Below are positions 1 through 64,000 of a DNA stretch of 64,000 nucleotides, piece by piece. The stretch lies in IMG/VR virus record IMGVR_UViG_3300037047_000246; one strand, given 5' to 3'. The translations under genes were made by a program, and so were the position numbers. The DNA comes from a virus (taxonomy: Duplodnaviria > Caudoviricetes). Each line of letters starts with the position of its first letter. Positions within the stretch are counted from its first letter, which is position 1. A model generated the notes under the pieces. The model had not been told where the DNA came from and made no database searches. It saw only the letters and a list, made by a program, of their open reading frames with translations.

Positions 1-38
1 AGGCGAAGTCCTGGCCCCGGAACGGCTCCGGATGCAAA

Positions 39-837
39 ATGCGGCCCTTCCCGTCGCTCGGCAGGTCGAGCGCGGCCGTCACCATGACGCATTTGCCGCG
101 GACCAGGCTGTTGCGGGCCCGGAGATACCAGACGGCGGAGTCGGCAGCCGACACGACCACGAAATCGGGCTTGCGCGACAGGACCTTGCAAAACATCTTG
201 GCGAGAATGCGGACCATGGCCGAGCTTACGCCAAAGAGCGGCAGATTTCCACACCTGAAATTGGACGCGGTCCGAAGTACCCGGAGCGAACAGGAGTATT
301 CGCAACGGAGGCCGCAAATGCCGGACGCAGACCAGCCGCGGAAGAATGGCAAATGGACGCTGACGGGGCAGGCAAACACGCAATCCGACAAGGAATATTG
401 GCAGCGCAACAAGGAGAAGGTCAAGGCGCAGCACGACCGGTATCGGCGGGAGAATCGGGACAAAATCAACGACAAGCGCAAGGACAGGAGGTGGTGCGAC
501 GGGTACTCGCTCGCAGAGCGGTTTGCCAACGGCAAGGCATGCGCCGCCAAGCGAGGCATCGAATTTTCCTTGACATGCGAGGAACCCGCCGCCACAATCT
601 CGCTCCCGTGCCATTATTGCGGCGGCGGGTTCGGCGAGAAGACTCGAGCCAGCCTCGGCTTGGACAGGCTGGACAGTAAGAGCGGCTACGTCGCCAGAAA
701 CGTGGTGAGCTGCTGCCGGATCTGCAACAACAATTAAATGGGACAAGTTCACTCCGGAGGAGACGAAGGCGATGGTGCGAATTGTCATGGAGATGCGAGG
801 AATATTGAAAGAAGCATGCCAGACATCTGATCGTTAA
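39..837 (+). pseudogene. HNH-type endonuclease, +1 frameshift near 730
   Basis: CHYCGG...LGLDRLD...NVVSCCRICN motif; ORF stops at 737 but the +1 frame continues TIKWDKFTPEETKAM to a stop at 837; start uncertain at window edge. Confidence 0.7.
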
Positions 838-914
838 ACCTAGATGCGAGGGATCCCTCCAGTTCTATGAAATCCGTCTTGATTTATTTGGCTGAGTTCA
901 AACTGCGAGGCGGG

Positions 915-959
915 ACTGCGCTAGCCTTTCGGCCCTTCGGGCCGAAAGGCTAGCGCAGT
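915..959. terminator. 21-bp perfect stem, 3-nt loop, at convergence of + and - blocks
   Basis: ACTGCGCTAGCCTTTCGGCCC-TTC-GGGCCGAAAGGCTAGCGCAGT. Confidence 0.7.
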
Positions 960-1048
960 TAAAAGTACTGAACAAGCGTTTGGTAAAACTATATGCCAGA
1001 CACTTCGCTGACCCCTGCCATATACTTAGCAAGTATATGGCATATACT

Positions 1049-1357
1049 TCAGCTGTCGTGCACTTCGGCGACGTCGATGGTGGTCAAGGCGATGTCCAGA
1101 TGCTGGCGCAGCTGCAGCACTTCGTCCCGGGTCAGGTCGAGGCTGGTGCGGCACCCGGAGTCTGGTCGGTCCAGGGTCAGGCACACGTGCCGGTCAAAAC
1201 GGTCTGGCGGCTCGTTCTCACAAGAGTAAAAGACAACAGACACGCCAACCTGGGCGCCCGTATGCAGCGAAGACTTGAACTGGCAGCAGTACTGGACGCT
1301 GCGGGCAAGCTCCTGGACAGTTTTGGCCGAGCGGCGGCCAGCTAGCAAGCGCTTCAT
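1049..1357 (-). CDS. hypothetical, C-terminal tag (..IDVAEVHDS)
   Basis: ATGA overlap with upstream gene; tag. Confidence 0.7.
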   Translation of the reverse strand: MKRLLAGRRSAKTVQELARSVQYCCQFKSSLHTGAQVGVSVVFYSCENEPPDRFDRHVCLTLDRPDSGCRTSLDLTRDEVLQLRQHLDIALTTIDVAEVHDS

Positions 1358-1638
1358 GAGTTTTGCACTTCCCAGACAGCAAGGTGCTTTTGCACAGTGG
1401 ACACCGCCCGAGCCAGGTTGGCCATCCGAGTCCGGTCGACCCGAGTCTTTGTCCGCTCTGGCTTGCGCTGCAAGCTGGTCAGATAGTCCTGCAGGTGGTC
1501 GAGCTCCCAGCGCCTCTGCATCGCGTCCACGGCGGACGCCACGGGCTCATCCGACACTTTTGTGCGCACTTTCGTGCGCTGCGCAGACGGAACTTGCAGC
1601 CAGGACCGGTTTGGGGCGGCTCGCCAGGAGTCAGGCAT
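1354..1638 (-). CDS. hypothetical, C-terminal tag (..HLAVWEVQNS)
   Basis: coupled operon gene; tag. Confidence 0.7.
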   Translation of the reverse strand: MPDSWRAAPNRSWLQVPSAQRTKVRTKVSDEPVASAVDAMQRRWELDHLQDYLTSLQRKPERTKTRVDRTRMANLARAVSTVQKHLAVWEVQNS

Positions 1639-1870
1639 TGCGCAGCCTGCGGGCCAGCCGGGGGCTCAGCAGAAGCTGCTGCTGGTCGGTCGGACCTATC
1701 TGGACCCGCAGCGCGGCAGCCAGCTGGGCTTCGAAGTCCTGGGCGGCTTTGAATGCGGGGTCGTTTGGACGAGTGGCTTGCAAAGCCGCCTGCACCCAGT
1801 TCAGCACCACTACGGCTTGCGAAGGGTGCATTTCGAACGCAATCTTCTTTCGAAAGGGGACTCTAGGCAT
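1631..1870 (-). CDS. hypothetical protein
   Basis: ORF MPRVPFRKK.. coupled to downstream gene. Confidence 0.6.
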   Translation of the reverse strand: MPRVPFRKKIAFEMHPSQAVVVLNWVQAALQATRPNDPAFKAAQDFEAQLAAALRVQIGPTDQQQLLLSPRLARRLRNA

Positions 1871-1898
1871 TTGGAAACGGCTCCTTTGAATCCCCACC

Positions 1899-2078
1899 TT
1901 ACAGCAGGGAGCTCAAGAGGTTCCCCTGTCCCACTCGACGGCCGGAGCGGTCCCTGGTGACGTCCTGGCTTTTGTCGTACTCTCCCACTTTGCGGCCAGT
2001 CTCGTCGAAGGCCTCGAGTTTGTTGCCCCGGTCTTCGATGCGCCCCACTCGCTTTCCCGACGCGTCTTTGAGCACCAT
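1899..2078 (-). CDS. 59-aa small beta-rich protein (MVLKDASGKRVGRIEDRGNK..GRRVGQGNLLSSLL)
   Basis: manually translated (below ORF-track cutoff); GGAG SD; repeated D-x-x-G-R/K-x-V-G units. Confidence 0.7.
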   Translation of the reverse strand: MVLKDASGKRVGRIEDRGNKLEAFDETGRKVGEYDKSQDVTRDRSGRRVGQGNLLSSLL

Positions 2079-2145
2079 TGCAAATCTCCCTTCAGGATTG
2101 CCTACGGGGAAACTCGTCCCATTTACGGCAAATCCCCTCCGGGGA

Positions 2146-2289
2146 TGTGTTCAAACTGTGGCCTTTGAAGCTTTGGCAAAGCACATATGGCCTTCGAAGC
2201 AGTTCAACCGATCAGGCCGCTGGCCACCCCGAGGGTGTGTTCAAACTGTGGCCTTTGAAGCTTTGGCAAAGCACATATGGCCTTCGAAG
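2146..2289. repeat. two exact 54-bp direct repeats, period 90 bp
   Basis: TGTGTTCAAACTGTGGCCTTTGAAGCTTTGGCAAAGCACATATGGCCTTCGAAG at 2146-2199 and 2236-2289. Confidence 0.95.
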
Positions 2290-2557
2290 ATACAAGTTTA
2301 CCCGGCGATTTTCTCTTTCCCTTTTGGACCTCCCGCTCGTGTCTCTGTTTGGAATCCAGCAGTGCGGGCTTACAACAGCAACTGTCTAGGTCTGGGAAGC
2401 GAGGCCGGGTCTTTTGTTCAACTTCGCCTTCGAATGTCGAACTCGGGTGCAGCTGCACCAACTTGAACCGTTGCAGCTCCGCTACGCGCCTTTTATCCTA
2501 GGAAAGGGTGAGGCTTCGCTGCGACGGCACAGTCCGTGCGCCATAAAAGGCCTGAAA

Positions 2558-3160
2558 TTACGAGTCTTGCACCTGTTTGGTGACTAGGTCCTGCAGAAAT
2601 TTCTCCAACACCTTTTCGGACGGGTTCCTGATTCTACAGATAGTGCCGTCCCGCCGGACAGCTTCGAGCTGCACCTTTTCGGACGGCCGCTCTATGTACT
2701 GAATTGCCCAACTGTTTCGCCGTACTGCTGCAAGCTGCACCTTTTCGGACGGCCGCTTGATGAACTGTACAGCGGTCCAGTTTTTCTTGACTGCTGCAAG
2801 CTGGACCTGCTCGGACGGACTTTTGATGCACTGAATCGAATCCCCGTCCATTTTGACTGCTGCAAGCTGCACCTGCTCGGACGGTCGCTTGATGTACTGG
2901 ACTGAGCGCCAATTCTGCCGGACTGCTGCAAGCTGAACCTGCTCGGAGGGGTTTTTGATATACCGGATCAACCAGCCGTTCTGCCGGACTGCTGCGAGCT
3001 GAACCTGCTCGGAGGGGTTTTTGGTATACCGGATCAACCAGTTTTGCTTGACTGCTTCGAGCTGGAACCGCTCCTGGCACAGACCCAGCGCGCATTTCAA
3101 GCCCAACTCGAATGCCACTTCAGGAGTCAGTCCGTACTTTTTCAACAAAGACTTCAGCAT
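2558..3160 (-). CDS. DUF4116-like 24-aa repeat protein with C-terminal tag (..DLVTKQVQDS)
   Basis: tandem PSEQVQLAAVRQNGWLIRYIKN repeats. Confidence 0.8.
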   Translation of the reverse strand: MLKSLLKKYGLTPEVAFELGLKCALGLCQERFQLEAVKQNWLIRYTKNPSEQVQLAAVRQNGWLIRYIKNPSEQVQLAAVRQNWRSVQYIKRPSEQVQLAAVKMDGDSIQCIKSPSEQVQLAAVKKNWTAVQFIKRPSEKVQLAAVRRNSWAIQYIERPSEKVQLEAVRRDGTICRIRNPSEKVLEKFLQDLVTKQVQDS

Positions 3161-3189
3161 GACGGCCCTTCCAGCGGGATGTGGCAGGT

Positions 3190-3894
3190 TCAGCCGAACT
3201 TGAGCGCCGGCTCGACCCTCTTGACCGCCTGGGCCAGCAGCGCGCGGGTGTTGTCGTCGACTTCCTTGATGCGCCTTTCGTAGTCCTTGGAAGCCGAGAC
3301 CTTGGTTTCGGTGTCGAACAGGGTCTGCATGGCGTTTTCCAGGTCATCGCCGACCATGCCGAGCTCGCCGAGCAGTCCCCGCACCAGCTCTTCTGCGTTG
3401 GCCTTGAGGCGTTTGGCGGTCTCGACCACGAACAACCGGTCGAAAGTGGCCTGGTCCAGCACCTGGGCCTGCAGCATCCCCAGAGCCGCGTCGCGCGCCA
3501 CCGTGTAGCGGTTGGTGCACACCACGGACACGTACCGGGTCTCCCTTGCGGCAGGGTCCCCCGGCACTTCCACCGAGTACGGGACGGAGACGGTGGTCAC
3601 GTCGCATTTGAACGTGTCGTTGTACAGCTCCCTCTTGTCGGCGCCGTACTGGCGCATGTCGGACTGAATCATCGAGAACCTGGCCTCTGCCTCCTGCAGC
3701 GCCGCCTTGAGCTCGGCCGCGGTCTGGGCCTTTTCGGCCATGGCCGGGTCGAATCCGAGGCGGACCACGTTCTTGTCCCTGCGGGCGCCAGCCAGAGCCG
3801 GGTCCTGCAGCTGGACAGTCAGGGCCGAAGCGGCCTGTCCGTCCACGGTCTTTTTGCTGGCAAGCCGCTTGAGGGTGTCGAGTGCTGATGTCAT
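3190..3894 (-). CDS. hypothetical phage protein
   Basis: long ORF, GGAG SD, promoter motif upstream. Confidence 0.8.
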   Translation of the reverse strand: MTSALDTLKRLASKKTVDGQAASALTVQLQDPALAGARRDKNVVRLGFDPAMAEKAQTAAELKAALQEAEARFSMIQSDMRQYGADKRELYNDTFKCDVTTVSVPYSVEVPGDPAARETRYVSVVCTNRYTVARDAALGMLQAQVLDQATFDRLFVVETAKRLKANAEELVRGLLGELGMVGDDLENAMQTLFDTETKVSASKDYERRIKEVDDNTRALLAQAVKRVEPALKFG

Positions 3895-3904
3895 GCGCGT
3901 CGTC

Positions 3905-3970
3905 TCCTGGGTTGGTTGTCTGCTCGCTGCTCGGTACGCAGCAAGCCGCCCAGCTTCCGCCACTCACTGA
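3905..3970 (-). promoter_or_regulatory. CGTAC-class element with C/A-rich leader
   Basis: CGTACCG then AGACAACCAACCCAGGAG; upstream box weak. Confidence 0.5.
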
Positions 3971-4248
3971 GACTGCACTTTATACACCTCGGCATCAAGC
4001 AGCAGCTGGGCGGCTTGCTCGTCGGTCAGCGCTAAACGCCGGCTTTTGGTGGCAGGCACAACCGCCCAACACTGCTGGCAATACCGGGTTAGAACGGTGT
4101 TGAACTGGTCTGGATTTTGGTCATCCTCGCACCAGAACACCACCCACTGGGTGGGCAGGTTGAGGCATCGGTGGCGCCACCGGGCCGGGCATGACCGGCC
4201 GCAGTCATCGGTGTTGTAAACGAATCGTCCAGTAATTTCTATCATCAT
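3964..4248 (-). CDS. Cys-rich hypothetical, tag (..AEVYKVQSQ)
   Basis: AGGAG SD; several Cys pairs; tag. Confidence 0.7.
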   Translation of the reverse strand: MMIEITGRFVYNTDDCGRSCPARWRHRCLNLPTQWVVFWCEDDQNPDQFNTVLTRYCQQCWAVVPATKSRRLALTDEQAAQLLLDAEVYKVQSQ

Positions 4249-4410
4249 GCGAGGAGCTCCTTGGGTCTACTGCAGGCCGCGCAAAGTTTCCAGGCGCGAC
4301 GCTGCTGCGGCGGCGCGGGCGGCGGGCCGAGCGAGCGGCGCGCGGCGCGCGGAGCGCGGCGCGCGGACGGCCCAAGCGCTCGGCGGCGCGAGCCAGGCGC
4401 GCGGCGCCGC

Positions 4411-4908
4411 TCATGACTCGTGCACCAGTTCCACTTGAACTTCGCTTACCGTTTCCAGCATCTGCTCGTGCGTGCCGCCCCGCTTGAAGAACGTCCGAAC
4501 GGCACGTTGCAAATTATCTTTTGCTGACCTCAAAGCCTCTTCGGCGTTTGAGGCGTCTGCTTGGGCGAACTGCTCTGGCGGAATGGAGGCGACGAACTCG
4601 ACGAACTTTTGCTGTAATATCAGGAAAGTTTGTTCGTAGTCTGATGACCAACTGTCGCAGCAAGTGTTGGCGTACTGCTGCAAACTGTTTGATATGATCT
4701 GCAGGTCTTCGGTGCGAGAAGGCTTTCTGAACGAAATGAACCAAGATGGCCTGGGGTCGTAGTCACCCAAGTGGGCCCGAGGCGTGTCGTACTTCGGATC
4801 TCCCGTGACGAACCTGGCCGACACCCTGGACCGGCTGAATACTCGGTCCAGCTCGAAGTGACCTTTCCGAGCCATTCGCTCCATGCGCTTGCGATCTCTA
4901 TCATTCAT
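4411..4908 (-). CDS. hypothetical, extended tag (..GGTHEQMLETVSEVQVELVHES)
   Basis: ORF track; tag. Confidence 0.8.
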   Translation of the reverse strand: MNDRDRKRMERMARKGHFELDRVFSRSRVSARFVTGDPKYDTPRAHLGDYDPRPSWFISFRKPSRTEDLQIISNSLQQYANTCCDSWSSDYEQTFLILQQKFVEFVASIPPEQFAQADASNAEEALRSAKDNLQRAVRTFFKRGGTHEQMLETVSEVQVELVHES

Positions 4909-4940
4909 TTTGAGGCAAGCAGCTTGCTAAAAACTCAGAA

Positions 4941-5363
4941 TCACTCATTGTGGATGATCTCCACTTGGAGCTCGGGGCTGTACGGCCCGGACTCGTCTTG
5001 GGCCGACGGGGTCTGTCGGCCCAAAATGTGGCCGAACAGCTCGGTGAGCACGAGCACATCGTCCTCGTTCCTGTCGAACGGCAGGCGCAGCTTTTCGGCC
5101 ACGTAGTTAGGCGCCAGGTACCCGGCCGGAGCCAGCACGCAGCAGCGCCCGCTGCAAGCGCCGTCCGCGAGCGACACCACGAACGAGCCGGGAAAGCATC
5201 CGATCCCTTCTTCTGCGCCCCCGGGCACCTGCACGAACGACACCACATACCTGGAGCCGTTGCCCGGCTGGTACTCGAGCAGCACCTGGCGGGAGAACAG
5301 CCTGGTCGGGTCGTGATGATCGCGGATCCAGCAGATGGACTCTTGAATCGTCTTGGTTCGCAT
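4941..5363 (-). CDS. hypothetical, tag (..ELQVEIIHNE)
   Basis: GAGGTGA SD; tag. Confidence 0.75.
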   Translation of the reverse strand: MRTKTIQESICWIRDHHDPTRLFSRQVLLEYQPGNGSRYVVSFVQVPGGAEEGIGCFPGSFVVSLADGACSGRCCVLAPAGYLAPNYVAEKLRLPFDRNEDDVLVLTELFGHILGRQTPSAQDESGPYSPELQVEIIHNE

Positions 5364-5372
5364 TCAGTCACC

Positions 5373-5573
5373 TCAACTGTTGTGCACGAGCCACAGCTCG
5401 GCTTCTCGCTCTGTGATTTCCGTATTCGCAAACAGCCAGCGCCCGTCCGGGTGTGGGCAATCGTCTTCTGCGTGCCATTTGCACCAGGCTACAAGCTCCT
5501 GCCCTAGTGTGGCAAACCGGACAGCTGTGCAGCGGCATTTGCGGTCGTCATCGTCCACGTAGTTGCAATTCAT
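5373..5573 (-). CDS. small Cys/His putative Zn-binding protein, tag (..EAELWLVHNS)
   Basis: C..C...CxxH pattern shared with paralogs. Confidence 0.75.
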   Translation of the reverse strand: MNCNYVDDDDRKCRCTAVRFATLGQELVAWCKWHAEDDCPHPDGRWLFANTEITEREAELWLVHNS

Positions 5574-5683
5574 GACTCTTGCACCGCCTCGACCACGGTC
5601 TCTTTGACGAGCTCGGCCAGCTCCTGCTCAAGCTCGTCGGTGTCGGCCCCGGCGGCGTCAGTCAGCTTTGATGCACCAGCCAT
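5570..5683 (-). CDS. 37-aa tag-only micro-ORF
   Basis: MAGASKLTDAAGADTDELEQELAELVKETVVEAVQES*, manual translation. Confidence 0.6.
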   Translation of the reverse strand: MAGASKLTDAAGADTDELEQELAELVKETVVEAVQES

Positions 5684-5856
5684 ACCTCGGCCTCTTGTTC
5701 GGTCACTTCAGCATACAGGAACAGCCAAATGCCGCTTGCGTTCAAACCAAGCGCGTAATGCGCCTCGCACCTGGTCACCAAATAACCGTCGCCCGTCAGG
5801 GCGAACCGGACAGCTGGTCCGTTGCAGTACTCGGTTTCTGAGTGGTTGCATTTCAT
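5662..5856 (-). CDS. small Cys/His putative Zn-binding protein, tag (..EAEVWLVHQS)
   Basis: paralog of 5373-5573. Confidence 0.75.
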   Translation of the reverse strand: MKCNHSETEYCNGPAVRFALTGDGYLVTRCEAHYALGLNASGIWLFLYAEVTEQEAEVWLVHQS

Positions 5857-5866
5857 GGTGCCAATC

Positions 5867-6337
5867 TCACGACTGGTGCACTCCCTCGCAAATGGCTTCC
5901 CTCACGAGCTGCTGCAGCTGCTTTTGCGTCATGCCGCGGTTGACCAGATCTTGCACTTGCTCCTTGAAAGCTCGGCACTTCAGTTCCAAATTCCTTTTGT
6001 CCAGTGCCCGGCGTGAAGACTTGGCGCCGGCGGCAGCTTGGCGCAGGGCCTTCGCCACAGCTTTTTGCTGACCAGAGTCGGCTCTGGCCTCGTTTGCCCG
6101 AGCGGCCACCTGGCCGGACAGCTGAGCGGCGTCCTGCTCGGACAAGCAGACTCCGAAAGACAACGCCCAAGCGCGCAAGTGCTCTTTGGTTTTGTCAACG
6201 TCTCCTGAGTCCAGAACTTTGCACTCGACATATTTGCTGCCTGCAGCGGACTTGAACAGCACCGGCACGGACACTGGCACGGACACTTTGCCGGAGCCGT
6301 CCATCCAGAGTTTGCCGAGTCCAACCTCAAACTTCAT
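5867..6337 (-). CDS. hypothetical, extended tag (..GMTQKQLQQLVREAICEGVHQS)
   Basis: start MKFEVG after AGGAG SD and promoter motif. Confidence 0.8.
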   Translation of the reverse strand: MKFEVGLGKLWMDGSGKVSVPVSVPVLFKSAAGSKYVECKVLDSGDVDKTKEHLRAWALSFGVCLSEQDAAQLSGQVAARANEARADSGQQKAVAKALRQAAAGAKSSRRALDKRNLELKCRAFKEQVQDLVNRGMTQKQLQQLVREAICEGVHQS

Positions 6338-6360
6338 TACTAGCTCCTTCTTCCCCGGCT

Positions 6361-6400
6361 CGGTACGCGCGGCGCGCGGCGCCTTGCGCCGGCGCTCAAG
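6361..6400 (-). promoter_or_regulatory. bipartite promoter-like element
   Basis: TTGAGC-N26-CGTACCG; 39/40 identical to 17775-17814. Confidence 0.7.
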
Positions 6401-6929
6401 CTTCCTGCACCAAGCGAATGAGCTTGACCCGGTCGCGATATAGCCCATCCGGCTCCATCGAGTACTGGACCTGGCAGCAGTCGGCGAGTTTGGCCCAGAA
6501 CCGGAGCTTCTGGATGGTCTTGCCGTTCTTGCCCACGACCCTCCAAGTGATGGAGTCGTAATCATCCCCTTCCTTCAGGCGCCCCTTGTTGAAGGTCCGG
6601 ATGTAGACCCGGTCGCACTCCAAAGCCAGACCGGCCGGCAGGGTCACTTGGGTGCGCTTCAGAACTCCTCCGTAGCGCTGGCCCTCGACTGAGTCGTAGC
6701 AATCCTTCCAGTGATTGCCTGTGGGTTTGAAAACTCCGAGCGCCTTGCCGAACTCGTGGTTGCGACCCTCGAAATACAGCGTGAAGGTCCAAGACTCGGC
6801 CAGCACAATCCGGTCTCCGCAAGCTGGAATGAACAGCTTGGTAGCTTGCTTACGCGCCAGCGGCGTCTTGGACGCAAGTTCGCTCAAGTCCAACGGCCCG
6901 TTCTGTTTTGTCTTCTTGATCTTTGCCAT
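6396..6929 (-). CDS. hypothetical, tag (..KLIRLVQEA)
   Basis: GGAG SD; tag. Confidence 0.8.
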   Translation of the reverse strand: MAKIKKTKQNGPLDLSELASKTPLARKQATKLFIPACGDRIVLAESWTFTLYFEGRNHEFGKALGVFKPTGNHWKDCYDSVEGQRYGGVLKRTQVTLPAGLALECDRVYIRTFNKGRLKEGDDYDSITWRVVGKNGKTIQKLRFWAKLADCCQVQYSMEPDGLYRDRVKLIRLVQEA

Positions 6930-6932
6930 CGG

Positions 6933-7190
6933 TCATCTCCCGGAACCTGAGCAGACCCACTGGCGCACTTCAGCTGCGGCCGGCTCGACGCGGTGCAGCG
7001 CGAAGGTCCAGACTTCGTCGGAGATAAAGCCCCGGCCGCAGCTGCACTCATAGCACTGATCTAAGATTTCGAACCGGACTGTCATCGGCAAGTCGGCCCG
7101 GCGAGCGAACCGCAGAATCTTGCTGGCTTGCTGGGTCGCCAGCTCGTCTTTTTTGGCGAACAGAATTTCCTGCTTGGTTTTCCTAGGCAT
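6933..7190 (-). CDS. small hypothetical with CxCxCG
   Basis: coupled operon gene. Confidence 0.7.
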   Translation of the reverse strand: MPRKTKQEILFAKKDELATQQASKILRFARRADLPMTVRFEILDQCYECSCGRGFISDEVWTFALHRVEPAAAEVRQWVCSGSGR

Positions 7191-7374
7191 CGTGTACCTC
7201 CGCCACTTGGTTGAGTTGGTCGGCCACCGCGCTCGCCTCGCCGTACGTGTCTGCCGCAGCCACCTCCAGGTCTGGGACCTGGCCTAAAAACTCTGGCGTC
7301 ATACGTTCTCTCGGCATGGCCCGGTACCACCCTGACGCGTCCTTCAGCACGGCGTAAAGCTTGGGCTCAGGCAC
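7183..7374 (-). CDS. small hypothetical, tag (..LNQVAEVHDA)
   Basis: coupled; tag. Confidence 0.7.
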   Translation of the reverse strand: MPEPKLYAVLKDASGWYRAMPRERMTPEFLGQVPDLEVAAADTYGEASAVADQLNQVAEVHDA

Positions 7375-7561
7375 CGTGCACCTGCGCCACTTGGTTGAGT
7401 TTTTCGGCCAGCAGACACGCTTCCACGAACGGCATCTTGCTGCTCACAATTTCGACGTGTCTGAACATGAAGAACCACGAGCCCGCTTGGACCGGCGAGT
7501 ATCGCCCGCATATGTCGCGGCGAACAATCCAGCAACAAGCCGTCACATCAGAGTATTGCAT
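7367..7561 (-). CDS. small hypothetical, tag (..LNQVAQVHGA)
   Basis: 3' end near-identical to that of 7183-7374. Confidence 0.55.
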   Translation of the reverse strand: MQYSDVTACCWIVRRDICGRYSPVQAGSWFFMFRHVEIVSSKMPFVEACLLAEKLNQVAQVHGA

Positions 7562-7582
7562 TTTGTCCGCTCCCGGCGCAGG

Positions 7583-8158
7583 TCAGCTAATTTGAACGTC
7601 CGCCACTGCCATGAGGTCCTCGAGCTCCTGCTCGGTTGTCGGCGCAGCGTGGTGCTGCAGCAGCTGCGCCACCATCCCAAGCCGAGTGCCAGGCCGGATG
7701 TTGGTGGGCGTCGTGCCGCCGTTTCGAAGCAGCATCAACTGCACGGCTGACACTAGGTCGCGGACCGGCATCGAATACCCGCGAGCCTCGATCAAGCCCG
7801 CGTCGGCAGAGCGCCATATGAACTCGTTGACGAGCGCCGTCGGGATGGGCCTGATCTTTCTGCATAAGCGCTCGTAAGAGACGGCAAGCTTGGCCAAAGA
7901 CACGGTCAGCATGCCTGCCACAGGCCAATGCGCCCCAGGCTTGGGCTGGAATTTGTCCATCGTCAAACGCCGCAGCAAGTAGTGCCGCAGCGCGGCGGTC
8001 GGATCGCACTTCGGGCAGTCGACTACGTGCTTTTTGACTTCAGTGTACAGATGCACATTGTCGACCATGAACCGTTCGACCCGGTCGGTCTTATCCAGCT
8101 TGAACCGGCCGTTTCCGCCTTTGCCGTTGCCGGACACCGTGATGATGCAGTCAAACAT
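7583..8158 (-). CDS. hypothetical with CxxC, tag (..LMAVADVQIS)
   Basis: start MFDCII; CPKC; tag. Confidence 0.75.
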   Translation of the reverse strand: MFDCIITVSGNGKGGNGRFKLDKTDRVERFMVDNVHLYTEVKKHVVDCPKCDPTAALRHYLLRRLTMDKFQPKPGAHWPVAGMLTVSLAKLAVSYERLCRKIRPIPTALVNEFIWRSADAGLIEARGYSMPVRDLVSAVQLMLLRNGGTTPTNIRPGTRLGMVAQLLQHHAAPTTEQELEDLMAVADVQIS

Positions 8159-8163
8159 ATGCG

Positions 8164-8376
8164 TCACCAATCCCCCAGCGCTCGAAACGCTGCTGTCAGC
8201 TTCGCCATATCCTTGGGCTGCGGCTCGTCGAGCAGCTCCCAGCGCACGTTGAAGACGTGCTTGCGCCGGAACCGCGCGAGCCAGGAGAGCACGCGCCCGA
8301 GCGGGATCGTCGCGTGCGTCGTGGGCGCGTTGCCGGCGCACTTCTCGTACGTCACCTTCATCAGCACTCGGACCAT
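8164..8376 (-). CDS. small hypothetical
   Basis: GGAGGTGA SD and promoter motif upstream. Confidence 0.7.
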   Translation of the reverse strand: MVRVLMKVTYEKCAGNAPTTHATIPLGRVLSWLARFRRKHVFNVRWELLDEPQPKDMAKLTAAFRALGDW

Positions 8377-8383
8377 GCTCTAT

Positions 8384-8435
8384 CACCTCCGCGATCGTAT
8401 ATTCGCGGCGCGCGGCGGGCTCCGGCCGGCTTCAG
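8384..8435 (-). promoter_or_regulatory. bipartite promoter-like element (variant downstream box)
   Basis: CTGAAG-N26-AATATACG...GGAGGTGA. Confidence 0.55.
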
Positions 8436-8443
8436 GGAAGGCG

Positions 8444-9424
8444 TCACTCGGCCATCATGGTGTAAATTTGAAGGAGCGGGATAGCGGCCAGAGCGATGCC
8501 CTTGCCTTTGTGCTCGTGGCGCGCCACGACTTTGGTCATCTCGTAAAGGGCATTCGAAGCCGCGCGGTTGTTTTGATCCCAGCCGTAACCCATCCGAAGC
8601 TTGTCCCAGCTCCAGCGGCGCTCGTTGTAATCCTGGTGCGCCACAGTCATGAGGCGGGCCAAGTCTTCGGGCTCGGGCAGCTTCATGCCTTTGGGCCAAT
8701 GCTGTTCGACGACCTTGACAAACGTCTGGGCGAAGTCGTCCTTGCCCTTGGAAATGAGCTTTTCGATTCGGCGGTCAATCGCCTCCTTCTTCGAGACCAG
8801 GACCTCGGGCCAGGCAACGGCCAGGCGCTGCTGCAGGTCCGCGAAGTGCGGGCTGTTGGCAGCCAACCAATCCAATTCAATCCACTGCTCGAACTCCTTG
8901 GCCACTCGGGTCTCGATCACCAGCGGCGACAGCCCATCTCGCACCAGCTCGAACTTCGGCTGCACCAGCACGCTGCCTTGCTCCTCGACCGGGTCCGGCG
9001 CGTGCTCTCGCTTGTGCGTGGCCATGATGTCTCGAAGCTTGAATTCGATGGGCGCCGAGAGCCATTGCACGGCGCGGTCGCACTCGGCAGGCGCGGTCGC
9101 CCGCGCTCGCTGCCGGAAGGCATATTCGAAGCCGCTCATCTGGCGCGCTTGCGGCCACAGGCTGTCGATGAGCCCGGCCAGGGCTTCAGGCTGCATCTGG
9201 GTGGCCAGCTTGGCCGTTTGCAACAGGAGGCTGCCTTTTGGCGGCGCATACCCCCAGGCGGAGCACTCTCCGCCGCAAGCAATCCTGTAGCCTTCGACCA
9301 GGTCTGTGCCGTTGGTCAGCAGCACCCGGTGCTCAGCCAGCTTGCCTCGGATCTCCCCAAGATCGATCAGGCACATGACGCGCTGCAGCAAGTCGTTGAG
9401 TTCGGCAGGCATCTGCTCGAGCAT
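8444..9424 (-). CDS. hypothetical protein, 326 aa
   Basis: GAGGTGA SD; long ORF. Confidence 0.85.
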   Translation of the reverse strand: MLEQMPAELNDLLQRVMCLIDLGEIRGKLAEHRVLLTNGTDLVEGYRIACGGECSAWGYAPPKGSLLLQTAKLATQMQPEALAGLIDSLWPQARQMSGFEYAFRQRARATAPAECDRAVQWLSAPIEFKLRDIMATHKREHAPDPVEEQGSVLVQPKFELVRDGLSPLVIETRVAKEFEQWIELDWLAANSPHFADLQQRLAVAWPEVLVSKKEAIDRRIEKLISKGKDDFAQTFVKVVEQHWPKGMKLPEPEDLARLMTVAHQDYNERRWSWDKLRMGYGWDQNNRAASNALYEMTKVVARHEHKGKGIALAAIPLLQIYTMMAE

Positions 9425-9428
9425 TCGG

Positions 9429-9481
9429 TCACCTCTTTGGCGGGTACGCGGGAGGGCGGCGCACTGCCGCCCTCCCCTCAG
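9429..9481 (-). promoter_or_regulatory. bipartite promoter-like element with 11-bp inverted repeat spacer
   Basis: CTGAGG-N27-CGTACC; GGGAGGGCGGC/GCCGCCCTCCC. Confidence 0.65.
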
Positions 9482-9484
9482 GGA

Positions 9485-10726
9485 TCATTCGTAATCCCTC
9501 ACGGCGACAAACGAAGCGCATTTAGGTATGCCGTCCGATGTCGTGTCTGCAAAGCGGTAGGTGATTGTCGCACCCACTTTCGGCGGATTGTCGCGCTCGC
9601 GGTCCGTGAGCCCGGTGCCAACGTTGAACGTCTTGCCGTCGGCCATCCGGACCTCGAGCCCGCCCAAGCGACCCTTGTGGCGGCCCTTGCCGGCCACATG
9701 TCTAATGACCACGGCTTCGGCGTCCTTGAATGGCTTGAACTTCATCAAGGTGCTCGATCTTCGCGGCTCGTAGGAGCTGCCCGGCTTGCGGTACATCAGC
9801 CCCTCGGCCCCGTCCGCTGTCGCCTGCTTCAGGTGCGCCTCGGCCTCTGCTCGGCTCTTGCACGGCGAGTGGGGGTGGACGTGCGCGAAGTGTCCCAGCT
9901 CCAGTCCGGCCAGGTATGTCAGGCGCTGCTCGAATCCCTCGGTGCGGTTCGGTGCGTCGAACACCACGAACGAGACCTTGTCCCAGGCCTGGCCGGACCC
10001 GGCAGACCGGACGACCGAAATGGTCTTTTGGAACTGCTTGCGCCCCATCCACAACTCGCCGTCCAGCGGCACCTGGGGCAGCTCCGCCACGAAGAAGTCC
10101 GGGGCCTCGTAGACATTGCCCTGCCGCGAAATGAACTGAACACCTGACCAGTAGGCCCGGACGCCGTCGAGCTTCTCGGACTCGAGCCACCCAGTCGGGT
10201 CGAAGTCGTCCTCGACCGAGTTGGCCAGCAGCACAGGCGGTCCAAACAAATTTGTTTTCTCGTCCTGCCTGAGCTTGCGGCCCAGCCGCGCTTCCTCCTC
10301 GGCGTAGATGATCGTTTTCTCCTGGTCGGTGAAAGGCTGGAATCCGCCGAACCGGTTGACCCGCTTGGTCTTGTCCCGTTCAATGCCACCGTCCTGACAC
10401 GGGACGGTACTTTCCTGGGCTTGGGGCACCCGGGCAGGGGCGCTGACCCCCATGACCTGACGCACGACCTCCTCGGGGTCTTCCTGACCCCGAGCGGGCA
10501 TGGTCACTGGAGAAGTGGCCGGAGCGCCGCTCGAGATACGGGACTCTTCGACCGCTCGGCCTCGCTGGGCAATCAGGTGCTTGCATGTGCGTTGGTCGAT
10601 CGGCTTACTCTGCCGGGTCCAAGCAGGGCACGAGCAGCTGTATACCTCTCCGCGCCGGAGCAGCTTGTAGGGCTTGGCGCCGGAACCTTGAACCTGTCGA
10701 ACTTCCCCGTCTTGCCAGTCTGACAT
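9485..10726 (-). CDS. ATP-dependent DNA ligase with N-terminal SWIM zinc finger
   Basis: motif I SEKLDGVRA, EGLMYR, KFKP, C-terminal OB fold (VGTG..); N-terminal CSCPAW..TCKH. Confidence 0.92.
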   Translation of the reverse strand: MSDWQDGEVRQVQGSGAKPYKLLRRGEVYSCSCPAWTRQSKPIDQRTCKHLIAQRGRAVEESRISSGAPATSPVTMPARGQEDPEEVVRQVMGVSAPARVPQAQESTVPCQDGGIERDKTKRVNRFGGFQPFTDQEKTIIYAEEEARLGRKLRQDEKTNLFGPPVLLANSVEDDFDPTGWLESEKLDGVRAYWSGVQFISRQGNVYEAPDFFVAELPQVPLDGELWMGRKQFQKTISVVRSAGSGQAWDKVSFVVFDAPNRTEGFEQRLTYLAGLELGHFAHVHPHSPCKSRAEAEAHLKQATADGAEGLMYRKPGSSYEPRRSSTLMKFKPFKDAEAVVIRHVAGKGRHKGRLGGLEVRMADGKTFNVGTGLTDRERDNPPKVGATITYRFADTTSDGIPKCASFVAVRDYE

Positions 10727-10730
10727 GTTG

Positions 10731-10784
10731 TCACCTCCGCGATCCGGTACGCGCAACCGCCGCGCGCCTCCGGTGTTGTTTCGC
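10731..10784 (-). promoter_or_regulatory. CGTAC-class element upstream of ligase
   Basis: GCGAAA-N27-CGTACCG...GGAGGTGACAACATG. Confidence 0.6.
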
Positions 10785-10793
10785 CAGCACCAG

Positions 10794-11135
10794 TTACATC
10801 CCGGTTGAAAAACGCTCCCAGATCCGCTGCACGAGCTGTTGAACCTTAGGAAAGGAAACCTCTTCGAACGAAGGCAGCCAGCGGTTGTCTACTTCCACAG
10901 GCTGAGTTGTATCCACAAATGCATGGACGTAGCGGATTTTGTTGACTCCGTCATATTGAGCTTCCTCAACAAACTGAACTTCAATGCGAATGGGCGTCTT
11001 TTTCTTGCCCTCGATCGCCTCAGCGGTCACCTCGTAGCTGGCAAAGCACAGAGACGACTCCGGTTGGATGACCAGTTTCTTGATTCGGGTTGTTGTCTGG
11101 ACCTCTTTGCGCACCTTTTGCGAATTCATCATCAC
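10794..11135 (-). CDS. hypothetical protein
   Basis: GAGGAG SD. Confidence 0.75.
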   Translation of the reverse strand: MMMNSQKVRKEVQTTTRIKKLVIQPESSLCFASYEVTAEAIEGKKKTPIRIEVQFVEEAQYDGVNKIRYVHAFVDTTQPVEVDNRWLPSFEEVSFPKVQQLVQRIWERFSTGM

Positions 11136-11151
11136 TTCTCCTCGATTCTGA
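11132..11151. repeat. 20-bp direct repeat, copy 1
   Basis: TCACTTCTCCTCGATTCTGA, identical at 11876-11895. Confidence 0.9.
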
Positions 11152-11154
11152 GCA

Positions 11155-11544
11155 TCATTTGGTGAGTTGACGCCCTTTCGCCTTCAGTGCTTGCGCCTCT
11201 TCGCACCATTGCTCGAGCACTTCAATGAGCAAGATTGTTTGGCGATCTTCGAAGTATCCGCCGCAGGCCTCGCTTGCTTGGGGCAAGCCGAGGCCAGGAT
11301 GTTCTTCCAGCTCTTGGCCGTTCAGTTCCCATTCCTCCTCGCCGAAGTCGCCGTTCACAACGCCACTGCCTGTCAGCAGACCCAGCGGGGTGTCGGCTTC
11401 CAGCTCGAAGTAGCCAGTGGTGCGATCGTCGCCAGGGTCGAACTTAAACTGCACAATTTTGACCGGGCTCTTTTTGATCAAAAGCTGGTCGATGCGGGCG
11501 CGCTTCGCGCGCAGCTGCTCGGTTGTCATCTCAGATAGCTTCAT
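11155..11544 (-). CDS. hypothetical (MKLSEMTTEQLRAKR..)
   Basis: GAGGTGA SD; N-terminus like 33300 ORF. Confidence 0.75.
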   Translation of the reverse strand: MKLSEMTTEQLRAKRARIDQLLIKKSPVKIVQFKFDPGDDRTTGYFELEADTPLGLLTGSGVVNGDFGEEEWELNGQELEEHPGLGLPQASEACGGYFEDRQTILLIEVLEQWCEEAQALKAKGRQLTK

Positions 11545-11549
11545 GCTCG

Positions 11550-11870
11550 TCACCTCATCGCCTTGTTGACGGCCCTTGCCACGTCGCGAAGCCGCCGCAG
11601 GCTCAAGTCGTCAAATTCGCCGCCAAACGCCTCGCGGATCGGCTCGTCTGCCTCGCAGTCCAGTTCAGGCGCTTCTTCCATTTTGCCGCCGCGCCAGCGC
11701 CAAATCGTGAGAAAGTAGCTGCCGTTGGGCGAGAACAGGTCGTAGTTGTCTGGAAACTTGAACTGGACGCGGATTCGCGTTTCCGGCAGATTGAACTCGA
11801 ATGAGATCTCTCCCATGCTCTTGTCGTTTGCACGCACCAGCTTCACCTCATTGACCTTGATCTTTGGCAT
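11550..11870 (-). CDS. hypothetical protein
   Basis: GAGGAG SD. Confidence 0.75.
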   Translation of the reverse strand: MPKIKVNEVKLVRANDKSMGEISFEFNLPETRIRVQFKFPDNYDLFSPNGSYFLTIWRWRGGKMEEAPELDCEADEPIREAFGGEFDDLSLRRLRDVARAVNKAMR

Positions 11871-11875
11871 GTCCG

Positions 11876-11895
11876 TCACTTCTCCTCGATTCTGA
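11876..11895. repeat. 20-bp direct repeat, copy 2
   Basis: identical to 11132-11151. Confidence 0.9.
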
Positions 11896-12088
11896 AATCC
11901 CACCAATGGACGTCGTCTTCGTGCCCGGAGTTCCAGCCGCACCGCCTCAGCTCCGCCAGCTCTTCTGCGGTGAAGCTGGATGGAGGCGGGGTCCCGATGC
12001 ACAGCCAGCCTTCGTGCAGGCTCGGGTTGCCGACTGCCCTCGGAGCCAGGATTGCCAGACCTCGAGCCAACATCTCGTTCCTGTTCAT
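11876..12088 (-). CDS. small hypothetical
   Basis: GGAGGTGA SD, promoter motif upstream. Confidence 0.75.
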   Translation of the reverse strand: MNRNEMLARGLAILAPRAVGNPSLHEGWLCIGTPPPSSFTAEELAELRRCGWNSGHEDDVHWWDFRIEEK

Positions 12089-12095
12089 GCTGCGG

Positions 12096-12148
12096 TCACC
12101 TCCGCGGTCCGGTACGCGTGGCGCAGCCAGATCGCTGCCTGGCTTCAA
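12096..12148 (-). promoter_or_regulatory. bipartite promoter-like element
   Basis: TTGAAG-N26-CGTACCG...GGAGGTGA. Confidence 0.7.
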
Positions 12149-12342
12149 ACCTGGTGCACCAGCCAGCATTCAACTTCTTCGCGCGTCAGAACAGGTATGC
12201 CATATCGCCGCATCTCTTCATCTGTTATGTAAATGTTGCGATGTGCCGGACACACCGCGATGAGAGCGAGTCCGGCATTCACCAGATGAAAGTGTGTGGG
12301 CGGACTTTTACAACCATGGGCTCTGCAAGAAATGTCAACCAT
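12145..12342 (-). CDS. small Cys/His putative Zn-binding protein, tag (..EVECWLVHQV)
   Basis: CRAHGC..CPAH; tag. Confidence 0.75.
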   Translation of the reverse strand: MVDISCRAHGCKSPPTHFHLVNAGLALIAVCPAHRNIYITDEEMRRYGIPVLTREEVECWLVHQV

Positions 12343-12363
12343 CTTTAACCTTTTCGGTCAGCT

Positions 12364-12564
12364 TCACAGGTCGCAGATTTCGCCGACTCGGCCGATGGCG
12401 TCGTAGCCCTCGACCATGTCGGAAGCCTCTTCCCAGGTGTCGGCCTCGGCGACCTTCTCGACTGTGCCGGCAGCGAATTGCTGCAGCGCCTGCCACTCTT
12501 CTTTGGTCACCGCGCCGTGGACCGTTTTTTCGTGCGTGCGCTTGAAAACCACGAAGTTTTTCAT
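12364..12564 (-). CDS. small hypothetical (MKNFVVFKRTH..)
   Basis: ATGA overlap, GGAAGG SD. Confidence 0.65.
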   Translation of the reverse strand: MKNFVVFKRTHEKTVHGAVTKEEWQALQQFAAGTVEKVAEADTWEEASDMVEGYDAIGRVGEICDL

Positions 12565-12931
12565 TCTGTCCTTCCAGAGTCGAGCTCTTCGTAGACCACG
12601 ACGCAGCAAGACCAGTCGTGCTCCTTCATGTACTTGCCAGATCCTCGAGCATCCACTTGAGGAATGAGGTCCTTTGGCAGACGGCGCAGGCGTCTTCGCC
12701 GCTGCGGAATAAGACATATCTGTCGGTCGGCTGGTGCAAAATCATCTTGTCTTGCTTCAAAAAATGGGTTAGTTTCGTGTCATGCAGCCATTGATCGGTG
12801 CTGTCGCACCAATACACGTCGGCAAGCAGTCCCTGTTGGCCGCTCTCCGATTCGGCCGCTTTGTCTGCCATGTCGGCCATGCGCGCGAATTCTTTGCGTA
12901 GAATTTTGTCGCGGACGACTTCCAACTTCAT
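12561..12931 (-). pseudogene. hypothetical, probable frameshift near 12635
   Basis: EDLA|KYMKEHDWSCCVVVYEE continues in another frame. Confidence 0.5.
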
Positions 12932-13164
12932 GACTTCATAACTCCTCCCACTTCCTCGAGCTGGACCAGCTCGCACTCCTTCTGGTCGTGCTTCGGGTAG
13001 TAAGACTCATGCATCGACAGCCAGCACCTGGGGCAATAAGCCAAGCCCGGGAAATTCGGGTCCAGCAGGCACCCGTTCTCGTGCGGCACCAGCTGGTCCT
13101 GGATCTCTAGCGGGTCCCTAGGCACAGTCCGCTCAAGCGACGTGGCTTCAGGCGTCCGCCTCAT
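12928..13164 (-). CDS. small Cys-containing protein, tag (..LEEVGGVMKS)
   Basis: CPRC; tag. Confidence 0.7.
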   Translation of the reverse strand: MRRTPEATSLERTVPRDPLEIQDQLVPHENGCLLDPNFPGLAYCPRCWLSMHESYYPKHDQKECELVQLEEVGGVMKS

Positions 13165-13613
13165 GTCTTTCGCCTCGGCTCTGCAACCTTCTTGACGATT
13201 CCCCAGTCGGCGCTGCCATCAGGATCTTTGATGATTGTCAGCCCATGCCGATGCGCTTGCAGGCGCATCCTTTGCCCAGCCCCCCAACCCCTTGCCGGAC
13301 AGCCGCTTGAGGAGCTTGCTGAACGCCAAATCCGCCGCCATCTGGGCAGAGCTGGCTTCTGCCGAGGCGGACTCGCCGCTTTGAAACATAATGACGAAGT
13401 ACGTCACAACCCCTCCGTGAGGCCACTCTTGGCCAAGAAGGCCGCGGCGGCCACGTCAGCGTCTCGCTCCACAAACACCGAGGAAGTACCTGGCCTTGCC
13501 ACAGTGCCACTTGATGCAGAAGCTAGCTTCTCGCCCGGCGATTGTCGACACCACCCGAGCCTTGGAGCCGCTCAGCCGGGTGAGGCTGCGCGCCATCTGT
13601 TTGGCGAAGGCTT

Positions 13614-14057
13614 TCACGTCTCCTCCTTGCGGCGTTCGACCAGTTGAGCCAGCTTCAAGGCCAGGTCCCTCAGATCTCCGTAAGGCAGCGTCAGCGACAT
13701 CTCGTACAGCGACTGGACTTGGTCCTTGGGGCGGGCCTCGATCACTTCCAGAGAGTACAGCTCGCCGAGCTGCGGGTTCATGGTCCGGTACCCTCCCTCG
13801 ACCAACTGGCTGTCGACCACGCGGTCGCGATTGTACGCCATGATCGTCAGGACCACCTCGCCCTTTCGAGTCATCCACAGCGACTCGAACGTCCCGACGT
13901 AGTGGCGCCTGGCCAGGCCTTCTTGCAAAGTGGCTCGCTCGCTCTCCAAGACGGCCTGGCCGGTCGGGGGCCGTCCGGCCTTGTACGACACGAACAGCAC
14001 GGATCCGCGTCCGCAATCGGCCAGGGCTTCAATCATCTCTCGTTCGGTCATCGGCAT
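13614..14057 (-). CDS. hypothetical phage protein
   Basis: GGAGGTGA SD, promoter motif upstream. Confidence 0.75.
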   Translation of the reverse strand: MPMTEREMIEALADCGRGSVLFVSYKAGRPPTGQAVLESERATLQEGLARRHYVGTFESLWMTRKGEVVLTIMAYNRDRVVDSQLVEGGYRTMNPQLGELYSLEVIEARPKDQVQSLYEMSLTLPYGDLRDLALKLAQLVERRKEET

Positions 14058-14062
14058 GTGCG

Positions 14063-14116
14063 TCACCTCCGCAGCCCGGTACGACTCGCCGAGCGCGATC
14101 TGCGCCGGCGCTTCAA
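14063..14116 (-). promoter_or_regulatory. bipartite promoter-like element
   Basis: TTGAAG-N27-CGTACCG; near-identical to 14879-14930. Confidence 0.7.
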
Positions 14117-14124
14117 GATCCATG

Positions 14125-14199
14125 TCAGCTCTCCTGGATGCTTTTGACGTTGAACAGATCTTGATGAACGTCATGACCGAGCTCGGTAGATTCGATCAC
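14125..14199 (-). CDS. 24-aa tag-only micro-ORF
   Basis: GTG-IESTELGHDVHQDLFNVKSIQES*, GTGA overlap and GAGGAGG SD. Confidence 0.5.
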   Translation of the reverse strand: MIESTELGHDVHQDLFNVKSIQES

Positions 14200-14735
14200 G
14201 ACGTTTGCACCTCCTCGACCTCAAGCAGGTTTGCGAGCTCCCGGCGCTCGTCGGGCGGGTATCAGTCGAGGAATGCCAAAATTCTGCCCAGCTGCGGCCT
14301 GAACTGGCACGGCACGCTCGCCAGATCCAAGTTGTCTGCCAACATGGCACGTAGGTCAAGGTCGTGCTTGATGCCCAGCTCGCGCATCCATTCCATTTGG
14401 CCCTTGATGTAGAGGATGTCTCTCTTCAACCCGGTAACGGGTGGGGTCTTCTTGCACGCGGAGCGCCTCAGGAGCTCGCTTGCAGCCTCTTCCTCCGTCA
14501 TCTTCCAAAATGCGAACGTGAGCGTTACTTTGTCTGTCCGGATGACCATAGCCACGGGACAGTTGCTTCCCAGGAATCTGCTCGATACTGGCCGGGCTTC
14601 CTCGCAGTTGGCCGATCCAACGGCATACCACTCGTCGTCGAGCACCTCATGCGTGGCCACGGCTCTGACTGTGCCGACGGATTTGCCGTCGAGCAGATTC
14701 TGGCAGATTTTGGACAACTTCACCGAGTACTTCAT
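14196..14735 (-). pseudogene. hypothetical with internal TGA (14262-14264) before tag (..LLEVEEVQTS)
   Basis: in-frame extension YPPDERRELANLLEVEEVQTS* after the annotated stop. Confidence 0.65.
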
Positions 14736-14880
14736 GGTGCTTGCACCTCCCGAACGGCCTCCTCGGCCTCTGATCGACAGACAGGATCTTCATTTCACTC
14801 ATTCGCCGGCGCGCTCGCCTCTTGCTTCGCGTACGGTCAGCGCGCCCGGATCGCCGATGCGGTTTGAACTAGTCGCTCAT
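14732..14880 (-). pseudogene. decayed small tagged gene (..EEAVREVQAP) with two internal TGA
   Basis: AR*PYAKQ..NE*NEDPVCRSEAEEAVREVQAP*; no clean start. Confidence 0.4.
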
Positions 14881-14930
14881 CACTTCCGTCCGGTACGACT
14901 CGCCGGGCGAGATCTGCGCCGGCGCTTGAC
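14879..14930 (-). promoter_or_regulatory. bipartite promoter-like element
   Basis: GTCAAG-N27-CGTACCG. Confidence 0.6.
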
Positions 14931-14940
14931 CGGCCATCGT

Positions 14941-15864
14941 TCAAACGCGCTCTCGCATGCAAAGTAGGCATTCCACCCGCGGACGTCCACTTGCCAGTTT
15001 GCCGACATAACAGCTTTCAACCGGAACAATGCCATGTCGCTCGCAAACTTTGTGTGTAACAACGCCATTCTGCATGACGTAAGTGCGATTTCGCTCTGAG
15101 TTGGCGTTGGCTGCGTCCAAAGCTGCTTGTTTGATCTTGGCCAGTGCCGCAACTGTATGTTTTTTGCCCTTGAAGGCGAGCGTTGTTTTGGCAATATGCT
15201 CCGGGCTGTGCTTCTTGCCACTGAGTGCGGCAGCAATTTTTGCGCGCACTGTTGGTGTCATTGCAGCACGAGACCGTCTCGATTGCGCTGCTTTGAATGT
15301 CGGTGTGTTGTGAGTCGCCACCATTTTCAAATAGGACTCATGACTAAGCAGTGGGTTCGGCAACGTCGCGCGCTTCGCGCGGTAGTCTTGGCGGTTCCAA
15401 GGGTTCCTACGATTTTTGCGCTTCTGCGGACTGACTGACCGCCAGTAAGCAATGGACGCAGCAGATATTTTCGCTTTGACCAGCGCGTCTGGCTTTCGTG
15501 GCGGCCTTGCCAACTGCTTTGCGCGAAACTCAGGCCTGTGCCATGGATTCGTGATCGGGTGCGGCTTGAACCCGCCTCCGGGCGCGAGGTTGAACCCAAA
15601 CATCGGATCGGTTGTCTTAAACTTCTTGATGAAGCGCCTCTCGGCTGCATTTGCTCGCTGCAGGGAGCTGTATTTTGCGAGCACCTCATGGACGAATGCG
15701 TCTTTGCCGTACTTGCGGATTGCATTAGCGAAGTGTGACCACCCACCACGGTTTCGAGTCGACGTGTAAACGTGTTGATTCCAACGCTGCATCACTGTCT
15801 TCTTGGTCAGCCCGATGTAGCGGCGGCCGGATTCGATGTGGGTGTGGCAGTAAACAGTATACAT
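14941..15864 (-). CDS. GIY-YIG homing endonuclease with NUMOD-like basic tail
   Basis: MYTVYCHTHIESGRRYIGLT..; FGFNL; HSPEH/HTVAA repeats. Confidence 0.85.
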   Translation of the reverse strand: MYTVYCHTHIESGRRYIGLTKKTVMQRWNQHVYTSTRNRGGWSHFANAIRKYGKDAFVHEVLAKYSSLQRANAAERRFIKKFKTTDPMFGFNLAPGGGFKPHPITNPWHRPEFRAKQLARPPRKPDALVKAKISAASIAYWRSVSPQKRKNRRNPWNRQDYRAKRATLPNPLLSHESYLKMVATHNTPTFKAAQSRRSRAAMTPTVRAKIAAALSGKKHSPEHIAKTTLAFKGKKHTVAALAKIKQAALDAANANSERNRTYVMQNGVVTHKVCERHGIVPVESCYVGKLASGRPRVECLLCMRERV

Positions 15865-15884
15865 CTACCACATTACCACACCAA

Positions 15885-16313
15885 TCACAAATCCATGACC
15901 TTGCGGCAATAGAATTCATCCAGCGCCATCCGGAAGATTTCTTCCCAGCGGTCCTCCAGGTCTGCGTTGCCCTTGGTGCACATGATGCGCAGAAGCTCGC
16001 GCTTGGCGTCGTGCAGCCGCTTGTCGTCAGCTTCCTCGACGCACTCGGACTCAGTGGCCGGCGCGACGTGCGAAATCTGGCCGCGCAGATGCAGCACCCT
16101 GCGGTCTGAACGCCAATGCGTGCCGCCCCACGAAGCGATTTTGTGCGCTTTGCCCTTGGCGCAGTCGTCGCAGAAGCCGAACACGTCCTGGTATTTGCCG
16201 TTATCTTTGTAAGGCACCAAGTCCGAGTAGTGCACGCGAAAAAAGTGCTTGGCCGGCCGCCCGCAGTTCCTCAGGCGCTTGTCTTCGCTGAGCTTCATTC
16301 CTTTGCATCTCAT
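15885..16313 (-). CDS. Cys-containing hypothetical, tag (..EFYCRKVMDL)
   Basis: CGRPAKHF..FCDDC related to small Zn family. Confidence 0.75.
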   Translation of the reverse strand: MRCKGMKLSEDKRLRNCGRPAKHFFRVHYSDLVPYKDNGKYQDVFGFCDDCAKGKAHKIASWGGTHWRSDRRVLHLRGQISHVAPATESECVEEADDKRLHDAKRELLRIMCTKGNADLEDRWEEIFRMALDEFYCRKVMDL

Positions 16314-16340
16314 TGCGTCACCTCATCGAGAGTTTGCAAG

Positions 16341-16877
16341 CTAAATTTCGTGCACTTCCATGATGCTGAACGCAGTCTCGTGCGCGTCAAGGAATTCGCG
16401 AACCTGCTCGAGCGTGTTCTCGTCCTGCTTGGACAAAGCTCTTTTGCGCGCCCCGGCGGAAACGCGAACTGCCTCCGCATCAGCTGACGTGCAACTCGCT
16501 GCACGGGCAAGCAGCTCCTGCAGGATCACGTCCGCAGGCAGCCGGCCCCGGTGAGCCGAGAAGTGCAGCAGGCATTTGTCCATGTCCCGCGTCTGCAGCA
16601 CCAGTCGAGTGTACTTTGCGTGGTCCAGCTCGGGACGCAGCCGCATAAACCTCGGGTACTCGCGCGCTGCGCTTTGGTAGTAGTAATCGCGCTCGAGGCG
16701 CACGCCGTCCCAGCGCATCTGGTCGCAAATGGACTGGGCGGCCGTGCAGCACTCGCACTCGTCGCCCTGAGCATGATGCTCAACCAGATGTTTGATTAGA
16801 ACAAGGTTTTGGCGTTGGCGCAAATGGTAGTTCACCCATGACTGGACGGCGTTGCTCGTCTTGCGTTTGCGGTTCAT
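16341..16877 (-). CDS. hypothetical with CECC, tag (..AFSIMEVHEI)
   Basis: start MNRKRK after GAGG SD. Confidence 0.75.
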   Translation of the reverse strand: MNRKRKTSNAVQSWVNYHLRQRQNLVLIKHLVEHHAQGDECECCTAAQSICDQMRWDGVRLERDYYYQSAAREYPRFMRLRPELDHAKYTRLVLQTRDMDKCLLHFSAHRGRLPADVILQELLARAASCTSADAEAVRVSAGARKRALSKQDENTLEQVREFLDAHETAFSIMEVHEI

Positions 16878-16884
16878 CGCTCGC

Positions 16885-16935
16885 CTCTCTGCGGTCAGGT
16901 ACGCCGCCGGCCGCCGCACTGGCGGTGCAGCTTGA
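16885..16935 (-). promoter_or_regulatory. leftward bipartite element of divergent pair
   Basis: TCAAGC-N26-CGTACC. Confidence 0.6.
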
Positions 16936-16963
16936 GCCAGAACACTGACTTCAAAGATTACGG

Positions 16964-17001
16964 CCGAAGCGCAGGGGCAAGCAGGGCGCGTCGCGAGTAC
17001 G
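16964..17001 (+). promoter_or_regulatory. rightward bipartite element of divergent pair
   Basis: CCGAAG-N26-AGTACG. Confidence 0.55.
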
Positions 17002-17008
17002 CGAAGAC

Positions 17009-17779
17009 ATGAACAACCGACTGCGCGCCATTTGCGACAAGTTGCCCTGGACGTTCGAAACGTCTGCCGGACGGGACGAGCGGACGAGAGACATCGTGCT
17101 CGGTCTGGGCGATCTTGCCGCTCTCGGGCGCCGGGCGCAGAAAGCGCTCGACGAGCTCGAGCGCTCAGGCAGCTTCAGGGGCCTAGCCCCCTACCTGAAG
17201 ACCAACGAAGGGCGCATTGACCAGCTGAGGTTGGACGCCGCGTCCATGCCGCCTGCTGCAGAGCTCAGCCCAGCGCAGCTGCGCTGGGTGCGGCGCCTGA
17301 AGCTCGAGTGCGTGCGCATCGAACCGAGTTCGGCTTCCACGAGATGGGTAGCTCAACTGTGCGGAGTAGGCTACGATTGGGAGCCCCGCCGCAGCCGATT
17401 CGCAATTGTGCGGACGCAAGTGCAAGTGGCTGCGGCAGTAATTGCCCCATCGCGCAACCACTGCGATTCGTACGCCATAGGGTCTTTCGGTCCAGATCAT
17501 TTGACTCTGGACATGTCGGACGACAGCGCGCCGGAACTGGACCCTGCAAAGCTCGCTCAATCTGCAGCCGAACGGCTGGTGACCTGCTGCGATCGCGGCT
17601 TTCGCTCGGATATGGCCAATGTGCGGGTAGCCAGGAAGCAGGTGCAAGCGAAGCTTGTCGAATCCGGCAAGTGCCTCGAGTGGACGGAGATGTGCCGGGA
17701 AATGATCGCGAGCGCCAAGCGCGAAGCGATGGCGGGCGAGTATGGACAGCAAGCCGTGAAGCACGTGATGGAGACTTGA
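17009..17779 (+). CDS. hypothetical, tag (..QQAVKHVMET)
   Basis: long ORF; tag. Confidence 0.8.
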   Translation: MNNRLRAICDKLPWTFETSAGRDERTRDIVLGLGDLAALGRRAQKALDELERSGSFRGLAPYLKTNEGRIDQLRLDAASMPPAAELSPAQLRWVRRLKLECVRIEPSSASTRWVAQLCGVGYDWEPRRSRFAIVRTQVQVAAAVIAPSRNHCDSYAIGSFGPDHLTLDMSDDSAPELDPAKLAQSAAERLVTCCDRGFRSDMANVRVARKQVQAKLVESGKCLEWTEMCREMIASAKREAMAGEYGQQAVKHVMET

Positions 17780-17815
17780 GCGCCGGCGCAAGGCGCCGTG
17801 CGCCGCGCGTACCGG
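17776..17815 (+). promoter_or_regulatory. bipartite promoter-like element
   Basis: TTGAGC-N26-CGTACCG. Confidence 0.7.
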
Positions 17816-17846
17816 GCAGCGGACAACAAACCAAGAGGCGAACGTC

Positions 17847-18188
17847 ATGGCGAGAAAAGGTTCCGAAGGAGAAGCGGTCGGCACTGTGTTGGACGTGATG
17901 GAAATCACCGGCGTGCTTCGCGGCAAGTCGTTCAGCATCACCGGACATCTGGGTTTGCCGCGCGACCAGGTGGTGGCCATCATTGAAAGGGCCGGGGGCA
18001 CGTTCCACAAGACTCCGACATACGGCACGACGTACCTGGTGACGAACCTCGATTGGAACGAGGGGTCCACTGTGGCGTCGGGCACGTCGCGCAAGTTGAT
18101 CAAGGCCCGCGAGATGGGCATCAAGATCTTGTCGGAAAAGCAGCTGCACGACATGATCACGGAGCTGGCCGAAGCGGACAGCAAATGA
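17847..18188 (+). CDS. stand-alone BRCT-domain protein
   Basis: LRGKSFSITG..RD..IERAGG..TTYLV..SRKLIKAREMGIKILSE, like the NAD-ligase C-terminal BRCT. Confidence 0.85.
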   Translation: MARKGSEGEAVGTVLDVMEITGVLRGKSFSITGHLGLPRDQVVAIIERAGGTFHKTPTYGTTYLVTNLDWNEGSTVASGTSRKLIKAREMGIKILSEKQLHDMITELAEADSK

Positions 18189-18376
18189 AGCGCTTCCCCG
18201 GCATGCGGTGCGAATTCAAGTCGTGCCAAAGAGAGGTGGTGCAGTTTTTGCAGACTTGGGCGGACACCCTGGTGTGCAGGTGCGAAGTGCACAGCATACC
18301 TTTCCTAAATATGCGCCGAGACATCAAAGAGATTGACCTGCAGCAAGCTCAAGTGCTAGACGTGCACAGCAAGTGA
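18185..18376 (+). CDS. small Cys/His putative Zn-binding protein, tag (..QAQVLDVHSK)
   Basis: CEFKSC..CRCEVH; ATGA overlap. Confidence 0.75.
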   Translation: MKRFPGMRCEFKSCQREVVQFLQTWADTLVCRCEVHSIPFLNMRRDIKEIDLQQAQVLDVHSK

Positions 18377-18386
18377 GGGTGACTCG

Positions 18387-19133
18387 ATGGTTGGCAGATT
18401 TGTGGTGGACAACAACTCTGATCCGGCGGAAGCAAAGCAAGTTTTGCGCCAGCTCCGCCGCACAGTCCGGTTGGGCAAGATAGCGGAGCGCGCTCTGAAG
18501 TCTTTGGAGGAGAGAGGATCTTTCGACAGCAGGGTCGTCGTGCTGCACAGGGAATATGGCTACTACTGCGCTGCTGTGCGAAAGTTGTCTGCTTACAGAC
18601 CCTTCAGTCGGGACGACGTGCCCGGTTGGCCTGAGCTGACTGTGGTGTGCGGCAAGAAGACCATAGGGTCCCACGGCGGCTCCCGATTCGACCAAGTGTC
18701 TTTGTGGCTGCTTGGCACAGGGTTTGCGCCGCGCCGCCATATCAAGCCGGTCGACCAGTGGGAGCAGGTGACCCTGCGCAAAGGCGTGCCGGGAGCGAGG
18801 CTCGGCACATGTCGCATGAAGGCGAACGGCGAAGTGACGTTTGTCGTGTCGTCGTCTCTAGAAGAGACGACGAACTGCGTGATACGCATCAGCCGGAATC
18901 CAGGCGCTTCTGCCAAGTCCTTGGCAGAAGCGCAGCGCTTTGCGCGCGTCGTGGCGGCATGCTTGGTGGATGTCGGCCGCCCCCACGAACTGGAGCTGTT
19001 CAAAAAGTGTCCGCAGTACTTGACGGACCTGCGGCGCGCTGCGCCTGACTGGCTCATTGAAGACGGACACGTCCACCGGATGTTCAACGACATTCTGGAC
19101 GCTGTTGCAGTTGTTCGAGTGATGGAGGCGTGA
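18387..19133 (+). CDS. hypothetical, tag (..AVAVVRVMEA)
   Basis: GAGGGTG SD; tag. Confidence 0.8.
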   Translation: MVGRFVVDNNSDPAEAKQVLRQLRRTVRLGKIAERALKSLEERGSFDSRVVVLHREYGYYCAAVRKLSAYRPFSRDDVPGWPELTVVCGKKTIGSHGGSRFDQVSLWLLGTGFAPRRHIKPVDQWEQVTLRKGVPGARLGTCRMKANGEVTFVVSSSLEETTNCVIRISRNPGASAKSLAEAQRFARVVAACLVDVGRPHELELFKKCPQYLTDLRRAAPDWLIEDGHVHRMFNDILDAVAVVRVMEA

Positions 19134-19515
19134 GCATGATCGAATTCAAATCGGCCGGGGCGACGAGGTCTGGCAAGCGGGTGCAGGCGCACTTCAAAGT
19201 GGACGGCCAAACCCGGTGCTGGACTTTGACGCCGACGCTCGCCGAGCAGTTCAAAAAGCAGTTCGATAGAGGCGGCACATCGAGAGACATCACCGTGTAC
19301 CAAATGTTGGCGAGCATGATCGGAGGCGACACGATCAGGCTGCGCCAGACCGCGCAGGAGCGCAAGATGCAGCATCGCGTGCAGCGCTGCGGCTGTCCGA
19401 GGCCGACAGCGCGCTGGTCGCATGGACGAGGCAGGCGCTGCAGTTTGGCATGAGCGATGCCAGGCTGCGCGAGATCTTCGAAGAAGCGATCGTGCAAAAC
19501 ACGCACGAGTCGTGA
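19130..19515 (+). pseudogene. hypothetical, -1 frameshift near 19378, tagged end (..EAIVQNTHES)
   Basis: RKMQH|RAALRLSEADSALVAWTRQALQFGMSDARLREIFEEAIVQNTHES*. Confidence 0.65.
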
Positions 19516-19517
19516 AT

Positions 19518-19561
19518 GCGGATGAGGGCGGATCGATTTGACTCAATCCGCCCTCATCCGC
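19518..19561. terminator. 16-bp perfect stem at convergence of + and - blocks
   Basis: GCGGATGAGGGCGGAT-N12-ATCCGCCCTCATCCGC. Confidence 0.7.
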
Positions 19562-19690
19562 TCCCAGTTTAATTGGAGGACTTCTGCCTCACATATTAAA
19601 TTGGCTACTGCGCGGAATGTCGGGCCATCGTCCGCGCCATCTCGCCCGGCCAGGTGTTCCTATTAGCTACTGTCTAGACGCATGTTGGCC

Positions 19691-20056
19691 TCACATTCCG
19701 TGGATGCTTTTGACAAGATCTTTGCGCAAAAACTGTACAATGAGAGATGCAGCGCGTCTCGGGGATGCGGTTTGGTGTAGCGCGAACTCTGTCGTGAAAA
19801 AAGCCGGAGTGCCCGTCACGACAGTGGCCGTGACCGTAGAGTGGCGGAGCTGGGACTTGAAGAATGACATTTCGGCCACGCGGCATCCGCCAAAGCTCAC
19901 CGACTCCCGGTAAAAGAATACGCCTGCTGCGCGCGATTCGAGCGGCGTCATGGCGAGCTCGTAACCTTCTTTCTTGAGTCTGGCCGCAACGACAGCATGC
20001 GCTTCTCTGGCGAGAATCTCGAAAGCTCTGCTGCGATTGCTAGACAACGCTCTCAA
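19691..20056 (-). CDS. hypothetical, tag variant (..KDLVKSIHGM)
   Basis: TTG start overlapping upstream stop. Confidence 0.55.
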   Translation of the reverse strand: MRALSSNRSRAFEILAREAHAVVAARLKKEGYELAMTPLESRAAGVFFYRESVSFGGCRVAEMSFFKSQLRHSTVTATVVTGTPAFFTTEFALHQTASPRRAASLIVQFLRKDLVKSIHGM

Positions 20057-20406
20057 AATCTGTTGGCCCTTCTTGAGCGGCGCTTGCGCGGGATCGGAGC
20101 GGCTGCTGCTTCAAGCGGCATGACGCCGAAGTGCTCGATTTCCGCGGCCAGCGGATTGGTGTCGCCGGCGCGGCAGTCGAACAGCACCGTGGCGCAGTCG
20201 GCCCGGCCTCCAGCCCGGTCCCGCTTGAGCACAAGCACAATGCCGTCGACCAGCGCCTGGTCGTCTCCCGCAGCCGTTCGCTCTCGAAGAGGGATGGCCT
20301 CGGCGGCCAGGCGCTCCAGCTCCTGCAAAGCCTGCATGCGAGAAGCGCCAGGCATGCGCCGCTCGATGAACCTGTCGACTGCGTGCTCTGTGAAACGGAT
20401 CTTCAT
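20053..20406 (-). CDS. small protein with FTEHAVDRFIER motif (RelE-like fold candidate)
   Basis: N-terminal motif resemblance only. Confidence 0.55.
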   Translation of the reverse strand: MKIRFTEHAVDRFIERRMPGASRMQALQELERLAAEAIPLRERTAAGDDQALVDGIVLVLKRDRAGGRADCATVLFDCRAGDTNPLAAEIEHFGVMPLEAAAAPIPRKRRSRRANRF

Positions 20407-20444
20407 AGCATCCTCAGCTTGTATTCCATCCCCAACACCAAACT

Positions 20445-21416
20445 TTACTTCTTGTGTTTGGCCGCCCACTCCTCAAGCGTCGGGATCTTGACGGGACCGC
20501 TGTTGGTCTTGATAGCTTCGTGCGAGTAGTGCTCCATCAGCACGCGCCACAGAGCGACGCGCGCTGCTGGGTGCTTGGGAACGATCCAACCTTTCTCAAC
20601 GCGATCGAAGAAGGCGCGGGGGATGGCGCCGCAGGCTCGCCCGAACTCTCGGGTCCAGCTGGCGCGCTTGATCCAGACATGGTGGTTGCCCGCATGCAGC
20701 TTGGAATCTTTGATCTGACCAATGACCAGCGAATTCCGCAGGGTATTGGCGAGACGCCCGTATCCGAGCATCTCAATAGCATTGCAACAGGCCGGGTGCA
20801 CCGGCGATTTGCGATTCAGAGCTGCGATGCGCACCAGGCCGTTCATCAGACCGCGCAGGCCAAACGGCTTGTAATGCTCTATCAGAAATTCGACCAGAGC
20901 CGGGTACTCCGCGAGCTCGATCATTGCACCCATTTCGTCAGAGTCTATGGGATCCTCGGCATATCCCTTGCCGGCGCAGTCCGGTCCCAAACATCGCTGG
21001 ATGCTCAGTGCATCGGTCAGCGGCATGCCGCAACTGATGCACTTCTCCGCGATGCCGTTCAGCACCATCGTGCCGTGCACCATCTTCTCGGTCGAGATGG
21101 CCCCGACGATCGCCTTGGACAGCTCCAGGCGGCGGGCCTTCTGCTCCGCGGTCTCGGCCTGAGCGGCCGGGGCGGCCTGAACGGCGGGGGCTTCGACTTC
21201 GGGGGCGGACTCGGCCTGAATGGCCGCGCGCTCCTGCCTGTCGAAGTCCTTCTCGAGCTGCACGGCCTGCTCCTCGCGGCCCTCTTCGGCTGCTGCAGCA
21301 GCCTCTTCGGCTTGGGCGATCTCGGCCAGGTCAGAAGAGGCTGGGGGCGGCTCGCTCGCTGGCTCGCTCGCGCCAGAAATGAGTGCATCCAACTGCGCCA
21401 AGAAACTGTTCGACAT
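20445..21416 (-). CDS. DUF6011-like Zn-motif protein with acidic N-terminus
   Basis: CISCGMPLTDALSIQRCLGPDC. Confidence 0.7.
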   Translation of the reverse strand: MSNSFLAQLDALISGASEPASEPPPASSDLAEIAQAEEAAAAAEEGREEQAVQLEKDFDRQERAAIQAESAPEVEAPAVQAAPAAQAETAEQKARRLELSKAIVGAISTEKMVHGTMVLNGIAEKCISCGMPLTDALSIQRCLGPDCAGKGYAEDPIDSDEMGAMIELAEYPALVEFLIEHYKPFGLRGLMNGLVRIAALNRKSPVHPACCNAIEMLGYGRLANTLRNSLVIGQIKDSKLHAGNHHVWIKRASWTREFGRACGAIPRAFFDRVEKGWIVPKHPAARVALWRVLMEHYSHEAIKTNSGPVKIPTLEEWAAKHKK

Positions 21417-21420
21417 GCTG

Positions 21421-21473
21421 TCACCTCCGCTCCTCGGTACGCGCACAGCGCGCACACTTACGATTTCGTTCCA
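21421..21473 (-). promoter_or_regulatory. bipartite promoter-like element
   Basis: TGGAAC-N26-CGTACCG...GGAGGTGA. Confidence 0.65.
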
Positions 21474-21569
21474 CTCGCGGTCCTGCTCTGCTATGACCTG
21501 CTGCTTGATGGCTCCCATACGGTCACCTACTGCAAATGTGCCGGGATTTACAGAGTTCAGCAGTTTGCG

Positions 21570-21797
21570 CTATTCGTCTTGCACCGCTTCCACCATGACT
21601 TCGTTCCAGGCCTCTGCAATTGCAGCACTAACAGCCTGTTCAAGGCTACGTCGGTCTGTTTCACGAAGCACGCCAAGTTTCGTCATCATCTTCTTCGTCA
21701 CACTTTTCAAATGTTCGGCAATGGCTGCAGATATAGCAAGGCCTCTGAGTTCAGACCATTTGCGAAGAATTTCCTGCATCCGCCGCACGCCTATCAC
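21570..21797 (-). CDS. hypothetical, tag (..EVMVEAVQDE); 5' part possibly decayed
   Basis: tag; start uncertain. Confidence 0.55.
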   Translation of the reverse strand: MIGVRRMQEILRKWSELRGLAISAAIAEHLKSVTKKMMTKLGVLRETDRRSLEQAVSAAIAEAWNEVMVEAVQDE

Positions 21798-21814
21798 TTC
21801 CTTGCAAGCCGCAT

Positions 21815-22292
21815 CTATCGCTTCATTAAATCTGCCCCCTTATCATGATCGTCAAACCACCATTGCTGCGACAAGCAACTCTCTAAAATCTTTCCATGAC
21901 GCCATTTTTCCTCTGCCACAGTCCGCACCGCACGAACAACGTCTTTCTCGTCAATCGAGTACCAGCTAAGCTCCCTGCTGTTGTGTCTCAAAATGTTCAT
22001 GTGTGGCTCGTCGTCAAGTTTGACTGTGATCCCCCCATGCGTCAATGTTGGCAGACACGGCTTCATACCGAAGCCGCAGGTCACCCTCCTTGGCACTCTT
22101 CAGGACGCTAGCCAAGTTCCTTTTATAAGACGCCTTATTTGCAGCTGCCTTTGCAGCCTCCATCTGTTCAACTCGCACCGAGCGAACTTCATCATTCATC
22201 TTTTTCATCAGACGTTTGACTGTCGAAGCAGGGAGGCCTTTTTGTTTGCACAACCGTTCCAATTCTTGCGTCAAACACATATCGTCTCTCAT
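21815..22292 (-). pseudogene. hypothetical, +1 frameshift in C6 run 22031-22036
   Basis: NIDAWG|ITVKLDDE joins two ORF-track entries. Confidence 0.55.
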
Positions 22293-22465
22293 GAATCTTG
22301 CACCATCTGCACCGCGATTTCGCGAACTCGGTCACTTATCTCTTCCGGCGACAGGCCGAGCTTCAACAGAGTTTCCACGCCTGTACGAAGGGACTGTTCC
22401 GCAAGCTCTTTGGCGAGTTTCAGATTCCAATCAGGATCTCCGCCTTGTTTGTCACCTTTCGACAT
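22289..22465 (-). CDS. 58-aa protein, extended tag (..LGLSPEEISDRVREIAVQMVQDS)
   Basis: GGAGTGA SD before MSKGDK. Confidence 0.7.
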   Translation of the reverse strand: MSKGDKQGGDPDWNLKLAKELAEQSLRTGVETLLKLGLSPEEISDRVREIAVQMVQDS

Positions 22466-22497
22466 TCGGTCACTCCACGTTCCAAGGTTTACGCAAA

Positions 22498-22734
22498 TCA
22501 GTCTGTCTGCACGCGGTGCACTATTCACTCTTCGAACGAAATTTCCGATATGCCAAGCAGTGCAAATTGTGGCGAGTGGTACTCGCAGCGCGCCAGCGTT
22601 TCCCCGTCTGCGCGAAGGAAGAAGTGCGCTGCGAATTTTTCGCACTGTTTTAATGGTGAAGGGCTGAGCCCAACATACACGAGACAAAATGCTTCGCACT
22701 GCACGCGGCCAAGAGCTGTCGCCCGGTCACACAT
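22498..22734 (-). pseudogene. small Cys/His Zn family gene with internal TGA (22525-22527) inside tag
   Basis: ..CEKFAAHF..RCEYH..ISFEE*IVHRVQTD*. Confidence 0.65.
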
Positions 22735-23176
22735 CCTGCACTGCCTCAACCAGCACCTCTTTGCACATAACGGCGAGCTCCTGCTCCAGGGAGTCCAACG
22801 TCTCGCCGCGCCTGACCAGGTCGACCAGGAGGGGTCGAAGCTTGCGGATGCACGCTCGGACTCGGATCTTGGTGTTGGTCAACTCGCGTTTCGGCAACCC
22901 AGCGAACCCTTGCGCAATCGCTGCCTCGAGCCGGTCCAGGTCTTCGGCCGGCAGCTCGCAGCACGAAATGTGTCCCACGGATGCCATCGCCGATCTCGTA
23001 GAGGCTAAAAACCAGCTTCCTTCTTCATGCTGCACGATGTGCGAATGCTCATCGCGATTAAATTGACCTTCGTAGTATCGAAGTTGTTTTGCTGCTCCAT
23101 TGTAGCTTACCGAGATCATGACTCTTGGTAAGCTCCTTTTCAGGGCAGACGTCCGCGGCTTCCCAATTTCAATCAC
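22727..23176 (-). CDS. hypothetical, extended tag (..SLEQELAVMCKEVLVEAVQDV)
   Basis: GTGA overlap start; tag. Confidence 0.75.
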   Translation of the reverse strand: MIEIGKPRTSALKRSLPRVMISVSYNGAAKQLRYYEGQFNRDEHSHIVQHEEGSWFLASTRSAMASVGHISCCELPAEDLDRLEAAIAQGFAGLPKRELTNTKIRVRACIRKLRPLLVDLVRRGETLDSLEQELAVMCKEVLVEAVQDV

Positions 23177-23511
23177 GGCACTTTCTCCAGAGGCACGATC
23201 CGCGCCGGGTTGCTGCGGCTGTCGATGTAGCGCTGCAGCTGCTGGGTGCAAATTGCGCACAGCGCCTTCAGGCGCCCGTCTTGGGTGTGCATAGGCTTCC
23301 CATCTTTGTCGACGAGCATCTGCGTGGCTTCGACCGGATGCGCTTCGAGCCAAGCCCGCCTGAACTTCTCGAGCTGAAAGCCGCGCAGCTTTGCGGTGCG
23401 ATTCTGGCAAATTGCTTTGCCCTCGCGGGCGAGAGTCGTGACGTAGACTTTGTCGAGGTGCAGATGTAAATGGCTGTAGCAATTCATATCAGTCGCCTCC
23501 GCCGTCGACAT
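23173..23511 (-). CDS. hypothetical with CAIC
   Basis: follows vWA gene in the same block. Confidence 0.65.
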   Translation of the reverse strand: MSTAEATDMNCYSHLHLHLDKVYVTTLAREGKAICQNRTAKLRGFQLEKFRRAWLEAHPVEATQMLVDKDGKPMHTQDGRLKALCAICTQQLQRYIDSRSNPARIVPLEKVP

Positions 23512-23534
23512 GTGTATGTTCGAGAATGTTCGAG

Positions 23535-25115
23535 CTAAGGCCGATCATGCCGCAAAGGCGCCACACGGCCAAACGCGGGCTTGAATCCGGTGTTGTTCCG
23601 GGTCAGCACCCACACCACGTCGATCCCGCGCGGGCGCAGCTCCAAGGGCACCACGCCGCAGTCGCCGTCAGTCAGGACGATGATGACGTCGAATTCGGTC
23701 CCCAGATGCTTCGGGAAATCCCGAAAAAACTCATCGAATACTGTTCCTCCGCGACCCACCACTTTGGTGCGTTTCAGGTCGGTGGCCTTCTCGACCTTGT
23801 GGACCCCGGCCCAATGTGGTTGGGCGTCGCAGGGGATGACGTACCCTTCGGTATTGCTGCCCAGCACCTGCAGCTGAGAAATCCCGTAAGCCATGTCGTC
23901 GTCGCCCATGGATCCGGAAGTGTCCAGCATCGCCAGCCACCTGGGCTTGTGGGTGTAGCGCTTCGGCAGGTACTGCCGGGGCGTGGTTTGCAGGTACCGG
24001 CGGCGCAGCCGATGCCAATCGTTGTTGAGGCCCGCGTCCTGCACCTTCTTGAGCAGAGCCGACCTCACGATGTCGGTGAACTTCAGTGTCGGCTTCTTGA
24101 GCTCGCCGAGCATTCCCTCGATCTCGGAGGGCACGGTCCCCCTCATCTGGGCGGATTGCTCGGCTGCGCGCATCAGGTCCGCTTGAACCTCTTGCTGCGT
24201 CATGTCTGTCTCGATGTGCGAGTCCATGCCGCCCAATCTGTCGAAGGGGCTGCCGCATGTGTCGCAATGATCTCCGCCGCATCCGCCGCACCCCTGCCCT
24301 GGATTTTGACCGGGCTGGCCCTGGCCGGGCTGGCCCTGACCGGACTGCTTCTGGCCCTGGCCGGGCTGGCCCTGACCGGACTGCTTCTTCTGCCCCTTGG
24401 GGCCCATCGACAGGCTGCCGCAAGACGGGCACTTGCGCGGCGACTTGTTCCAGTGGTCGATGATTTCGTCGTAGATGCTCTCGGGCGACCGGCCGTGCAG
24501 CGATTTGTCGGCGAAGCAGAACTCGTCCTTGGGCAGCTCCTTGGTGCCGTCGATGTAGGCCAGAAACTCTCCGAGCAACATCGGCTGGCCGATGTTGCCG
24601 CCGAACAGCGTCCCCTTGCGGCCGGTCTTCTCCTGGTCGGACAGGATGCACGCGTTGACCACGTAGTCGACAGCGATGTTCCAGACCTTGGATTGCTTGT
24701 CGCGGCCCCGCTTCGGGTGGAAGAACACCACGTGGTAGCCTTCGTGCTGCATCACCGTTGCGATCTCGTCCGGGGTCAGCGTCGCCAGGAACACCGGGTT
24801 CCAGTAGTACTTGCGGCCATCGGTGGCGGCCGTGTCGACGGTCTGGCCGCCGAGCTTGATCACAAGCTCGTGGCACTTCGGGGCGGACAGGGCGAACAAA
24901 AACGGGTTGCCTCCGTTTTCAGGCTTCTTGAACAGCCTGGTCATGCAGGACGTGACCTTCTCCTGCAAATCGTGCAGGCGCACGCCCTTGAACGCCTTGC
25001 GCATCTTCTCGAGCTTGTCTTTGGGGAACTTGTCGTCCTTCTCGAGAGCGTCCAGCCAAAGGACGGCCTCCTTCTCCATCACGTCGCGCGGGTCGGACAA
25101 ACGGGAACCGATCAT
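23535..25115 (-). CDS. metallopeptidase-like + vWA protein (DUF2201-type MoxR partner)
   Basis: ATDG..YYWN, HEGYH, WNIAVDYVVN, MIDAS DTSGSM, VLTDG; Q/G repeat linker. Confidence 0.88.
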   Translation of the reverse strand: MIGSRLSDPRDVMEKEAVLWLDALEKDDKFPKDKLEKMRKAFKGVRLHDLQEKVTSCMTRLFKKPENGGNPFLFALSAPKCHELVIKLGGQTVDTAATDGRKYYWNPVFLATLTPDEIATVMQHEGYHVVFFHPKRGRDKQSKVWNIAVDYVVNACILSDQEKTGRKGTLFGGNIGQPMLLGEFLAYIDGTKELPKDEFCFADKSLHGRSPESIYDEIIDHWNKSPRKCPSCGSLSMGPKGQKKQSGQGQPGQGQKQSGQGQPGQGQPGQNPGQGCGGCGGDHCDTCGSPFDRLGGMDSHIETDMTQQEVQADLMRAAEQSAQMRGTVPSEIEGMLGELKKPTLKFTDIVRSALLKKVQDAGLNNDWHRLRRRYLQTTPRQYLPKRYTHKPRWLAMLDTSGSMGDDDMAYGISQLQVLGSNTEGYVIPCDAQPHWAGVHKVEKATDLKRTKVVGRGGTVFDEFFRDFPKHLGTEFDVIIVLTDGDCGVVPLELRPRGIDVVWVLTRNNTGFKPAFGRVAPLRHDRP

Positions 25116-25119
25116 GTTG

Positions 25120-25173
25120 TCACCTCCATGCTGCGGTACGCGCCGCAGGGCGCGATCGCCGCTGCGCGTTGAA
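25120..25173 (-). promoter_or_regulatory. CGTAC-class element upstream of vWA gene
   Basis: TTCAAC-N27-CGTACCG...GGAGGTGACAACATG. Confidence 0.6.
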
Positions 25174-25175
25174 TG

Positions 25176-26039
25176 TCATACCTGTAGTTCAATGAGTATC
25201 GCCTGTATGTCATCCACCCCGATAAACCTAAGCAGTTTGATAAGCAGCAAACGGGCTTGTCGCAGATGATGTTCTCTGCGCACAGTTTTTTCACGCTCAG
25301 CTCTGGCCGATGCAATTTTTGCTTTATGATCATCGGACAATCGCTTGCCTAGGTTTGCTGCACTTATCTTCGCACGCATTTCGGTGGTCCACGTCCGGTC
25401 TCGACCGGCTTGAGCAGCTCTTTCTCTGGCCAAAGCAGGCCACCCCGAATTTTTGCGAATAGTCGTCTTCCTGTGCTTGGCCGCCTCACTCATATGCTGC
25501 CTGACCTCAGGCGTATACACGCGCTCTTTGGCAGCTTGACTCATCTTAGTTAGAACGTCGGGTCGCGCACAAACCTCCCGAGAAGCTTCTGCTCTTTTGA
25601 CCTTGGACTCGGATGTGCCGAGCGCCGCTTTGTTTGCAGCCCGAGCCTCTTGAGTATGAAGATGGCTGCGGTCAATTGTCATTTGCTTGGCTCGATACTC
25701 CGGGTCGTCCCAAGGATTTTTGCGAACCGGATGCGGCTTGTGTTGCTCACCCTTAGCCAGATTGAAGCCAAACTCGGGGTTGCGAGTGTCATAAAACTCG
25801 ATCCATTTCTGTTCGGCGGCATTGGCCTCTTCGAGCGTTTCACATACTTCGAGCACTTCGTGCTCGAACGCCTCAGGCCCATACTTCCGGATGGCGTTTG
25901 GGAAATGCCAGCGGCCGCCCCTTGTGGATTTGGCTTGGCAGACATGCTGCGCCCAACGCCGTTCCATTGTGCGTTTGGTCAGTCCAACATACCTGCGTTG
26001 CGACTCCGTGTGTATGTGGCAGTAGACAGTCCAACCCAT
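25176..26039 (-). CDS. GIY-YIG homing endonuclease, paralog of 14941-15864
   Basis: MGWTVYCHIHTESQRRYVGLT..FPNAIRKYG..FGFNL. Confidence 0.85.
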   Translation of the reverse strand: MGWTVYCHIHTESQRRYVGLTKRTMERRWAQHVCQAKSTRGGRWHFPNAIRKYGPEAFEHEVLEVCETLEEANAAEQKWIEFYDTRNPEFGFNLAKGEQHKPHPVRKNPWDDPEYRAKQMTIDRSHLHTQEARAANKAALGTSESKVKRAEASREVCARPDVLTKMSQAAKERVYTPEVRQHMSEAAKHRKTTIRKNSGWPALARERAAQAGRDRTWTTEMRAKISAANLGKRLSDDHKAKIASARAEREKTVRREHHLRQARLLLIKLLRFIGVDDIQAILIELQV

Positions 26040-26062
26040 GCTGGACCGGTTCCATAAACGAA

Positions 26063-26674
26063 CTAAACTTTCATGACTCCTTCCACGAAGCACTCGTCCA
26101 CGATGCGGTGCAGGTCTTCCCTTGTCGCGCCCTTGGCGATGGATGCTTTGAGCGGACCCATCAGGTCTGCCATGTGCAGCTCGAGCGGCGAGACCGATGT
26201 CCTGAGCTTGGCCCGCACATTGGCGGCGAGCACGTCGATTTGCGGGTGGTATTCCAGAGTCGGGTCCTCCCGCAAGACCTTTTCGACAGCCTTCATCATT
26301 CGGCAAGCCGCGTCGCTGCTCCAACTGTGCACGGTGTTGCCTTTGTTCGGCCCGTGCTCCAGCACTCGCCCTTTGCCGAACATCTCGGCGCAGTGCTTCG
26401 GCCAGCCGGCATACAGCAGCGACGCCACCAGCAGCGCCTCCAGGCGCGGCCTGGGGTCGTTTGGATGCCGTGGCGCTAGCGAAAGGACGTTCGTCGACAG
26501 CAAAACCCCGTTTCGCTGCGGATATACGTGCACCACGAACGAGCGGCCTCCTGCGCCCTTCATGGTCAGGCAGTCAGCTTCGAGAAAGTCCCAGGCGGCA
26601 GACCCTTCAATCATTTCGCGGACCGCGGCCTCCGCAGCTTTTCGCTGAGCCACTGTCCGCCCAAGTTCGCTCAT
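26063..26674 (-). CDS. hypothetical, extended tag (..GATREDLHRIVDECFVEGVMKV)
   Basis: GGAGGTGA SD; tag. Confidence 0.8.
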   Translation of the reverse strand: MSELGRTVAQRKAAEAAVREMIEGSAAWDFLEADCLTMKGAGGRSFVVHVYPQRNGVLLSTNVLSLAPRHPNDPRPRLEALLVASLLYAGWPKHCAEMFGKGRVLEHGPNKGNTVHSWSSDAACRMMKAVEKVLREDPTLEYHPQIDVLAANVRAKLRTSVSPLELHMADLMGPLKASIAKGATREDLHRIVDECFVEGVMKV

Positions 26675-26678
26675 GCGG

Positions 26679-28514
26679 TCACCTCCGGTGGCTCGCTACT
26701 GGCAGCAGCGGGCGATCGCCGCCGCCCGCTGCGGGCGGCTCCCAGACCCAGCGCTTTTTGCCCAAATCCCAGATTCTGGAGTAACCTTGGGCTTCCCTGA
26801 GCTCGACTTCAGTTTTGCCTGTCTGCTTCTCTGCAGCGGTTTTGCGCAGCCCGGATTTGTGGTGCCTCTTTCCGCCTTTCACCCAGTAGTAGTCCGGCTT
26901 CAGTTCGCCGTCCAGCCTGAATCCGATCTTGCCGTACACGCGGCCGTCGAACAGCCGATTGTCGGAGAAAGACACCACAGACCGTGGCGAACGGTCGACT
27001 GCGAACATTTGCATAACCTTGGACCACACCCCATGTACTCGAAAGCCTGGATGAGCGGACATTCGAACGAGTTCCCAGTCATGCTTGGACTGGCGCGTGG
27101 GGCGCTTAAACGAGCAGCAAGCGATCATTTTTTGGTTGTAGAACACGCCGTAGTTCTCGACAGATTTCGTCTGTCCTATGTAGTGATGCTGCTCGTAGAA
27201 CTTGTCTGCGGCAGTCCTGTCCACAGAGCGAATTTCGCATTCGGACGGCCTGAGCGGCGCTGGCCGGTTCGCTCCGAGCCGGTTTCGCAGCAAATTCTCC
27301 ATCTTGGAGCGGCCAGCCGTCCACTCGTCCTCAAAAATCATGATAAAGTCGCATCCTGACGCAGCGGCGTTGGCATGCTTCTCGGCGTCTCTCTTTCTTG
27401 AGTCCTTGCGCGAATGCCACTTCAGGCCGTTGAACTCGATCGCCAGGTTCTTGGGCGGAACCCAGATGTCGTAAGTCAGATTCCCTACTTTATGCTCCAG
27501 CTCTGCTTCGACGCCGAGGCTCTGGATAAATGCGAATACTTCGTTTTGGCCTCCAGACACCCGCGACGTCGAGCAGCCGCAGGTCAAGGACTTGCCGAGC
27601 CGAATTCCGCTCCATCTAGGGTAGTATTCGCCCGAGCACAACCTACACCGAGCGCGGAACGGCTTGCTTGCGTTTGAAATCGTCTCAAGAGCTACCGGGC
27701 ACCAGTCCGGAAGCTGCTCCGGAGAGATAGGAGCCCGTAGCTTTCGGATTTCGTCTTTGCCTGATTCCCACTTCAGTCTGCAGGACAGGTAGCACCGGCC
27801 GCACGACCTCGCTTTGCCCCGCGTGACGGCGAACACCTTTGAAAAAATTTCTCTGCCGCAATCGCATCGCCACCAGACTTTTTTGTTCGAGTTGGCTTTG
27901 ACGATTTGCGGATCGCGCATTTGCAAGCGACCGAACTTCTTGCCGGCCAAAGACTCAGCCGACAGTTCGTTGCACCGGCCGCAGGTGCCGATTGTACCTT
28001 GCAGCACGTATCTGGCCTGAGCTTCTGTGGTCCGGCCGCAGTCGCACCGCCATGTCAGCTTCCTGTGCGATTCCGGAGCAATGTGCGCCAGGCCCTTTGC
28101 ATCTGCCAGGCATAACTTTCCAAACTTCTTGCCGGATATTTGAACGATAGGCATGTCGCGGCAGTGTCCGCACGTCCTGTCGCGTCCGACGACGTCAAAA
28201 ACGCGGGCGGCGACCTCGCCGCCGCAGTCGCACACCCACTGAACCTTCTTGGCCGACCCTGCGGTGACGGTCGCGGGAGTCTTCATGCGCAGCGACCCGA
28301 ACCGACGCCCGGCCATGTCCCTGGTCGAGATTTCGTTGCACCGGCCGCAGGATCGGGTCCGCCCTTTCAACACGTTGCCGACCAATTTTGTCGCGGTTCT
28401 GCCGCAATCGCATCGCCAACGGGCCTTGGTTCGCCATCCGAATGGGCCTGGGTCTAACAGAATCAGTTTGCCAATGCGCGCATCCTGATGTAAACACTCG
28501 ATTTTGGCTTCCAT
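26679..28514 (-). CDS. Hef-like homing endonuclease with tandem Zn-ribbon repeats
   Basis: repeated GKKFGxL..W.CDCG..xCGxC units; YDIWVP..AIEFNGLKWH nuclease motif; C-terminal ELVRM..YYWV..IWDLGKKRW. Confidence 0.75.
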   Translation of the reverse strand: MEAKIECLHQDARIGKLILLDPGPFGWRTKARWRCDCGRTATKLVGNVLKGRTRSCGRCNEISTRDMAGRRFGSLRMKTPATVTAGSAKKVQWVCDCGGEVAARVFDVVGRDRTCGHCRDMPIVQISGKKFGKLCLADAKGLAHIAPESHRKLTWRCDCGRTTEAQARYVLQGTIGTCGRCNELSAESLAGKKFGRLQMRDPQIVKANSNKKVWWRCDCGREIFSKVFAVTRGKARSCGRCYLSCRLKWESGKDEIRKLRAPISPEQLPDWCPVALETISNASKPFRARCRLCSGEYYPRWSGIRLGKSLTCGCSTSRVSGGQNEVFAFIQSLGVEAELEHKVGNLTYDIWVPPKNLAIEFNGLKWHSRKDSRKRDAEKHANAAASGCDFIMIFEDEWTAGRSKMENLLRNRLGANRPAPLRPSECEIRSVDRTAADKFYEQHHYIGQTKSVENYGVFYNQKMIACCSFKRPTRQSKHDWELVRMSAHPGFRVHGVWSKVMQMFAVDRSPRSVVSFSDNRLFDGRVYGKIGFRLDGELKPDYYWVKGGKRHHKSGLRKTAAEKQTGKTEVELREAQGYSRIWDLGKKRWVWEPPAAGGGDRPLLPVASHRR

Positions 28515-28658
28515 ACCATCAAACGTACAATTAAAAACCAACGACGGGATAACATACAGTCGCGGAGCCACTCTCAATGGTTTACACCGGGCCGTTCTGA
28601 ATTCAGGCTTATTGGAGGAAACGGAGGAGGGGATCTGGCGGTATTGCTGAACCGGTGC

Positions 28659-29765
28659 TCAGTCGTTGAGGCTCTTGCGGATCTTGACGTAGACAGACAT
28701 CAGCTCCTGCACCCGGGTGAGCTTCCAGTCCTGGATGATCTTCATCGACAGGACCGACTTGACCGCGCCGATCGCGAACTCGGACGGGATGTCGTTCATC
28801 CACCCGAAGACGTTCTTGGTGATCTTCATGATCTTTTCGTCCTGCTTGGCCCGATCGGTGCCGGACGGTGCTTCGCGGCCGAGCTTGGCGATTTCGCCGC
28901 AGCCCGCGATGGCGCAAACCATGATGCGGTCCACGGTCATGCCGTCGATGTTGGGCTTGACGCCTTCCCGGACCAGCTTGTTGATGATGGGTTCGACATG
29001 CCGGTAGTGGTCGAGCCATACTCGAAACTTGACCGCTGCCGCCTGCCCGACGCGCCCAGCCACCAGCATCGTCTGGAAGTCCACAGACTCCTTCGCCGCC
29101 AGGTTCAGATCGCGAGCGGCCTGGGTCCAGGCGCGGGGCGAGGGGTGGCTGTAGGCGGTGTCGTCGCCCTCGGGCGGCGGCATCAGCAGGTATTCCTGGT
29201 TCTTGCTCAGGAAGCCCACGACCAGGCCGTTGATGCCGGAGTCCGTGGCCCACTGCTGCCAGGGGTCGAAGCTGGACTCCACCTTGTAGACCATGCAGCG
29301 GTTGGTCAGGGCGTGCGACACCGGGAGGCTGAATGCGCCCTCCTCGGGCAAGTTGCCCGTGGCGATGATGCTGTGGATGTCGAGCGCCCGGCCGTTGATG
29401 CTCCGGAACTGGAACAGCTCCAGCATCGGGTTCTGCAGCTCCGGCTTGGCCTTGTCGATCTCGTCCACGATGAGGACCACGCCCTGGGGCCGCGTGCCCT
29501 TGATGGGCAAGAACTTGGGGGTGGCGTACTCCGAGAGCTTGGTCTCGGAGTCGATCATCGGCAGGCCCATCAGGTCGGGGGCCTCGAGCACGGACAGGTT
29601 CAGGTAGACCTGCTCCCGGCCCTTGGACTGCGCGGCCTGTATTGCGCACTCCGTCTTCCCCACTCCAGCGTTGCCGAAGATGATGACGTTCCCGCCCGCC
29701 TCGATCGAGAAGCGGTAGATGGTCATCATTGTGGCCTGGTCGATGCTGTGTACGCCGGTAAGCAT
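28659..29765 (-). CDS. MoxR-like AAA+ ATPase
   Basis: Walker A GNAGVGKT, Walker B LIVDEID, IIATGN, ALTNR. Confidence 0.9.
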   Translation of the reverse strand: MLTGVHSIDQATMMTIYRFSIEAGGNVIIFGNAGVGKTECAIQAAQSKGREQVYLNLSVLEAPDLMGLPMIDSETKLSEYATPKFLPIKGTRPQGVVLIVDEIDKAKPELQNPMLELFQFRSINGRALDIHSIIATGNLPEEGAFSLPVSHALTNRCMVYKVESSFDPWQQWATDSGINGLVVGFLSKNQEYLLMPPPEGDDTAYSHPSPRAWTQAARDLNLAAKESVDFQTMLVAGRVGQAAAVKFRVWLDHYRHVEPIINKLVREGVKPNIDGMTVDRIMVCAIAGCGEIAKLGREAPSGTDRAKQDEKIMKITKNVFGWMNDIPSEFAIGAVKSVLSMKIIQDWKLTRVQELMSVYVKIRKSLND

Positions 29766-29769
29766 TCTG

Positions 29770-29856
29770 TCACCTCATTGGGTTGGTTGTCTGTCGGGGC
29801 TCCATCGCCCCATCCGCCGATACGCGGCACGGCGGCGCGCCTCCGCCACCTTTTGA
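29770..29856 (-). promoter_or_regulatory. CGTAT variant element with C/A-rich leader
   Basis: TCAAAA-N26-CGTATC; CAGACAACCAACCCA; GAGGTGA. Confidence 0.5.
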
Positions 29857-29871
29857 GCAGTACGGTACCAC

Positions 29872-30597
29872 ATGAAACCGAGATGGTGCAGCGAACATGC
29901 GATGGAGTTCAAACAGTTTGGGCCTCGAAGCTTCCAGTGCCCCGAGTGTTACAATCGGAAGAGGCGAGCGCGCTACGCTGTCCGCAAGGACAGTTTGCGC
30001 GCGGTCCAAACAAGGGACCGCGCTCGGCGCGCGGCTTCTGGCAAAACGCGAGCTTGGCGCGTGGCTTACCACGAGAAGCTGAAGTGCGAAACCTTCTCGC
30101 ACTACGGCAGCAAGTGTCCTTGCGGCGAAACCAGGCTGAGTCGCCTGGCGCTCGATCATGTTCGAGACGACGGGCATGCGCACCGTGTCAAGACTCGCCT
30201 GAGCGGCTGCAAATTGTACTCCTGGCTCAGGATGCACAACTGGCCTGGAGGCTACAAGGTACTTTGTCACAATTGCAACATTCTGAAGCGCGCTGCTCGG
30301 TATGGCAGCCGTGAGCAAACACGTCGCGCTGCCATTAGACTTGCGCGAGAAGCGCGAGTCAAGCTGCAAGTCATCACACATTACGGCGAGAGTAGAGCGG
30401 CTTGCGTGCGCTGCGGATACGACAGGCTCGAAGCCCTCACCATCGATCACGTTGGCAATGATGGACACCTGACTCGCGGTCAAATGTCGCCTGGATACCA
30501 ATTTTATGCTGCGTTGGCCCGGCAGGGATATCCGGACGGATACCAGACGCTGTGCTTTTGCTGCAACATGGAAAAGGAAATATTGCTGCATAGATGA
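29872..30597 (+). CDS. endonuclease with two tandem HNH-like domains
   Basis: CPCGE..LALDHV..VLCHNCN and CVRCG..LTIDHV..TLCFCCN. Confidence 0.8.
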   Translation: MKPRWCSEHAMEFKQFGPRSFQCPECYNRKRRARYAVRKDSLRAVQTRDRARRAASGKTRAWRVAYHEKLKCETFSHYGSKCPCGETRLSRLALDHVRDDGHAHRVKTRLSGCKLYSWLRMHNWPGGYKVLCHNCNILKRAARYGSREQTRRAAIRLAREARVKLQVITHYGESRAACVRCGYDRLEALTIDHVGNDGHLTRGQMSPGYQFYAALARQGYPDGYQTLCFCCNMEKEILLHR

Positions 30598-30691
30598 GGG
30601 TATGCGGCGGGCGACTGCGCTGCCGCTGCCTTTTGAGCGTAATCTTTGGGCTGCTCCGGCCTTTGATCGCGCGACGCGCGCGATCCGCTCT

Positions 30692-30742
30692 TCGAAGAGG
30701 ACGGGAAGTCCGGCCGCCCGCCGCGTACCGAACGGTGAGGTG
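30692..30742 (+). promoter_or_regulatory. bipartite promoter-like element
   Basis: TCGAAG-N26-CGTACCG...GAGGTGA. Confidence 0.7.
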
Positions 30743-30747
30743 ATCTC

Positions 30748-30990
30748 GTGAGATTGCAAGGACACGATTGGGAGCGCATGGAATGGGCGGGGTTCACGGA
30801 CGCCAACCCGTGGGATCGCGACGCGCAGCGCCAGTTTCTGTACATCTGGAGATGTAACGACTGCAAGGCCGTGGTCAAAGCCACCGAATCGTGCGGAATG
30901 CCGGGCCGGTTGGTTCTCGTGTGCGCCGGGCTGCCTGCCGGGTTGACTTGCGAGCAGTCGGCAGCGCTGAGAGACGTTCATTTGAGCTGA
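30748..30990 (+). CDS. small Cys-rich protein, tag (..SAALRDVHLS)
   Basis: CNDC; SD; tag. Confidence 0.7.
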   Translation: MRLQGHDWERMEWAGFTDANPWDRDAQRQFLYIWRCNDCKAVVKATESCGMPGRLVLVCAGLPAGLTCEQSAALRDVHLS

Positions 30991-31216
30991 CAGGAGGCAA
31001 CCTGTGCCGAAGTGCATGGCGGAAAACGACGACTCCAGCTGCAGCAACGAGGCGACTGTTTTCGGCGCACTGGGGCGGTCAAATCCTTTGCTTCTGTGCT
31101 GATGCGACGAGCACTGGGTGCACTGCCTTCCAGGCGAGCGCCGCATGGACCAGGACGAGTGGCTTGGTTTGCAGGCTTTGCAAGAGGTGCACCGCATTTG
31201 AGTAGCGCCCTGGCCC

Positions 31217-31269
31217 GCAAAAGCAGGCGGAGCTGCTCCGCCCGATCGCGTATTGGGCAGCGGAGGTGA
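31217..31269 (+). promoter_or_regulatory. CGTAT variant element with inverted-repeat spacer
   Basis: GGCGGAGC-T-GCTCCGCC; CGTATTG...GGAGGTGA. Confidence 0.55.
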
Positions 31270-31274
31270 CGGAC

Positions 31275-31895
31275 ATGGCAGAGTCGAGCTATGCGAAAGT
31301 CAGCAGGCTCATCGCAGAGACAGCGGCTGGCAGGGCTATGTTTGCTCGGGCGCGCGAGCGCCTCGTGACGCTCAATGTGTCCGGCGTGAGGTTCAAGCTG
31401 CAAACAGCGAGAAGCGTCGGCGACAAGGCCGTCGCCTTGCCGATGGCCGTAGTGTCCCACTGCGACGGAGAATACGGCAGCACGCACAACGGGCAAATTT
31501 GGATGGCCGGCTCTAGCTTTTTGAGCAGCCAGGAGTGCCACGACCTTGTGCGCGCCGCGTTCGGCGTGACGGTCAAGACGTACTTCATCGACAAAGGGGT
31601 GCTCGTCGGCAACAAACACCGCAAGAACACCGCGAGCTTCTACGAGTATGCGGCGGGCATGTTCGAGAAGGAGTATGCCGCAGAGATGCAGGCGGCCCAG
31701 GGTCGGCTCCTGAAGCAAACGCAAGAACTGCTGGAATCGAGCGAGACGGTCAGGCTTGGCGAGGAGTTTCTCGCGCAGCATGCGGTGGCAGACATCAAGC
31801 TCGCTCTGGCCGCATACGCGCACCTCGGCAAAGACATCCTGAAGCAAGCGATACAGGAGTATATCGTGGACGACGTTTTTGAGTTCGATTCTTGA
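31275..31895 (+). CDS. hypothetical, tag-like end with 3-aa extension (..EYIVDDVFEFDS)
   Basis: GGAGGTGA SD. Confidence 0.8.
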   Translation: MAESSYAKVSRLIAETAAGRAMFARARERLVTLNVSGVRFKLQTARSVGDKAVALPMAVVSHCDGEYGSTHNGQIWMAGSSFLSSQECHDLVRAAFGVTVKTYFIDKGVLVGNKHRKNTASFYEYAAGMFEKEYAAEMQAAQGRLLKQTQELLESSETVRLGEEFLAQHAVADIKLALAAYAHLGKDILKQAIQEYIVDDVFEFDS

Positions 31896-31905
31896 CTGGA
31901 ACAAA

Positions 31906-32190
31906 ATGATGCAAACGATTGCAATCGTGCTGATATTGGCGTTCGTAGCGGCGTCAGTATTCGCGTCCTGGTGGGTGCTCGCTGCCATGGTGGAGCGTGC
32001 GGAGCAGCGACTGGAAAAACGCATCCAACGGCTCGAAGCCGCCATCATCGACCAGGTCATGGAAGACGAGGTTGCCGTCCGAGCCATGGTGGCGGAGCGT
32101 GTGATGCAGACGTACCTGGAGCTCTACAACAGCGGCATGTTGTGGTCTCAGGCCATGGATGAGGCTCGCAAACTATGGAAGGTCGAGTGA
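31906..32190 (+). CDS. membrane-anchored protein with internal tag-like motifs
   Basis: hydrophobic N-terminus; AAIIDQVMED and MVAERVMQT. Confidence 0.7.
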   Translation: MMQTIAIVLILAFVAASVFASWWVLAAMVERAEQRLEKRIQRLEAAIIDQVMEDEVAVRAMVAERVMQTYLELYNSGMLWSQAMDEARKLWKVE

Positions 32191-32402
32191 TGGCCAAGAA
32201 GCGAGACATCGGGGAAGCTTCTGCGGTCCAGTTGCTGGATCGCCAGAACCGGGACTTGTTCGAAGTCGCTCGCGAAAGAGACCTTCTGCTTGGGCTGCTG
32301 AACGACTGGGCAGACTGGCGGCGAGGCCAGTGCGACCTCAGCCAGGCCTCGCCAGAGGAGCTGGCGCTACTGGCCTTGTGCAAGCGAGGCGAGCGTGGCT
32401 AG
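32190..32402 (+). CDS. small hypothetical
   Basis: coupled start. Confidence 0.6.
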   Translation: MAKKRDIGEASAVQLLDRQNRDLFEVARERDLLLGLLNDWADWRRGQCDLSQASPEELALLALCKRGERG

Positions 32403-32775
32403 GCGAGGCAGTTGGGCACGTTCGATGACGGTGGAGCTGGTCATTTCGAGGTGGGTCAATAGAGACACCGGGGAAGCCCAACTCCACGAGCCTGACTTGA
32501 CCGAGGAACAGGAGCGAGCGGAGGCGCTTGCCGAGGTGCACGAGCAAGACCCGCTGTGGTCCGAAAAGGAGTTCATTTGTGAAGTCTCGGGCACAGCCTC
32601 GTCGGAGCCGGACACTCAGTGGGAGCCGGGAGGGCTGGACTTCGAGGTGACGGCATTCCGGTGCGAATGCTCCGGCGTGGCGAAGTTCGAGGACTTGACT
32701 GCCGAAGAGCAGCGCGACGCCAAGGAGCGCATTTGCGAAAGCGAGTGGGATTGCGACGACTACGAGCCTGGGTGA
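32395..32775 (+). CDS. acidic hypothetical protein
   Basis: coupled GTG start. Confidence 0.6.
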   Translation: MARRGSWARSMTVELVISRWVNRDTGEAQLHEPDLTEEQERAEALAEVHEQDPLWSEKEFICEVSGTASSEPDTQWEPGGLDFEVTAFRCECSGVAKFEDLTAEEQRDAKERICESEWDCDDYEPG

Positions 32776-32809
32776 CGACGTCACCAAAGACACAGAAGAC
32801 ACAGAAGAC

Positions 32810-33214
32810 TCAGTCTCCAAAGACCCAGTACTCGATTTTCTCAGAATTGGTCGGGGAGACCAGCACCGTGACGGCTGCCTCGGTCAGCGGGCTGACGCCG
32901 GTGGACGCGTCCACCGGACACTCGTACGACATCTTGCCGCCAGGCGGCAACGTGATCGGATCGGCCGAGCCGTTCAGGGCCACGTCGATGTCCGAGGTCA
33001 TCAGGTTTTTAATGGTCATGTGCTTGGCTTTGCTGACCGAGCCAAACGGAATCTGGAACACCGTCAAAGGAGGCGTGGCCGGCGGCACGCCGATGGTGCC
33101 TACGTTTTGCTCGTTGTAGCTCGCCTGCTGCACGAAGGCGCTCTGACCGGAGTTGACTGCTGCCGAGGGAGGGGTCCACTGCAGCGTGCTGGTGCTGACG
33201 ACCGTGTGTGCCAT
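32810..33214 (-). CDS. lone reverse-strand beta-rich protein (possible virion component)
   Basis: T/S/P/V-rich composition; inverted within + block. Confidence 0.7.
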   Translation of the reverse strand: MAHTVVSTSTLQWTPPSAAVNSGQSAFVQQASYNEQNVGTIGVPPATPPLTVFQIPFGSVSKAKHMTIKNLMTSDIDVALNGSADPITLPPGGKMSYECPVDASTGVSPLTEAAVTVLVSPTNSEKIEYWVFGD

Positions 33215-33299
33215 AACCCAGCCGGCGGCAAAAGGAGCCTATCGCGCGCCATCGGCGATTAGGCCGCGCGGCGCGTACTGGGCCGGGGAGGTGATCCGC

Positions 33300-33565
33300 A
33301 TGAAGTTTTCCGAAATGACGCTGGAGCAACTGATTTGTAAGCGCGATCGACTGAACCGAGAAATCGATCGGCGAATGCGCCTGCGCATTCGCCAGCCGGC
33401 CGCGCCATTAAGTATATCAAAAATCTGCCGAATCGATTTGTTGTTTTGTCGGACTGCTTCGATCTGCACTTGCTCGGACGGTCGCTTGATGTGCTGAATC
33501 AAGCTGTCATGTTTGACTGGAGAAATTTCTGCAAAGCCTAGCGATAAAACTGGTGCAAAATTCAT
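33300..33565 (+). pseudogene. truncated gene interrupted by an inverted DUF4116-like repeat fragment
   Basis: MKFSEMTLEQLICKRDRL.. on +; IQHIKRPSEQVQIEAVRQN on -. Confidence 0.6.
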
Positions 33566-33598
33566 GAGGCACCAGCTTTATCGAACCAGGAGGAACTG

Positions 33599-33985
33599 AT
33601 GTCGTTCGTGAGAGCACTTGAAATGGACGAGGTGAAGTTCGAACTTGCGGCAGAGCAAGAGCTGGAAAGTCTGGAGAAAGCCTTCGACGTCCCGGAGCAG
33701 CTGCGATGGGTGCGGGAGCAGCTCGCCTCAGGCAACTGTTGGGCCTGGTGCACCGCAGTGCTCCGGGCCAGGTGGGGCCCGTTTGTGGGGGAAGCCTGTC
33801 TTGGCGGCTGCTCGTATGAGTCAGAGGAGAAGTTTTTGGAGGACTCGTGCTACTACGACGGCATGGCGGTGGACGCCCTGAACGACTTGCAGAACAAGGT
33901 CGAGCAAGCGGCCGGGGCGCTCGAGCCGCTTATGACGCGAGAATCGGTCGACGAGTGGTTCGTCCGCCGGGTGCAGGAGGACTGA
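33599..33985 (+). CDS. hypothetical phage protein, tag (..EWFVRRVQED)
   Basis: WAWC..LGGCSY; tag; possible 5' frameshift near 33586. Confidence 0.8.
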   Translation: MSFVRALEMDEVKFELAAEQELESLEKAFDVPEQLRWVREQLASGNCWAWCTAVLRARWGPFVGEACLGGCSYESEEKFLEDSCYYDGMAVDALNDLQNKVEQAAGALEPLMTRESVDEWFVRRVQED

Positions 33986-33987
33986 TT

Positions 33988-34039
33988 CTGAAGATCGCCG
34001 GAGCTGCGCGCCCGCTGCGCGTACTGGACCAGGAGGTGA
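33988..34039 (+). promoter_or_regulatory. bipartite promoter-like element
   Basis: CTGAAG-N26-CGTACTG...GGAGGTGA. Confidence 0.7.
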
Positions 34040-34044
34040 CCCGC

Positions 34045-34440
34045 ATGGCGAAATTCGTAGAGGTTCCCGCAGCAGCAATCGAACAACCCTTGCAAGCGCT
34101 AGGGTTCCGCCGCGTGTGCACGCACGGCCAGGTCGTGTACATCAAAGAGCACGACTGCTGCCGCAACGTGCTGGTCAAAGTGTACACTTCGATCCCGTAC
34201 TCTTTGGTTGCTCCGGCGGGCGCCGAAGCCGTCCGCCGAGCGGGAAAGGACTCCATCCGGGTGTGTTGCGCCTACGAGAGCTCGGTCAAGAACTTCGGCA
34301 TTGGCAAGTTCCCTTACATCGCCCGGGTGGGCACGGTCGAAGGCGTCGTGCAGCGCATGCTTGAAACCGTCAAGGCGGCATGGGTACGCGGCCAGGATTG
34401 GTTCGACGGCGTCCAGGTCAAGCAGGTGATGAGCGCATGA
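34045..34440 (+). CDS. hypothetical, tag (..GVQVKQVMSA)
   Basis: SD; tag. Confidence 0.8.
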   Translation: MAKFVEVPAAAIEQPLQALGFRRVCTHGQVVYIKEHDCCRNVLVKVYTSIPYSLVAPAGAEAVRRAGKDSIRVCCAYESSVKNFGIGKFPYIARVGTVEGVVQRMLETVKAAWVRGQDWFDGVQVKQVMSA

Positions 34441-34676
34441 GCCCGCCCAGCCTGCCCTCGCCCCACAAGGGCTCCGTCGACCGATGCGACGCCATTGTCG
34501 ACGTGGACGGCACATCCGTCGTCGCGCGCTGCGGCGCACCTCCGATGCAGTGGCTGCGCATTGGCCTCAACCTGTACTGCAGGTGTTCCCGCCACATCAT
34601 CGACCGCACAGGCAAGCCCATGATCAAGGTCCTGACCTACGAGGAGGCGCTCGTGCTGAGCGTCCAGGAGAGCTGA
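34437..34676 (+). CDS. small Cys/His putative Zn-binding protein, tag (..EALVLSVQES)
   Basis: C..CGAPP..CRCSRH. Confidence 0.75.
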   Translation: MSPPSLPSPHKGSVDRCDAIVDVDGTSVVARCGAPPMQWLRIGLNLYCRCSRHIIDRTGKPMIKVLTYEEALVLSVQES

Positions 34677-34678
34677 CG

Positions 34679-34891
34679 ATGGACGTGAACCGCTGCAACC
34701 ACATTGACTGCGGCGTTCCAGCTGTGCAGTGGATATTCTGCGGCGCTCCAGCTGTGCAGTGGACATTTTTGACCGGAGCTGACGTGCTTTTTTGCCTGTG
34801 CTGCAGCCACACCATGGACAACATGTCCGACAGGTGGAAAAACCTAACTCATGAAGAAGCGCTGGTTTTGTCAGTGCAGGAGGACTTGTGA
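34679..34891 (+). CDS. small Cys/His putative Zn-binding protein, tag (..EALVLSVQEDL)
   Basis: CNHIDCGVPAVQW..CLCCSH. Confidence 0.75.
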   Translation: MDVNRCNHIDCGVPAVQWIFCGAPAVQWTFLTGADVLFCLCCSHTMDNMSDRWKNLTHEEALVLSVQEDL

Positions 34892-35481
34892 TCATCACGC
34901 AGGCCGACATCGACGCCGGGAAAGTCAAAGATGCCATACGCCATATGCCCAGCGTCACCAGAGAGGTGGGAGCAGCCGCGCGCAAGCTGGCCGGGCAAGC
35001 CCAAGTGAGCTCGGACTTGAGAACGTACGGAGGCGCAGTGCACGTCCGTGTCCGCATCAAGCTGGCTGGCTCGAACGAGTATGCGCACTGGTTTGAGGAT
35101 GAGCAAGATCTGCGAGACTGCAAGCACATCGTGTGCATCGTGCTTGGGCTGCACTACAAGATGGGCATTGTGCCAGATGAGTTGTTCGATCCGAATGTGG
35201 ACTGGAAAACAGCAGGAGACGCTCTTGCTGGAGCCATGTACGAGCTTGTGTACGACGTCGCTCAGCCGGATGTGGACCGGCTACACGGCCGGGTGCTTCG
35301 GCTGCTCGACAAGCGATCCAAGACAGTGCCGGAGATGTCGAAGCGAGCCCGCGCCGCCTGGGTCAAGGAGGTGATGGACGACGTCCGCGACAAGCTGCGC
35401 CTGGTGCGAGCCGAGGTGCAGGAGCAGGACGTCGTGGACTTGTGGCGCGAGGTGTTGTGCGAGGAGACTCAAGACAGCTGA
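34888..35481 (+). CDS. hypothetical, extended tag (..DVVDLWREVLCEETQDS)
   Basis: GTGA overlap; tag. Confidence 0.8.
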   Translation: MIITQADIDAGKVKDAIRHMPSVTREVGAAARKLAGQAQVSSDLRTYGGAVHVRVRIKLAGSNEYAHWFEDEQDLRDCKHIVCIVLGLHYKMGIVPDELFDPNVDWKTAGDALAGAMYELVYDVAQPDVDRLHGRVLRLLDKRSKTVPEMSKRARAAWVKEVMDDVRDKLRLVRAEVQEQDVVDLWREVLCEETQDS

Positions 35482-35495
35482 GGAGGGCGACAAAA

Positions 35496-35717
35496 ATGGG
35501 AACCTTTGACTGCTCTTGGTGCGGCAGCCCGGCAACGCAGTTCGTGGTGCAGGGCCTGCGCATCGTCTGGCACCGGTGCGAGCGCCACAAGTTGGAAAGG
35601 TCGCTGTCTGGCTCCGGCTGCACGGGAGGGACAAGCGGCTATATCGGCGGAGCAGTTTTCACGAACGAGCAAGATGCGCTGAACTTCATCTACGTCCGGC
35701 GCGTTCAAGAGGGCTAG
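35496..35717 (+). CDS. small Cys/His putative Zn-binding protein, tag (..FIYVRRVQEG)
   Basis: CSWCGSPATQF..RCERH. Confidence 0.75.
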   Translation: MGTFDCSWCGSPATQFVVQGLRIVWHRCERHKLERSLSGSGCTGGTSGYIGGAVFTNEQDALNFIYVRRVQEG

Positions 35718-35769
35718 TCATAGCCCGGCGGAACTGCGCGCGACTCGTGCGTACCGGACTGCGGAGGTG
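35718..35769 (+). promoter_or_regulatory. CGTAC-class element
   Basis: CGTACCG...GGAGGTGA; upstream box weak. Confidence 0.55.
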
Positions 35770-35839
35770 ACGGTATGCCGAAGACGAAGCTGACTGAATT
35801 CCGTCTCTCCGACGAGGATCAGGACGAGGAGGTGACAGT

Positions 35840-36820
35840 ATGAGACTACAGGACCATAACGTTATCAAGGCGATCATGGAAGCCATCACCCAGCCCGAGA
35901 TGGACTCCGCCCACATTGAGCGCGACCTGCCGCTCCGGGACGGGCTGCCGGTCACCCGCATCGACGGTGTGCCGTGCGCGATGGACGTCGTCAACGGGGT
36001 GATCCAGGCCGGAGAGGGCCGCGAGCAGCAGTGGTTCGAGGTGCATCTGCGCGACGTGACCCCCAAGCGCTTCCGCTCGCCCGAGGAGCAAACGAAGCTC
36101 GAGCAGGAGCACGAAGACTGGTGGCATGTGTCGTCGAGCCAGCGCTCCGTGTTTGTGCGCAACCGCTCCCGCTCCGGGGCCGTGGAGGACTTTCTGCGCA
36201 GGTTCCCCGGCGAGGCAGCCTCCGGTCTGGACATGCCCGATGCAGAGCTCGCCCGCGGGTTCGAATTCATCGACGACGAGGGGGACCGAATCCGCGCAGA
36301 GTTCATCGCTAAAGAGGTCATGGAGACCGAGGCCGAGGCCGCTCCCGACCCCCAGTATCCGCAGCCAGGTCAGAACTCTGCGAGCTCGCAAGGAGTTGGC
36401 GGTTGCCCGGCCGGCCAGTGCTCCTGCGGCGGGTGCTACCCGGAGCCGTCCGAGGACGAGGAGCAGGACGAACAGGACGACGATATCAACGCGGTCGATC
36501 CGAACGACCCCTACCAGAATCTGAAGCCCGAGGAGTGCTATTTTGGGGTAGCCGGCGAGTCGTGCGGCGGAGACCCGGACAGCAAATGGCTGATGGTGTG
36601 CCCCAAGGACTATTGGGACAAGAACCATCGCGCCTACGACGGCTACCTGGGCAACATCTGGAAGCACTTCCCCAGCTACATGCAGGCGCCTGAGGACATG
36701 GAGTGCACCTGGGCCATCCCGGACGACAAGGGCACCGAAGACGTCGCGATCGACATGACAGTGGCGGGGTTTGAGCGCAACCTGGAGCTGGAAAGTCTGA
36801 TCGAAGCAGAGGAGCCGTGA
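35840..36820 (+). CDS. acidic two-domain hypothetical protein
   Basis: GAGGAGGTGA SD; D/E-rich linker. Confidence 0.85.
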   Translation: MRLQDHNVIKAIMEAITQPEMDSAHIERDLPLRDGLPVTRIDGVPCAMDVVNGVIQAGEGREQQWFEVHLRDVTPKRFRSPEEQTKLEQEHEDWWHVSSSQRSVFVRNRSRSGAVEDFLRRFPGEAASGLDMPDAELARGFEFIDDEGDRIRAEFIAKEVMETEAEAAPDPQYPQPGQNSASSQGVGGCPAGQCSCGGCYPEPSEDEEQDEQDDDINAVDPNDPYQNLKPEECYFGVAGESCGGDPDSKWLMVCPKDYWDKNHRAYDGYLGNIWKHFPSYMQAPEDMECTWAIPDDKGTEDVAIDMTVAGFERNLELESLIEAEEP

Positions 36821-37443
36821 AAGCGCAGTTCGAAGCAGCAGAGGTGAAGGCGCGATTCGAGGCCTATTTGGCACCCATTGGCCTTTACCTGTACTGGACG
36901 TCTTTGACACTTCAGAACCAGAAAGACTTGGTTCGGTCCATAGTTGGCTGCGTGCAAGAACAAGAAGCCGCTCTGCGGAGCGCTAAAATTCAGGCCTACT
37001 GCGTGGCCTCAGGTCACACAGTTTCGATCCGCTTGAAGTGCCGTACAGGCACCAGACGGCTCCAAAAGGTCGTGCCTCGGAAGGGAGCTCCGACAGTCTC
37101 AGAGGTGGTGCTGGCATGCACGCCCCATTTCAAAGTAGTCCCGAACGGCGAAGCGTACGCGGCCCTGCACGCCGCTGCCCGCTGGTTTTCTGTGCTCGAG
37201 CTGGAATCGGCTCTGGGCGATGAGCTGCGAATCAAGATCGACGAGGCGCTGGCTGCACTGCCGACAGCGCAGAAGGCAAAGGCGCTGCAGCAAGCCGAGG
37301 CCAATCGGCACAACACCAGGTTGCGCCAACGGCAGGCGGCTTTGGAGCGGCTGGCGGAGACGATGCGCACCTGGGAGTACGGCGAGTCGGACGTGATGGA
37401 GGCTTGGCGCATGTCTCAAGTGGAAAGGGTGCAGCAGTCATGA
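36817..37443 (+). CDS. hypothetical, extended tag (..DVMEAWRMSQVERVQQS)
   Basis: GTGA overlap; tag. Confidence 0.8.
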   Translation: MKAQFEAAEVKARFEAYLAPIGLYLYWTSLTLQNQKDLVRSIVGCVQEQEAALRSAKIQAYCVASGHTVSIRLKCRTGTRRLQKVVPRKGAPTVSEVVLACTPHFKVVPNGEAYAALHAAARWFSVLELESALGDELRIKIDEALAALPTAQKAKALQQAEANRHNTRLRQRQAALERLAETMRTWEYGESDVMEAWRMSQVERVQQS

Positions 37444-37859
37444 CGTCGTCTCAGTCATCGGTGGTCGGCGCGTGCGAGTCGCAAGTGCTGGCCCTGCTCG
37501 ACTGGTGGGTGGAAAAACACCAGGACGCCATCTTGGGCGTCTTGGAAGGTGCCGATCCGGGCGTCTTCGGCTCGGTGAGCTTGGATGCTGTGGGGTTCAA
37601 AATCCTGGAGCACTGGAGCGGATGGGAGGAGCTGTTCTTCAGGGACGTATATGCCGATTCGTTCGCCGCATTCACCTGGAACCGCTACGACAGCTATTGG
37701 GTGGGCATTAATACCAACGGCGTCAGGCATCTGGACGGGGAGCTGCACGGCCGGATCGGGTTGGTTGCCAAGGAAGCCGGCTGGATCGATAAACATCGCC
37801 GGACCATCCTCGCCACGCAGCGCCGCCTGCGCCAGATCAAGAAAGTGCAGGAAGCATGA
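37440..37859 (+). CDS. hypothetical, tag (..LRQIKKVQEA)
   Basis: ATGA overlap; tag. Confidence 0.75.
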   Translation: MTSSQSSVVGACESQVLALLDWWVEKHQDAILGVLEGADPGVFGSVSLDAVGFKILEHWSGWEELFFRDVYADSFAAFTWNRYDSYWVGINTNGVRHLDGELHGRIGLVAKEAGWIDKHRRTILATQRRLRQIKKVQEA

Positions 37860-37918
37860 AAGACTTGCTGCAAGAGTGCGGGCTGACTCCTGAAGAAGCG
37901 TTCAAATCAGGTCTGTAA
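37856..37918 (+). pseudogene. 5' remnant of DUF4116-like family gene
   Basis: MKDLLQECGLTPEEAFKSGL* vs MKDLLQKHGLTPEEAFKLGL at 55432. Confidence 0.75.
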
Positions 37919-37952
37919 CTACTAATCGCCCGGACTGGGCGAAGGAGGGCGA

Positions 37953-38342
37953 GTGATGCTGGAAGTCAAGCTGGAACTCCTCGTCGAACGCCAGGAGCTA
38001 GGCAGCGAGTCGTACTTTCTGCAGATCGAGGTGGAGTCGAAGGACAACCCGCTGCCGATCGATCGTAAGGAGCTCAAACAGGCGGCGGCGGCGGCGGCTC
38101 TCGCGGGCCTCTCGTCCAGCGAGCCCGCCGACGTCGTGGACCTGTGGTTTGACGGCAAAGATTTGATGGTGTCCGACGACAACGTCGTCCCGGCATACAT
38201 CTCGAAGGTCAAAGTGCTGCGATGGGTGATGGAGACCGCGAGGGTCGACAACTGGTATGTGCACCTGGCGACCGGGCGGTACTTCGCCAAAGACAACTTC
38301 GACCTGGGGAACAACATATGGCATGGCCGGGCGCCCGCTTGA
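37953..38342 (+). CDS. hypothetical protein
   Basis: GGAGG SD. Confidence 0.75.
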   Translation: MMLEVKLELLVERQELGSESYFLQIEVESKDNPLPIDRKELKQAAAAAALAGLSSSEPADVVDLWFDGKDLMVSDDNVVPAYISKVKVLRWVMETARVDNWYVHLATGRYFAKDNFDLGNNIWHGRAPA

Positions 38343-38374
38343 GGTGTCCGGCCATCCAGAATATGCAACATCCC

Positions 38375-38438
38375 TTTGAAGCCGACCTTCGAGCGCAACT
38401 GGAGGTCGGGCCGGCTCGCGCGTACAGAGTGCAGGAGA
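38375..38438 (+). promoter_or_regulatory. 64-bp promoter cassette, copy 1 (63/64 identical to 41172-41235)
   Basis: TCGAGC-N26-CGTAC, AGGAG SD; downstream ORF truncated. Confidence 0.75.
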
Positions 38439-38784
38439 GATGATTGAAATGTCCAAGAAGCGCAAGCCCGAGCCGATGCAGTCATCCTGGTGTCGTACGT
38501 GCCGCTGCTCATGAGCGCCGATCGCGGATCCGCGCGCCTGGCGCGTACCGAACAGCGAGGCGGGCACCGGCCGCTCGGTCAGCCTGGCTGGCTCCCCCGA
38601 GCGGACACGGCCCCGCCCCAATTTTACATCAACCGCGCCGCAAGGCGCGCTGAGGGGTCATGAGACAGCAAGCCGACTTGACGCAGGACCCGGTGGGCCG
38701 AGGCCGTCTCTCTCGGCCAGTTCGAGCTGGCGCAGCAAGGCCCCGAATGCGGCTACATCGTCGAGCAGCTCAAGGAGCAACTCA

Positions 38785-39063
38785 ATGGCTGACAAAGAGC
38801 TGTATCAAGTAGTGACTTTTCTGGATTTCGAGGTGTCTGTGGCGGAGCATGCCGATCCGGTGCAAGCAGTCAACCTGGCGATCGATGCCACTTACCCTGG
38901 AGACCCGACTCACGCCACATACTTCATGGCCGATCCTCGCGAGTGGGAAGCCGGGCAAGAAAACCTGTCGGCCATTGGTCCGACGGACTTCGCGCTGTTG
39001 GTCATCGTAGGTGAAGTTGACACGAATCCATATCCGTTGGGCATCATTCGGAGAAAGAGGTGA
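38785..39063 (+). CDS. hypothetical protein
   Basis: AAGGAG SD. Confidence 0.75.
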   Translation: MADKELYQVVTFLDFEVSVAEHADPVQAVNLAIDATYPGDPTHATYFMADPREWEAGQENLSAIGPTDFALLVIVGEVDTNPYPLGIIRRKR

Positions 39064-39068
39064 CTGGC

Positions 39069-39290
39069 ATGGCGGAGAAGAAAGACACCTACTTCAAGCT
39101 CAATTTGGATCAGGTGGACGAGATCCTGTCCGAATTCGGCATGACGGTGCAGCAGGCTAAGAATGTTGGAGCGGGTGTCCGACGCGCTGGACGAGGCGGC
39201 GAAGGTCCGCAGGGAGCTCGACGAGATGCGCGAAGACCGCTCCGGAGGCCGCTTCCGAGGGTATCCGGTGCAATCCTACACTATCTCTGA
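39069..39290 (+). pseudogene. hypothetical, frameshift near 39162
   Basis: QQAK|MLERVSDALDEAAKVRREL continues in another frame. Confidence 0.5.
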
Positions 39291-39339
39291 GGCCCGCCGC
39301 AGGTCAGCGCGCCTGGCGCGTACTGGGCCAGGAGGTGAC
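39287..39339 (+). promoter_or_regulatory. bipartite promoter-like element
   Basis: CTGAGG-N26-CGTACTG...GGAGGTGA. Confidence 0.7.
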
Positions 39340-39343
39340 TCGC

Positions 39344-39757
39344 ATGCCGAGAGCGAAGCAAGCCAAGAGCAGAGCAGCAGTCGCGCAGGTGATGCTCGAC
39401 CTGCCCGAGGACCTGAAGGCGCCGGAGGGTTTGTCCGAGCGCAGCCTGCAGGCCTGGGAAACCATCGTGCAGTTCCTGGTCGCCAACGACCTGACTTACA
39501 CTGGCGGCTGCGGGGCGTTCATGGACCCGAAGGAGTGGAAGGAACGCGGCGGCGAGTATGGAACGGAGTCCGTGCTCGTCATCTTCCACGAGGGCTCCGA
39601 GGTCGGCCAAGCGTTCTCGATGGACGACTGCTACGAGCGCGGAGGCGGGGCGAACTGCTACGCCAAGCTCGAGGCGATGTCGGACGAGCTGGCGAAGATC
39701 GGGCTGTTCGCCGAGCAGTGCACGCGGCGCTACTCGGCCGTCTACGAAATCAAGTGA
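39344..39757 (+). CDS. hypothetical phage protein
   Basis: SD and promoter motif. Confidence 0.8.
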   Translation: MPRAKQAKSRAAVAQVMLDLPEDLKAPEGLSERSLQAWETIVQFLVANDLTYTGGCGAFMDPKEWKERGGEYGTESVLVIFHEGSEVGQAFSMDDCYERGGGANCYAKLEAMSDELAKIGLFAEQCTRRYSAVYEIK

Positions 39758-39766
39758 GGTGGCGCC

Positions 39767-39979
39767 GTGAAGAAAGCGATGCTCAAGCGACTGGGACTGA
39801 AGAGCGTGACTCCTTGGAGCAACGGCCGAGATCCTACGGAGTTCGGGTGGGTCATCGATGGCGAGAACTGGACGGCGGACAGCCTGAACGCAGATAACGC
39901 TCCGGGAAATCTCGTCGACGTGGCCAAAGAAGAGGGATATGGCGACGACGTAACGGGGTTTCTGCAAGACCGCTGCTGA
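39767..39979 (+). CDS. small hypothetical
   Basis: GAGGTG SD. Confidence 0.65.
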   Translation: MKKAMLKRLGLKSVTPWSNGRDPTEFGWVIDGENWTADSLNADNAPGNLVDVAKEEGYGDDVTGFLQDRC

Positions 39980-40046
39980 CTGCGCAGTATATGCCAGGCA
40001 GTTCGCGAATATGTGCCATGACATGCGCCCGTACGCGCGGAGTCCG

Positions 40047-40100
40047 CCGAATCCAGCCGGGAGCCGAGCGGCGCCCGCCGTACCGGGCGCAGGAGGTGAC
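40047..40100 (+). promoter_or_regulatory. bipartite promoter-like element
   Basis: CCGAAT-N26-CGTACCG...GGAGGTGA. Confidence 0.6.
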
Positions 40101-40103
40101 GAA

Positions 40104-40424
40104 ATGTCGAGCCAGACCAAGCCGTACCGAGCAGCGGGCATCTTCTACACGACGTACCAGAATGAACCGTCGCAGCCGTTCTGCCTGGAGCTGCGCCGCG
40201 GCCAAGCGGCCGAAGACTTGGCAGAGTTTTACCGCAAGTCCTGCCAGGATCCGGAGGATCCGGACGCGTTTCAGCCGGGCGTGCTGTCGGCCGAGGAGTA
40301 CTACGGAGACGTCGCGATGCGCGGGCCTGACGACGAGGAGTCCGAGATCCTGTTCGTGACGTTCGCCGACGAGGACCGGGTCGAGGCGCTGGCCGAGCTC
40401 GACTTGCCGGCAGAGGAGTCATGA
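40104..40424 (+). CDS. acidic hypothetical protein
   Basis: SD and promoter motif. Confidence 0.75.
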   Translation: MSSQTKPYRAAGIFYTTYQNEPSQPFCLELRRGQAAEDLAEFYRKSCQDPEDPDAFQPGVLSAEEYYGDVAMRGPDDEESEILFVTFADEDRVEALAELDLPAEES

Positions 40425-40864
40425 AAGTCAAGCTTGTCAAGCTCGAGCTAATACATACCGGCGCGGCCATCGTGGACGTGGCGTTCCTGCTGCCAGGGTG
40501 CAAACGCAGCCGCGAGGTCAAGTTCTTCGTCCGAATGCAGGGCGGCGTCCTCGCCGTCGATGTGCATCCGATTCCGCTCAGCGTGCCCAAAAACATCAGG
40601 CAGCGGCTTGGAGAGGCAGGTTGGGAGCGCATCCGTGCCGAGAGCTTCCGGCTATTCGCAGAAGCCGGAGGTCCGAAAGCCCTAGCCGAGCGCATGACCA
40701 AAAGCGAAGCAGAAGACCGCCAGCGCCTGATCCAGGAGGCCACCACATCGGTGAAGTATGCTGCGGCGAAGCTGCTGCGGTGCAAGCTGGGATGCCAAGA
40801 TGCAGAGGACATCGTTCGAGATGTGGTTCGAGAAGTGTTCGTCAAACAAGTCATGCAAAGCTGA
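40421..40864 (+). CDS. hypothetical, extended tag (..DIVRDVVREVFVKQVMQS)
   Basis: ATGA overlap; tag. Confidence 0.8.
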   Translation: MKVKLVKLELIHTGAAIVDVAFLLPGCKRSREVKFFVRMQGGVLAVDVHPIPLSVPKNIRQRLGEAGWERIRAESFRLFAEAGGPKALAERMTKSEAEDRQRLIQEATTSVKYAAAKLLRCKLGCQDAEDIVRDVVREVFVKQVMQS

Positions 40865-41171
40865 CTTTTGAACACCCCCGGCTGAAGCGGATCGGAGGGC
40901 CGAGCGCTGCGCGCGTAGCGGCGAGTGCGACAGACGCGGGCAACGGCCGACGACCCGCCAACCAATTCGCTGAAACATGGAGGTCTGCATGCACTGGCAT
41001 TAGGCGTGACTCCGCAAGGGTGCCGCGTTCCGCTCGTGGCGGCGCCCCAGGAGAAGCAAGCGCGAGGGCCGGCGGACATGATCACTCCGTCGGATGGCGT
41101 GGCCGGGCATCCTCTGCAACCTTCGGGTCGACGCGGAGGCTGGCCCGGCCACCGTCGCGCCGGGGATCCCT

Positions 41172-41235
41172 TTTGAAGCCGACCTTCGAGCGCAACTGGA
41201 GGTCGGGCCGGCTCGCGCGTACCGAGTGCAGGAGA
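41172..41235 (+). promoter_or_regulatory. 64-bp promoter cassette, copy 2
   Basis: 63/64 identical to 38375-38438. Confidence 0.75.
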
Positions 41236-41241
41236 TGACGC

Positions 41242-41619
41242 ATGGCGAAGAGAAAGACCCCTGAGCAGATTGTCGCCGAAGTGCATGAGCACAATCCGGA
41301 CGGGCTCGACATCGGCGTGCCGGTCGACTACGCGCCGTCCGACGGCGAGGTGGACAACATCGTCTATCTGGTGTGCAAATACGCCGCGAACTGGCCCATG
41401 CGCGGCGCGGACTTGGCCATCTGCAAGATGATGGCCGGCGAGATGCGAGGGCGCGAGGGCATTGAGCAGCTCGTGCGCGTGACGTGCGAGTACGTCTGGG
41501 ACCATATCTGCGGCGAGCCCAAGAAGCCGACGGCCAAAGACTTTTTCAAGCACATGAAGCCTCTTCTCGAGGAGTGGTATAGCAAAACCTCGGCGGACGA
41601 CAGGAGCAAAACGTCATGA
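41242..41619 (+). CDS. hypothetical protein
   Basis: AGGAG SD; N-terminus resembles 42100 ORF (AEVHE). Confidence 0.8.
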   Translation: MAKRKTPEQIVAEVHEHNPDGLDIGVPVDYAPSDGEVDNIVYLVCKYAANWPMRGADLAICKMMAGEMRGREGIEQLVRVTCEYVWDHICGEPKKPTAKDFFKHMKPLLEEWYSKTSADDRSKTS

Positions 41620-41687
41620 CCCGTGCTCGACCTGTGGCGCGAGGTGATCGCCAGAGATCTCGGAGCCTTGAGTTGAAGGAGGATGGA

Positions 41688-41807
41688 ATGAAGGCACTGC
41701 TGGCGAAGTATGGGATGACTCCGGAGCAAGTATACGAAACCGGTGTGTTTTGTGCGTTGGATCTGTGTGCAAGACTCATAATCTTGCAGCCACGACGCAG
41801 ATCGTAG
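41688..41807 (+). pseudogene. 5' remnant of DUF4116-like family gene
   Basis: MKALLAKYGMTPEQVYETGVFCALDLC. Confidence 0.65.
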
Positions 41808-41846
41808 CCCGGCTGACGTATCGCCCGCCGGAAGGAGCAAGAAGTC

Positions 41847-42077
41847 ATGATTCAGATCACCACCATCACGCGCGGCTACTTGACTCACGCCGACCGCAAG
41901 CGCGCCATCAAGCACCTCCGTCGCCGCGGCTATGATCACTTCGTCGAGTACCGGGACACGGCCGCGAAGTACGCGCTGTGCTACGGCAAGTACATCCGGC
42001 TCGAGCGGATGCAATGCCAGGACCTGCTCGGGCTGGCCGCCGGGCCGGTCCAGCTTCCCCTGGCAGGAGTTCGGTGA
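41847..42077 (+). CDS. small hypothetical
   Basis: AAGGAG SD. Confidence 0.6.
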   Translation: MIQITTITRGYLTHADRKRAIKHLRRRGYDHFVEYRDTAAKYALCYGKYIRLERMQCQDLLGLAAGPVQLPLAGVR

Positions 42078-42099
42078 TGTCCGGCGGGAGGGACGACTG

Positions 42100-42462
42100 A
42101 TGACAGACGAAGACAAACTGATTGCCGAAGTGCACGAGGAAGAGATCAAGAAGATCTTTCTGTTCGTCCGCGGTCCGCTGGACAATGCCATATCTTGGGC
42201 TGAGCTCTGGACTCAGCGGCAGGCTGAGGACTACGTCAAGCACGACCTGGCGAAAGCCGGCGTTCTAGGGAAGCCTTTCGAATCGTACAGGGTGGAGCGC
42301 CACCGGGAAGAGAGCGAGGTCTCCATCTTGATCTGGGGCGAAGACAGTCCGAGCGTCCAGCTCGACGACTACGGAGACAAGAAAGGCCTGCTCGTAAAGC
42401 TGGATGGCAAAGAAGTCTTCAGCAATCTTCGACCCATCGAAGATGATGAGGAGGTCGAATGA
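42100..42462 (+). CDS. hypothetical protein
   Basis: GGAGG SD. Confidence 0.75.
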   Translation: MTDEDKLIAEVHEEEIKKIFLFVRGPLDNAISWAELWTQRQAEDYVKHDLAKAGVLGKPFESYRVERHREESEVSILIWGEDSPSVQLDDYGDKKGLLVKLDGKEVFSNLRPIEDDEEVE

Positions 42463-42902
42463 AGACCGTGCTCACCATCGGCGGGTTCATCGCGGCGGCG
42501 GTCTTGGCTTGCATGGCTCTGGTCTTGGTGGGGGCCTTGAACCTGGTGCTCAACGGCTACCACTCGGAGTGCGGCATCTGGGAGAACGCGGTGCCGTTCG
42601 CTTGCAACCCCGGCAAGAAGCCTGAGGGGAAAGCCAACGTCGCCCGCCCTGCCCCGCCCGCCAAGGCCTCCTTGAAGGCGTCCGCCGCGCCGCAAAGGCC
42701 GGCCGGCCGCCTCGCGCCGCAGAAAGCAGCCGCAGTTTCAAAGCCCTCAAACAATCCGTACACGGGCCGGCGAGAGCCTTGGGGCTGCGGCCCGCTTCAA
42801 GCCGAGCCTTACCGGGTGCAGTGCGTCAACGGGATCTGCTACCACGACCCTGGATTTCGCGCAAACTGCGGCCTGGCGCACGACTGGAGGGACGGGCAAT
42901 GA
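42459..42902 (+). CDS. secreted or membrane-anchored Cys/Pro/Ala-rich protein
   Basis: hydrophobic N-terminus, Cys pairs. Confidence 0.7.
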   Translation: MKTVLTIGGFIAAAVLACMALVLVGALNLVLNGYHSECGIWENAVPFACNPGKKPEGKANVARPAPPAKASLKASAAPQRPAGRLAPQKAAAVSKPSNNPYTGRREPWGCGPLQAEPYRVQCVNGICYHDPGFRANCGLAHDWRDGQ

Positions 42903-43505
42903 AGACTCGGCAAGAGTTGCTGAACTTGATCCAGCAGTCGTCCGACGACCTGCTCAAAGCGATGTCGGATGCCGTTCAGCTACATAGGCATAATGTCAAC
43001 AGTCAGCTGCAGCAAGAGCAAAAAATATAAGAAGCCCGCAATCGCATCGCGAAAGACCGTGCGGGCTTCAAGCGGCTTCTGCTGCGCTCGAAGCTGCAGG
43101 TGGCCCGGGTCAAGGGCTATGAGCTGCGCAAGTGGAATCTGCGTTTGATCGACGCCAGCCCGGTCGCCCAAGTCCCGGTCGTGCACGAGATCACGCTCTG
43201 CTCGGGCGACTACAGCGACTACAAGCTCGAGGAGCTGCTGCGAATTGCGGTGGCCAAAGAATACCAGGTGCCATGGTTTATGGGTAGTAACGGGCAAAAG
43301 ACTCGAAGTTGCCCGAAGCATGCATCCGGACGTCTGGTCCAAGGCGATGAAGCGGCTGCGCCGCAAGGCCGCTTGGATGACCGCCATGGACGCGGCCCGA
43401 TGCACGGCCAACCCGGCCGCACAGCACATGTCCAAAGACAAGCTGCTGGAGCTGGTCGGCCGCGCGTACGACAACGTGGTCCTGAAAGCAGTGCAGGATG
43501 TCTGA
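42899..43505 (+). pseudogene. tagged gene (..NVVLKAVQDV) with in-frame TAA at 43028 and frameshift near 43280
   Basis: three ORF-track pieces join into one reading frame. Confidence 0.7.
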
Positions 43506-43866
43506 GCGCCTCAGGCCGTCCAGACGCCAGCTGGCGCAGGAGCTTGAAATGAGCGTCGAGATTCTGGAGTTCATGTTGGGTCTGGACCACTTCAGGCTGC
43601 GCTGGCGCAATCCGCTGCACGGCCCGGAGCGCAGCGAAGTCTACCGGTTCAGGCTCACTCCGGGCCGCAAGCAGCTGTCTGTGGCCACGACCGGATTCCC
43701 TTCGTTTGCGCCTCCGCCCGAGCTGCGCCAAGCGCTGGAAAAAGCCGGACACTGGACGGCGATCCGAGACCAGCTGATTCGCCAGGAGCTGGATGCCCTG
43801 GCCGCGCAATTCGGCGAGACGGTGCTGGCGCAGATTATGAAGTCAAGACGCGGCAGGCGCACTTGA
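43498..43866 (+). CDS. hypothetical protein
   Basis: coupled start. Confidence 0.65.
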   Translation: MSERLRPSRRQLAQELEMSVEILEFMLGLDHFRLRWRNPLHGPERSEVYRFRLTPGRKQLSVATTGFPSFAPPPELRQALEKAGHWTAIRDQLIRQELDALAAQFGETVLAQIMKSRRGRRT

Positions 43867-44129
43867 CAGCAAGGGCAGTGTTTGATCTTTCATTTGCGGC
43901 AACCTGCATGAGCAACATTCACGTGCGCGTCGCCGCTAGGGCGATTCAAGCAGCTCGATTCGAAGTCGATGGCCAGCCGTTCGACGAGCTTTATCTGGCT
44001 GCCCAAGAGGCGGAGTTTGCCCACTCGGACGACGGACAGCCGCACCAAGTGCTGGCCGTCGTGGACGACGAGCACGGCATGTTTTCGGCTGGAGAAGTGG
44101 TCTACACGTCCAAAGGCGCGCCGGAGTAG
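43863..44129 (+). CDS. small hypothetical
   Basis: coupled TTG start. Confidence 0.55.
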   Translation: MTARAVFDLSFAATCMSNIHVRVAARAIQAARFEVDGQPFDELYLAAQEAEFAHSDDGQPHQVLAVVDDEHGMFSAGEVVYTSKGAPE

Positions 44130-44187
44130 CCGCGCAGGCTTGCATGCTTGGCGCGCAGGTGCGCTGTAAAGTCAGGGAGGTGACAAC

Positions 44188-44340
44188 ATGCACGCCTGCG
44201 GAAACCCTTTGCACGACGTTCCCCTGTACATCGTCATGGCGCTGCCGTTCTTGGCGCCCCTGCTGGTGTGGCTGAAGATGAAGTTCGGCCGCCGCTGCGA
44301 ATGCGGACACGACCACGCGCAAGACCACGAGCATACCTGA
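44188..44340 (+). CDS. 50-aa membrane peptide with His-rich tail
   Basis: GGAGGTGACAACATG; MHACGNPLHDVPLYIVMALPFLAPLLVWL..HDHAQDHEH. Confidence 0.65.
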   Translation: MHACGNPLHDVPLYIVMALPFLAPLLVWLKMKFGRRCECGHDHAQDHEHT

Positions 44341-44353
44341 CTTCGTCTGCGCG

Positions 44354-44406
44354 TCGAAGGGCCGGAGGAGATGCGGCGCGGCGGCGCGTACCTGTGCCGA
44401 GAGGTG
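44354..44406 (+). promoter_or_regulatory. bipartite promoter-like element
   Basis: TCGAAG-N27-CGTACC...GAGGTG. Confidence 0.65.
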
Positions 44407-44410
44407 CCGC

Positions 44411-44689
44411 ATGCTTCGAGATCGCAAAAATTTGAAGGACCTGGAGTTTGCAGCTGTGCTGCAGTTCGGCGTTCAGGCGGCGCGCTTGCGGTGCACTTCG
44501 GCTGAGCAAAACAGTCTGGGGTTTGTCAATCTCGACAAATCTGGCAATTCGACGCATGAGCAGTTGTCCATATCGTTCATGTCGTCCCGCGAAGTCGGGT
44601 TCGACCGGGTCATGTGCGGACTGTTGCACGCTGCTTACGGCGAGCAGTTCACTGGCTACAGGCATGACTACTGGATGCAATGCGGCTAG
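44411..44689 (+). CDS. small hypothetical
   Basis: SD and promoter motif. Confidence 0.65.
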   Translation: MLRDRKNLKDLEFAAVLQFGVQAARLRCTSAEQNSLGFVNLDKSGNSTHEQLSISFMSSREVGFDRVMCGLLHAAYGEQFTGYRHDYWMQCG

Positions 44690-44787
44690 CCACCATCTGC
44701 CTGAAGCTGGCGGCGTTCCTGGACATGATTGAAGTGGACGCACTTTGAGAGGTCATAAGAACAACGAGTAGGCTGAGGAGAAGCGTC

Positions 44788-45036
44788 ATGGACCCGAACG
44801 CAGCACGGATGAGGCAAGCGCAGAAGCAATTGGCTGCAGACTGGAACAAGAAACACCGAGTGGGTACGCCAGTGCGATACTGGCTCTCTGACAAACAAGT
44901 CGCGGCCGACGGCGAATCGGTCACAGGGACCGGGTCCGCAGTGCTGGGAGGCCGGGCAGGCGTGTTCGTGAAGGGTGTGGCGCATTTTGTGCCGCTGGAA
45001 ATGCTCGAGCCGATAGAGCCTGAGCAAAAGAGCTGA
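44788..45036 (+). CDS. small SH3-like phage protein
   Basis: WN..H.VGTPVRY..LGG.AGVFV.G. Confidence 0.65.
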   Translation: MDPNAARMRQAQKQLAADWNKKHRVGTPVRYWLSDKQVAADGESVTGTGSAVLGGRAGVFVKGVAHFVPLEMLEPIEPEQKS

Positions 45037-45038
45037 TT

Positions 45039-45311
45039 ATGAACCAGTTCAAGTTCAAGTTCAAGCCCGAGCGCGACGCCAAGGGCAACGCCGTCTTTGA
45101 TCCGCACCGCCCGTGGTGCTGCTGCTGGTCAGCAGCAGGCTTCTGCGGCCGACCAGCCAGGTTCTTGTGGTGCAACTTGGCGCGCCCCTCGCTGCAGGTG
45201 GGAGGAGGTGTGATGGCGCTGTGCAATCAGCACAACTGGAAGGCAGGTTACGACCAGTGGCGCCGAGTGACGGCCGACGAGCTGGACGTGCTGCTGGTGC
45301 ATGAGGTCTGA
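45039..45311 (+). CDS. small Cys/His putative Zn-binding protein, tag (..ELDVLLVHEV)
   Basis: CCW..CGRPARF..LCNQH. Confidence 0.75.
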   Translation: MNQFKFKFKPERDAKGNAVFDPHRPWCCCWSAAGFCGRPARFLWCNLARPSLQVGGGVMALCNQHNWKAGYDQWRRVTADELDVLLVHEV

Positions 45312-45360
45312 AGCCGGGCGAAGGCCGAGCCCGCTCGCGCGTACCGAGGGGTGGAGGAAC
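45308..45360 (+). promoter_or_regulatory. bipartite promoter-like element
   Basis: CTGAAG-N26-CGTACCG...GGAGG. Confidence 0.7.
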
Positions 45361-45366
45361 CTGGCG

Positions 45367-45558
45367 ATGCCCGAAGATCTCAACTACATCTGCGTGGACC
45401 GGTGCGACTGCTGCGGCTGCAGGCGAGTGGGCACGATGCTGCACCACTTGGGAACGCCGGTGCTGTTCCTGTGCGCCTCTTCCGAGTGCGGCGGCCGGGC
45501 AGTGTTCGAGGCGACAGCCCGGAGAGACATCGACCGGTGGCTCCAGGAGGCGGCCTGA
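45367..45558 (+). CDS. small Cys-rich protein
   Basis: CDCCGC; SD. Confidence 0.7.
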   Translation: MPEDLNYICVDRCDCCGCRRVGTMLHHLGTPVLFLCASSECGGRAVFEATARRDIDRWLQEAA

Positions 45559-45605
45559 TGCAAGCTGGCGTTTTGGACGGTTTCACTCTTGCTGGAGGTG
45601 ATTGC

Positions 45606-45833
45606 ATGGCTCCGAAGTTCGAGCACGATTGCGACGAAGGCTGCCGGTTCCTGGGGCATCTGGCAGGCGTGGACCACTGGGTGCACGCCGAGAGCGATCC
45701 GGCCGGCTGCGAGCTCATCCAGCGCCGGAGCGACCAGCCGGCCGACTACTCCGCCTGGCCTCTGCAGGACGTCCCTTTGCTGCCCGCGCCCGCGCGCCAG
45801 CGCTGGGCGCTCACCCTGGCCTTGCTGGGCTGA
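45606..45833 (+). CDS. small phage protein (PKFEHDCDEGCRFLG)
   Basis: GGAGGTGA SD. Confidence 0.7.
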   Translation: MAPKFEHDCDEGCRFLGHLAGVDHWVHAESDPAGCELIQRRSDQPADYSAWPLQDVPLLPAPARQRWALTLALLG

Positions 45834-45917
45834 GGTCCGCGTAGAGCTTTTGGAGCCCGCCCTGCTGCTCGGGGCGGGCCTTGGAATCGCAACCTTTCTG
45901 CTGTGGAGGTGACGGAC

Positions 45918-46280
45918 ATGTCGAATCCGAGTCTTACCAAGAAGATTGCCGGCGATCTGGCGAACAAGTACGGAGTGCCGATCGAGGCCGTGCTGCACGC
46001 GATGACGGCTGGACGTGGCTTGGCAATCGAGGAGTTGCGCGAAGGTCAACGACTGGCCGAATTCAGCGATCCGCAGCTGGCTTGCGCCGTACTGGCCGCT
46101 GTGCCGCGGGTGCGGCTGGTGGCTGGTCTTCGAGGCCTGGAGCTGCGGCCCGAGCGGCTGCTGGACGACCAGGGCATGGCCGAGCTGCAGTCGCTGGTGG
46201 CCATAGCTGAGCGCGCGGCTCGAGCCATGATGCCTCCCGAGGCAGAAGGCGCTCCGAGCGCGTACCAGGAGGGGCCTTAG
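45918..46280 (+). CDS. hypothetical protein
   Basis: GGAGGTGA SD. Confidence 0.75.
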   Translation: MSNPSLTKKIAGDLANKYGVPIEAVLHAMTAGRGLAIEELREGQRLAEFSDPQLACAVLAAVPRVRLVAGLRGLELRPERLLDDQGMAELQSLVAIAERAARAMMPPEAEGAPSAYQEGP

Positions 46281-46328
46281 CCGCAAGTGCCGGCAGTTTT
46301 AAATATGGCACAGATGTGAGCAAAATCT

Positions 46329-46730
46329 ATGTCAAATATTCGGCAAATGCGTTTGGGCACTGGAAGCCGGCTGAACTGCGCGCCGAAAGGCCGCAGCGCG
46401 GCTCTCGACAAATTCGACCGAGACTGGAAGGCGCAGCTGTACGGCAGAACAGACGCGCTGTGGCAGCTGCGCTGCAGGCAGGACGTCCTTGTGGCTCGCC
46501 TGCGCGACGCGCTGCGGCAGCTTGACCTGGAGGTAAAGATGAAGACGTGGAAAGTGTGCATGGTGGATGAGTCTGGTTGCCCGACGTCTCAAAAGCTGCA
46601 AGCATCAAGCCGGGACCAGGCGTGCGCCCTGGTGCTCGAGGGGCTGCGGCAGCAGGGCCTGCAAGCGGCAGTGCAGGTGCTGTGGGCCGAAGAAGTGCTG
46701 CCCGAGGACAGTTCGGACACTGACGTTTGA
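46329..46730 (+). CDS. hypothetical (possibly two fused genes)
   Basis: internal GGAGG-ATG at MKTWKV. Confidence 0.55.
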   Translation: MSNIRQMRLGTGSRLNCAPKGRSAALDKFDRDWKAQLYGRTDALWQLRCRQDVLVARLRDALRQLDLEVKMKTWKVCMVDESGCPTSQKLQASSRDQACALVLEGLRQQGLQAAVQVLWAEEVLPEDSSDTDV

Positions 46731-46748
46731 ACCTGAAAGGAAGGCGAC

Positions 46749-47066
46749 ATGCTGAAGCCAGGTCAAAGAGTGTCGCACGACGGCCGAGGACTAGGCCGAG
46801 TGCTGGCAATCCGCCCGCTGCAGCCGAGCTGCGCCTGCCAGCTGGGCCGAGCCCTCGACTCCGGAGAGCCTGGCTTCGGCGCGCTGGCCTGCGCAGCCGT
46901 CTACGGGCCGGACAGGTACCCATACCTCGTTCGGTTCGATTGCGGCTACGAAGACGTGTACGCGCAGTCCGACCTGACCGAGGTCGCGGACTGCGCCGTC
47001 CTGCCCCGGGAAGGGCCTTCGGAGCCCGCCATCGAACAAGGTGGGGCTCGAGGTCGTCCGACCTAG
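46749..47066 (+). CDS. hypothetical, SH3-like
   Basis: MLKPGQRVSH..YPYLVRFDCG. Confidence 0.65.
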   Translation: MLKPGQRVSHDGRGLGRVLAIRPLQPSCACQLGRALDSGEPGFGALACAAVYGPDRYPYLVRFDCGYEDVYAQSDLTEVADCAVLPREGPSEPAIEQGGARGRPT

Positions 47067-47361
47067 GCCAAGGCGCAGGGAAGGCCAAGCTCGCTCAAGC
47101 GGCAGGCCAGTCCAGTCCAGGGGGCAGGACTGGGGCAGGTTTCCAAACCCCATGGCATATGCTCGCCAAAGGTATGTACCCTATTCGGCAAAGGAGCAGG
47201 GATTCGGTTCGAACCATGCCGTACCTTTGAACACCCTACCCTACTCCCTTTGAAGATGCGCGGCAGGAGTTCTGCCTTAGGGGCAGTATGCCAGACCAGG
47301 AGCCAGCAGCCCGACATAGTGCCTTGGGATAGTCTGCAAGTGTGTGGCATGGATAGAGCCA

Positions 47362-47958
47362 CTACTGCACATGCCTTGCGCCGGGATTATCTATAGGCAC
47401 CCAAGGCGCGCGGGGCTCGGTCCAAGGGTATGTGCCCGTTGGCCTGGGGCGCCTATCTCCGTCCAGACCTACCCGTGTCCAGTGGTCGCGAATGCTGCGG
47501 CATACTTGCAAGAATACTGGCACATCTGCCAAGCGCCACTGCTGCGCAGTTTTGAAACCCATCTCGCCCCCTCCGTCGCGAGAAGAGCAGTTGCGAACGG
47601 CCAGCGCCTGGAAATCTACCGAGACCCCTGCCAGATGCTCGAAGAGTCTGCCGGTATACTTCCAAACCCTGCTCTGGTGCCCTTCAGGCATAGCTGCCAG
47701 CAGCTCGGACCATCCCTGGCAGGCAGCAAGGCACACCCCCAGCTGCAGTTCGAGGGGCAGGCGCCAGTACTGCTCTGCGTAGGGCCTGCCTCGAAGCAAG
47801 TCCTCGGCTACGTTTCGGACCAGAGTTCGGTCCGCTTTGAGCAGGATCTGGCAGGGGATCCAGCGGTCCCTGCACCGGATCAGGTGCACAGAAGCTGAGG
47901 GCTTGTAGCGCCTGTAGTTCGACAGCGCTCTGTCTAGCACGGCGGATTTGCAAATCAT
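47362..47958 (-). CDS. hypothetical of atypical composition
   Basis: longest ORF in a lower-GC zone. Confidence 0.5.
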   Translation of the reverse strand: MICKSAVLDRALSNYRRYKPSASVHLIRCRDRWIPCQILLKADRTLVRNVAEDLLRGRPYAEQYWRLPLELQLGVCLAACQGWSELLAAMPEGHQSRVWKYTGRLFEHLAGVSVDFQALAVRNCSSRDGGGEMGFKTAQQWRLADVPVFLQVCRSIRDHWTRVGLDGDRRPRPTGTYPWTEPRAPWVPIDNPGARHVQ

Positions 47959-48090
47959 GGAGGTCTGGGTGTCCTTTCAGGTAGGCCGGTGGGCACTTCT
48001 CGCCAAACGTCGGATACGACTTTGGGCGGACGCCCGCCAGGGGACGTCCGCCCAAAGAGAGGGGAGGGGCCTTGCGGCCCCTCCCGCGGG

Positions 48091-48567
48091 TCACTTCACC
48101 GAGAACATCTGGGCCGTGACGGCCAGTTCGGGATTCTCGGCCATGGCCCAGGTCCTGAGGCAGACGCTCGTCTGCTTGGCGTAGCGGCCGCCGATGTGCT
48201 GCAAGAAGGCCTCATGGCCCGTGAACTTCTGGCCATCGCAGCGGTACTCCAGGGCCTCGTCAGGGGAGGCGCCCAGGATGAGGGATTGGATCAGCTTGCT
48301 GGCCGAGGCGGCGTGCGAGCTCATCAGGCCACGCTTGTTCTTCTCGATGGTCTCCCGCTTGGCCTGCTCCGCGTCGGTCTGCAGGTGGAACATCGTGACC
48401 GCCACCAGGGTGCGCAGGTCCGGGTCGTTCTCCAGCCGGGCACGCACCGCCTTTTCCCCCACGAAGGGGTAGACCCTGGCGTCGCGAGAGACCACGGGCG
48501 GGACCGCCTCGGCGAGGCGCTGCAGGCAGGTGTCCAGAGAGGTGAGCTCGGTGATGTTGATCGTCAT
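48091..48567 (-). CDS. hypothetical protein
   Basis: AAGGAG SD; GC3-rich codons. Confidence 0.8.
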   Translation of the reverse strand: MTINITELTSLDTCLQRLAEAVPPVVSRDARVYPFVGEKAVRARLENDPDLRTLVAVTMFHLQTDAEQAKRETIEKNKRGLMSSHAASASKLIQSLILGASPDEALEYRCDGQKFTGHEAFLQHIGGRYAKQTSVCLRTWAMAENPELAVTAQMFSVK

Positions 48568-48765
48568 TGGCTGGCTCCTTTGGGGCTCGCGGCCCCGTTG
48601 CAGTTGCGCGGTCGCCCGCGCCTTCGTTACTCGCGGCCAGGCGCGATCGCCGAGCGGCCGCCGGTCCCGCGCGATCGTCGCGCCGTCCCGCACCACCTGA
48701 TACGCGCGCAGCCGCACAGCCGCCGGGAATCCGTAAATCGGACAGGGCGGCATGGCCCCAGGGCG

Positions 48766-48815
48766 GCGTACCCATCCCGGATTTACGGGGCCCCGTAAAT
48801 CCGGGATGGGTACGC
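48766..48815. repeat. 50-bp perfect loop-less palindrome
   Basis: GCGTACCCATCCCGGATTTACGGGG|CCCCGTAAATCCGGGATGGGTACGC. Confidence 0.97.
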
Positions 48816-49029
48816 ATATACGTATAGGGAGGGATTATACGGTATGTATATGTAGTATAATATCCTACCCAGTAAATATGGGAGGGCGGCGAGTATCTCT
48901 TTTGGGGTGGGGAACCGGATGCACACTTTGTAAATCCGGGGACCCGCGGAAATAGGGTCGTTCGATATGCGCGACGACGATCCCGCGAAGAAGTTCAAAT
49001 AGACTGACAGTTTGTTCAGTTATATCCAG

Positions 49030-49074
49030 TCCGGATCAGTCATATCCGGATCAGTCATATCCGGCTCAGTCATA
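49030..49074. repeat. 3 x 15-bp tandem repeat
   Basis: TCCGGATCAGTCATA x2 + TCCGGCTCAGTCATA. Confidence 0.9.
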
Positions 49075-49109
49075 CCCAATCATGATAGCATGCCGGCTCC
49101 GGAAGGCTG

Positions 49110-49400
49110 TCATGACTGCGACGGCGAACCGGCGGACGGTGTTTCTGGCGTTTTCGCGGGCTCGACGTCGCCTGCGTTCGCATCTTCCGCGACGATGCCG
49201 ATCACCTCGGGCTGGCCGACCATGCGGACGAACGACGGCAGCCGGCACATGTTCTCTTCCACCAGCCGCTTGGCCTCGCGGCCCGCTTGGTCGAACAGCT
49301 GGTGGAGCGTGCAGTCTTTGCCCCACCGGCCGGCCGTCACTTCGACCGTCAGCCGCACCCGTGCGGTGCCGACAATCTTCTTATCATCATTCAGTTTCAT
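49110..49400 (-). CDS. hypothetical phage protein
   Basis: MKLNDDKKIVGTARVRLTVEV..W..DCT. Confidence 0.7.
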   Translation of the reverse strand: MKLNDDKKIVGTARVRLTVEVTAGRWGKDCTLHQLFDQAGREAKRLVEENMCRLPSFVRMVGQPEVIGIVAEDANAGDVEPAKTPETPSAGSPSQS

Positions 49401-49476
49401 GATCCGCCTTTCTGGTGGAGCGCCACCAGTCGAGTGCCGTTTGGCAGGCTGTAGAGCCGTCGGCTTTTTCCCTTCA

Positions 49477-49869
49477 TCATCGCCTTCCTTCGGGTAGCTG
49501 CGGCGGTGGGGGAGGGCCGTGCGGCATCTTCTCCCGCCAGGCCAGCCAGCGCAGGTATTCCTTGTCGTGCCCACCTTCGTTCTTCAGGTAGTCCTCGGCC
49601 GAGAACCAGTTGATATGTCGGGCCAGCCCGTGCGGATCTTCGTCGCCGTCGTAGATGACCTGCGCGACGGACCGCATCCAGCGCGCGATCGAGTACACCA
49701 TCGCCCTGTCGGGCCCGTGCAGGCAGCTGTATTCGATGGTGATTTTGCGCCCGCGCCGCTTTTCCGGAGGGCCCGCCCACTGGGACCATCTCCAGCTTTG
49801 CCCTGTCGCGCGAATCATCGCGTCGCGCAGCTTCGCAGACCGCGCCGCCACTTCCAAACAAGAGCTCAT
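49477..49869 (-). CDS. hypothetical protein
   Basis: ORF track; plausible codon use. Confidence 0.65.
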   Translation of the reverse strand: MSSCLEVAARSAKLRDAMIRATGQSWRWSQWAGPPEKRRGRKITIEYSCLHGPDRAMVYSIARWMRSVAQVIYDGDEDPHGLARHINWFSAEDYLKNEGGHDKEYLRWLAWREKMPHGPPPPPQLPEGRR

Positions 49870-49974
49870 GCCTTGGTTTACACCAGGGATCCCCAGATTT
49901 TCGCTCGCTGTGAGGCTTGTGATTGAGAGGGGCATGGACAAGCTGCAGCGCATCGCGGGTGGCCGAATGACCCG

Positions 49975-50490
49975 TCAGCTCTCCATCGTCTCCCACACCA
50001 GCCATTCGGCTGCTATCTCTTCCGCTCGCTCGCCTCGGATCTCCGCGAAAACTTCTTTTGAAGACGGCCACAGCGATCCTGGCAGGCTTTCGGGTCCCCA
50101 GCCGAGGTCCTCGGGTGGGACGGCGCACAGCCCGGCGCGCAGGACGATCTCGGCCCCGATGCGCGGCCCGCCCAGCGACAGCACCCCCTCGGACGCGACC
50201 AGCGCCCGAAAGTCGCACGGGCCGCAGAATTCCGCCAGCCGCGCGAGCTTTTCGGCCAGCTGCCGCCTGACGGACGAGCGCAGCTCTTGCAGCATCTGGT
50301 CGATGGACTGGAACCGGCAGTTCGGATCGAACTTGGTCTTGGACGCGCCGGATCGCACTTCGATCAGGTCCAGCATGAACCGGCGCCCAAAGGCGAGCGG
50401 AATGCGCGGCCCTGCAGGCCCAAGGGCCGCGATGGCGTCGTCCACTGTCGGCAGCGCCCCGCCCAAGTTCTCCGGCAAAACCCTCAGCAT
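49975..50490 (-). CDS. hypothetical, tag (..EWLVWETMES)
   Basis: tag; 3' end homologous to 54503-54600. Confidence 0.75.
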   Translation of the reverse strand: MLRVLPENLGGALPTVDDAIAALGPAGPRIPLAFGRRFMLDLIEVRSGASKTKFDPNCRFQSIDQMLQELRSSVRRQLAEKLARLAEFCGPCDFRALVASEGVLSLGGPRIGAEIVLRAGLCAVPPEDLGWGPESLPGSLWPSSKEVFAEIRGERAEEIAAEWLVWETMES

Positions 50491-50971
50491 CGCTCACGGC
50501 CCGCGCAAGATTTTCTTTCAACGCGGCGATTCAACCGCGCAGGCAGACGCATTTTACAGCTTTTGACTGCGCATTTCTGCGTCGTAGGCAGGCCTATGCG
50601 CCTACGACGAGCTCGGCTGGAACGACTGGACGCCCGCCTCCGATTTCGGCGACGTCGAGCGCAAAATCCGCGAGATGTGCGGGAACGGCCGGCTCATCGG
50701 GAACGCCGACGCGTACGCCGACGAGGCGCGCGAAAACTGGGAGGACTACAAGCACATCTGGGAGAAGCACTACCTGAAGGGCAACGCCGACGAGCCGTTC
50801 ACTCCCGAGGAGAGCGCAGAGGTTGACCAACTCGTGAATCAGCAGCGGCAGCAGCGGCCCTAGCTCTCCATCACGCACCACACGGCGCGTTCCTTCGGCC
50901 CCAGCACTCGCACCCCGCGACAATCCCGCGTTCAACGAGACGTTCGCAAAGGAGCTGGCATGACCGGCCTG

Positions 50972-51673
50972 CTACGAGTCGCCGTCGCCCAAAGTGCCCC
51001 GAGGCTCTTCGGGGCAATGCGCCTGCAGCCGCGGCGGCGCCTTTTGGGCTTTGTCGGCCAGAGACCGCATTCCCTCGGCCATCGCGCACGCAGAGACGAA
51101 AGCGTCGATCTCCGTCTTCGCAGCATTCGCCATTCTCTGGGCGGCTTGTCGAAATTGGTCCAGCATGAACGGCATGTCTTCTTTCACTGACCTGATCATC
51201 CTGTCGAGCCTCTTCAAAATTTTTTCTCTGTCATGCTTGCCCAAACTCTTCTTTGACTCGAACGCCGCCGCAATCTCGCCGCGGGCCGCCTCCATCTCTG
51301 CAGCCAGCGATTTCGCGTCGCTTTCGAACCCTGCCTGCACGAGCTGCTGCTCGGTGGGCTCGTCCGGGCATGGCTCCACCGGCTGGCCTCCGAGGCGCAC
51401 GACGGTGCACGGCACGCCTTGCCCTATGTTCATGGTCGTGATGAGCTCGGCGAACTGCGCCGCCGACAAGTTTGCTTCGACTATGTCGCCGTCTTGCCCA
51501 AAAAACCCGTCCTCACCCAGCCTGTGCGTCCGCTCAGCCCTGCCCAGCCGCAGGCGCACAAAGTTTTGGTGATCTGTCAGCGGCGATCCGAACAGCTTTC
51601 CGGGATTCCCGGAGATTCGGGAGAACGACACCATTGCGTGCGACCTGTGCTGCGCCTTGAATTTTTCGTCCAT
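50972..51673 (-). CDS. conserved phage hypothetical protein
   Basis: MVSFSRISG..LFGS..SAAQFAELITTMNIGQGVPCT, a pattern I recall from phage hypothetical proteins. Confidence 0.8.
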   Translation of the reverse strand: MDEKFKAQHRSHAMVSFSRISGNPGKLFGSPLTDHQNFVRLRLGRAERTHRLGEDGFFGQDGDIVEANLSAAQFAELITTMNIGQGVPCTVVRLGGQPVEPCPDEPTEQQLVQAGFESDAKSLAAEMEAARGEIAAAFESKKSLGKHDREKILKRLDRMIRSVKEDMPFMLDQFRQAAQRMANAAKTEIDAFVSACAMAEGMRSLADKAQKAPPRLQAHCPEEPRGTLGDGDS

Positions 51674-51827
51674 GCCCGCATGTTACAGGCGAAGCCTTTT
51701 TGTAGAGAGGGCCTTTCTCCTGGGGCTTCGCTTTCGGGTCCCTGCTGCATGCCTCCCGAAAGCGAAGCCCGCTCCGCCTGTAGTTTGCTTGCCGGCATTT
51801 CGCTCCGGCGGCAAGGACTGTTTTGAC

Positions 51828-52121
51828 ATGATCGTTCGCAAACCCGGGCAGCCGAAGGCAGATCTTTCCGAGGAGACCACGGCCGAAGTCTTGAAGAAAG
51901 CCAAAGCCCTCATCCGCACCGACTGGGGAGGGCAGAACCCCGATCAGGCCATCTTCCGCAAGCTTCTGGCCGCTGGGATGGAAGCCTCCCCTCAGCTCGT
52001 GGCTGCTTGTTTGGCCATCGCCGAGCAGCAAGTGGCCGGGTGCCGCAGACGCACTTCCAGGCGCTTGAACGAAGCCATCCGCCGCCTGGAGACCGGCCCG
52101 GCCGCCAAAAAGGCGCCCTGA
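51828..52121 (+). CDS. hypothetical protein
   Basis: AAGGA SD; start uncertain. Confidence 0.55.
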   Translation: MIVRKPGQPKADLSEETTAEVLKKAKALIRTDWGGQNPDQAIFRKLLAAGMEASPQLVAACLAIAEQQVAGCRRRTSRRLNEAIRRLETGPAAKKAP

Positions 52122-52171
52122 CCCCGCCCGGACGCGCCGTAAATCTGCGCCGCAAGCGAGTACGCTCTGGC

Positions 52172-54208
52172 ATGAAACTTCATGCTCTGCTTGTGTGCCT
52201 GTCGGCAATCGTTGCCTGCGGAGGGCCGCCTGAAACTGCTGCGGAGAGCCTCGCTGGCGCCTCCGGCGAGTCGGGAGCTTCCGGCGCGGCCGGCGCGCCT
52301 GTCTCCGCTGGCGCTGCCGGCGAATCCAGCTTCGCCGGATCCGCTGGCGCCTCCGGCGAAGCTGGATCGTCGGGCGCAACTGGCGCATCTGGAGCTGCCG
52401 GAGAATCTGGCGCATCTGGAGCTGCCGGAGAATCTGGCGCATCTGGCGCATCGGGCGCGGCCGGAGAATCTGGGTCATCTGGCGCCGCTGGGGCGCCTGC
52501 TGGAGGCGCAGCCGGCGCTGGAGGAGCGGCGACCGAGTGCGCGCCGGGAGCCAAAAACTGCGTGGGGCTGACGCTGCTCGAATGCAACCCGATGGGCTTT
52601 TGGATCCAAAAGCAGCAGTGCCAATATGTCTGCCAATCCGGCAGCTGCGCAGGAGAATGCGTGCCCGGCGCCAGCCAATGTGCCGGGCTTGTGCCGCAGC
52701 ACTGCGACCAATCTGCCGCTTGGCAGCCGTCTCCCGCCTGCCCCTTTGTGTGCCAAAGCGGCGCCTGCGCCGGCGTCTGCGTCCCGGGAGCCCAAGAGTG
52801 CGCAGGCGCTGCGCCTCGCACATGCTCTGCGGCCGGCCAATGGCAGGTAGCCGCGGACTGCCCCTTTGTGTGCCAAAGCGGCGCCTGCGCCGGCGTCTGC
52901 GCTCCAGGCGACTCCAGGTGCTTCGGCGCAGACGTCCAGTCCTGCCATTCGGACGGGCAGTGGCACGTCGAGCAGACTTGCCAGTTCGTCTGCGTCGGCG
53001 GCGCGTGCGCCGGCGCCTGCGTCCCCGGGCAGATGCGATGCTCCGGATCGGCGCTGCAGCAGTGCTCCGCACTCGGCCAGTGGGTCGACGCTGTCGTTTG
53101 CCCGTACGCGTGCCACGAGCTGTCGTGCGCTGGCGTCTGCGTCCCTGGCCAGAAGCAGTGCTCCGGCGCAACTGTCCAGCAGTGCAGCCTGGCCGGGCAG
53201 TGGGCGGACCTGCAAGCCTGCCCGTCCGGCCCCGGCGCCGAGGCCGCGTGCTCGGAAGGCGCCTGCTCGCTTGCGTGCCTGGCTGGCCGGGGCGACTGCA
53301 ACGGCGACATCTCTGACGGCTGCGAGGCCAGCTTGACTGCAAACGACCCCGCCAACTGCGGCGCGTGTGGCCGCGCGTGCGCCAGCGCTGCAGTGTGCAT
53401 CATCGGCAGGTGCGCTCAAACGCTGGCCGTGGAGAGCAGCTCTGTGCTGGACATCAAGATCGATGCGGCGTTCGTCTATTATTCGGTGGAAGGCAAAGTC
53501 ATGAAAGTCGCCAAGAGCGGCGGCACCCCCGTTGCGCTGGCTGCAGGCACGACGGTGACAAATCTGGCTGTCAACAGCTCGCACGTGTTCTGGGTGGACG
53601 GCGGCAACTACGTGCGCAGGGTGAGCAAGAGCGGCGGCGCAACAGACGTGTTGTCCAGCGCAGCCAACATGGCTCAGCAGGTGGTGGCGGACTCGTCTTA
53701 CGTCTACTTTTCCAGCTACGGCTTGATCGCAATCCGCAAAATCCCTGTCGGCGGTGGCGCCGCGACGACGGTGTGCGCGGGGTCCCCGAAGCGCATGGCC
53801 TTGGACTCGGTGCAGGGCGCCGTGCTGTGGACCAATTTCGACTCCGTTCGCGGATGCTCGACGTCAGCGCCGCACTCGTGGGTGGTGGCGTCAGGGCAAA
53901 ACGGCCCGTCAGGCATAGCGATCGACAAAGCGTCAGCCGCCTACTGGACCAACGCGGGCCCTGGCCTGAAGGCCGTGATGGGTCCTGGCGCGGTCGCGAT
54001 TGCTGTCGATGCCGCCTTTGGGCCGATCGCGGTCGACGACAGCCGCGCGTATTGGTACAACTATGTCGAAAGCAAGATCAAGCGCGTATCCAAATATGGC
54101 GGCGCGGTGGAAACTGTGGCATCGTCCGTTGTGGCAAGTGCGATTGCTGTCGACGACGAGTCTGTCTACCACGCGGCGCACAACATCTTGGCAAAGACAG
54201 ACAAATGA
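52172..54208 (+). CDS. myxobacterial-type Cys-rich surface lipoprotein with C-terminal beta-propeller
   Basis: signal peptide with IVA-C16 lipobox, G/A/S/E linker, six ~40-aa 6-Cys repeats, DCNGDISDGCE..NCGACG, propeller repeats (IAVDD..VYW). Confidence 0.88.
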   Translation: MKLHALLVCLSAIVACGGPPETAAESLAGASGESGASGAAGAPVSAGAAGESSFAGSAGASGEAGSSGATGASGAAGESGASGAAGESGASGASGAAGESGSSGAAGAPAGGAAGAGGAATECAPGAKNCVGLTLLECNPMGFWIQKQQCQYVCQSGSCAGECVPGASQCAGLVPQHCDQSAAWQPSPACPFVCQSGACAGVCVPGAQECAGAAPRTCSAAGQWQVAADCPFVCQSGACAGVCAPGDSRCFGADVQSCHSDGQWHVEQTCQFVCVGGACAGACVPGQMRCSGSALQQCSALGQWVDAVVCPYACHELSCAGVCVPGQKQCSGATVQQCSLAGQWADLQACPSGPGAEAACSEGACSLACLAGRGDCNGDISDGCEASLTANDPANCGACGRACASAAVCIIGRCAQTLAVESSSVLDIKIDAAFVYYSVEGKVMKVAKSGGTPVALAAGTTVTNLAVNSSHVFWVDGGNYVRRVSKSGGATDVLSSAANMAQQVVADSSYVYFSSYGLIAIRKIPVGGGAATTVCAGSPKRMALDSVQGAVLWTNFDSVRGCSTSAPHSWVVASGQNGPSGIAIDKASAAYWTNAGPGLKAVMGPGAVAIAVDAAFGPIAVDDSRAYWYNYVESKIKRVSKYGGAVETVASSVVASAIAVDDESVYHAAHNILAKTDK

Positions 54209-54262
54209 GTCCCGAGGCTTTTTGGCGGCTGGCAGTGAAGCTTTGATTGCGCAAGCTCCTGC

Positions 54263-54499
54263 ATGGACAAGTTGCAGCGCATCGCCGCTCGCGTGGCTGG
54301 ATCGGAGCAAGACCAAGCTGACAGGGACGCTGAGGCAGAGGTGCTGGACGCAATGGCCGCAGGAGACAGCTGCGTCCAGAGCGTTTATCTGCAGCTCAAG
54401 CGCAGCGGGCTTTGGGAAGCGCAGCGCGGCTTGCCTTGGTTCCTGGCGTGGCTGGAGAGCCGAGGCTTTTCGCTGGCAGGCTCCGAGATCCGCCTATAG
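54263..54499 (+). CDS. small protein MDKLQRIAARVAG..
   Basis: no SD; AAGCTTTGATT upstream. Confidence 0.65.
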   Translation: MDKLQRIAARVAGSEQDQADRDAEAEVLDAMAAGDSCVQSVYLQLKRSGLWEAQRGLPWFLAWLESRGFSLAGSEIRL

Positions 54500-54502
54500 G
54501 CT

Positions 54503-54655
54503 TCAGCTCTCCATTATCTTCGCGACCAGCCATTCGACCGATATCTCTGCAACCCGCCCGCCTCTGGCGATCTCCGCGAAAATCTCGCCGAAGTGCCGGA
54601 CAAAGCGCGGCGCTGCCTTTTCTGGAACTGGAGGCGCGCGCGCAGCGCTTCCCAT
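54503..54655 (-). pseudogene. 3' remnant of paralog of 49975-50490, tag (..EWLVAKIMES)
   Basis: IFAEIARGGRVAEISVEWLVAKIMES*. Confidence 0.7.
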
Positions 54656-54673
54656 TGTATGATTCGGGTGACC

Positions 54674-55372
54674 ATGTGCAACACATGCAAATTTCTCGAG
54701 GACGAATCCTGCGACGATGCGTCTCCCAACGACTGGTGCCCGAGATACGAGCCAGGCTCGTCAGCCGACAACGCCCGCCTTGCCGCCGAGAAAGCTGGGC
54801 TGGATGAGAAGCACAAGCAGCTCATGGACGGGTACGAGAGCTGCTACGACGCAGCCTCGCTGCAGGGAGATGCGCGCCGCCCCGAAGCGCTGCGGAACTG
54901 GATCGATGCCACCGTAGCTGAGCGCGACCAGCTCGATCGCGAGAACGCGGAGATCGGCGCCGACCGCGACATGATGCGCGGGGCGCAGAAGGAGGCAGAT
55001 CGGCTCCGGCACGGCGTGGCGATCAAAGGCGACTTCGTGTGCCCGAACGGCCTGCGCGCGACCGTAGCCGAGCAGGAGTTGGCAGAGGCGCGCATGTCAA
55101 TCGCCGCGCTGACCGGGGCGATTGCAGACGGCTCGCTGGAGCGCGACAAGCTGGCAGCCGAGCGAGACGAGGCGCGGGAGGCGCTGAAGCAGTGCGCGAA
55201 GGTGCGGCTCGAATACCAGCAGCAGCGCGACGAGTATCGGGCAGTGCTGGAAGACTTATCCTGCGACGGGTGCGAATACGGCGACAACTGCCCTCCGTTT
55301 GGCACCAATCACGGACAGTGTATGCCGTGCAAATGCAGGGAAGCCCTTGACCGGACGAGGAGGGGAGGATGA
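54674..55372 (+). CDS. coiled-coil protein with terminal Cys clusters
   Basis: CNTC..WC; heptads; CDGC..C..CMPC. Confidence 0.75.
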   Translation: MCNTCKFLEDESCDDASPNDWCPRYEPGSSADNARLAAEKAGLDEKHKQLMDGYESCYDAASLQGDARRPEALRNWIDATVAERDQLDRENAEIGADRDMMRGAQKEADRLRHGVAIKGDFVCPNGLRATVAEQELAEARMSIAALTGAIADGSLERDKLAAERDEAREALKQCAKVRLEYQQQRDEYRAVLEDLSCDGCEYGDNCPPFGTNHGQCMPCKCREALDRTRRGG

Positions 55373-55431
55373 GCTGCGCGATGGCGCGAAGATGCGGCTG
55401 CCGCCGCAACGCGCAGGAGCCGCGAGGCGAT

Positions 55432-56103
55432 ATGAAAGACTTGTTGCAGAAGCATGGGCTGACTCCTGAAGAGGCGTTCAAATTAGGTTTGCGCTGCATA
55501 CTGGACCTATGCCCGGAGCAGGTGCAGTTCGAAGCAGTCCAACAAAATGGGTACTTGATACAGTTCATAAAGAATCCGTCCGAACAGGTGCAGCTCGCAG
55601 CAGTCCGGCAGAGCGGCTTCTCAATCCAGTCCATCGAGCAGCCGTCCGAGCAGGTGCAGCTCGAAGCAGTCAAAGAAAACAGGGACTCGATCCGGTTCAT
55701 CGAGCGACCGTACGAGCAAGTTCAGCTCGCAGCAATCAAACAAGATGGGTTTTTGATCCAGTTCCTCAATGACCCGTCCGAACAAGTGCAACTCGAAGCA
55801 ATCCGGCAGAACGGTGAGGCGATTCAATTCGTCAAGAATCCATCCGAACAAATACAGCTTGCAGCAGTTAGGCAGTATGGGCAATCAGTTAGATTCGTCA
55901 AGCGGCCGTCCGAGCAGGTGCAACTCGCAGCAGTCCGTGAGAACGGACTATCGATCCAGCACGTCAAGAACCCGTCCGAGCAAGTGCAGCTCGCAGCAGT
56001 CAGACAGTACGGAGACTCAATTCTGTTCATCAATGATCCGTCGCATGAAATATTGGAGAGATTATTGACGGACTTGGCGATCAGGAGCGTGCAGGACTCG
56101 TGA
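55432..56103 (+). CDS. DUF4116-like 24-aa repeat protein, tag (..DLAIRSVQDS)
   Basis: tandem PSEQVQLAAVRQ repeats; paralog of 2558-3160. Confidence 0.85.
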   Translation: MKDLLQKHGLTPEEAFKLGLRCILDLCPEQVQFEAVQQNGYLIQFIKNPSEQVQLAAVRQSGFSIQSIEQPSEQVQLEAVKENRDSIRFIERPYEQVQLAAIKQDGFLIQFLNDPSEQVQLEAIRQNGEAIQFVKNPSEQIQLAAVRQYGQSVRFVKRPSEQVQLAAVRENGLSIQHVKNPSEQVQLAAVRQYGDSILFINDPSHEILERLLTDLAIRSVQDS

Positions 56104-56157
56104 GGTAGCTGACGGCGCAGTGCCGAATGCCTCGGAGCGCCAAACAAATTGAAACTG

Positions 56158-56391
56158 ATGAGCAACCTGAAGCTGGAGCCAAAATGGGAGCGTTGGGAAC
56201 CGGGCGTGCATGTGTACGGCCGCCATGCCCCAGGCAGCCCGGATCCGTACGGCGTATCTGTTTGCCTCGGATCGGATGGCAGGTGGTGCGCGTACGTTAC
56301 CACAATCAAGTCTCCAGGTGATTCTCAACACAGGACTTTGCGCGAAGCAAAAATTGCCGCAGAGAAGGGATACCTGAAGAAGATCGCGTAG
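56158..56391 (+). CDS. small hypothetical
   Basis: ORF track. Confidence 0.55.
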   Translation: MSNLKLEPKWERWEPGVHVYGRHAPGSPDPYGVSVCLGSDGRWCAYVTTIKSPGDSQHRTLREAKIAAEKGYLKKIA

Positions 56392-56435
56392 AGCGTAAGT
56401 CATGACAGCGACTATTTCAACTATGGATTTGACGA

Positions 56436-56630
56436 GTGATGATCATGCCTAACATCGCCGCGCTCTTGGCCGGGCGGGACTACGTTGACGACGTGCTTGT
56501 GGCCGATGGACTGTCATTCGCCGACGCGCACATGCTTGCCTATACCAAGAACTGCGCAGAGCCTGGGGACAGCCCATCTTACTACCGAGTCGTTGATGAC
56601 GATTACGAACTACAGAGGTTTGAACCATGA
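56436..56630 (+). CDS. small hypothetical
   Basis: coupled to next gene. Confidence 0.6.
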   Translation: MMIMPNIAALLAGRDYVDDVLVADGLSFADAHMLAYTKNCAEPGDSPSYYRVVDDDYELQRFEP

Positions 56631-56986
56631 CCAACGCCGACATTGACCGCATCATCGGGGAGTGGAGCAGCCAAGAATCGAAGTCACTGCGCGACCTGTG
56701 CCGCACCATCGCCACCCGCGCCACCAAGGTGGAGAGGGAGGCGTGTGCCTGTTACCTGTTCGACCGTGCCGAGCAGTACGACCCGAGCACCGGCACGCGC
56801 GCGGCATTCGACGAGTTGATCCGCGACGTTCGAGCGGGCTGGCATGCCGAGTGTTTTGCAGCGGGGGAGTATGACGACCTGCGAGCGGCACGCAAGGTGG
56901 GAGAACTGAAACTGCCCCCGCGCGAAAGCGTTTACAAGATGGCAATGGTGCGAGCGGCCGAAATCCGCGCAAGGGGTGCGAAATGA
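56627..56986 (+). CDS. hypothetical protein
   Basis: ATGA overlap. Confidence 0.65.
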   Translation: MTNADIDRIIGEWSSQESKSLRDLCRTIATRATKVEREACACYLFDRAEQYDPSTGTRAAFDELIRDVRAGWHAECFAAGEYDDLRAARKVGELKLPPRESVYKMAMVRAAEIRARGAK

Positions 56987-57243
56987 GCGAACCGAGCGAC
57001 AAAGACCTATTCTACACCTACCGCATCGCGGTCGAGGCATCTGAGCGCACGCCGGCTTCGGCCGCAGAGGTGGATGGTCTTCGTGCCGTCTTCGAGGCAG
57101 GCCGCGCCGCCGAGAGGGATAGCCGCTTCTCGTACCTTACACGCATCGCGGAAGCGGTCGCTGAGGCCACCATCACGACCGGCAAGGCAAACATTGTTGA
57201 GGCAATTTTGGCAATGGGGATGGGGGTGAAGGATGAAACGTGA
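56983..57243 (+). CDS. small hypothetical
   Basis: ATGA overlap. Confidence 0.6.
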   Translation: MSEPSDKDLFYTYRIAVEASERTPASAAEVDGLRAVFEAGRAAERDSRFSYLTRIAEAVAEATITTGKANIVEAILAMGMGVKDET

Positions 57244-57446
57244 GCGAGCCTGCGAGCGAATTGTCTGCCAAAATCCATTCCTTTGTGCTGTGGGCCGTTC
57301 TCAGGGCTGTTCTGCGAACCGCTCAAAATATTGGATCCACCATCCATCGCCGACAGGCTACTCGATCGCGGAGTTGGTGACGGGACGGACGAGCGAACTG
57401 CCGCCGGCGGTGCGTAGGTCTGGAACTCTATGGAGTAACAGTCGAG

Positions 57447-57779
57447 ATGAAGCACAAAGGCCGCCACTGGGGCCGCAGCTGGGAAGCGACCGAGGACGTG
57501 TCAGAGCAGCTCGTCGATGGCCGCGTGCGTACTGCGCTTGAGTGCGCGTTCGCGTCAGCTTGCATGGACGTCGAGGCAGGCTCCGAAGAGCTCGCCTCTG
57601 CCAAGGTGAGAAAAACTCCAAACGGAATGTGGAAAGTTTCAGCAACCTGCTGCGGAAAGCTGGCGCACCGAGTGACGTCAAGGTGCGCTTCGTGCGGCGC
57701 AGACGTCATGCCCGGAGGTTCTGATCACCCAATGAACGGGTGCATCGAAGTGGCCGTGCAAGAGGTCATGGAGATCTGA
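57447..57779 (+). CDS. Cys-rich hypothetical, tag (..EVAVQEVMEI)
   Basis: CASC; tag. Confidence 0.7.
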   Translation: MKHKGRHWGRSWEATEDVSEQLVDGRVRTALECAFASACMDVEAGSEELASAKVRKTPNGMWKVSATCCGKLAHRVTSRCASCGADVMPGGSDHPMNGCIEVAVQEVMEI

Positions 57780-57813
57780 GACCGGCGTAGGCTTTTGATT
57801 CGCGTTGTCGAGC

Positions 57814-58566
57814 ATGACTACAAAAATTGCTCGCGCCGCACGCATGTTTGCCGACAAGCTTGAAGCAAAGAGCACGGCACACCAGAACGCGTCTCGCCAG
57901 TTGATTGCTCTAGCTTTCAGCTTGGCTGCGGATCCGGTGGAAATGCTGCGGCACCGAGCGGCATCTGCATCGAGCGCCAGTGTCAAAGCGGCCTTGACCA
58001 AGGCCGCACAAAGCGTAGCGGCTGCCGGCAGGCTTGCGGCGGACAAAGCTGACCCGCTGGTCGTGCTGCGACAGCAGATTGACCTAGCGAAGGATGCGGA
58101 AGTCAAGAAAGCGCTTGAGGAAGTCCTCGAGAAGCTGGAAGGCTTGCGCTCCAAAGCGGCTTCAGTCCTGGCTGCTGACGACAAAACAGTGTTCACTCGC
58201 ATGAGCGAAATGTTCCCTGACGGCGCGCCGAAGACTCCGCAAGACGACAAAGCTGTGTTTGCCCGCATCGAAGACGTGCTTGGAGACTCAGCGAGCGACC
58301 CTGAGGTCAAGCGCGCCGTGGAAGAGCTCATGCGGGCTTTGGAGCAGTCCGGCCAAACCAAATCCGCCTCTGCGCGTCGTTTGGCCGTGGACGGCGTAAT
58401 CGACGCGAGCACTCTGATCAAGACTTTAGAGGGTGCGCTGCGCGCCGGAAAGCTCACGCCGGAGCAAGAAAAGAATGCCAAGCTGCTGCTGCAGCAGCTG
58501 CAAGAGTCGTCTCAAGACAAGCAAGAAAAAGTGGCCGCACGGCTTGCAGCAAGGTTCGCGCGGTAG
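57814..58566 (+). CDS. helical protein with KIARAA/KVAARLA termini (possible virion protein)
   Basis: internal DDKxVFxR repeats; TAGGCTTTTGATT upstream, no SD. Confidence 0.75.
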   Translation: MTTKIARAARMFADKLEAKSTAHQNASRQLIALAFSLAADPVEMLRHRAASASSASVKAALTKAAQSVAAAGRLAADKADPLVVLRQQIDLAKDAEVKKALEEVLEKLEGLRSKAASVLAADDKTVFTRMSEMFPDGAPKTPQDDKAVFARIEDVLGDSASDPEVKRAVEELMRALEQSGQTKSASARRLAVDGVIDASTLIKTLEGALRAGKLTPEQEKNAKLLLQQLQESSQDKQEKVAARLAARFAR

Positions 58567-59405
58567 ATTCCGCATCCGATGCGGATGACGTGGTCGTCGC
58601 CGAGCAGCTTGCCCCAATACCGGACCAGCTCCGGGTCATCGTAGTGCTGGGTACCGCGTGGGATCATGAAGAACACATTGTACCTCTGCTGACAAGCCTG
58701 GACAATCTCTTCTACGTCGAGGCTGTCGGGGGGTCTGCTTATTGGCTTTTGCCAACGGTTCCGTTGCGCCTTTATCGGCGAGCTTGGCGGCTTCGGCATC
58801 CGGCAGATCGCCGAGCACATCGCGCAGCTGGGTGGCCGGAGTCTTGCGGTACGCATGCTCATCGCCTACGACGAACAAGTACCCTTTCTTGCCGCGCTTC
58901 TCGAGGCAATCGCAACTGGTGCGGTGCGCGAAGAAGTACAGGGCGTTCTGATACGATTCTTCATACGAGCCGCCACCTCCGCCTTCGAGCACAAACTTCG
59001 TGAGGTTGTCATCCATTTCGATGCCAGATTCGAACTGGCCGATCTGCAGCGGCACCCGGTCCGAAAAGTAGTCGCCAATGGCGCCGAACAGCACTTGCGG
59101 TCCTTGACGTAGCCCTTGCGGATGAGCATGCCCATCAGCTGCGGCAGCTTCTTCTGCATGATGGCAGGCTTGTCCGACATCGACCCGGTCACGTCGAACA
59201 GCACGGCGATGGCGAGCGACTCTGGGTGCGCTGCCGAATCGCGAGCCTCTCGCACTTTGCCCTTCACATCGAGGGAGTCGTGCACCTTCCTGTCCACACG
59301 CCCAGCTCTGTAGTCCGCGTCGTAGCTGAACGTCGGCACCGCGCGCTTGGCCCTGTCGGTGACCCGGCTGGTGTAGTGATCATCGCTCCATGAACTGCCG
59401 CCCAT
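58563..59405 (-). pseudogene. vWA-domain protein, two frameshifts (near 59099 and 58730) and 3' truncation
   Basis: MGGSSWS.., DVTGSM MIDAS, GAIGD..LQIGQFES, EGGGGG, VGDE. Confidence 0.8.
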
Positions 59406-59427
59406 TTTCAATCTCCTTGTTGTGCCC

Positions 59428-60542
59428 TCATGAGGGCTGAGGCATCGCAAAAGGCCTGTACGTGCGCTTGCCCACCAGCTGGTACATCAGCTCATCGAAC
59501 TCTCTGTGCAGCTCCCAGGCATCGTCTGGCCGCGCGTGGGGCGCGTCGAGCGCGCATCCCCTCAAGAAGGATTGCAGCTTCTTGGGCACGGCGTCCGGCA
59601 TCCTTAGAGTCGCCGGATCTCCACCCAGCAACATAACCATCGTCTTGGCCACCATAAAGATGTCTGTGCGCGGCGTCGGCGCGCCTTTGCTCAGCACCTC
59701 TGGCGCGTAGCATGCACGCCAAGCGCGGCTGGCGAACGGAATGCGCGCGCCGTCTTGCGCGGCCGACGTCCAGTCCAACAGGATCGCCCCGTGGTTGATC
59801 GGGTGCACCATGACGTGCGGCGGAATCACGGCGCCGTGCACGACTCCGGCGCCGTGCACCAGGTGCAGCGCTGACAGCAGGCGCTTGAACATCCAAGCGG
59901 CGTCTTTGCAGTCGATGCCCTTGGGGAAGGCGTGCAGCACGCGCTCGAGCGGAATGTGCTCGTCGTAGCAGGCGAAGATGTTGACTCGTCTGCTGGCGCC
60001 TTTGGCGTCGCGCATGCTGAAGTCGTCGACCAGCTCCGGCAGAAGCTTGAGCAGCTTCTCGGCTCGGGCTGACGTCTTCTTGAAGACGTGGCGCAGGGTC
60101 TTGGCTTCATTCTCTATCAAGTCGTTGTCGCCCGCGTTGCGAGCGACTTTGAACACCGCCTTGCGGTCTTGCGCGCCGTCCGCCCAGGTGCAGTCGTACA
60201 CGTCCGCGATATCTCCCGAGCACCGCAAGGCGCCGACCACGTACTTGCGGCGCTTGACTTGCACCACGACGGGACTGGCCTTCGGAGCAGGAGCCGCGGC
60301 GGCCTTGTCGCCATAAGTGCCGGCTCTTACTTTGGCCTCGGCTGCAGCGTTTATGGCTGTGAGCTTGGTGAACGCTGCAGTCGCTTGCGACTTGTCGGCA
60401 TGATGGTCGGGGTGAACGACTTGCACGAGCTGCCGATATAGCGCCTTCAGATCATGCAGCTGTTTGGCCTGGTCGCCGCTCAGCGCGCCGAACACATCTT
60501 CAGGGGCGCCGCCAGAATGCTCTGCAACACCTTGTCTGCCAT
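59428..60542 (-). CDS. J-domain-like + protein-kinase-fold protein (probable pseudokinase), 5' frameshift near 60507
   Basis: HPD motif; VFKVAR; catalytic loop HGAVIPPH; LLDW; APEV; RTDIFM. Confidence 0.75.
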
Positions 60543-60596
60543 TGGTTCACCCGCGCCACATTACACCCCGCCAGGCGTAATTTTCGGGCTGGGTGA

Positions 60597-61244
60597 TCAC
60601 AACTGACGAAGGTATTCGCTCACTCGACGTCGGCACAGTTCTGCCGCCGCGTCATCAAACGCGGTCCTCGCACCTTTCGACGCGTTGCATGTCTGGTGGG
60701 CGATGCGCGCATTCTCGGGGCAGTGAGTGCCGCCAAACTTCAATGGTACAACATGGTCGATAGTTGGCCTGAGCTTGATGTCAGGGCAGTCCGCTATCGT
60801 GTCGATGCCGCAAATGTGACAAGCACACCCTCGCCCACGGATCAGGTCACCGATGGTGAAGGCTTCAAGCTGTTCCATCTTGCGTTTGGCTCTGCGCTGC
60901 GCAATTTGGGCCCTCTTCTTCCCGGGGTTGGCCTTGTAGAAGGCCGACACTCTGGCGCGCTCTTTGATCCTGTCCTCCTCCGAGCGATTGGCTCGGGCAG
61001 CCGATATAACTTCTTGGCTGCGTTCGTACCGCGAGTGATTTGCGCGCTTGCACTCGGCCTGATGTTCCATCCTATACTTGCGTGTCCTGGACTTCACCTT
61101 TTCTTTGTTGGCCACATACCTTCGCGAAGTTCTTCCCCTGGTGCAGTATACGCACTCCGCCATCCGGCGGATTTTGCCGCATGTCTTCCGGGTGTAGAAC
61201 TCGCCTGGCTCACGCGGAAGCCCGCAGATCGAACAATTAATCAT
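60597..61244 (-). CDS. HNH endonuclease with N-terminal Zn finger
   Basis: CSICG..CVYC; CHICG..TIDHVVP..GG.H..N..AH..CN. Confidence 0.88.
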   Translation of the reverse strand: MINCSICGLPREPGEFYTRKTCGKIRRMAECVYCTRGRTSRRYVANKEKVKSRTRKYRMEHQAECKRANHSRYERSQEVISAARANRSEEDRIKERARVSAFYKANPGKKRAQIAQRRAKRKMEQLEAFTIGDLIRGRGCACHICGIDTIADCPDIKLRPTIDHVVPLKFGGTHCPENARIAHQTCNASKGARTAFDDAAAELCRRRVSEYLRQL

Positions 61245-61281
61245 ATGAGCAAAGAACCACAAAAAGCCAAGGAGGTCCAGC

Positions 61282-62181
61282 ATGCGGAGCAAACCAACTG
61301 TGACGGCGGCCAGCAAAGGCAAAATCGTAGTCCACAGCGGGTTTCAAGGATATGATGTATACATCAACTCGTATGTCGGATGTGAGTTCGGGTGCTCGTA
61401 CTGCTACGTCAGGTGGTTCCTGAAGGATGCGCGCCCCTGGGGGCAGTTCGTGCGCCCCAGGATGCACCTGCCCAAGCGGCTAGCCAAGGAGTTGGCGCTG
61501 GTGGCGGGCAAGCGCGTGGTCATGGGGACGATGACAGATCCTTACCAGCCGCTCGAGCGCCAAATGCGGCTGACCCGCCAGGCGCTGCAACTGATGGCGA
61601 ACGCCCCGGTACCGCCAAGCAAAGTCGGCATCTTCACCCGCTCGCCGATCATGCTCGATGACCTGGCTCTGATTGCATCGCTACCCAAGGCTCGCGTGCA
61701 CATGACAGTGCCGCCGCTGCCGCGCGACGCCCAAGTGCTGATGGAGCCCATTCCAGTGCTGGCTCGGGCGCGCTGGGACGCGGTGGCCAAGCTCAAGGCA
61801 GCTGGAATTCGGGTGCACGTCAACATCGCGCCGTCTATCCCGATACTGTCCGACGGGTTGGTGGAGGCCAACGCGCGAATGCTGGCGGCGCTGGGAGTGG
61901 ACGAGTTCTTCGTCGACTCGATGCAAGCGTACTCAGACAGCTTCGCCTGCACCGCCGCGGTGATGGCGGGGCACCCGGACTGGCCGGCCATAACCAAGAT
62001 CATCCAGGACAAGGCGGCGTACGCCGTCTGGAAGAAGAAGCACCGGGACGACTGGATGTCGGCCTGGAAGCAAGTGGGCCAGCCCGGCGCACTGCCCATC
62101 TGGTGCGATCACGAGACGCGAGTCTGGGAAGACATGAGGACTGGCTTGGCGCTGGACCCTGCGACCTACGACGCGGCTTGA
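61282..62181 (+). CDS. radical SAM protein, SplB/spore-photoproduct-lyase-like
   Basis: YVGCEFGCSYCYV; TDPYQPLE; FTRSP. Confidence 0.85.
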   Translation: MRSKPTVTAASKGKIVVHSGFQGYDVYINSYVGCEFGCSYCYVRWFLKDARPWGQFVRPRMHLPKRLAKELALVAGKRVVMGTMTDPYQPLERQMRLTRQALQLMANAPVPPSKVGIFTRSPIMLDDLALIASLPKARVHMTVPPLPRDAQVLMEPIPVLARARWDAVAKLKAAGIRVHVNIAPSIPILSDGLVEANARMLAALGVDEFFVDSMQAYSDSFACTAAVMAGHPDWPAITKIIQDKAAYAVWKKKHRDDWMSAWKQVGQPGALPIWCDHETRVWEDMRTGLALDPATYDAA

Positions 62182-62183
62182 CG

Positions 62184-62732
62184 ATGGCGAACTGGGATCG
62201 CATCTACGCCTCGCTACAAGCTGCCGTAGTGGCTGCCGAGGGGTGTCTGACCGACGCGCCTTCCAGAGCGCACGGCACGAAAGCGGACTGGCACATTCGC
62301 ACGCTGCAGCGCGGAGAGATGCCCTGGTGCGCCACCATGAGATCGGATGGCCTGCTAGTGCAAGCTGGCCATAATGCAGCATTCTCCATTCGGCTGACAA
62401 ACCGCGAGCCTGAAAGCCTGCGCCGGCTTGTGGGATTCCTGTGTATGCTGAGCACCATGCACACGATCGGGGGCAGGGAGCAACTTCATGTTAATGTCGA
62501 GCATGAGGCCAAGCGACTGTCGCGCTTCATCAGATGTGATATGGGTCCGCGTGCGGCCTCATTCTATAGCGAAGTGATGGAATATTGGCGCGATCCTCTA
62601 GATATCCGACGCGCCAAAGTCGAGCAAGTTATGCGACATATTTTAGCCGAATGTCTTGATGTCGGGATGACCATGCAGGACGTCGCCAAGATGTGGGACG
62701 AAATGCAGGTGCAGAAAGTCCACGACGAGTGA
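62184..62732 (+). CDS. hypothetical, extended tag (..GMTMQDVAKMWDEMQVQKVHDE)
   Basis: tag. Confidence 0.75.
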   Translation: MANWDRIYASLQAAVVAAEGCLTDAPSRAHGTKADWHIRTLQRGEMPWCATMRSDGLLVQAGHNAAFSIRLTNREPESLRRLVGFLCMLSTMHTIGGREQLHVNVEHEAKRLSRFIRCDMGPRAASFYSEVMEYWRDPLDIRRAKVEQVMRHILAECLDVGMTMQDVAKMWDEMQVQKVHDE

Positions 62733-62733
62733 G

Positions 62734-62916
62734 CTATGTGCCTTTGTAGCCGTCAGCCGCCCATCCGGAGCCTTTGAGCACAAACAACGCAGCCGACACG
62801 AGGCGCTTGGCTGACTCTTGGCTGCACTGCGGGCATTTCTTGTCTGGCTCCGCGGTGATTGGTGCCTCTTTTTCCCATTTGTGGCCGCATGCGCAACATT
62901 CGTACTCATATGTCAT
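62734..62916 (-). CDS. FmdB-family zinc-ribbon protein
   Basis: MTYEYECCACG..CPQC..RLVS..FVLKGSGWAADGY. Confidence 0.88.
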   Translation of the reverse strand: MTYEYECCACGHKWEKEAPITAEPDKKCPQCSQESAKRLVSAALFVLKGSGWAADGYKGT

Positions 62917-63031
62917 GTCGGACGTTACTGTAATTTGCCTATGTCATAAACCTCACTATCTGCGCGATGTGGCCAAAGGTCCGCGGGATCGCCAAGACCG
63001 ACAAACGCTCGTGCTGGGGAAGGAGGCTTGA

Positions 63032-63244
63032 GTGCCTATCGAGTGTGTCTTGCTACATACGCAGTCCAGCCTGTTCGCGGTGTGCCCGAAGTGTGGCGAG
63101 CGGTTTGAGCATTTCATGCGAGGACAGGTGCAGTCATGGTGGCGACGGTGGGCTGGCATTGGCTACTGCGCCGCAATCTGCCGCGAGTGCAAGTGTGTGG
63201 TTGGGTGGGAGAAGCCCACCACGGCTGGGAGGAGTGGTGGATGA
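63032..63244 (+). CDS. small Zn-ribbon protein
   Basis: CPKCG..CRECK..GWE. Confidence 0.6.
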   Translation: MPIECVLLHTQSSLFAVCPKCGERFEHFMRGQVQSWWRRWAGIGYCAAICRECKCVVGWEKPTTAGRSGG

Positions 63245-63547
63245 CTAACGGCGGCCGACTGACCACTGCGGCTCGGCACGCGCTCCCGGCGGAGCTGACT
63301 GAACCGGTCCGGCCCTGTAGTCATCACCAACAAAGCAGCACATGCCTGCGGGACAGCCAGTGCCCACTGGACCCCCGCACACTTCGCTGTTCCAGCAGCA
63401 CAGCAGCGGATTCGTGCTGCAGGCATGGGCACGTGTGCCGCACGGGTGCTCGGGAGTCACCGGGTTGTGTGGCCTATTGCAGTCTTTACAGCTACAGAGT
63501 ATTGTCAATGCCGCGACCAGCATGGCGATTCGCATACTTACCATCAA
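63245..63547 (-). CDS. small Cys-rich putative lipoprotein
   Basis: hydrophobic leader with LCSC; CC pairs. Confidence 0.65.
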   Translation of the reverse strand: MMVSMRIAMLVAALTILCSCKDCNRPHNPVTPEHPCGTRAHACSTNPLLCCWNSEVCGGPVGTGCPAGMCCFVGDDYRAGPVQSAPPGARAEPQWSVGRR

Positions 63548-63582
63548 TATTGAAAATGTAAGATCACGCAGTACTCACACAC

Positions 63583-63825
63583 ATGAGGTCAGTTATGCAG
63601 ACGGTACAAGGTAAGAAAATGCGCGACGGGTCTGTGCTTGTATTTCGAGGGACCAACTGGAAATTAGCCGGCGACTCTAAATGGGCGGCGCATGGTACGT
63701 CGTACGTTGCCAACGGCAACGAGAAGTATGTCGGAAGTCGGAAAATCGGCGGCGTGGAACACGAAGTGTTCGTGCTGTGCGATGATGACTTTGGCGCTCA
63801 GCCGAAAGAGCAGCCGGCAGCGTGA
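63583..63825 (+). CDS. small hypothetical
   Basis: GAGG upstream. Confidence 0.6.
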   Translation: MRSVMQTVQGKKMRDGSVLVFRGTNWKLAGDSKWAAHGTSYVANGNEKYVGSRKIGGVEHEVFVLCDDDFGAQPKEQPAA

Positions 63826-63827
63826 AG

Positions 63828-63866
63828 TGATGGGGGCAGTTCAGTCAAACTGAACTGCCCCCATCA
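63828..63866. terminator. 18-bp perfect stem, 3-nt loop
   Basis: TGATGGGGGCAGTTCAGT-CAA-ACTGAACTGCCCCCATCA, immediately after a stop. Confidence 0.7.
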
Positions 63867-63929
63867 TTAAATGCCCTATTAGGCTTTTAATGTAAATTGG
63901 TTGGTAACCACCAAACACTGATCAAGCAC

Positions 63930-64000
63930 ATGAGCGAATTTGGCAACTACATCAAAGCGCTGCGGGAAGCCAAGAGGACCCAAGACAAGTCCTGGTCTGT
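63930..64000 (+). CDS. XRE-type HTH protein, truncated by window end
   Basis: MSEFGNYIKALREAK..SWS. Confidence 0.55.
   Translation, partial: MSEFGNYIKALREAKRTQDKSWS

Follow-up and report, generated by a model that had tools for sequence, protein, structure and literature searches.

What is a perfect 50-bp palindrome without a loop doing in a non-coding gap of a phage genome? The palindrome lies in a 64,000-nt stretch of DNA (hereafter, the window), which is the minus strand of positions 265348-329347 in a 362,524-bp phage record (G000). A first-pass annotation had noticed it and had proposed, by analogy to the telomeres of linear phage-plasmids such as N15, that it is a hairpin-telomere or resolution site, or else a packaging site or an origin core. 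We conclude that the palindrome is real and non-random, and that it is at a conserved functional place. That it is a cis-acting DNA element, as the annotation supposed, looks right, because it is single copy, conserved in position, and symmetric to its center, with changes on both arms in relatives. On the other hand, the idea of an N15-type telomere site fails. Tentatively, we think that the palindrome belongs to the control of the gene beside it.

A palindrome that base composition does not explain

The sequence GCGTACCCATCCCGGATTTACGGGG (48766-48790) is followed directly by its exact reverse complement (48791-48815), which makes two arms of 25 nt that are 100% complementary, with a 0-nt loop. 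These are exactly the coordinates and the sequence that had been annotated. Beyond the 50 bp, the two flanks are unlike each other. The annotation had found no other loopless palindrome of this size, and this is correct for more than the window: 50 bp is the longest in the full 362,524-bp record, and the runner-up is 30 bp. (The record is 100% complete according to CheckV, and its ends overlap by 29 bp, which implies a circular assembly.) Given the base composition, we would expect 5e-10 palindromes with arms of at least 25 nt in the genome.

Shorter perfect palindromes are also in excess. Genome-wide, there are 7 loopless perfect palindromes with arms of at least 10 nt (0.43 expected) and 4 with arms of at least 13 nt (0.007 expected), and 8 of the 12 longest loopless palindromes are inside coding regions. 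This excess, which is mostly in genes, suggests a mutational tendency towards the "perfecting" of palindromes. Perfecting by template switching seems to be a common process in this genome.

The gap around the palindrome had been described as roughly 500 bp of non-coding DNA. Between our own gene calls, which are rough and self-trained, it is 542 bp (48568-49109). Both flanking genes are on the minus strand, and their order and orientation are the same in relatives. The features of the gap and of its neighbors are listed in Table 1.

Table 1. Features at and around the palindrome, in order along the gene strand. Positions are those of the window unless stated otherwise.
Feature	Position	Strand	Remarks
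96-aa upstream co-directional gene, phrog_15409	49110..49400	-	not conserved in the collinear relative G001
15-bp direct repeat, three copies of TCCGGATCAGTCATA	49030..49074	.	unique in genome
Short inverted repeat AACTGAAC-N5-GTCAGTC (ACTGAAC..GTCAGT)	49003..49022	-	conserved; sometimes tandemly multiplied in relatives
Box GGGATCGTC..CGCGCATATCGAACGA	48958..48986	-	conserved
Extra direct copy of M2 core, CCGGATTTAC	48930..48939	-	
Box TGCATCCGGTTCCCC	48909..48923	-	most conserved non-coding block among relatives
AT-rich, partly dyad-symmetric element ATACTACATATACATA..GTATAAT..CCCTCCCTATA (= ATACTACATATACATACCGTATAATCCCTCCCTATA)	48816..48865	-	conserved; single copy in genome
-10-like hexamer TATAAT	48834-48839	-	28 nt before M2, inside the AT-rich element
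Promoter-side arm, GCGTACCCATCCCGGATTTACGGGG on the gene strand	48791..48815	-	homologous to the same place in relatives
Motif M1, GCGTACC	48809-48815	-	in promoter-side arm
Motif M2, CCCGGATTTACG	48794-48805	-	in promoter-side arm; general form CC(C)GGATTTACG
Palindrome center	48790/48791		genome position 280557/280558
Gene-side arm, mirror copy of M2 and M1	48766..48790	-	
Downstream M2-like copy, TCCGATTTACGGA	48730..48742	-	
GC-rich leader, two units GCG(A)GTAWC-N6-8-GCGGG(C)(G)AC about 70 nt apart	48611..48705	-	
Ribosome-binding site AAGGAGCC (48573-48580) and ATG (48565-48567)	48565..48580	-	conserved
158-aa gene, phrog_21015	48091..48567	-	conserved; starts presumed operon
198-aa gene	47362..47958	-	second in presumed operon; a 178-182-aa gene follows the 158-aa homolog in relatives

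A conserved single-copy region before a phrog_21015 gene

Along the gene strand, the gap contains tandem repeats, a short inverted repeat, conserved boxes, the AT-rich element, the palindrome, the GC-rich leader, the ribosome-binding site, and the ATG, in that order. The same architecture is found upstream of the homologous gene in relatives whose proteins are 42-82% identical (we refer to these loci by number, as L001 and so on). Some parts vary. There is one leader unit in L009 and there are two in L010, and at the place of the 15-bp repeat, relatives have other tandem repeats (49 bp x3 in L006 and 9 bp x3 in L049). Within the genome, a motif search found the motifs of the gap nowhere else, and an nhmmer profile of the non-coding core (from nine related loci) had one match, with E 1e-52. 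A comparison of 46000-52000 to plasmid and phage records found no DNA similarity.

Motif M2 largely keeps its distance from the -10-like hexamer. The M2-like motif lies 28 nt after the -10-like hexamer in the window and in L019, 30 nt after it in L001, 29 nt in L022, and 27 nt in L049, which keeps this spacing at only 42% protein identity. (In L011, the distance is 36 nt.) Across these loci, the hexamer is variously TATAAT, TATACT, TATAAC, or TATACC. The fixed distance implies that the promoter-side arm is the ancestral, position-fixed part of the palindrome. As for the gene-side arm, its outer GGTACGC matches the inverted M1 in L008 and L012, and the remainder is lineage specific.

When we scanned the region for intrinsic terminators and for sigma-70 consensus promoters, we found none of either. 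The conserved boxes upstream have no consensus RNA fold on either strand, which makes them DNA-level signals, such as sites for a promoter or a regulator. The leader is C/A-rich on the gene strand in distant relatives, and this strand asymmetry is what we would expect of a transcribed leader rather than of a symmetric DNA site. Within the hairpin zone, the differences between sense and antisense folding track base composition only.

Two other candidates at this locus were rejected. A motif resembling a T7-type promoter (TATAGGGAGGG, on the plus strand) occurs once in the genome, and PF00940 has no match there, though the controls for PF00940 were silent as well. A search of 47500-50000 against Rfam (E<=1) gave chance-level rows only, such as a miRNA model on the hairpin.

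Could a neighboring protein act on the palindrome? The 158-aa protein is highly conserved, and by profile search it belongs to a family of 123 clusters, phrog_21015, which is without a named function. Its AF2 model has a pLDDT of 89.7, and fold searches with it gave a best E of 0.59 (Foldseek against the PDB), a best Z of 4.0 (VIA wide), TM of at most 0.39 (atlas), and at most 0.81 for ESM features; there was no match to any known fold, DNA-binding and initiator folds included. Among the phrog_21015 members that were scanned, 1 of 53 had helix-turn-helix matches in Pfam, and these were weak. The 198-aa and 96-aa neighbors have no Pfam family, and the 198-aa protein gave no lead. Because these proteins have no fold or family match, we can name neither a regulator nor an initiator from among them.

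Relatives have different palindromes at the same place, or none

At this place, the relatives form a graded series. L019, which is from activated sludge and has 74% protein identity, has a perfect loopless palindrome of 28 bp, CCGGATCTCCGCCC followed by GGGCGGAGATCCGG. L004 (75% protein identity) has a palindrome of the L019 type in which 12 of 14 pairs are intact and two are mismatched, and L006 (69% protein identity) has a palindrome of 14 bp, CACCCCATGGGGTG. L012 has TACCCA-G-TGGGTA at the same place and an M2-like copy further downstream. L001 and L009 have short inverted repeats around M2 (similar to GGATACC..GGTATCC), and more distant relatives likewise have short arms only. Altogether, the palindromes at the locus in L008, L009, L011, and L022 are shorter or lacking.

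If the window is aligned with L019 and L004 on the center of the palindrome, then both arms carry changes at 5 of the 14 pairs, including the three innermost. In this alignment, 95% of cells are paired, and covariation of this kind is reached by 3 of 500 shuffles. Symmetry up to the center is not needed by an RNA hairpin, and it is the automatic product of an inverted duplication by template switching.

In the collinear relative G001, whose genome is 376,674 bp, the homologous locus lacks any palindrome of at least 18 bp; the longest one in G001 is 32 bp, at 78,676. Within the 22 kb around the site, G000 and G001 have only nine short nucleotide matches (65-610 bp), all of them on the gene side. 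The 158-aa gene is covered by these matches, as is the non-coding core (74.8% over 119 bp). Beyond the core, on its right, there is no nucleotide match, which implies that the locus is the border of a hypervariable region.

The first-pass annotation had suggested checking for conservation in relatives. The non-coding region is conserved, and L019 even has a perfect version of the palindrome, but a long palindrome is absent from G001 and from most of the relatives.

Independent sequence support and a two-fold step in depth

Another concern had been that the palindrome is an artifact of assembly. Independent support for the sequence comes from Logan contigs (k=31) of runs X1, X3, and X4, which are from three studies. 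In X1, X3, and X4, a left contig of 7603 nt (41193-48795) and a right contig of 3624 nt (48786-52409) match at 100% identity, and X1 also has a 50-nt unitig that is identical to the palindrome. Overall, at least three samples from three studies contain the palindrome in identical form. The source samples are groundwater and coal-bed metagenomes of 2020. Both halves are independently backed by these contigs. No contig runs across the palindrome from one flank to the other, and the join from the left side through the palindrome to the right side has one source, the IMG/VR assembly.

The breaks at 48795 and 48786 are just those expected of a perfect 50-bp palindrome in a k=31 de Bruijn graph, as its 20 inner 31-mers are pairwise reverse complements. 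And because 31-mers are shorter than 50 bp, an intact palindrome and fold-back hairpin ends look alike in k=31 contigs. Repeats account for the far ends of the contigs: one of 51 bp at 41172-41222, and a collagen-like tandem array at 52380-52446.

The two contigs differ in depth. The left and right means are 78.7 and 43.3 in X1, 147.1 and 71.9 in X3, and 49.6 and 27 in X4, or ratios of 1.82, 2.05, and 1.84; as these are means over contigs, they do not fix the exact place of the step. X5, which has low depth, has no step (4.2-4.7 on the left versus 5.0 on the right), and its contigs stop at 49011; we do not take the missing cover to the right of 49011 to mean that this part is absent. In X1, the palindrome unitig has a depth of 71. 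Its canonical k-mers are passed twice, so this corresponds to about 35x for the molecules that cross the palindrome, which is close to the right-hand depth.

A step of this kind fits the edge of a long terminal repeat that was collapsed in the circular assembly, and it also fits a unidirectional start of replication. Alternatively, there could be a second strain that has the conserved left side in common but not the hypervariable right side. The hypervariability of the right side and the ending of the X5 contigs at 49011 both suggest such a mixture. The contigs of relatives also end in this region, often less than 1 kb upstream of the 158-aa homolog, and these ends fall at various points in tandem repeats, hairpins, and GC-rich units. 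The scatter points to a region that is hostile to assembly rather than to a single physical end.

What might the palindrome do?

Judging from the sequence comparisons, we tentatively favor, and consider quite possible, that the palindrome is a promoter-proximal element, either a dyad-symmetric operator or a stem-loop in the 5' leader of the phrog_21015 operon, and not a DNA end. Its starting point would be an ancestral short inverted repeat (M1 and an inverted M1) around M2. Template switching during replication would then have extended the short repeat into a perfect inverted duplication, with the outcome that two M2 sites would lie head to head, 8 bp apart. The product might serve a dimeric DNA-binding regulator as its operator, about 20-70 nt downstream of the likely start of transcription. 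Or it might give the leader RNA a very stable stem-loop at its 5' end, which would control expression or stability. In either case, the operon under control would start at 48567 on the minus strand, with the 158-aa gene and then the 198-aa gene. The sequence data favor neither of the two over the other. As to the start and direction of transcription, the binding protein, and the mechanism, these are what we infer.

Several observations support a promoter-proximal element with dyad symmetry: the region is single copy and conserved, with the same gene order in relatives; in five loci, M2 follows the -10-like hexamer at a distance of 27-30 nt; L019, L004, and L006 have palindromes at the same place, with covariation of both arms between the window and L019/L004; the strand asymmetry of the leader fits a transcribed sequence; the upstream boxes, which lack an RNA fold, are DNA-level signals; and the genome-wide excess of perfect palindromes fits the proposed perfecting. 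Nevertheless, several observations do not sit well with it. There is no sigma-70 consensus promoter. If the palindrome is an operator, then the lack of a DNA-binding fold in the 158-aa protein and the single weak helix-turn-helix hit in its family count against this, and a 50-bp site is long for an operator. Two lineages with different sequences are symmetric down to the innermost pairs, which neither a hairpin nor a typical operator needs. The direct repeats and the AT-rich stretch would also fit an origin. Finally, a regulatory role, whether as operator or as stem-loop, does not account for the depth step in X1, X3, and X4.

The proposed history has precedents. In Ripley's model, quasi-palindromes are perfected by intramolecular template switching, and E. 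coli has mutation hotspots at quasipalindromes. The likeness is that, in relatives, an imperfect or short inverted repeat takes the place of the perfect one in the window, that the symmetry extends to the center, and that perfect palindromes are in excess across the genome, even within genes. However, the described cases usually involve a few bases in a short hairpin, while here arms of 25 bp were produced or maintained. Also unlike the described cases, perfect versions that differ from each other have been kept at this place in at least two lineages.

The proposed arrangement of sites resembles that of iteron plasmids such as pPS10, F, and P1, in which Rep monomers bind to iterons and Rep dimers bind to an inverted repeat at the rep promoter. 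Here, M2 (CCGGATTTAC) and M1 (GCGTAYC) occur as nearby direct copies and as a head-to-head pair, and the pair has a promoter-like element on one side and the start of a conserved gene on the other. Unlike in those plasmids, the adjacent proteins do not have a Rep-like or winged-helix fold, the arms are far longer than those of known operators, and the sites are putative. A second parallel is the PeSL (promoter-early stem-loop) cassettes of T4-type phages, which are found in multiple copies at the borders of hyperplastic regions. At our locus, a stem-loop likewise comes after a promoter-like element, where a conserved gene adjoins a hypervariable region, but in contrast to the multi-copy PeSLs, the element and all of its boxes are single copy.

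Instead of being a control element for transcription, the palindrome could be a replication origin or a part of one. The repeats would be iteron-like, the AT-rich stretch would unwind, and the palindrome would form a cruciform, beside a possible initiator gene, and would be extruded or bound at initiation. We think that this is possible but unlikely. In its favor, the 15-bp repeat, which is present three times, is unique in the genome, and other tandem repeats take its place in relatives; a conserved AT-rich element adjoins the palindrome; the locus is single copy and conserved; M1 and M2 recur in both orientations; and the depth step, seen in three runs, might come from a unidirectional start. 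Also, the single strand of the palindrome folds at -33.8 kcal/mol (z = -7.2).

Against an origin, GC skew, which the first-pass annotation had suggested computing, gives no signal at the palindrome. The cumulative skew of the genome reaches its minimum at 300,759 and peaks at 49,285, while the palindrome is at 280.56 kb. The minimum in G001 (at 234,340) is at the homologous position, so in both genomes it is 20-25 kb away from the locus. We note that local GC skew follows gene direction, and GC skew in phages tracks transcription. The region of the skew minimum (about 28.6-30.7 kb in the window) contains no obvious origin-like repeats. Furthermore, when 60-bp windows of the genome are ranked by GC content, the 15 lowest do not include the AT-rich stretch of about 50 bp, and the palindrome has a GC-rich center (GGGGCCCC), which disfavors the start of cruciform extrusion. 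The fixed spacing of M2 and the -10-like hexamer, the strand-asymmetric leader, and the strong ribosome-binding site look like a transcription unit rather than an origin, and we found no known initiator fold in the flanking proteins.

It is rather unlikely, in our opinion, that the perfect palindrome is without a function in itself and is just a recent, tolerated template-switch mutation in a short inverted repeat that is itself functional. The surplus of perfect loopless palindromes throughout the genome, mostly within genes, would fit with this, as would the sporadic palindromes that G001 has elsewhere (32 bp at 78,676) and not here. Similarly, the length of the palindrome at this site ranges from 0 to 50 bp among relatives, L004 seems to have decayed relative to L019, and an inverted duplication yields symmetry to the center automatically. 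But at least three lineages have a loopless palindrome centered just after M2 (50 bp in the window, 28 bp in L019, and 14 bp in L006), which suggests that dyad symmetry has some advantage at this exact place, and the palindrome is found in identical form in at least three samples from three studies.

Alternatively, the palindrome might be at a genome end or a packaging site: the inner boundary of a long direct terminal repeat that was collapsed in the assembly, or a site for terminase and end duplication with hairpin-primed synthesis as in T7. We consider this improbable. The two-fold depths in X1, X3, and X4 are its main attraction, along with the depth of crossing molecules in X1, which equals that of the right side, and the repeats that account for the far end of each contig. 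Also, on the left side there are many small genes without a known function, as in the terminal repeats of T5 and SPO1. Phage T5 has control regions at its injection stop and in its terminal repeats, and the concatemer junctions of T7 have a hairpin intermediate; our locus is like these in being a complex non-coding region with direct and inverted repeats, a palindrome, and possibly the edge of a block with two-fold depth. Unlike in T5 and T7, the candidate terminal repeat comes from mean depths of contigs, which do not fix the position of the step, and one run (X5) does not have the step at all. As the right side is hypervariable, the same picture would arise from a co-occurring strain with only the left side in common. 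And in relatives, the contig ends are not at one site.

More broadly, the palindrome might be a site of physical DNA processing that does not involve any known protelomerase, whether as the edge of a terminal repeat, as a unidirectional start of replication, or as a hairpin-forming end made by an unrecognized enzyme. This, too, seems improbable to us. If it were true, it would explain the two-fold depth step in three samples as well as why symmetry is kept to the center, and the closer relatives would carry a shorter form of the same device.

The original proposal, a telomere-resolution site at which the circle is cut and resealed as hairpin ends by an unrecognized enzyme, is the least credible: we consider it very improbable. 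The resemblance to telRL/tos of coliphage N15 is real. Both are single long dyad-symmetric sites of 50-56 bp with unlike flanks and a symmetric center, in a non-coding gap (by our computation, telRL is 56 bp and is symmetric at 52 of 56 positions). The palindrome is also unique in its genome, its symmetry has been kept through sequence change, and the k=31 contigs are equally compatible with fold-back hairpin ends. However, in N15 the telN gene is 165 bp from telRL and sopAB adjoin, while in this 100%-complete record the defining feature of such a telomere, a protelomerase or tyrosine recombinase, which the annotation had suggested looking for, is lacking. The catalytic domain of ResT/TelK (PF16684) has no match in the complete genome, nor does the TelN protein from the N15 record at E<=10. 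The tyrosine recombinase family PF00589 has no match at E<=1, while 14 of 14 control genomes were positive. There are also no serine recombinases, ParB proteins (PF02195, ParB_N), or members of the RuvC and endonuclease VII families in the genome, and as a positive control, the same kind of family search found the OB domain of DNA ligase (E 1.6e-26). Furthermore, the long palindrome is not kept in the collinear G001 or in most other relatives, it is at a fixed distance after a promoter-like element and before a gene, and hairpin ends provide no reason for the two sides to differ in depth.

Besides N15, telomere sites with protelomerases are found in phiKO2 (with TelK), PY54, phiHAP-1, and VP882. 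Our literature search for a link between jumbo phages and protelomerases found no paper. A survey of huge phages does tabulate hairpins longer than 25 bp, and the searched portion of its text discusses no function for them (PMC7162821). If the palindrome were a telomere site, then this would have been the first huge phage with hairpin ends, but that reading does not hold.

Implications

A practical lesson is that perfect palindromes that are longer than k break de Bruijn assemblies. Claims of an intact palindrome, or of hairpin ends, require reads that span the site, and k-mer contigs are not sufficient.

Whatever the role of the palindrome, it provides a clean natural example of a short inverted repeat that has become long and perfect, in a genome with this tendency throughout. 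In this lineage of uncultured phages, whose genomes are 360-380 kb, the locus is a control region that is conserved, single copy, and well delimited, and its clear motifs are a starting point for finding the regulator of these phages, or their origin. It is also a starting point for understanding the widespread phrog_21015 family, which has a confident structural model and no known fold.

The conserved non-coding region

The non-coding DNA upstream of the gene for the 158-aa protein includes a single-copy region, about 250 nt long, on the minus strand that has several strongly conserved boxes (see table). We took its homologous parts from nine related loci that encode a homologue of this protein (L001, L006, L008, L009, L011, L012, L019, L022, and L049), and the region with its boxes is retained in phages whose neighbouring protein is only 42–82% identical. 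The region has no match in Rfam, and we did not find a conserved RNA fold in it or its homologous parts. The plus strand carries GGGAGGG and, after a gap of 10 nt, a mini-frame, ATG TAT ATG TAG; GGAGGG-N9-10-ATGTATATGTAG is retained in L001 and L009. The mini-frame may be a by-product of the conserved AT-rich dyad, or it may serve as a very small leader frame opposite to the minus-strand region.

The family of the 158-aa protein is phrog_21015, which forms 123 clusters at 50% identity in a large library. AF2 gives a confident model of the protein (pLDDT 89.7) that is helical with one beta hairpin and matches nothing in the PDB or the ESM atlas. The GC-rich leader unit varies in number and orientation: L009 and L010, which are otherwise near-identical, have one and two copies upstream, and in L012 a perfect long-range inverted repeat of 19 bp arises from two copies that are inverted.

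To the right, the stretch from 48924 to 59000 has no nucleotide similarity to G001, a collinear relative, and it includes a collagen-repeat tail-fibre-like gene, so it is a hypervariable region. The conserved non-coding locus forms its border.

Features in the window and, where marked, in the whole genome (G000)
Feature	Position	Strand	Details
535-aa protein	26679-28286	minus	near vWA-MoxR pair
MoxR-like AAA gene	28659-29765
51-bp exact repeat, two copies	38375-38425, 41172-41222		in array of small plus-strand genes
158-aa protein	48091-48567	minus
GC-rich leader unit	48611-48705		~70 nt; GGAGATCG..GCGTAAC..GCGGGGAC
Conserved boxes	48816-49074	minus	ACTGAAC-N5-GTCAGT; GGATCGTC..CGCGCATATTGAACGA; TGCATCCGGTTCCCC; ATACTACATATACATA
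Mini-frame with GGGAGGG	48823-48855	plus
Collagen-repeat tail-fibre-like gene	52172-54208
Example palindromes (genome)	248964-248993, 153705-153730, 8833-8858

Depth, skew, and palindromes

In three runs from three studies, the mean k-mer depth of Logan contigs left of the palindrome (41193-48795) was 1.8–2.05 times that on the right (48786-52409). Contig means from a fourth run, of low depth, had no step there. The step may come from a mixture of strains, from a terminal repeat, or from a start of replication. Elsewhere, the 51-bp repeat breaks the k=31 contigs.

The cumulative GC-skew minimum is at about 28589 (genome 300,759) and at the homologous position in G001 (234,340). It adjoins the MoxR-like gene, and nucleotide conservation between the two genomes peaks there (79%). 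The nearby 535-aa protein matches a zinc finger (DUF4379) and, below the Pfam thresholds, REase_MTES_1575 and (just below) a Mom-like family; it is a candidate DNA-modification or nuclease gene.

Across the whole genome, there are 7 perfect loopless palindromes with arms of at least 10, as against 0.43 expected, and most are within coding sequence. In G001, such palindromes lie at different positions and form a set of their own. This excess, together with the separate set in G001, suggests that template-switch mutations are frequent in this lineage.
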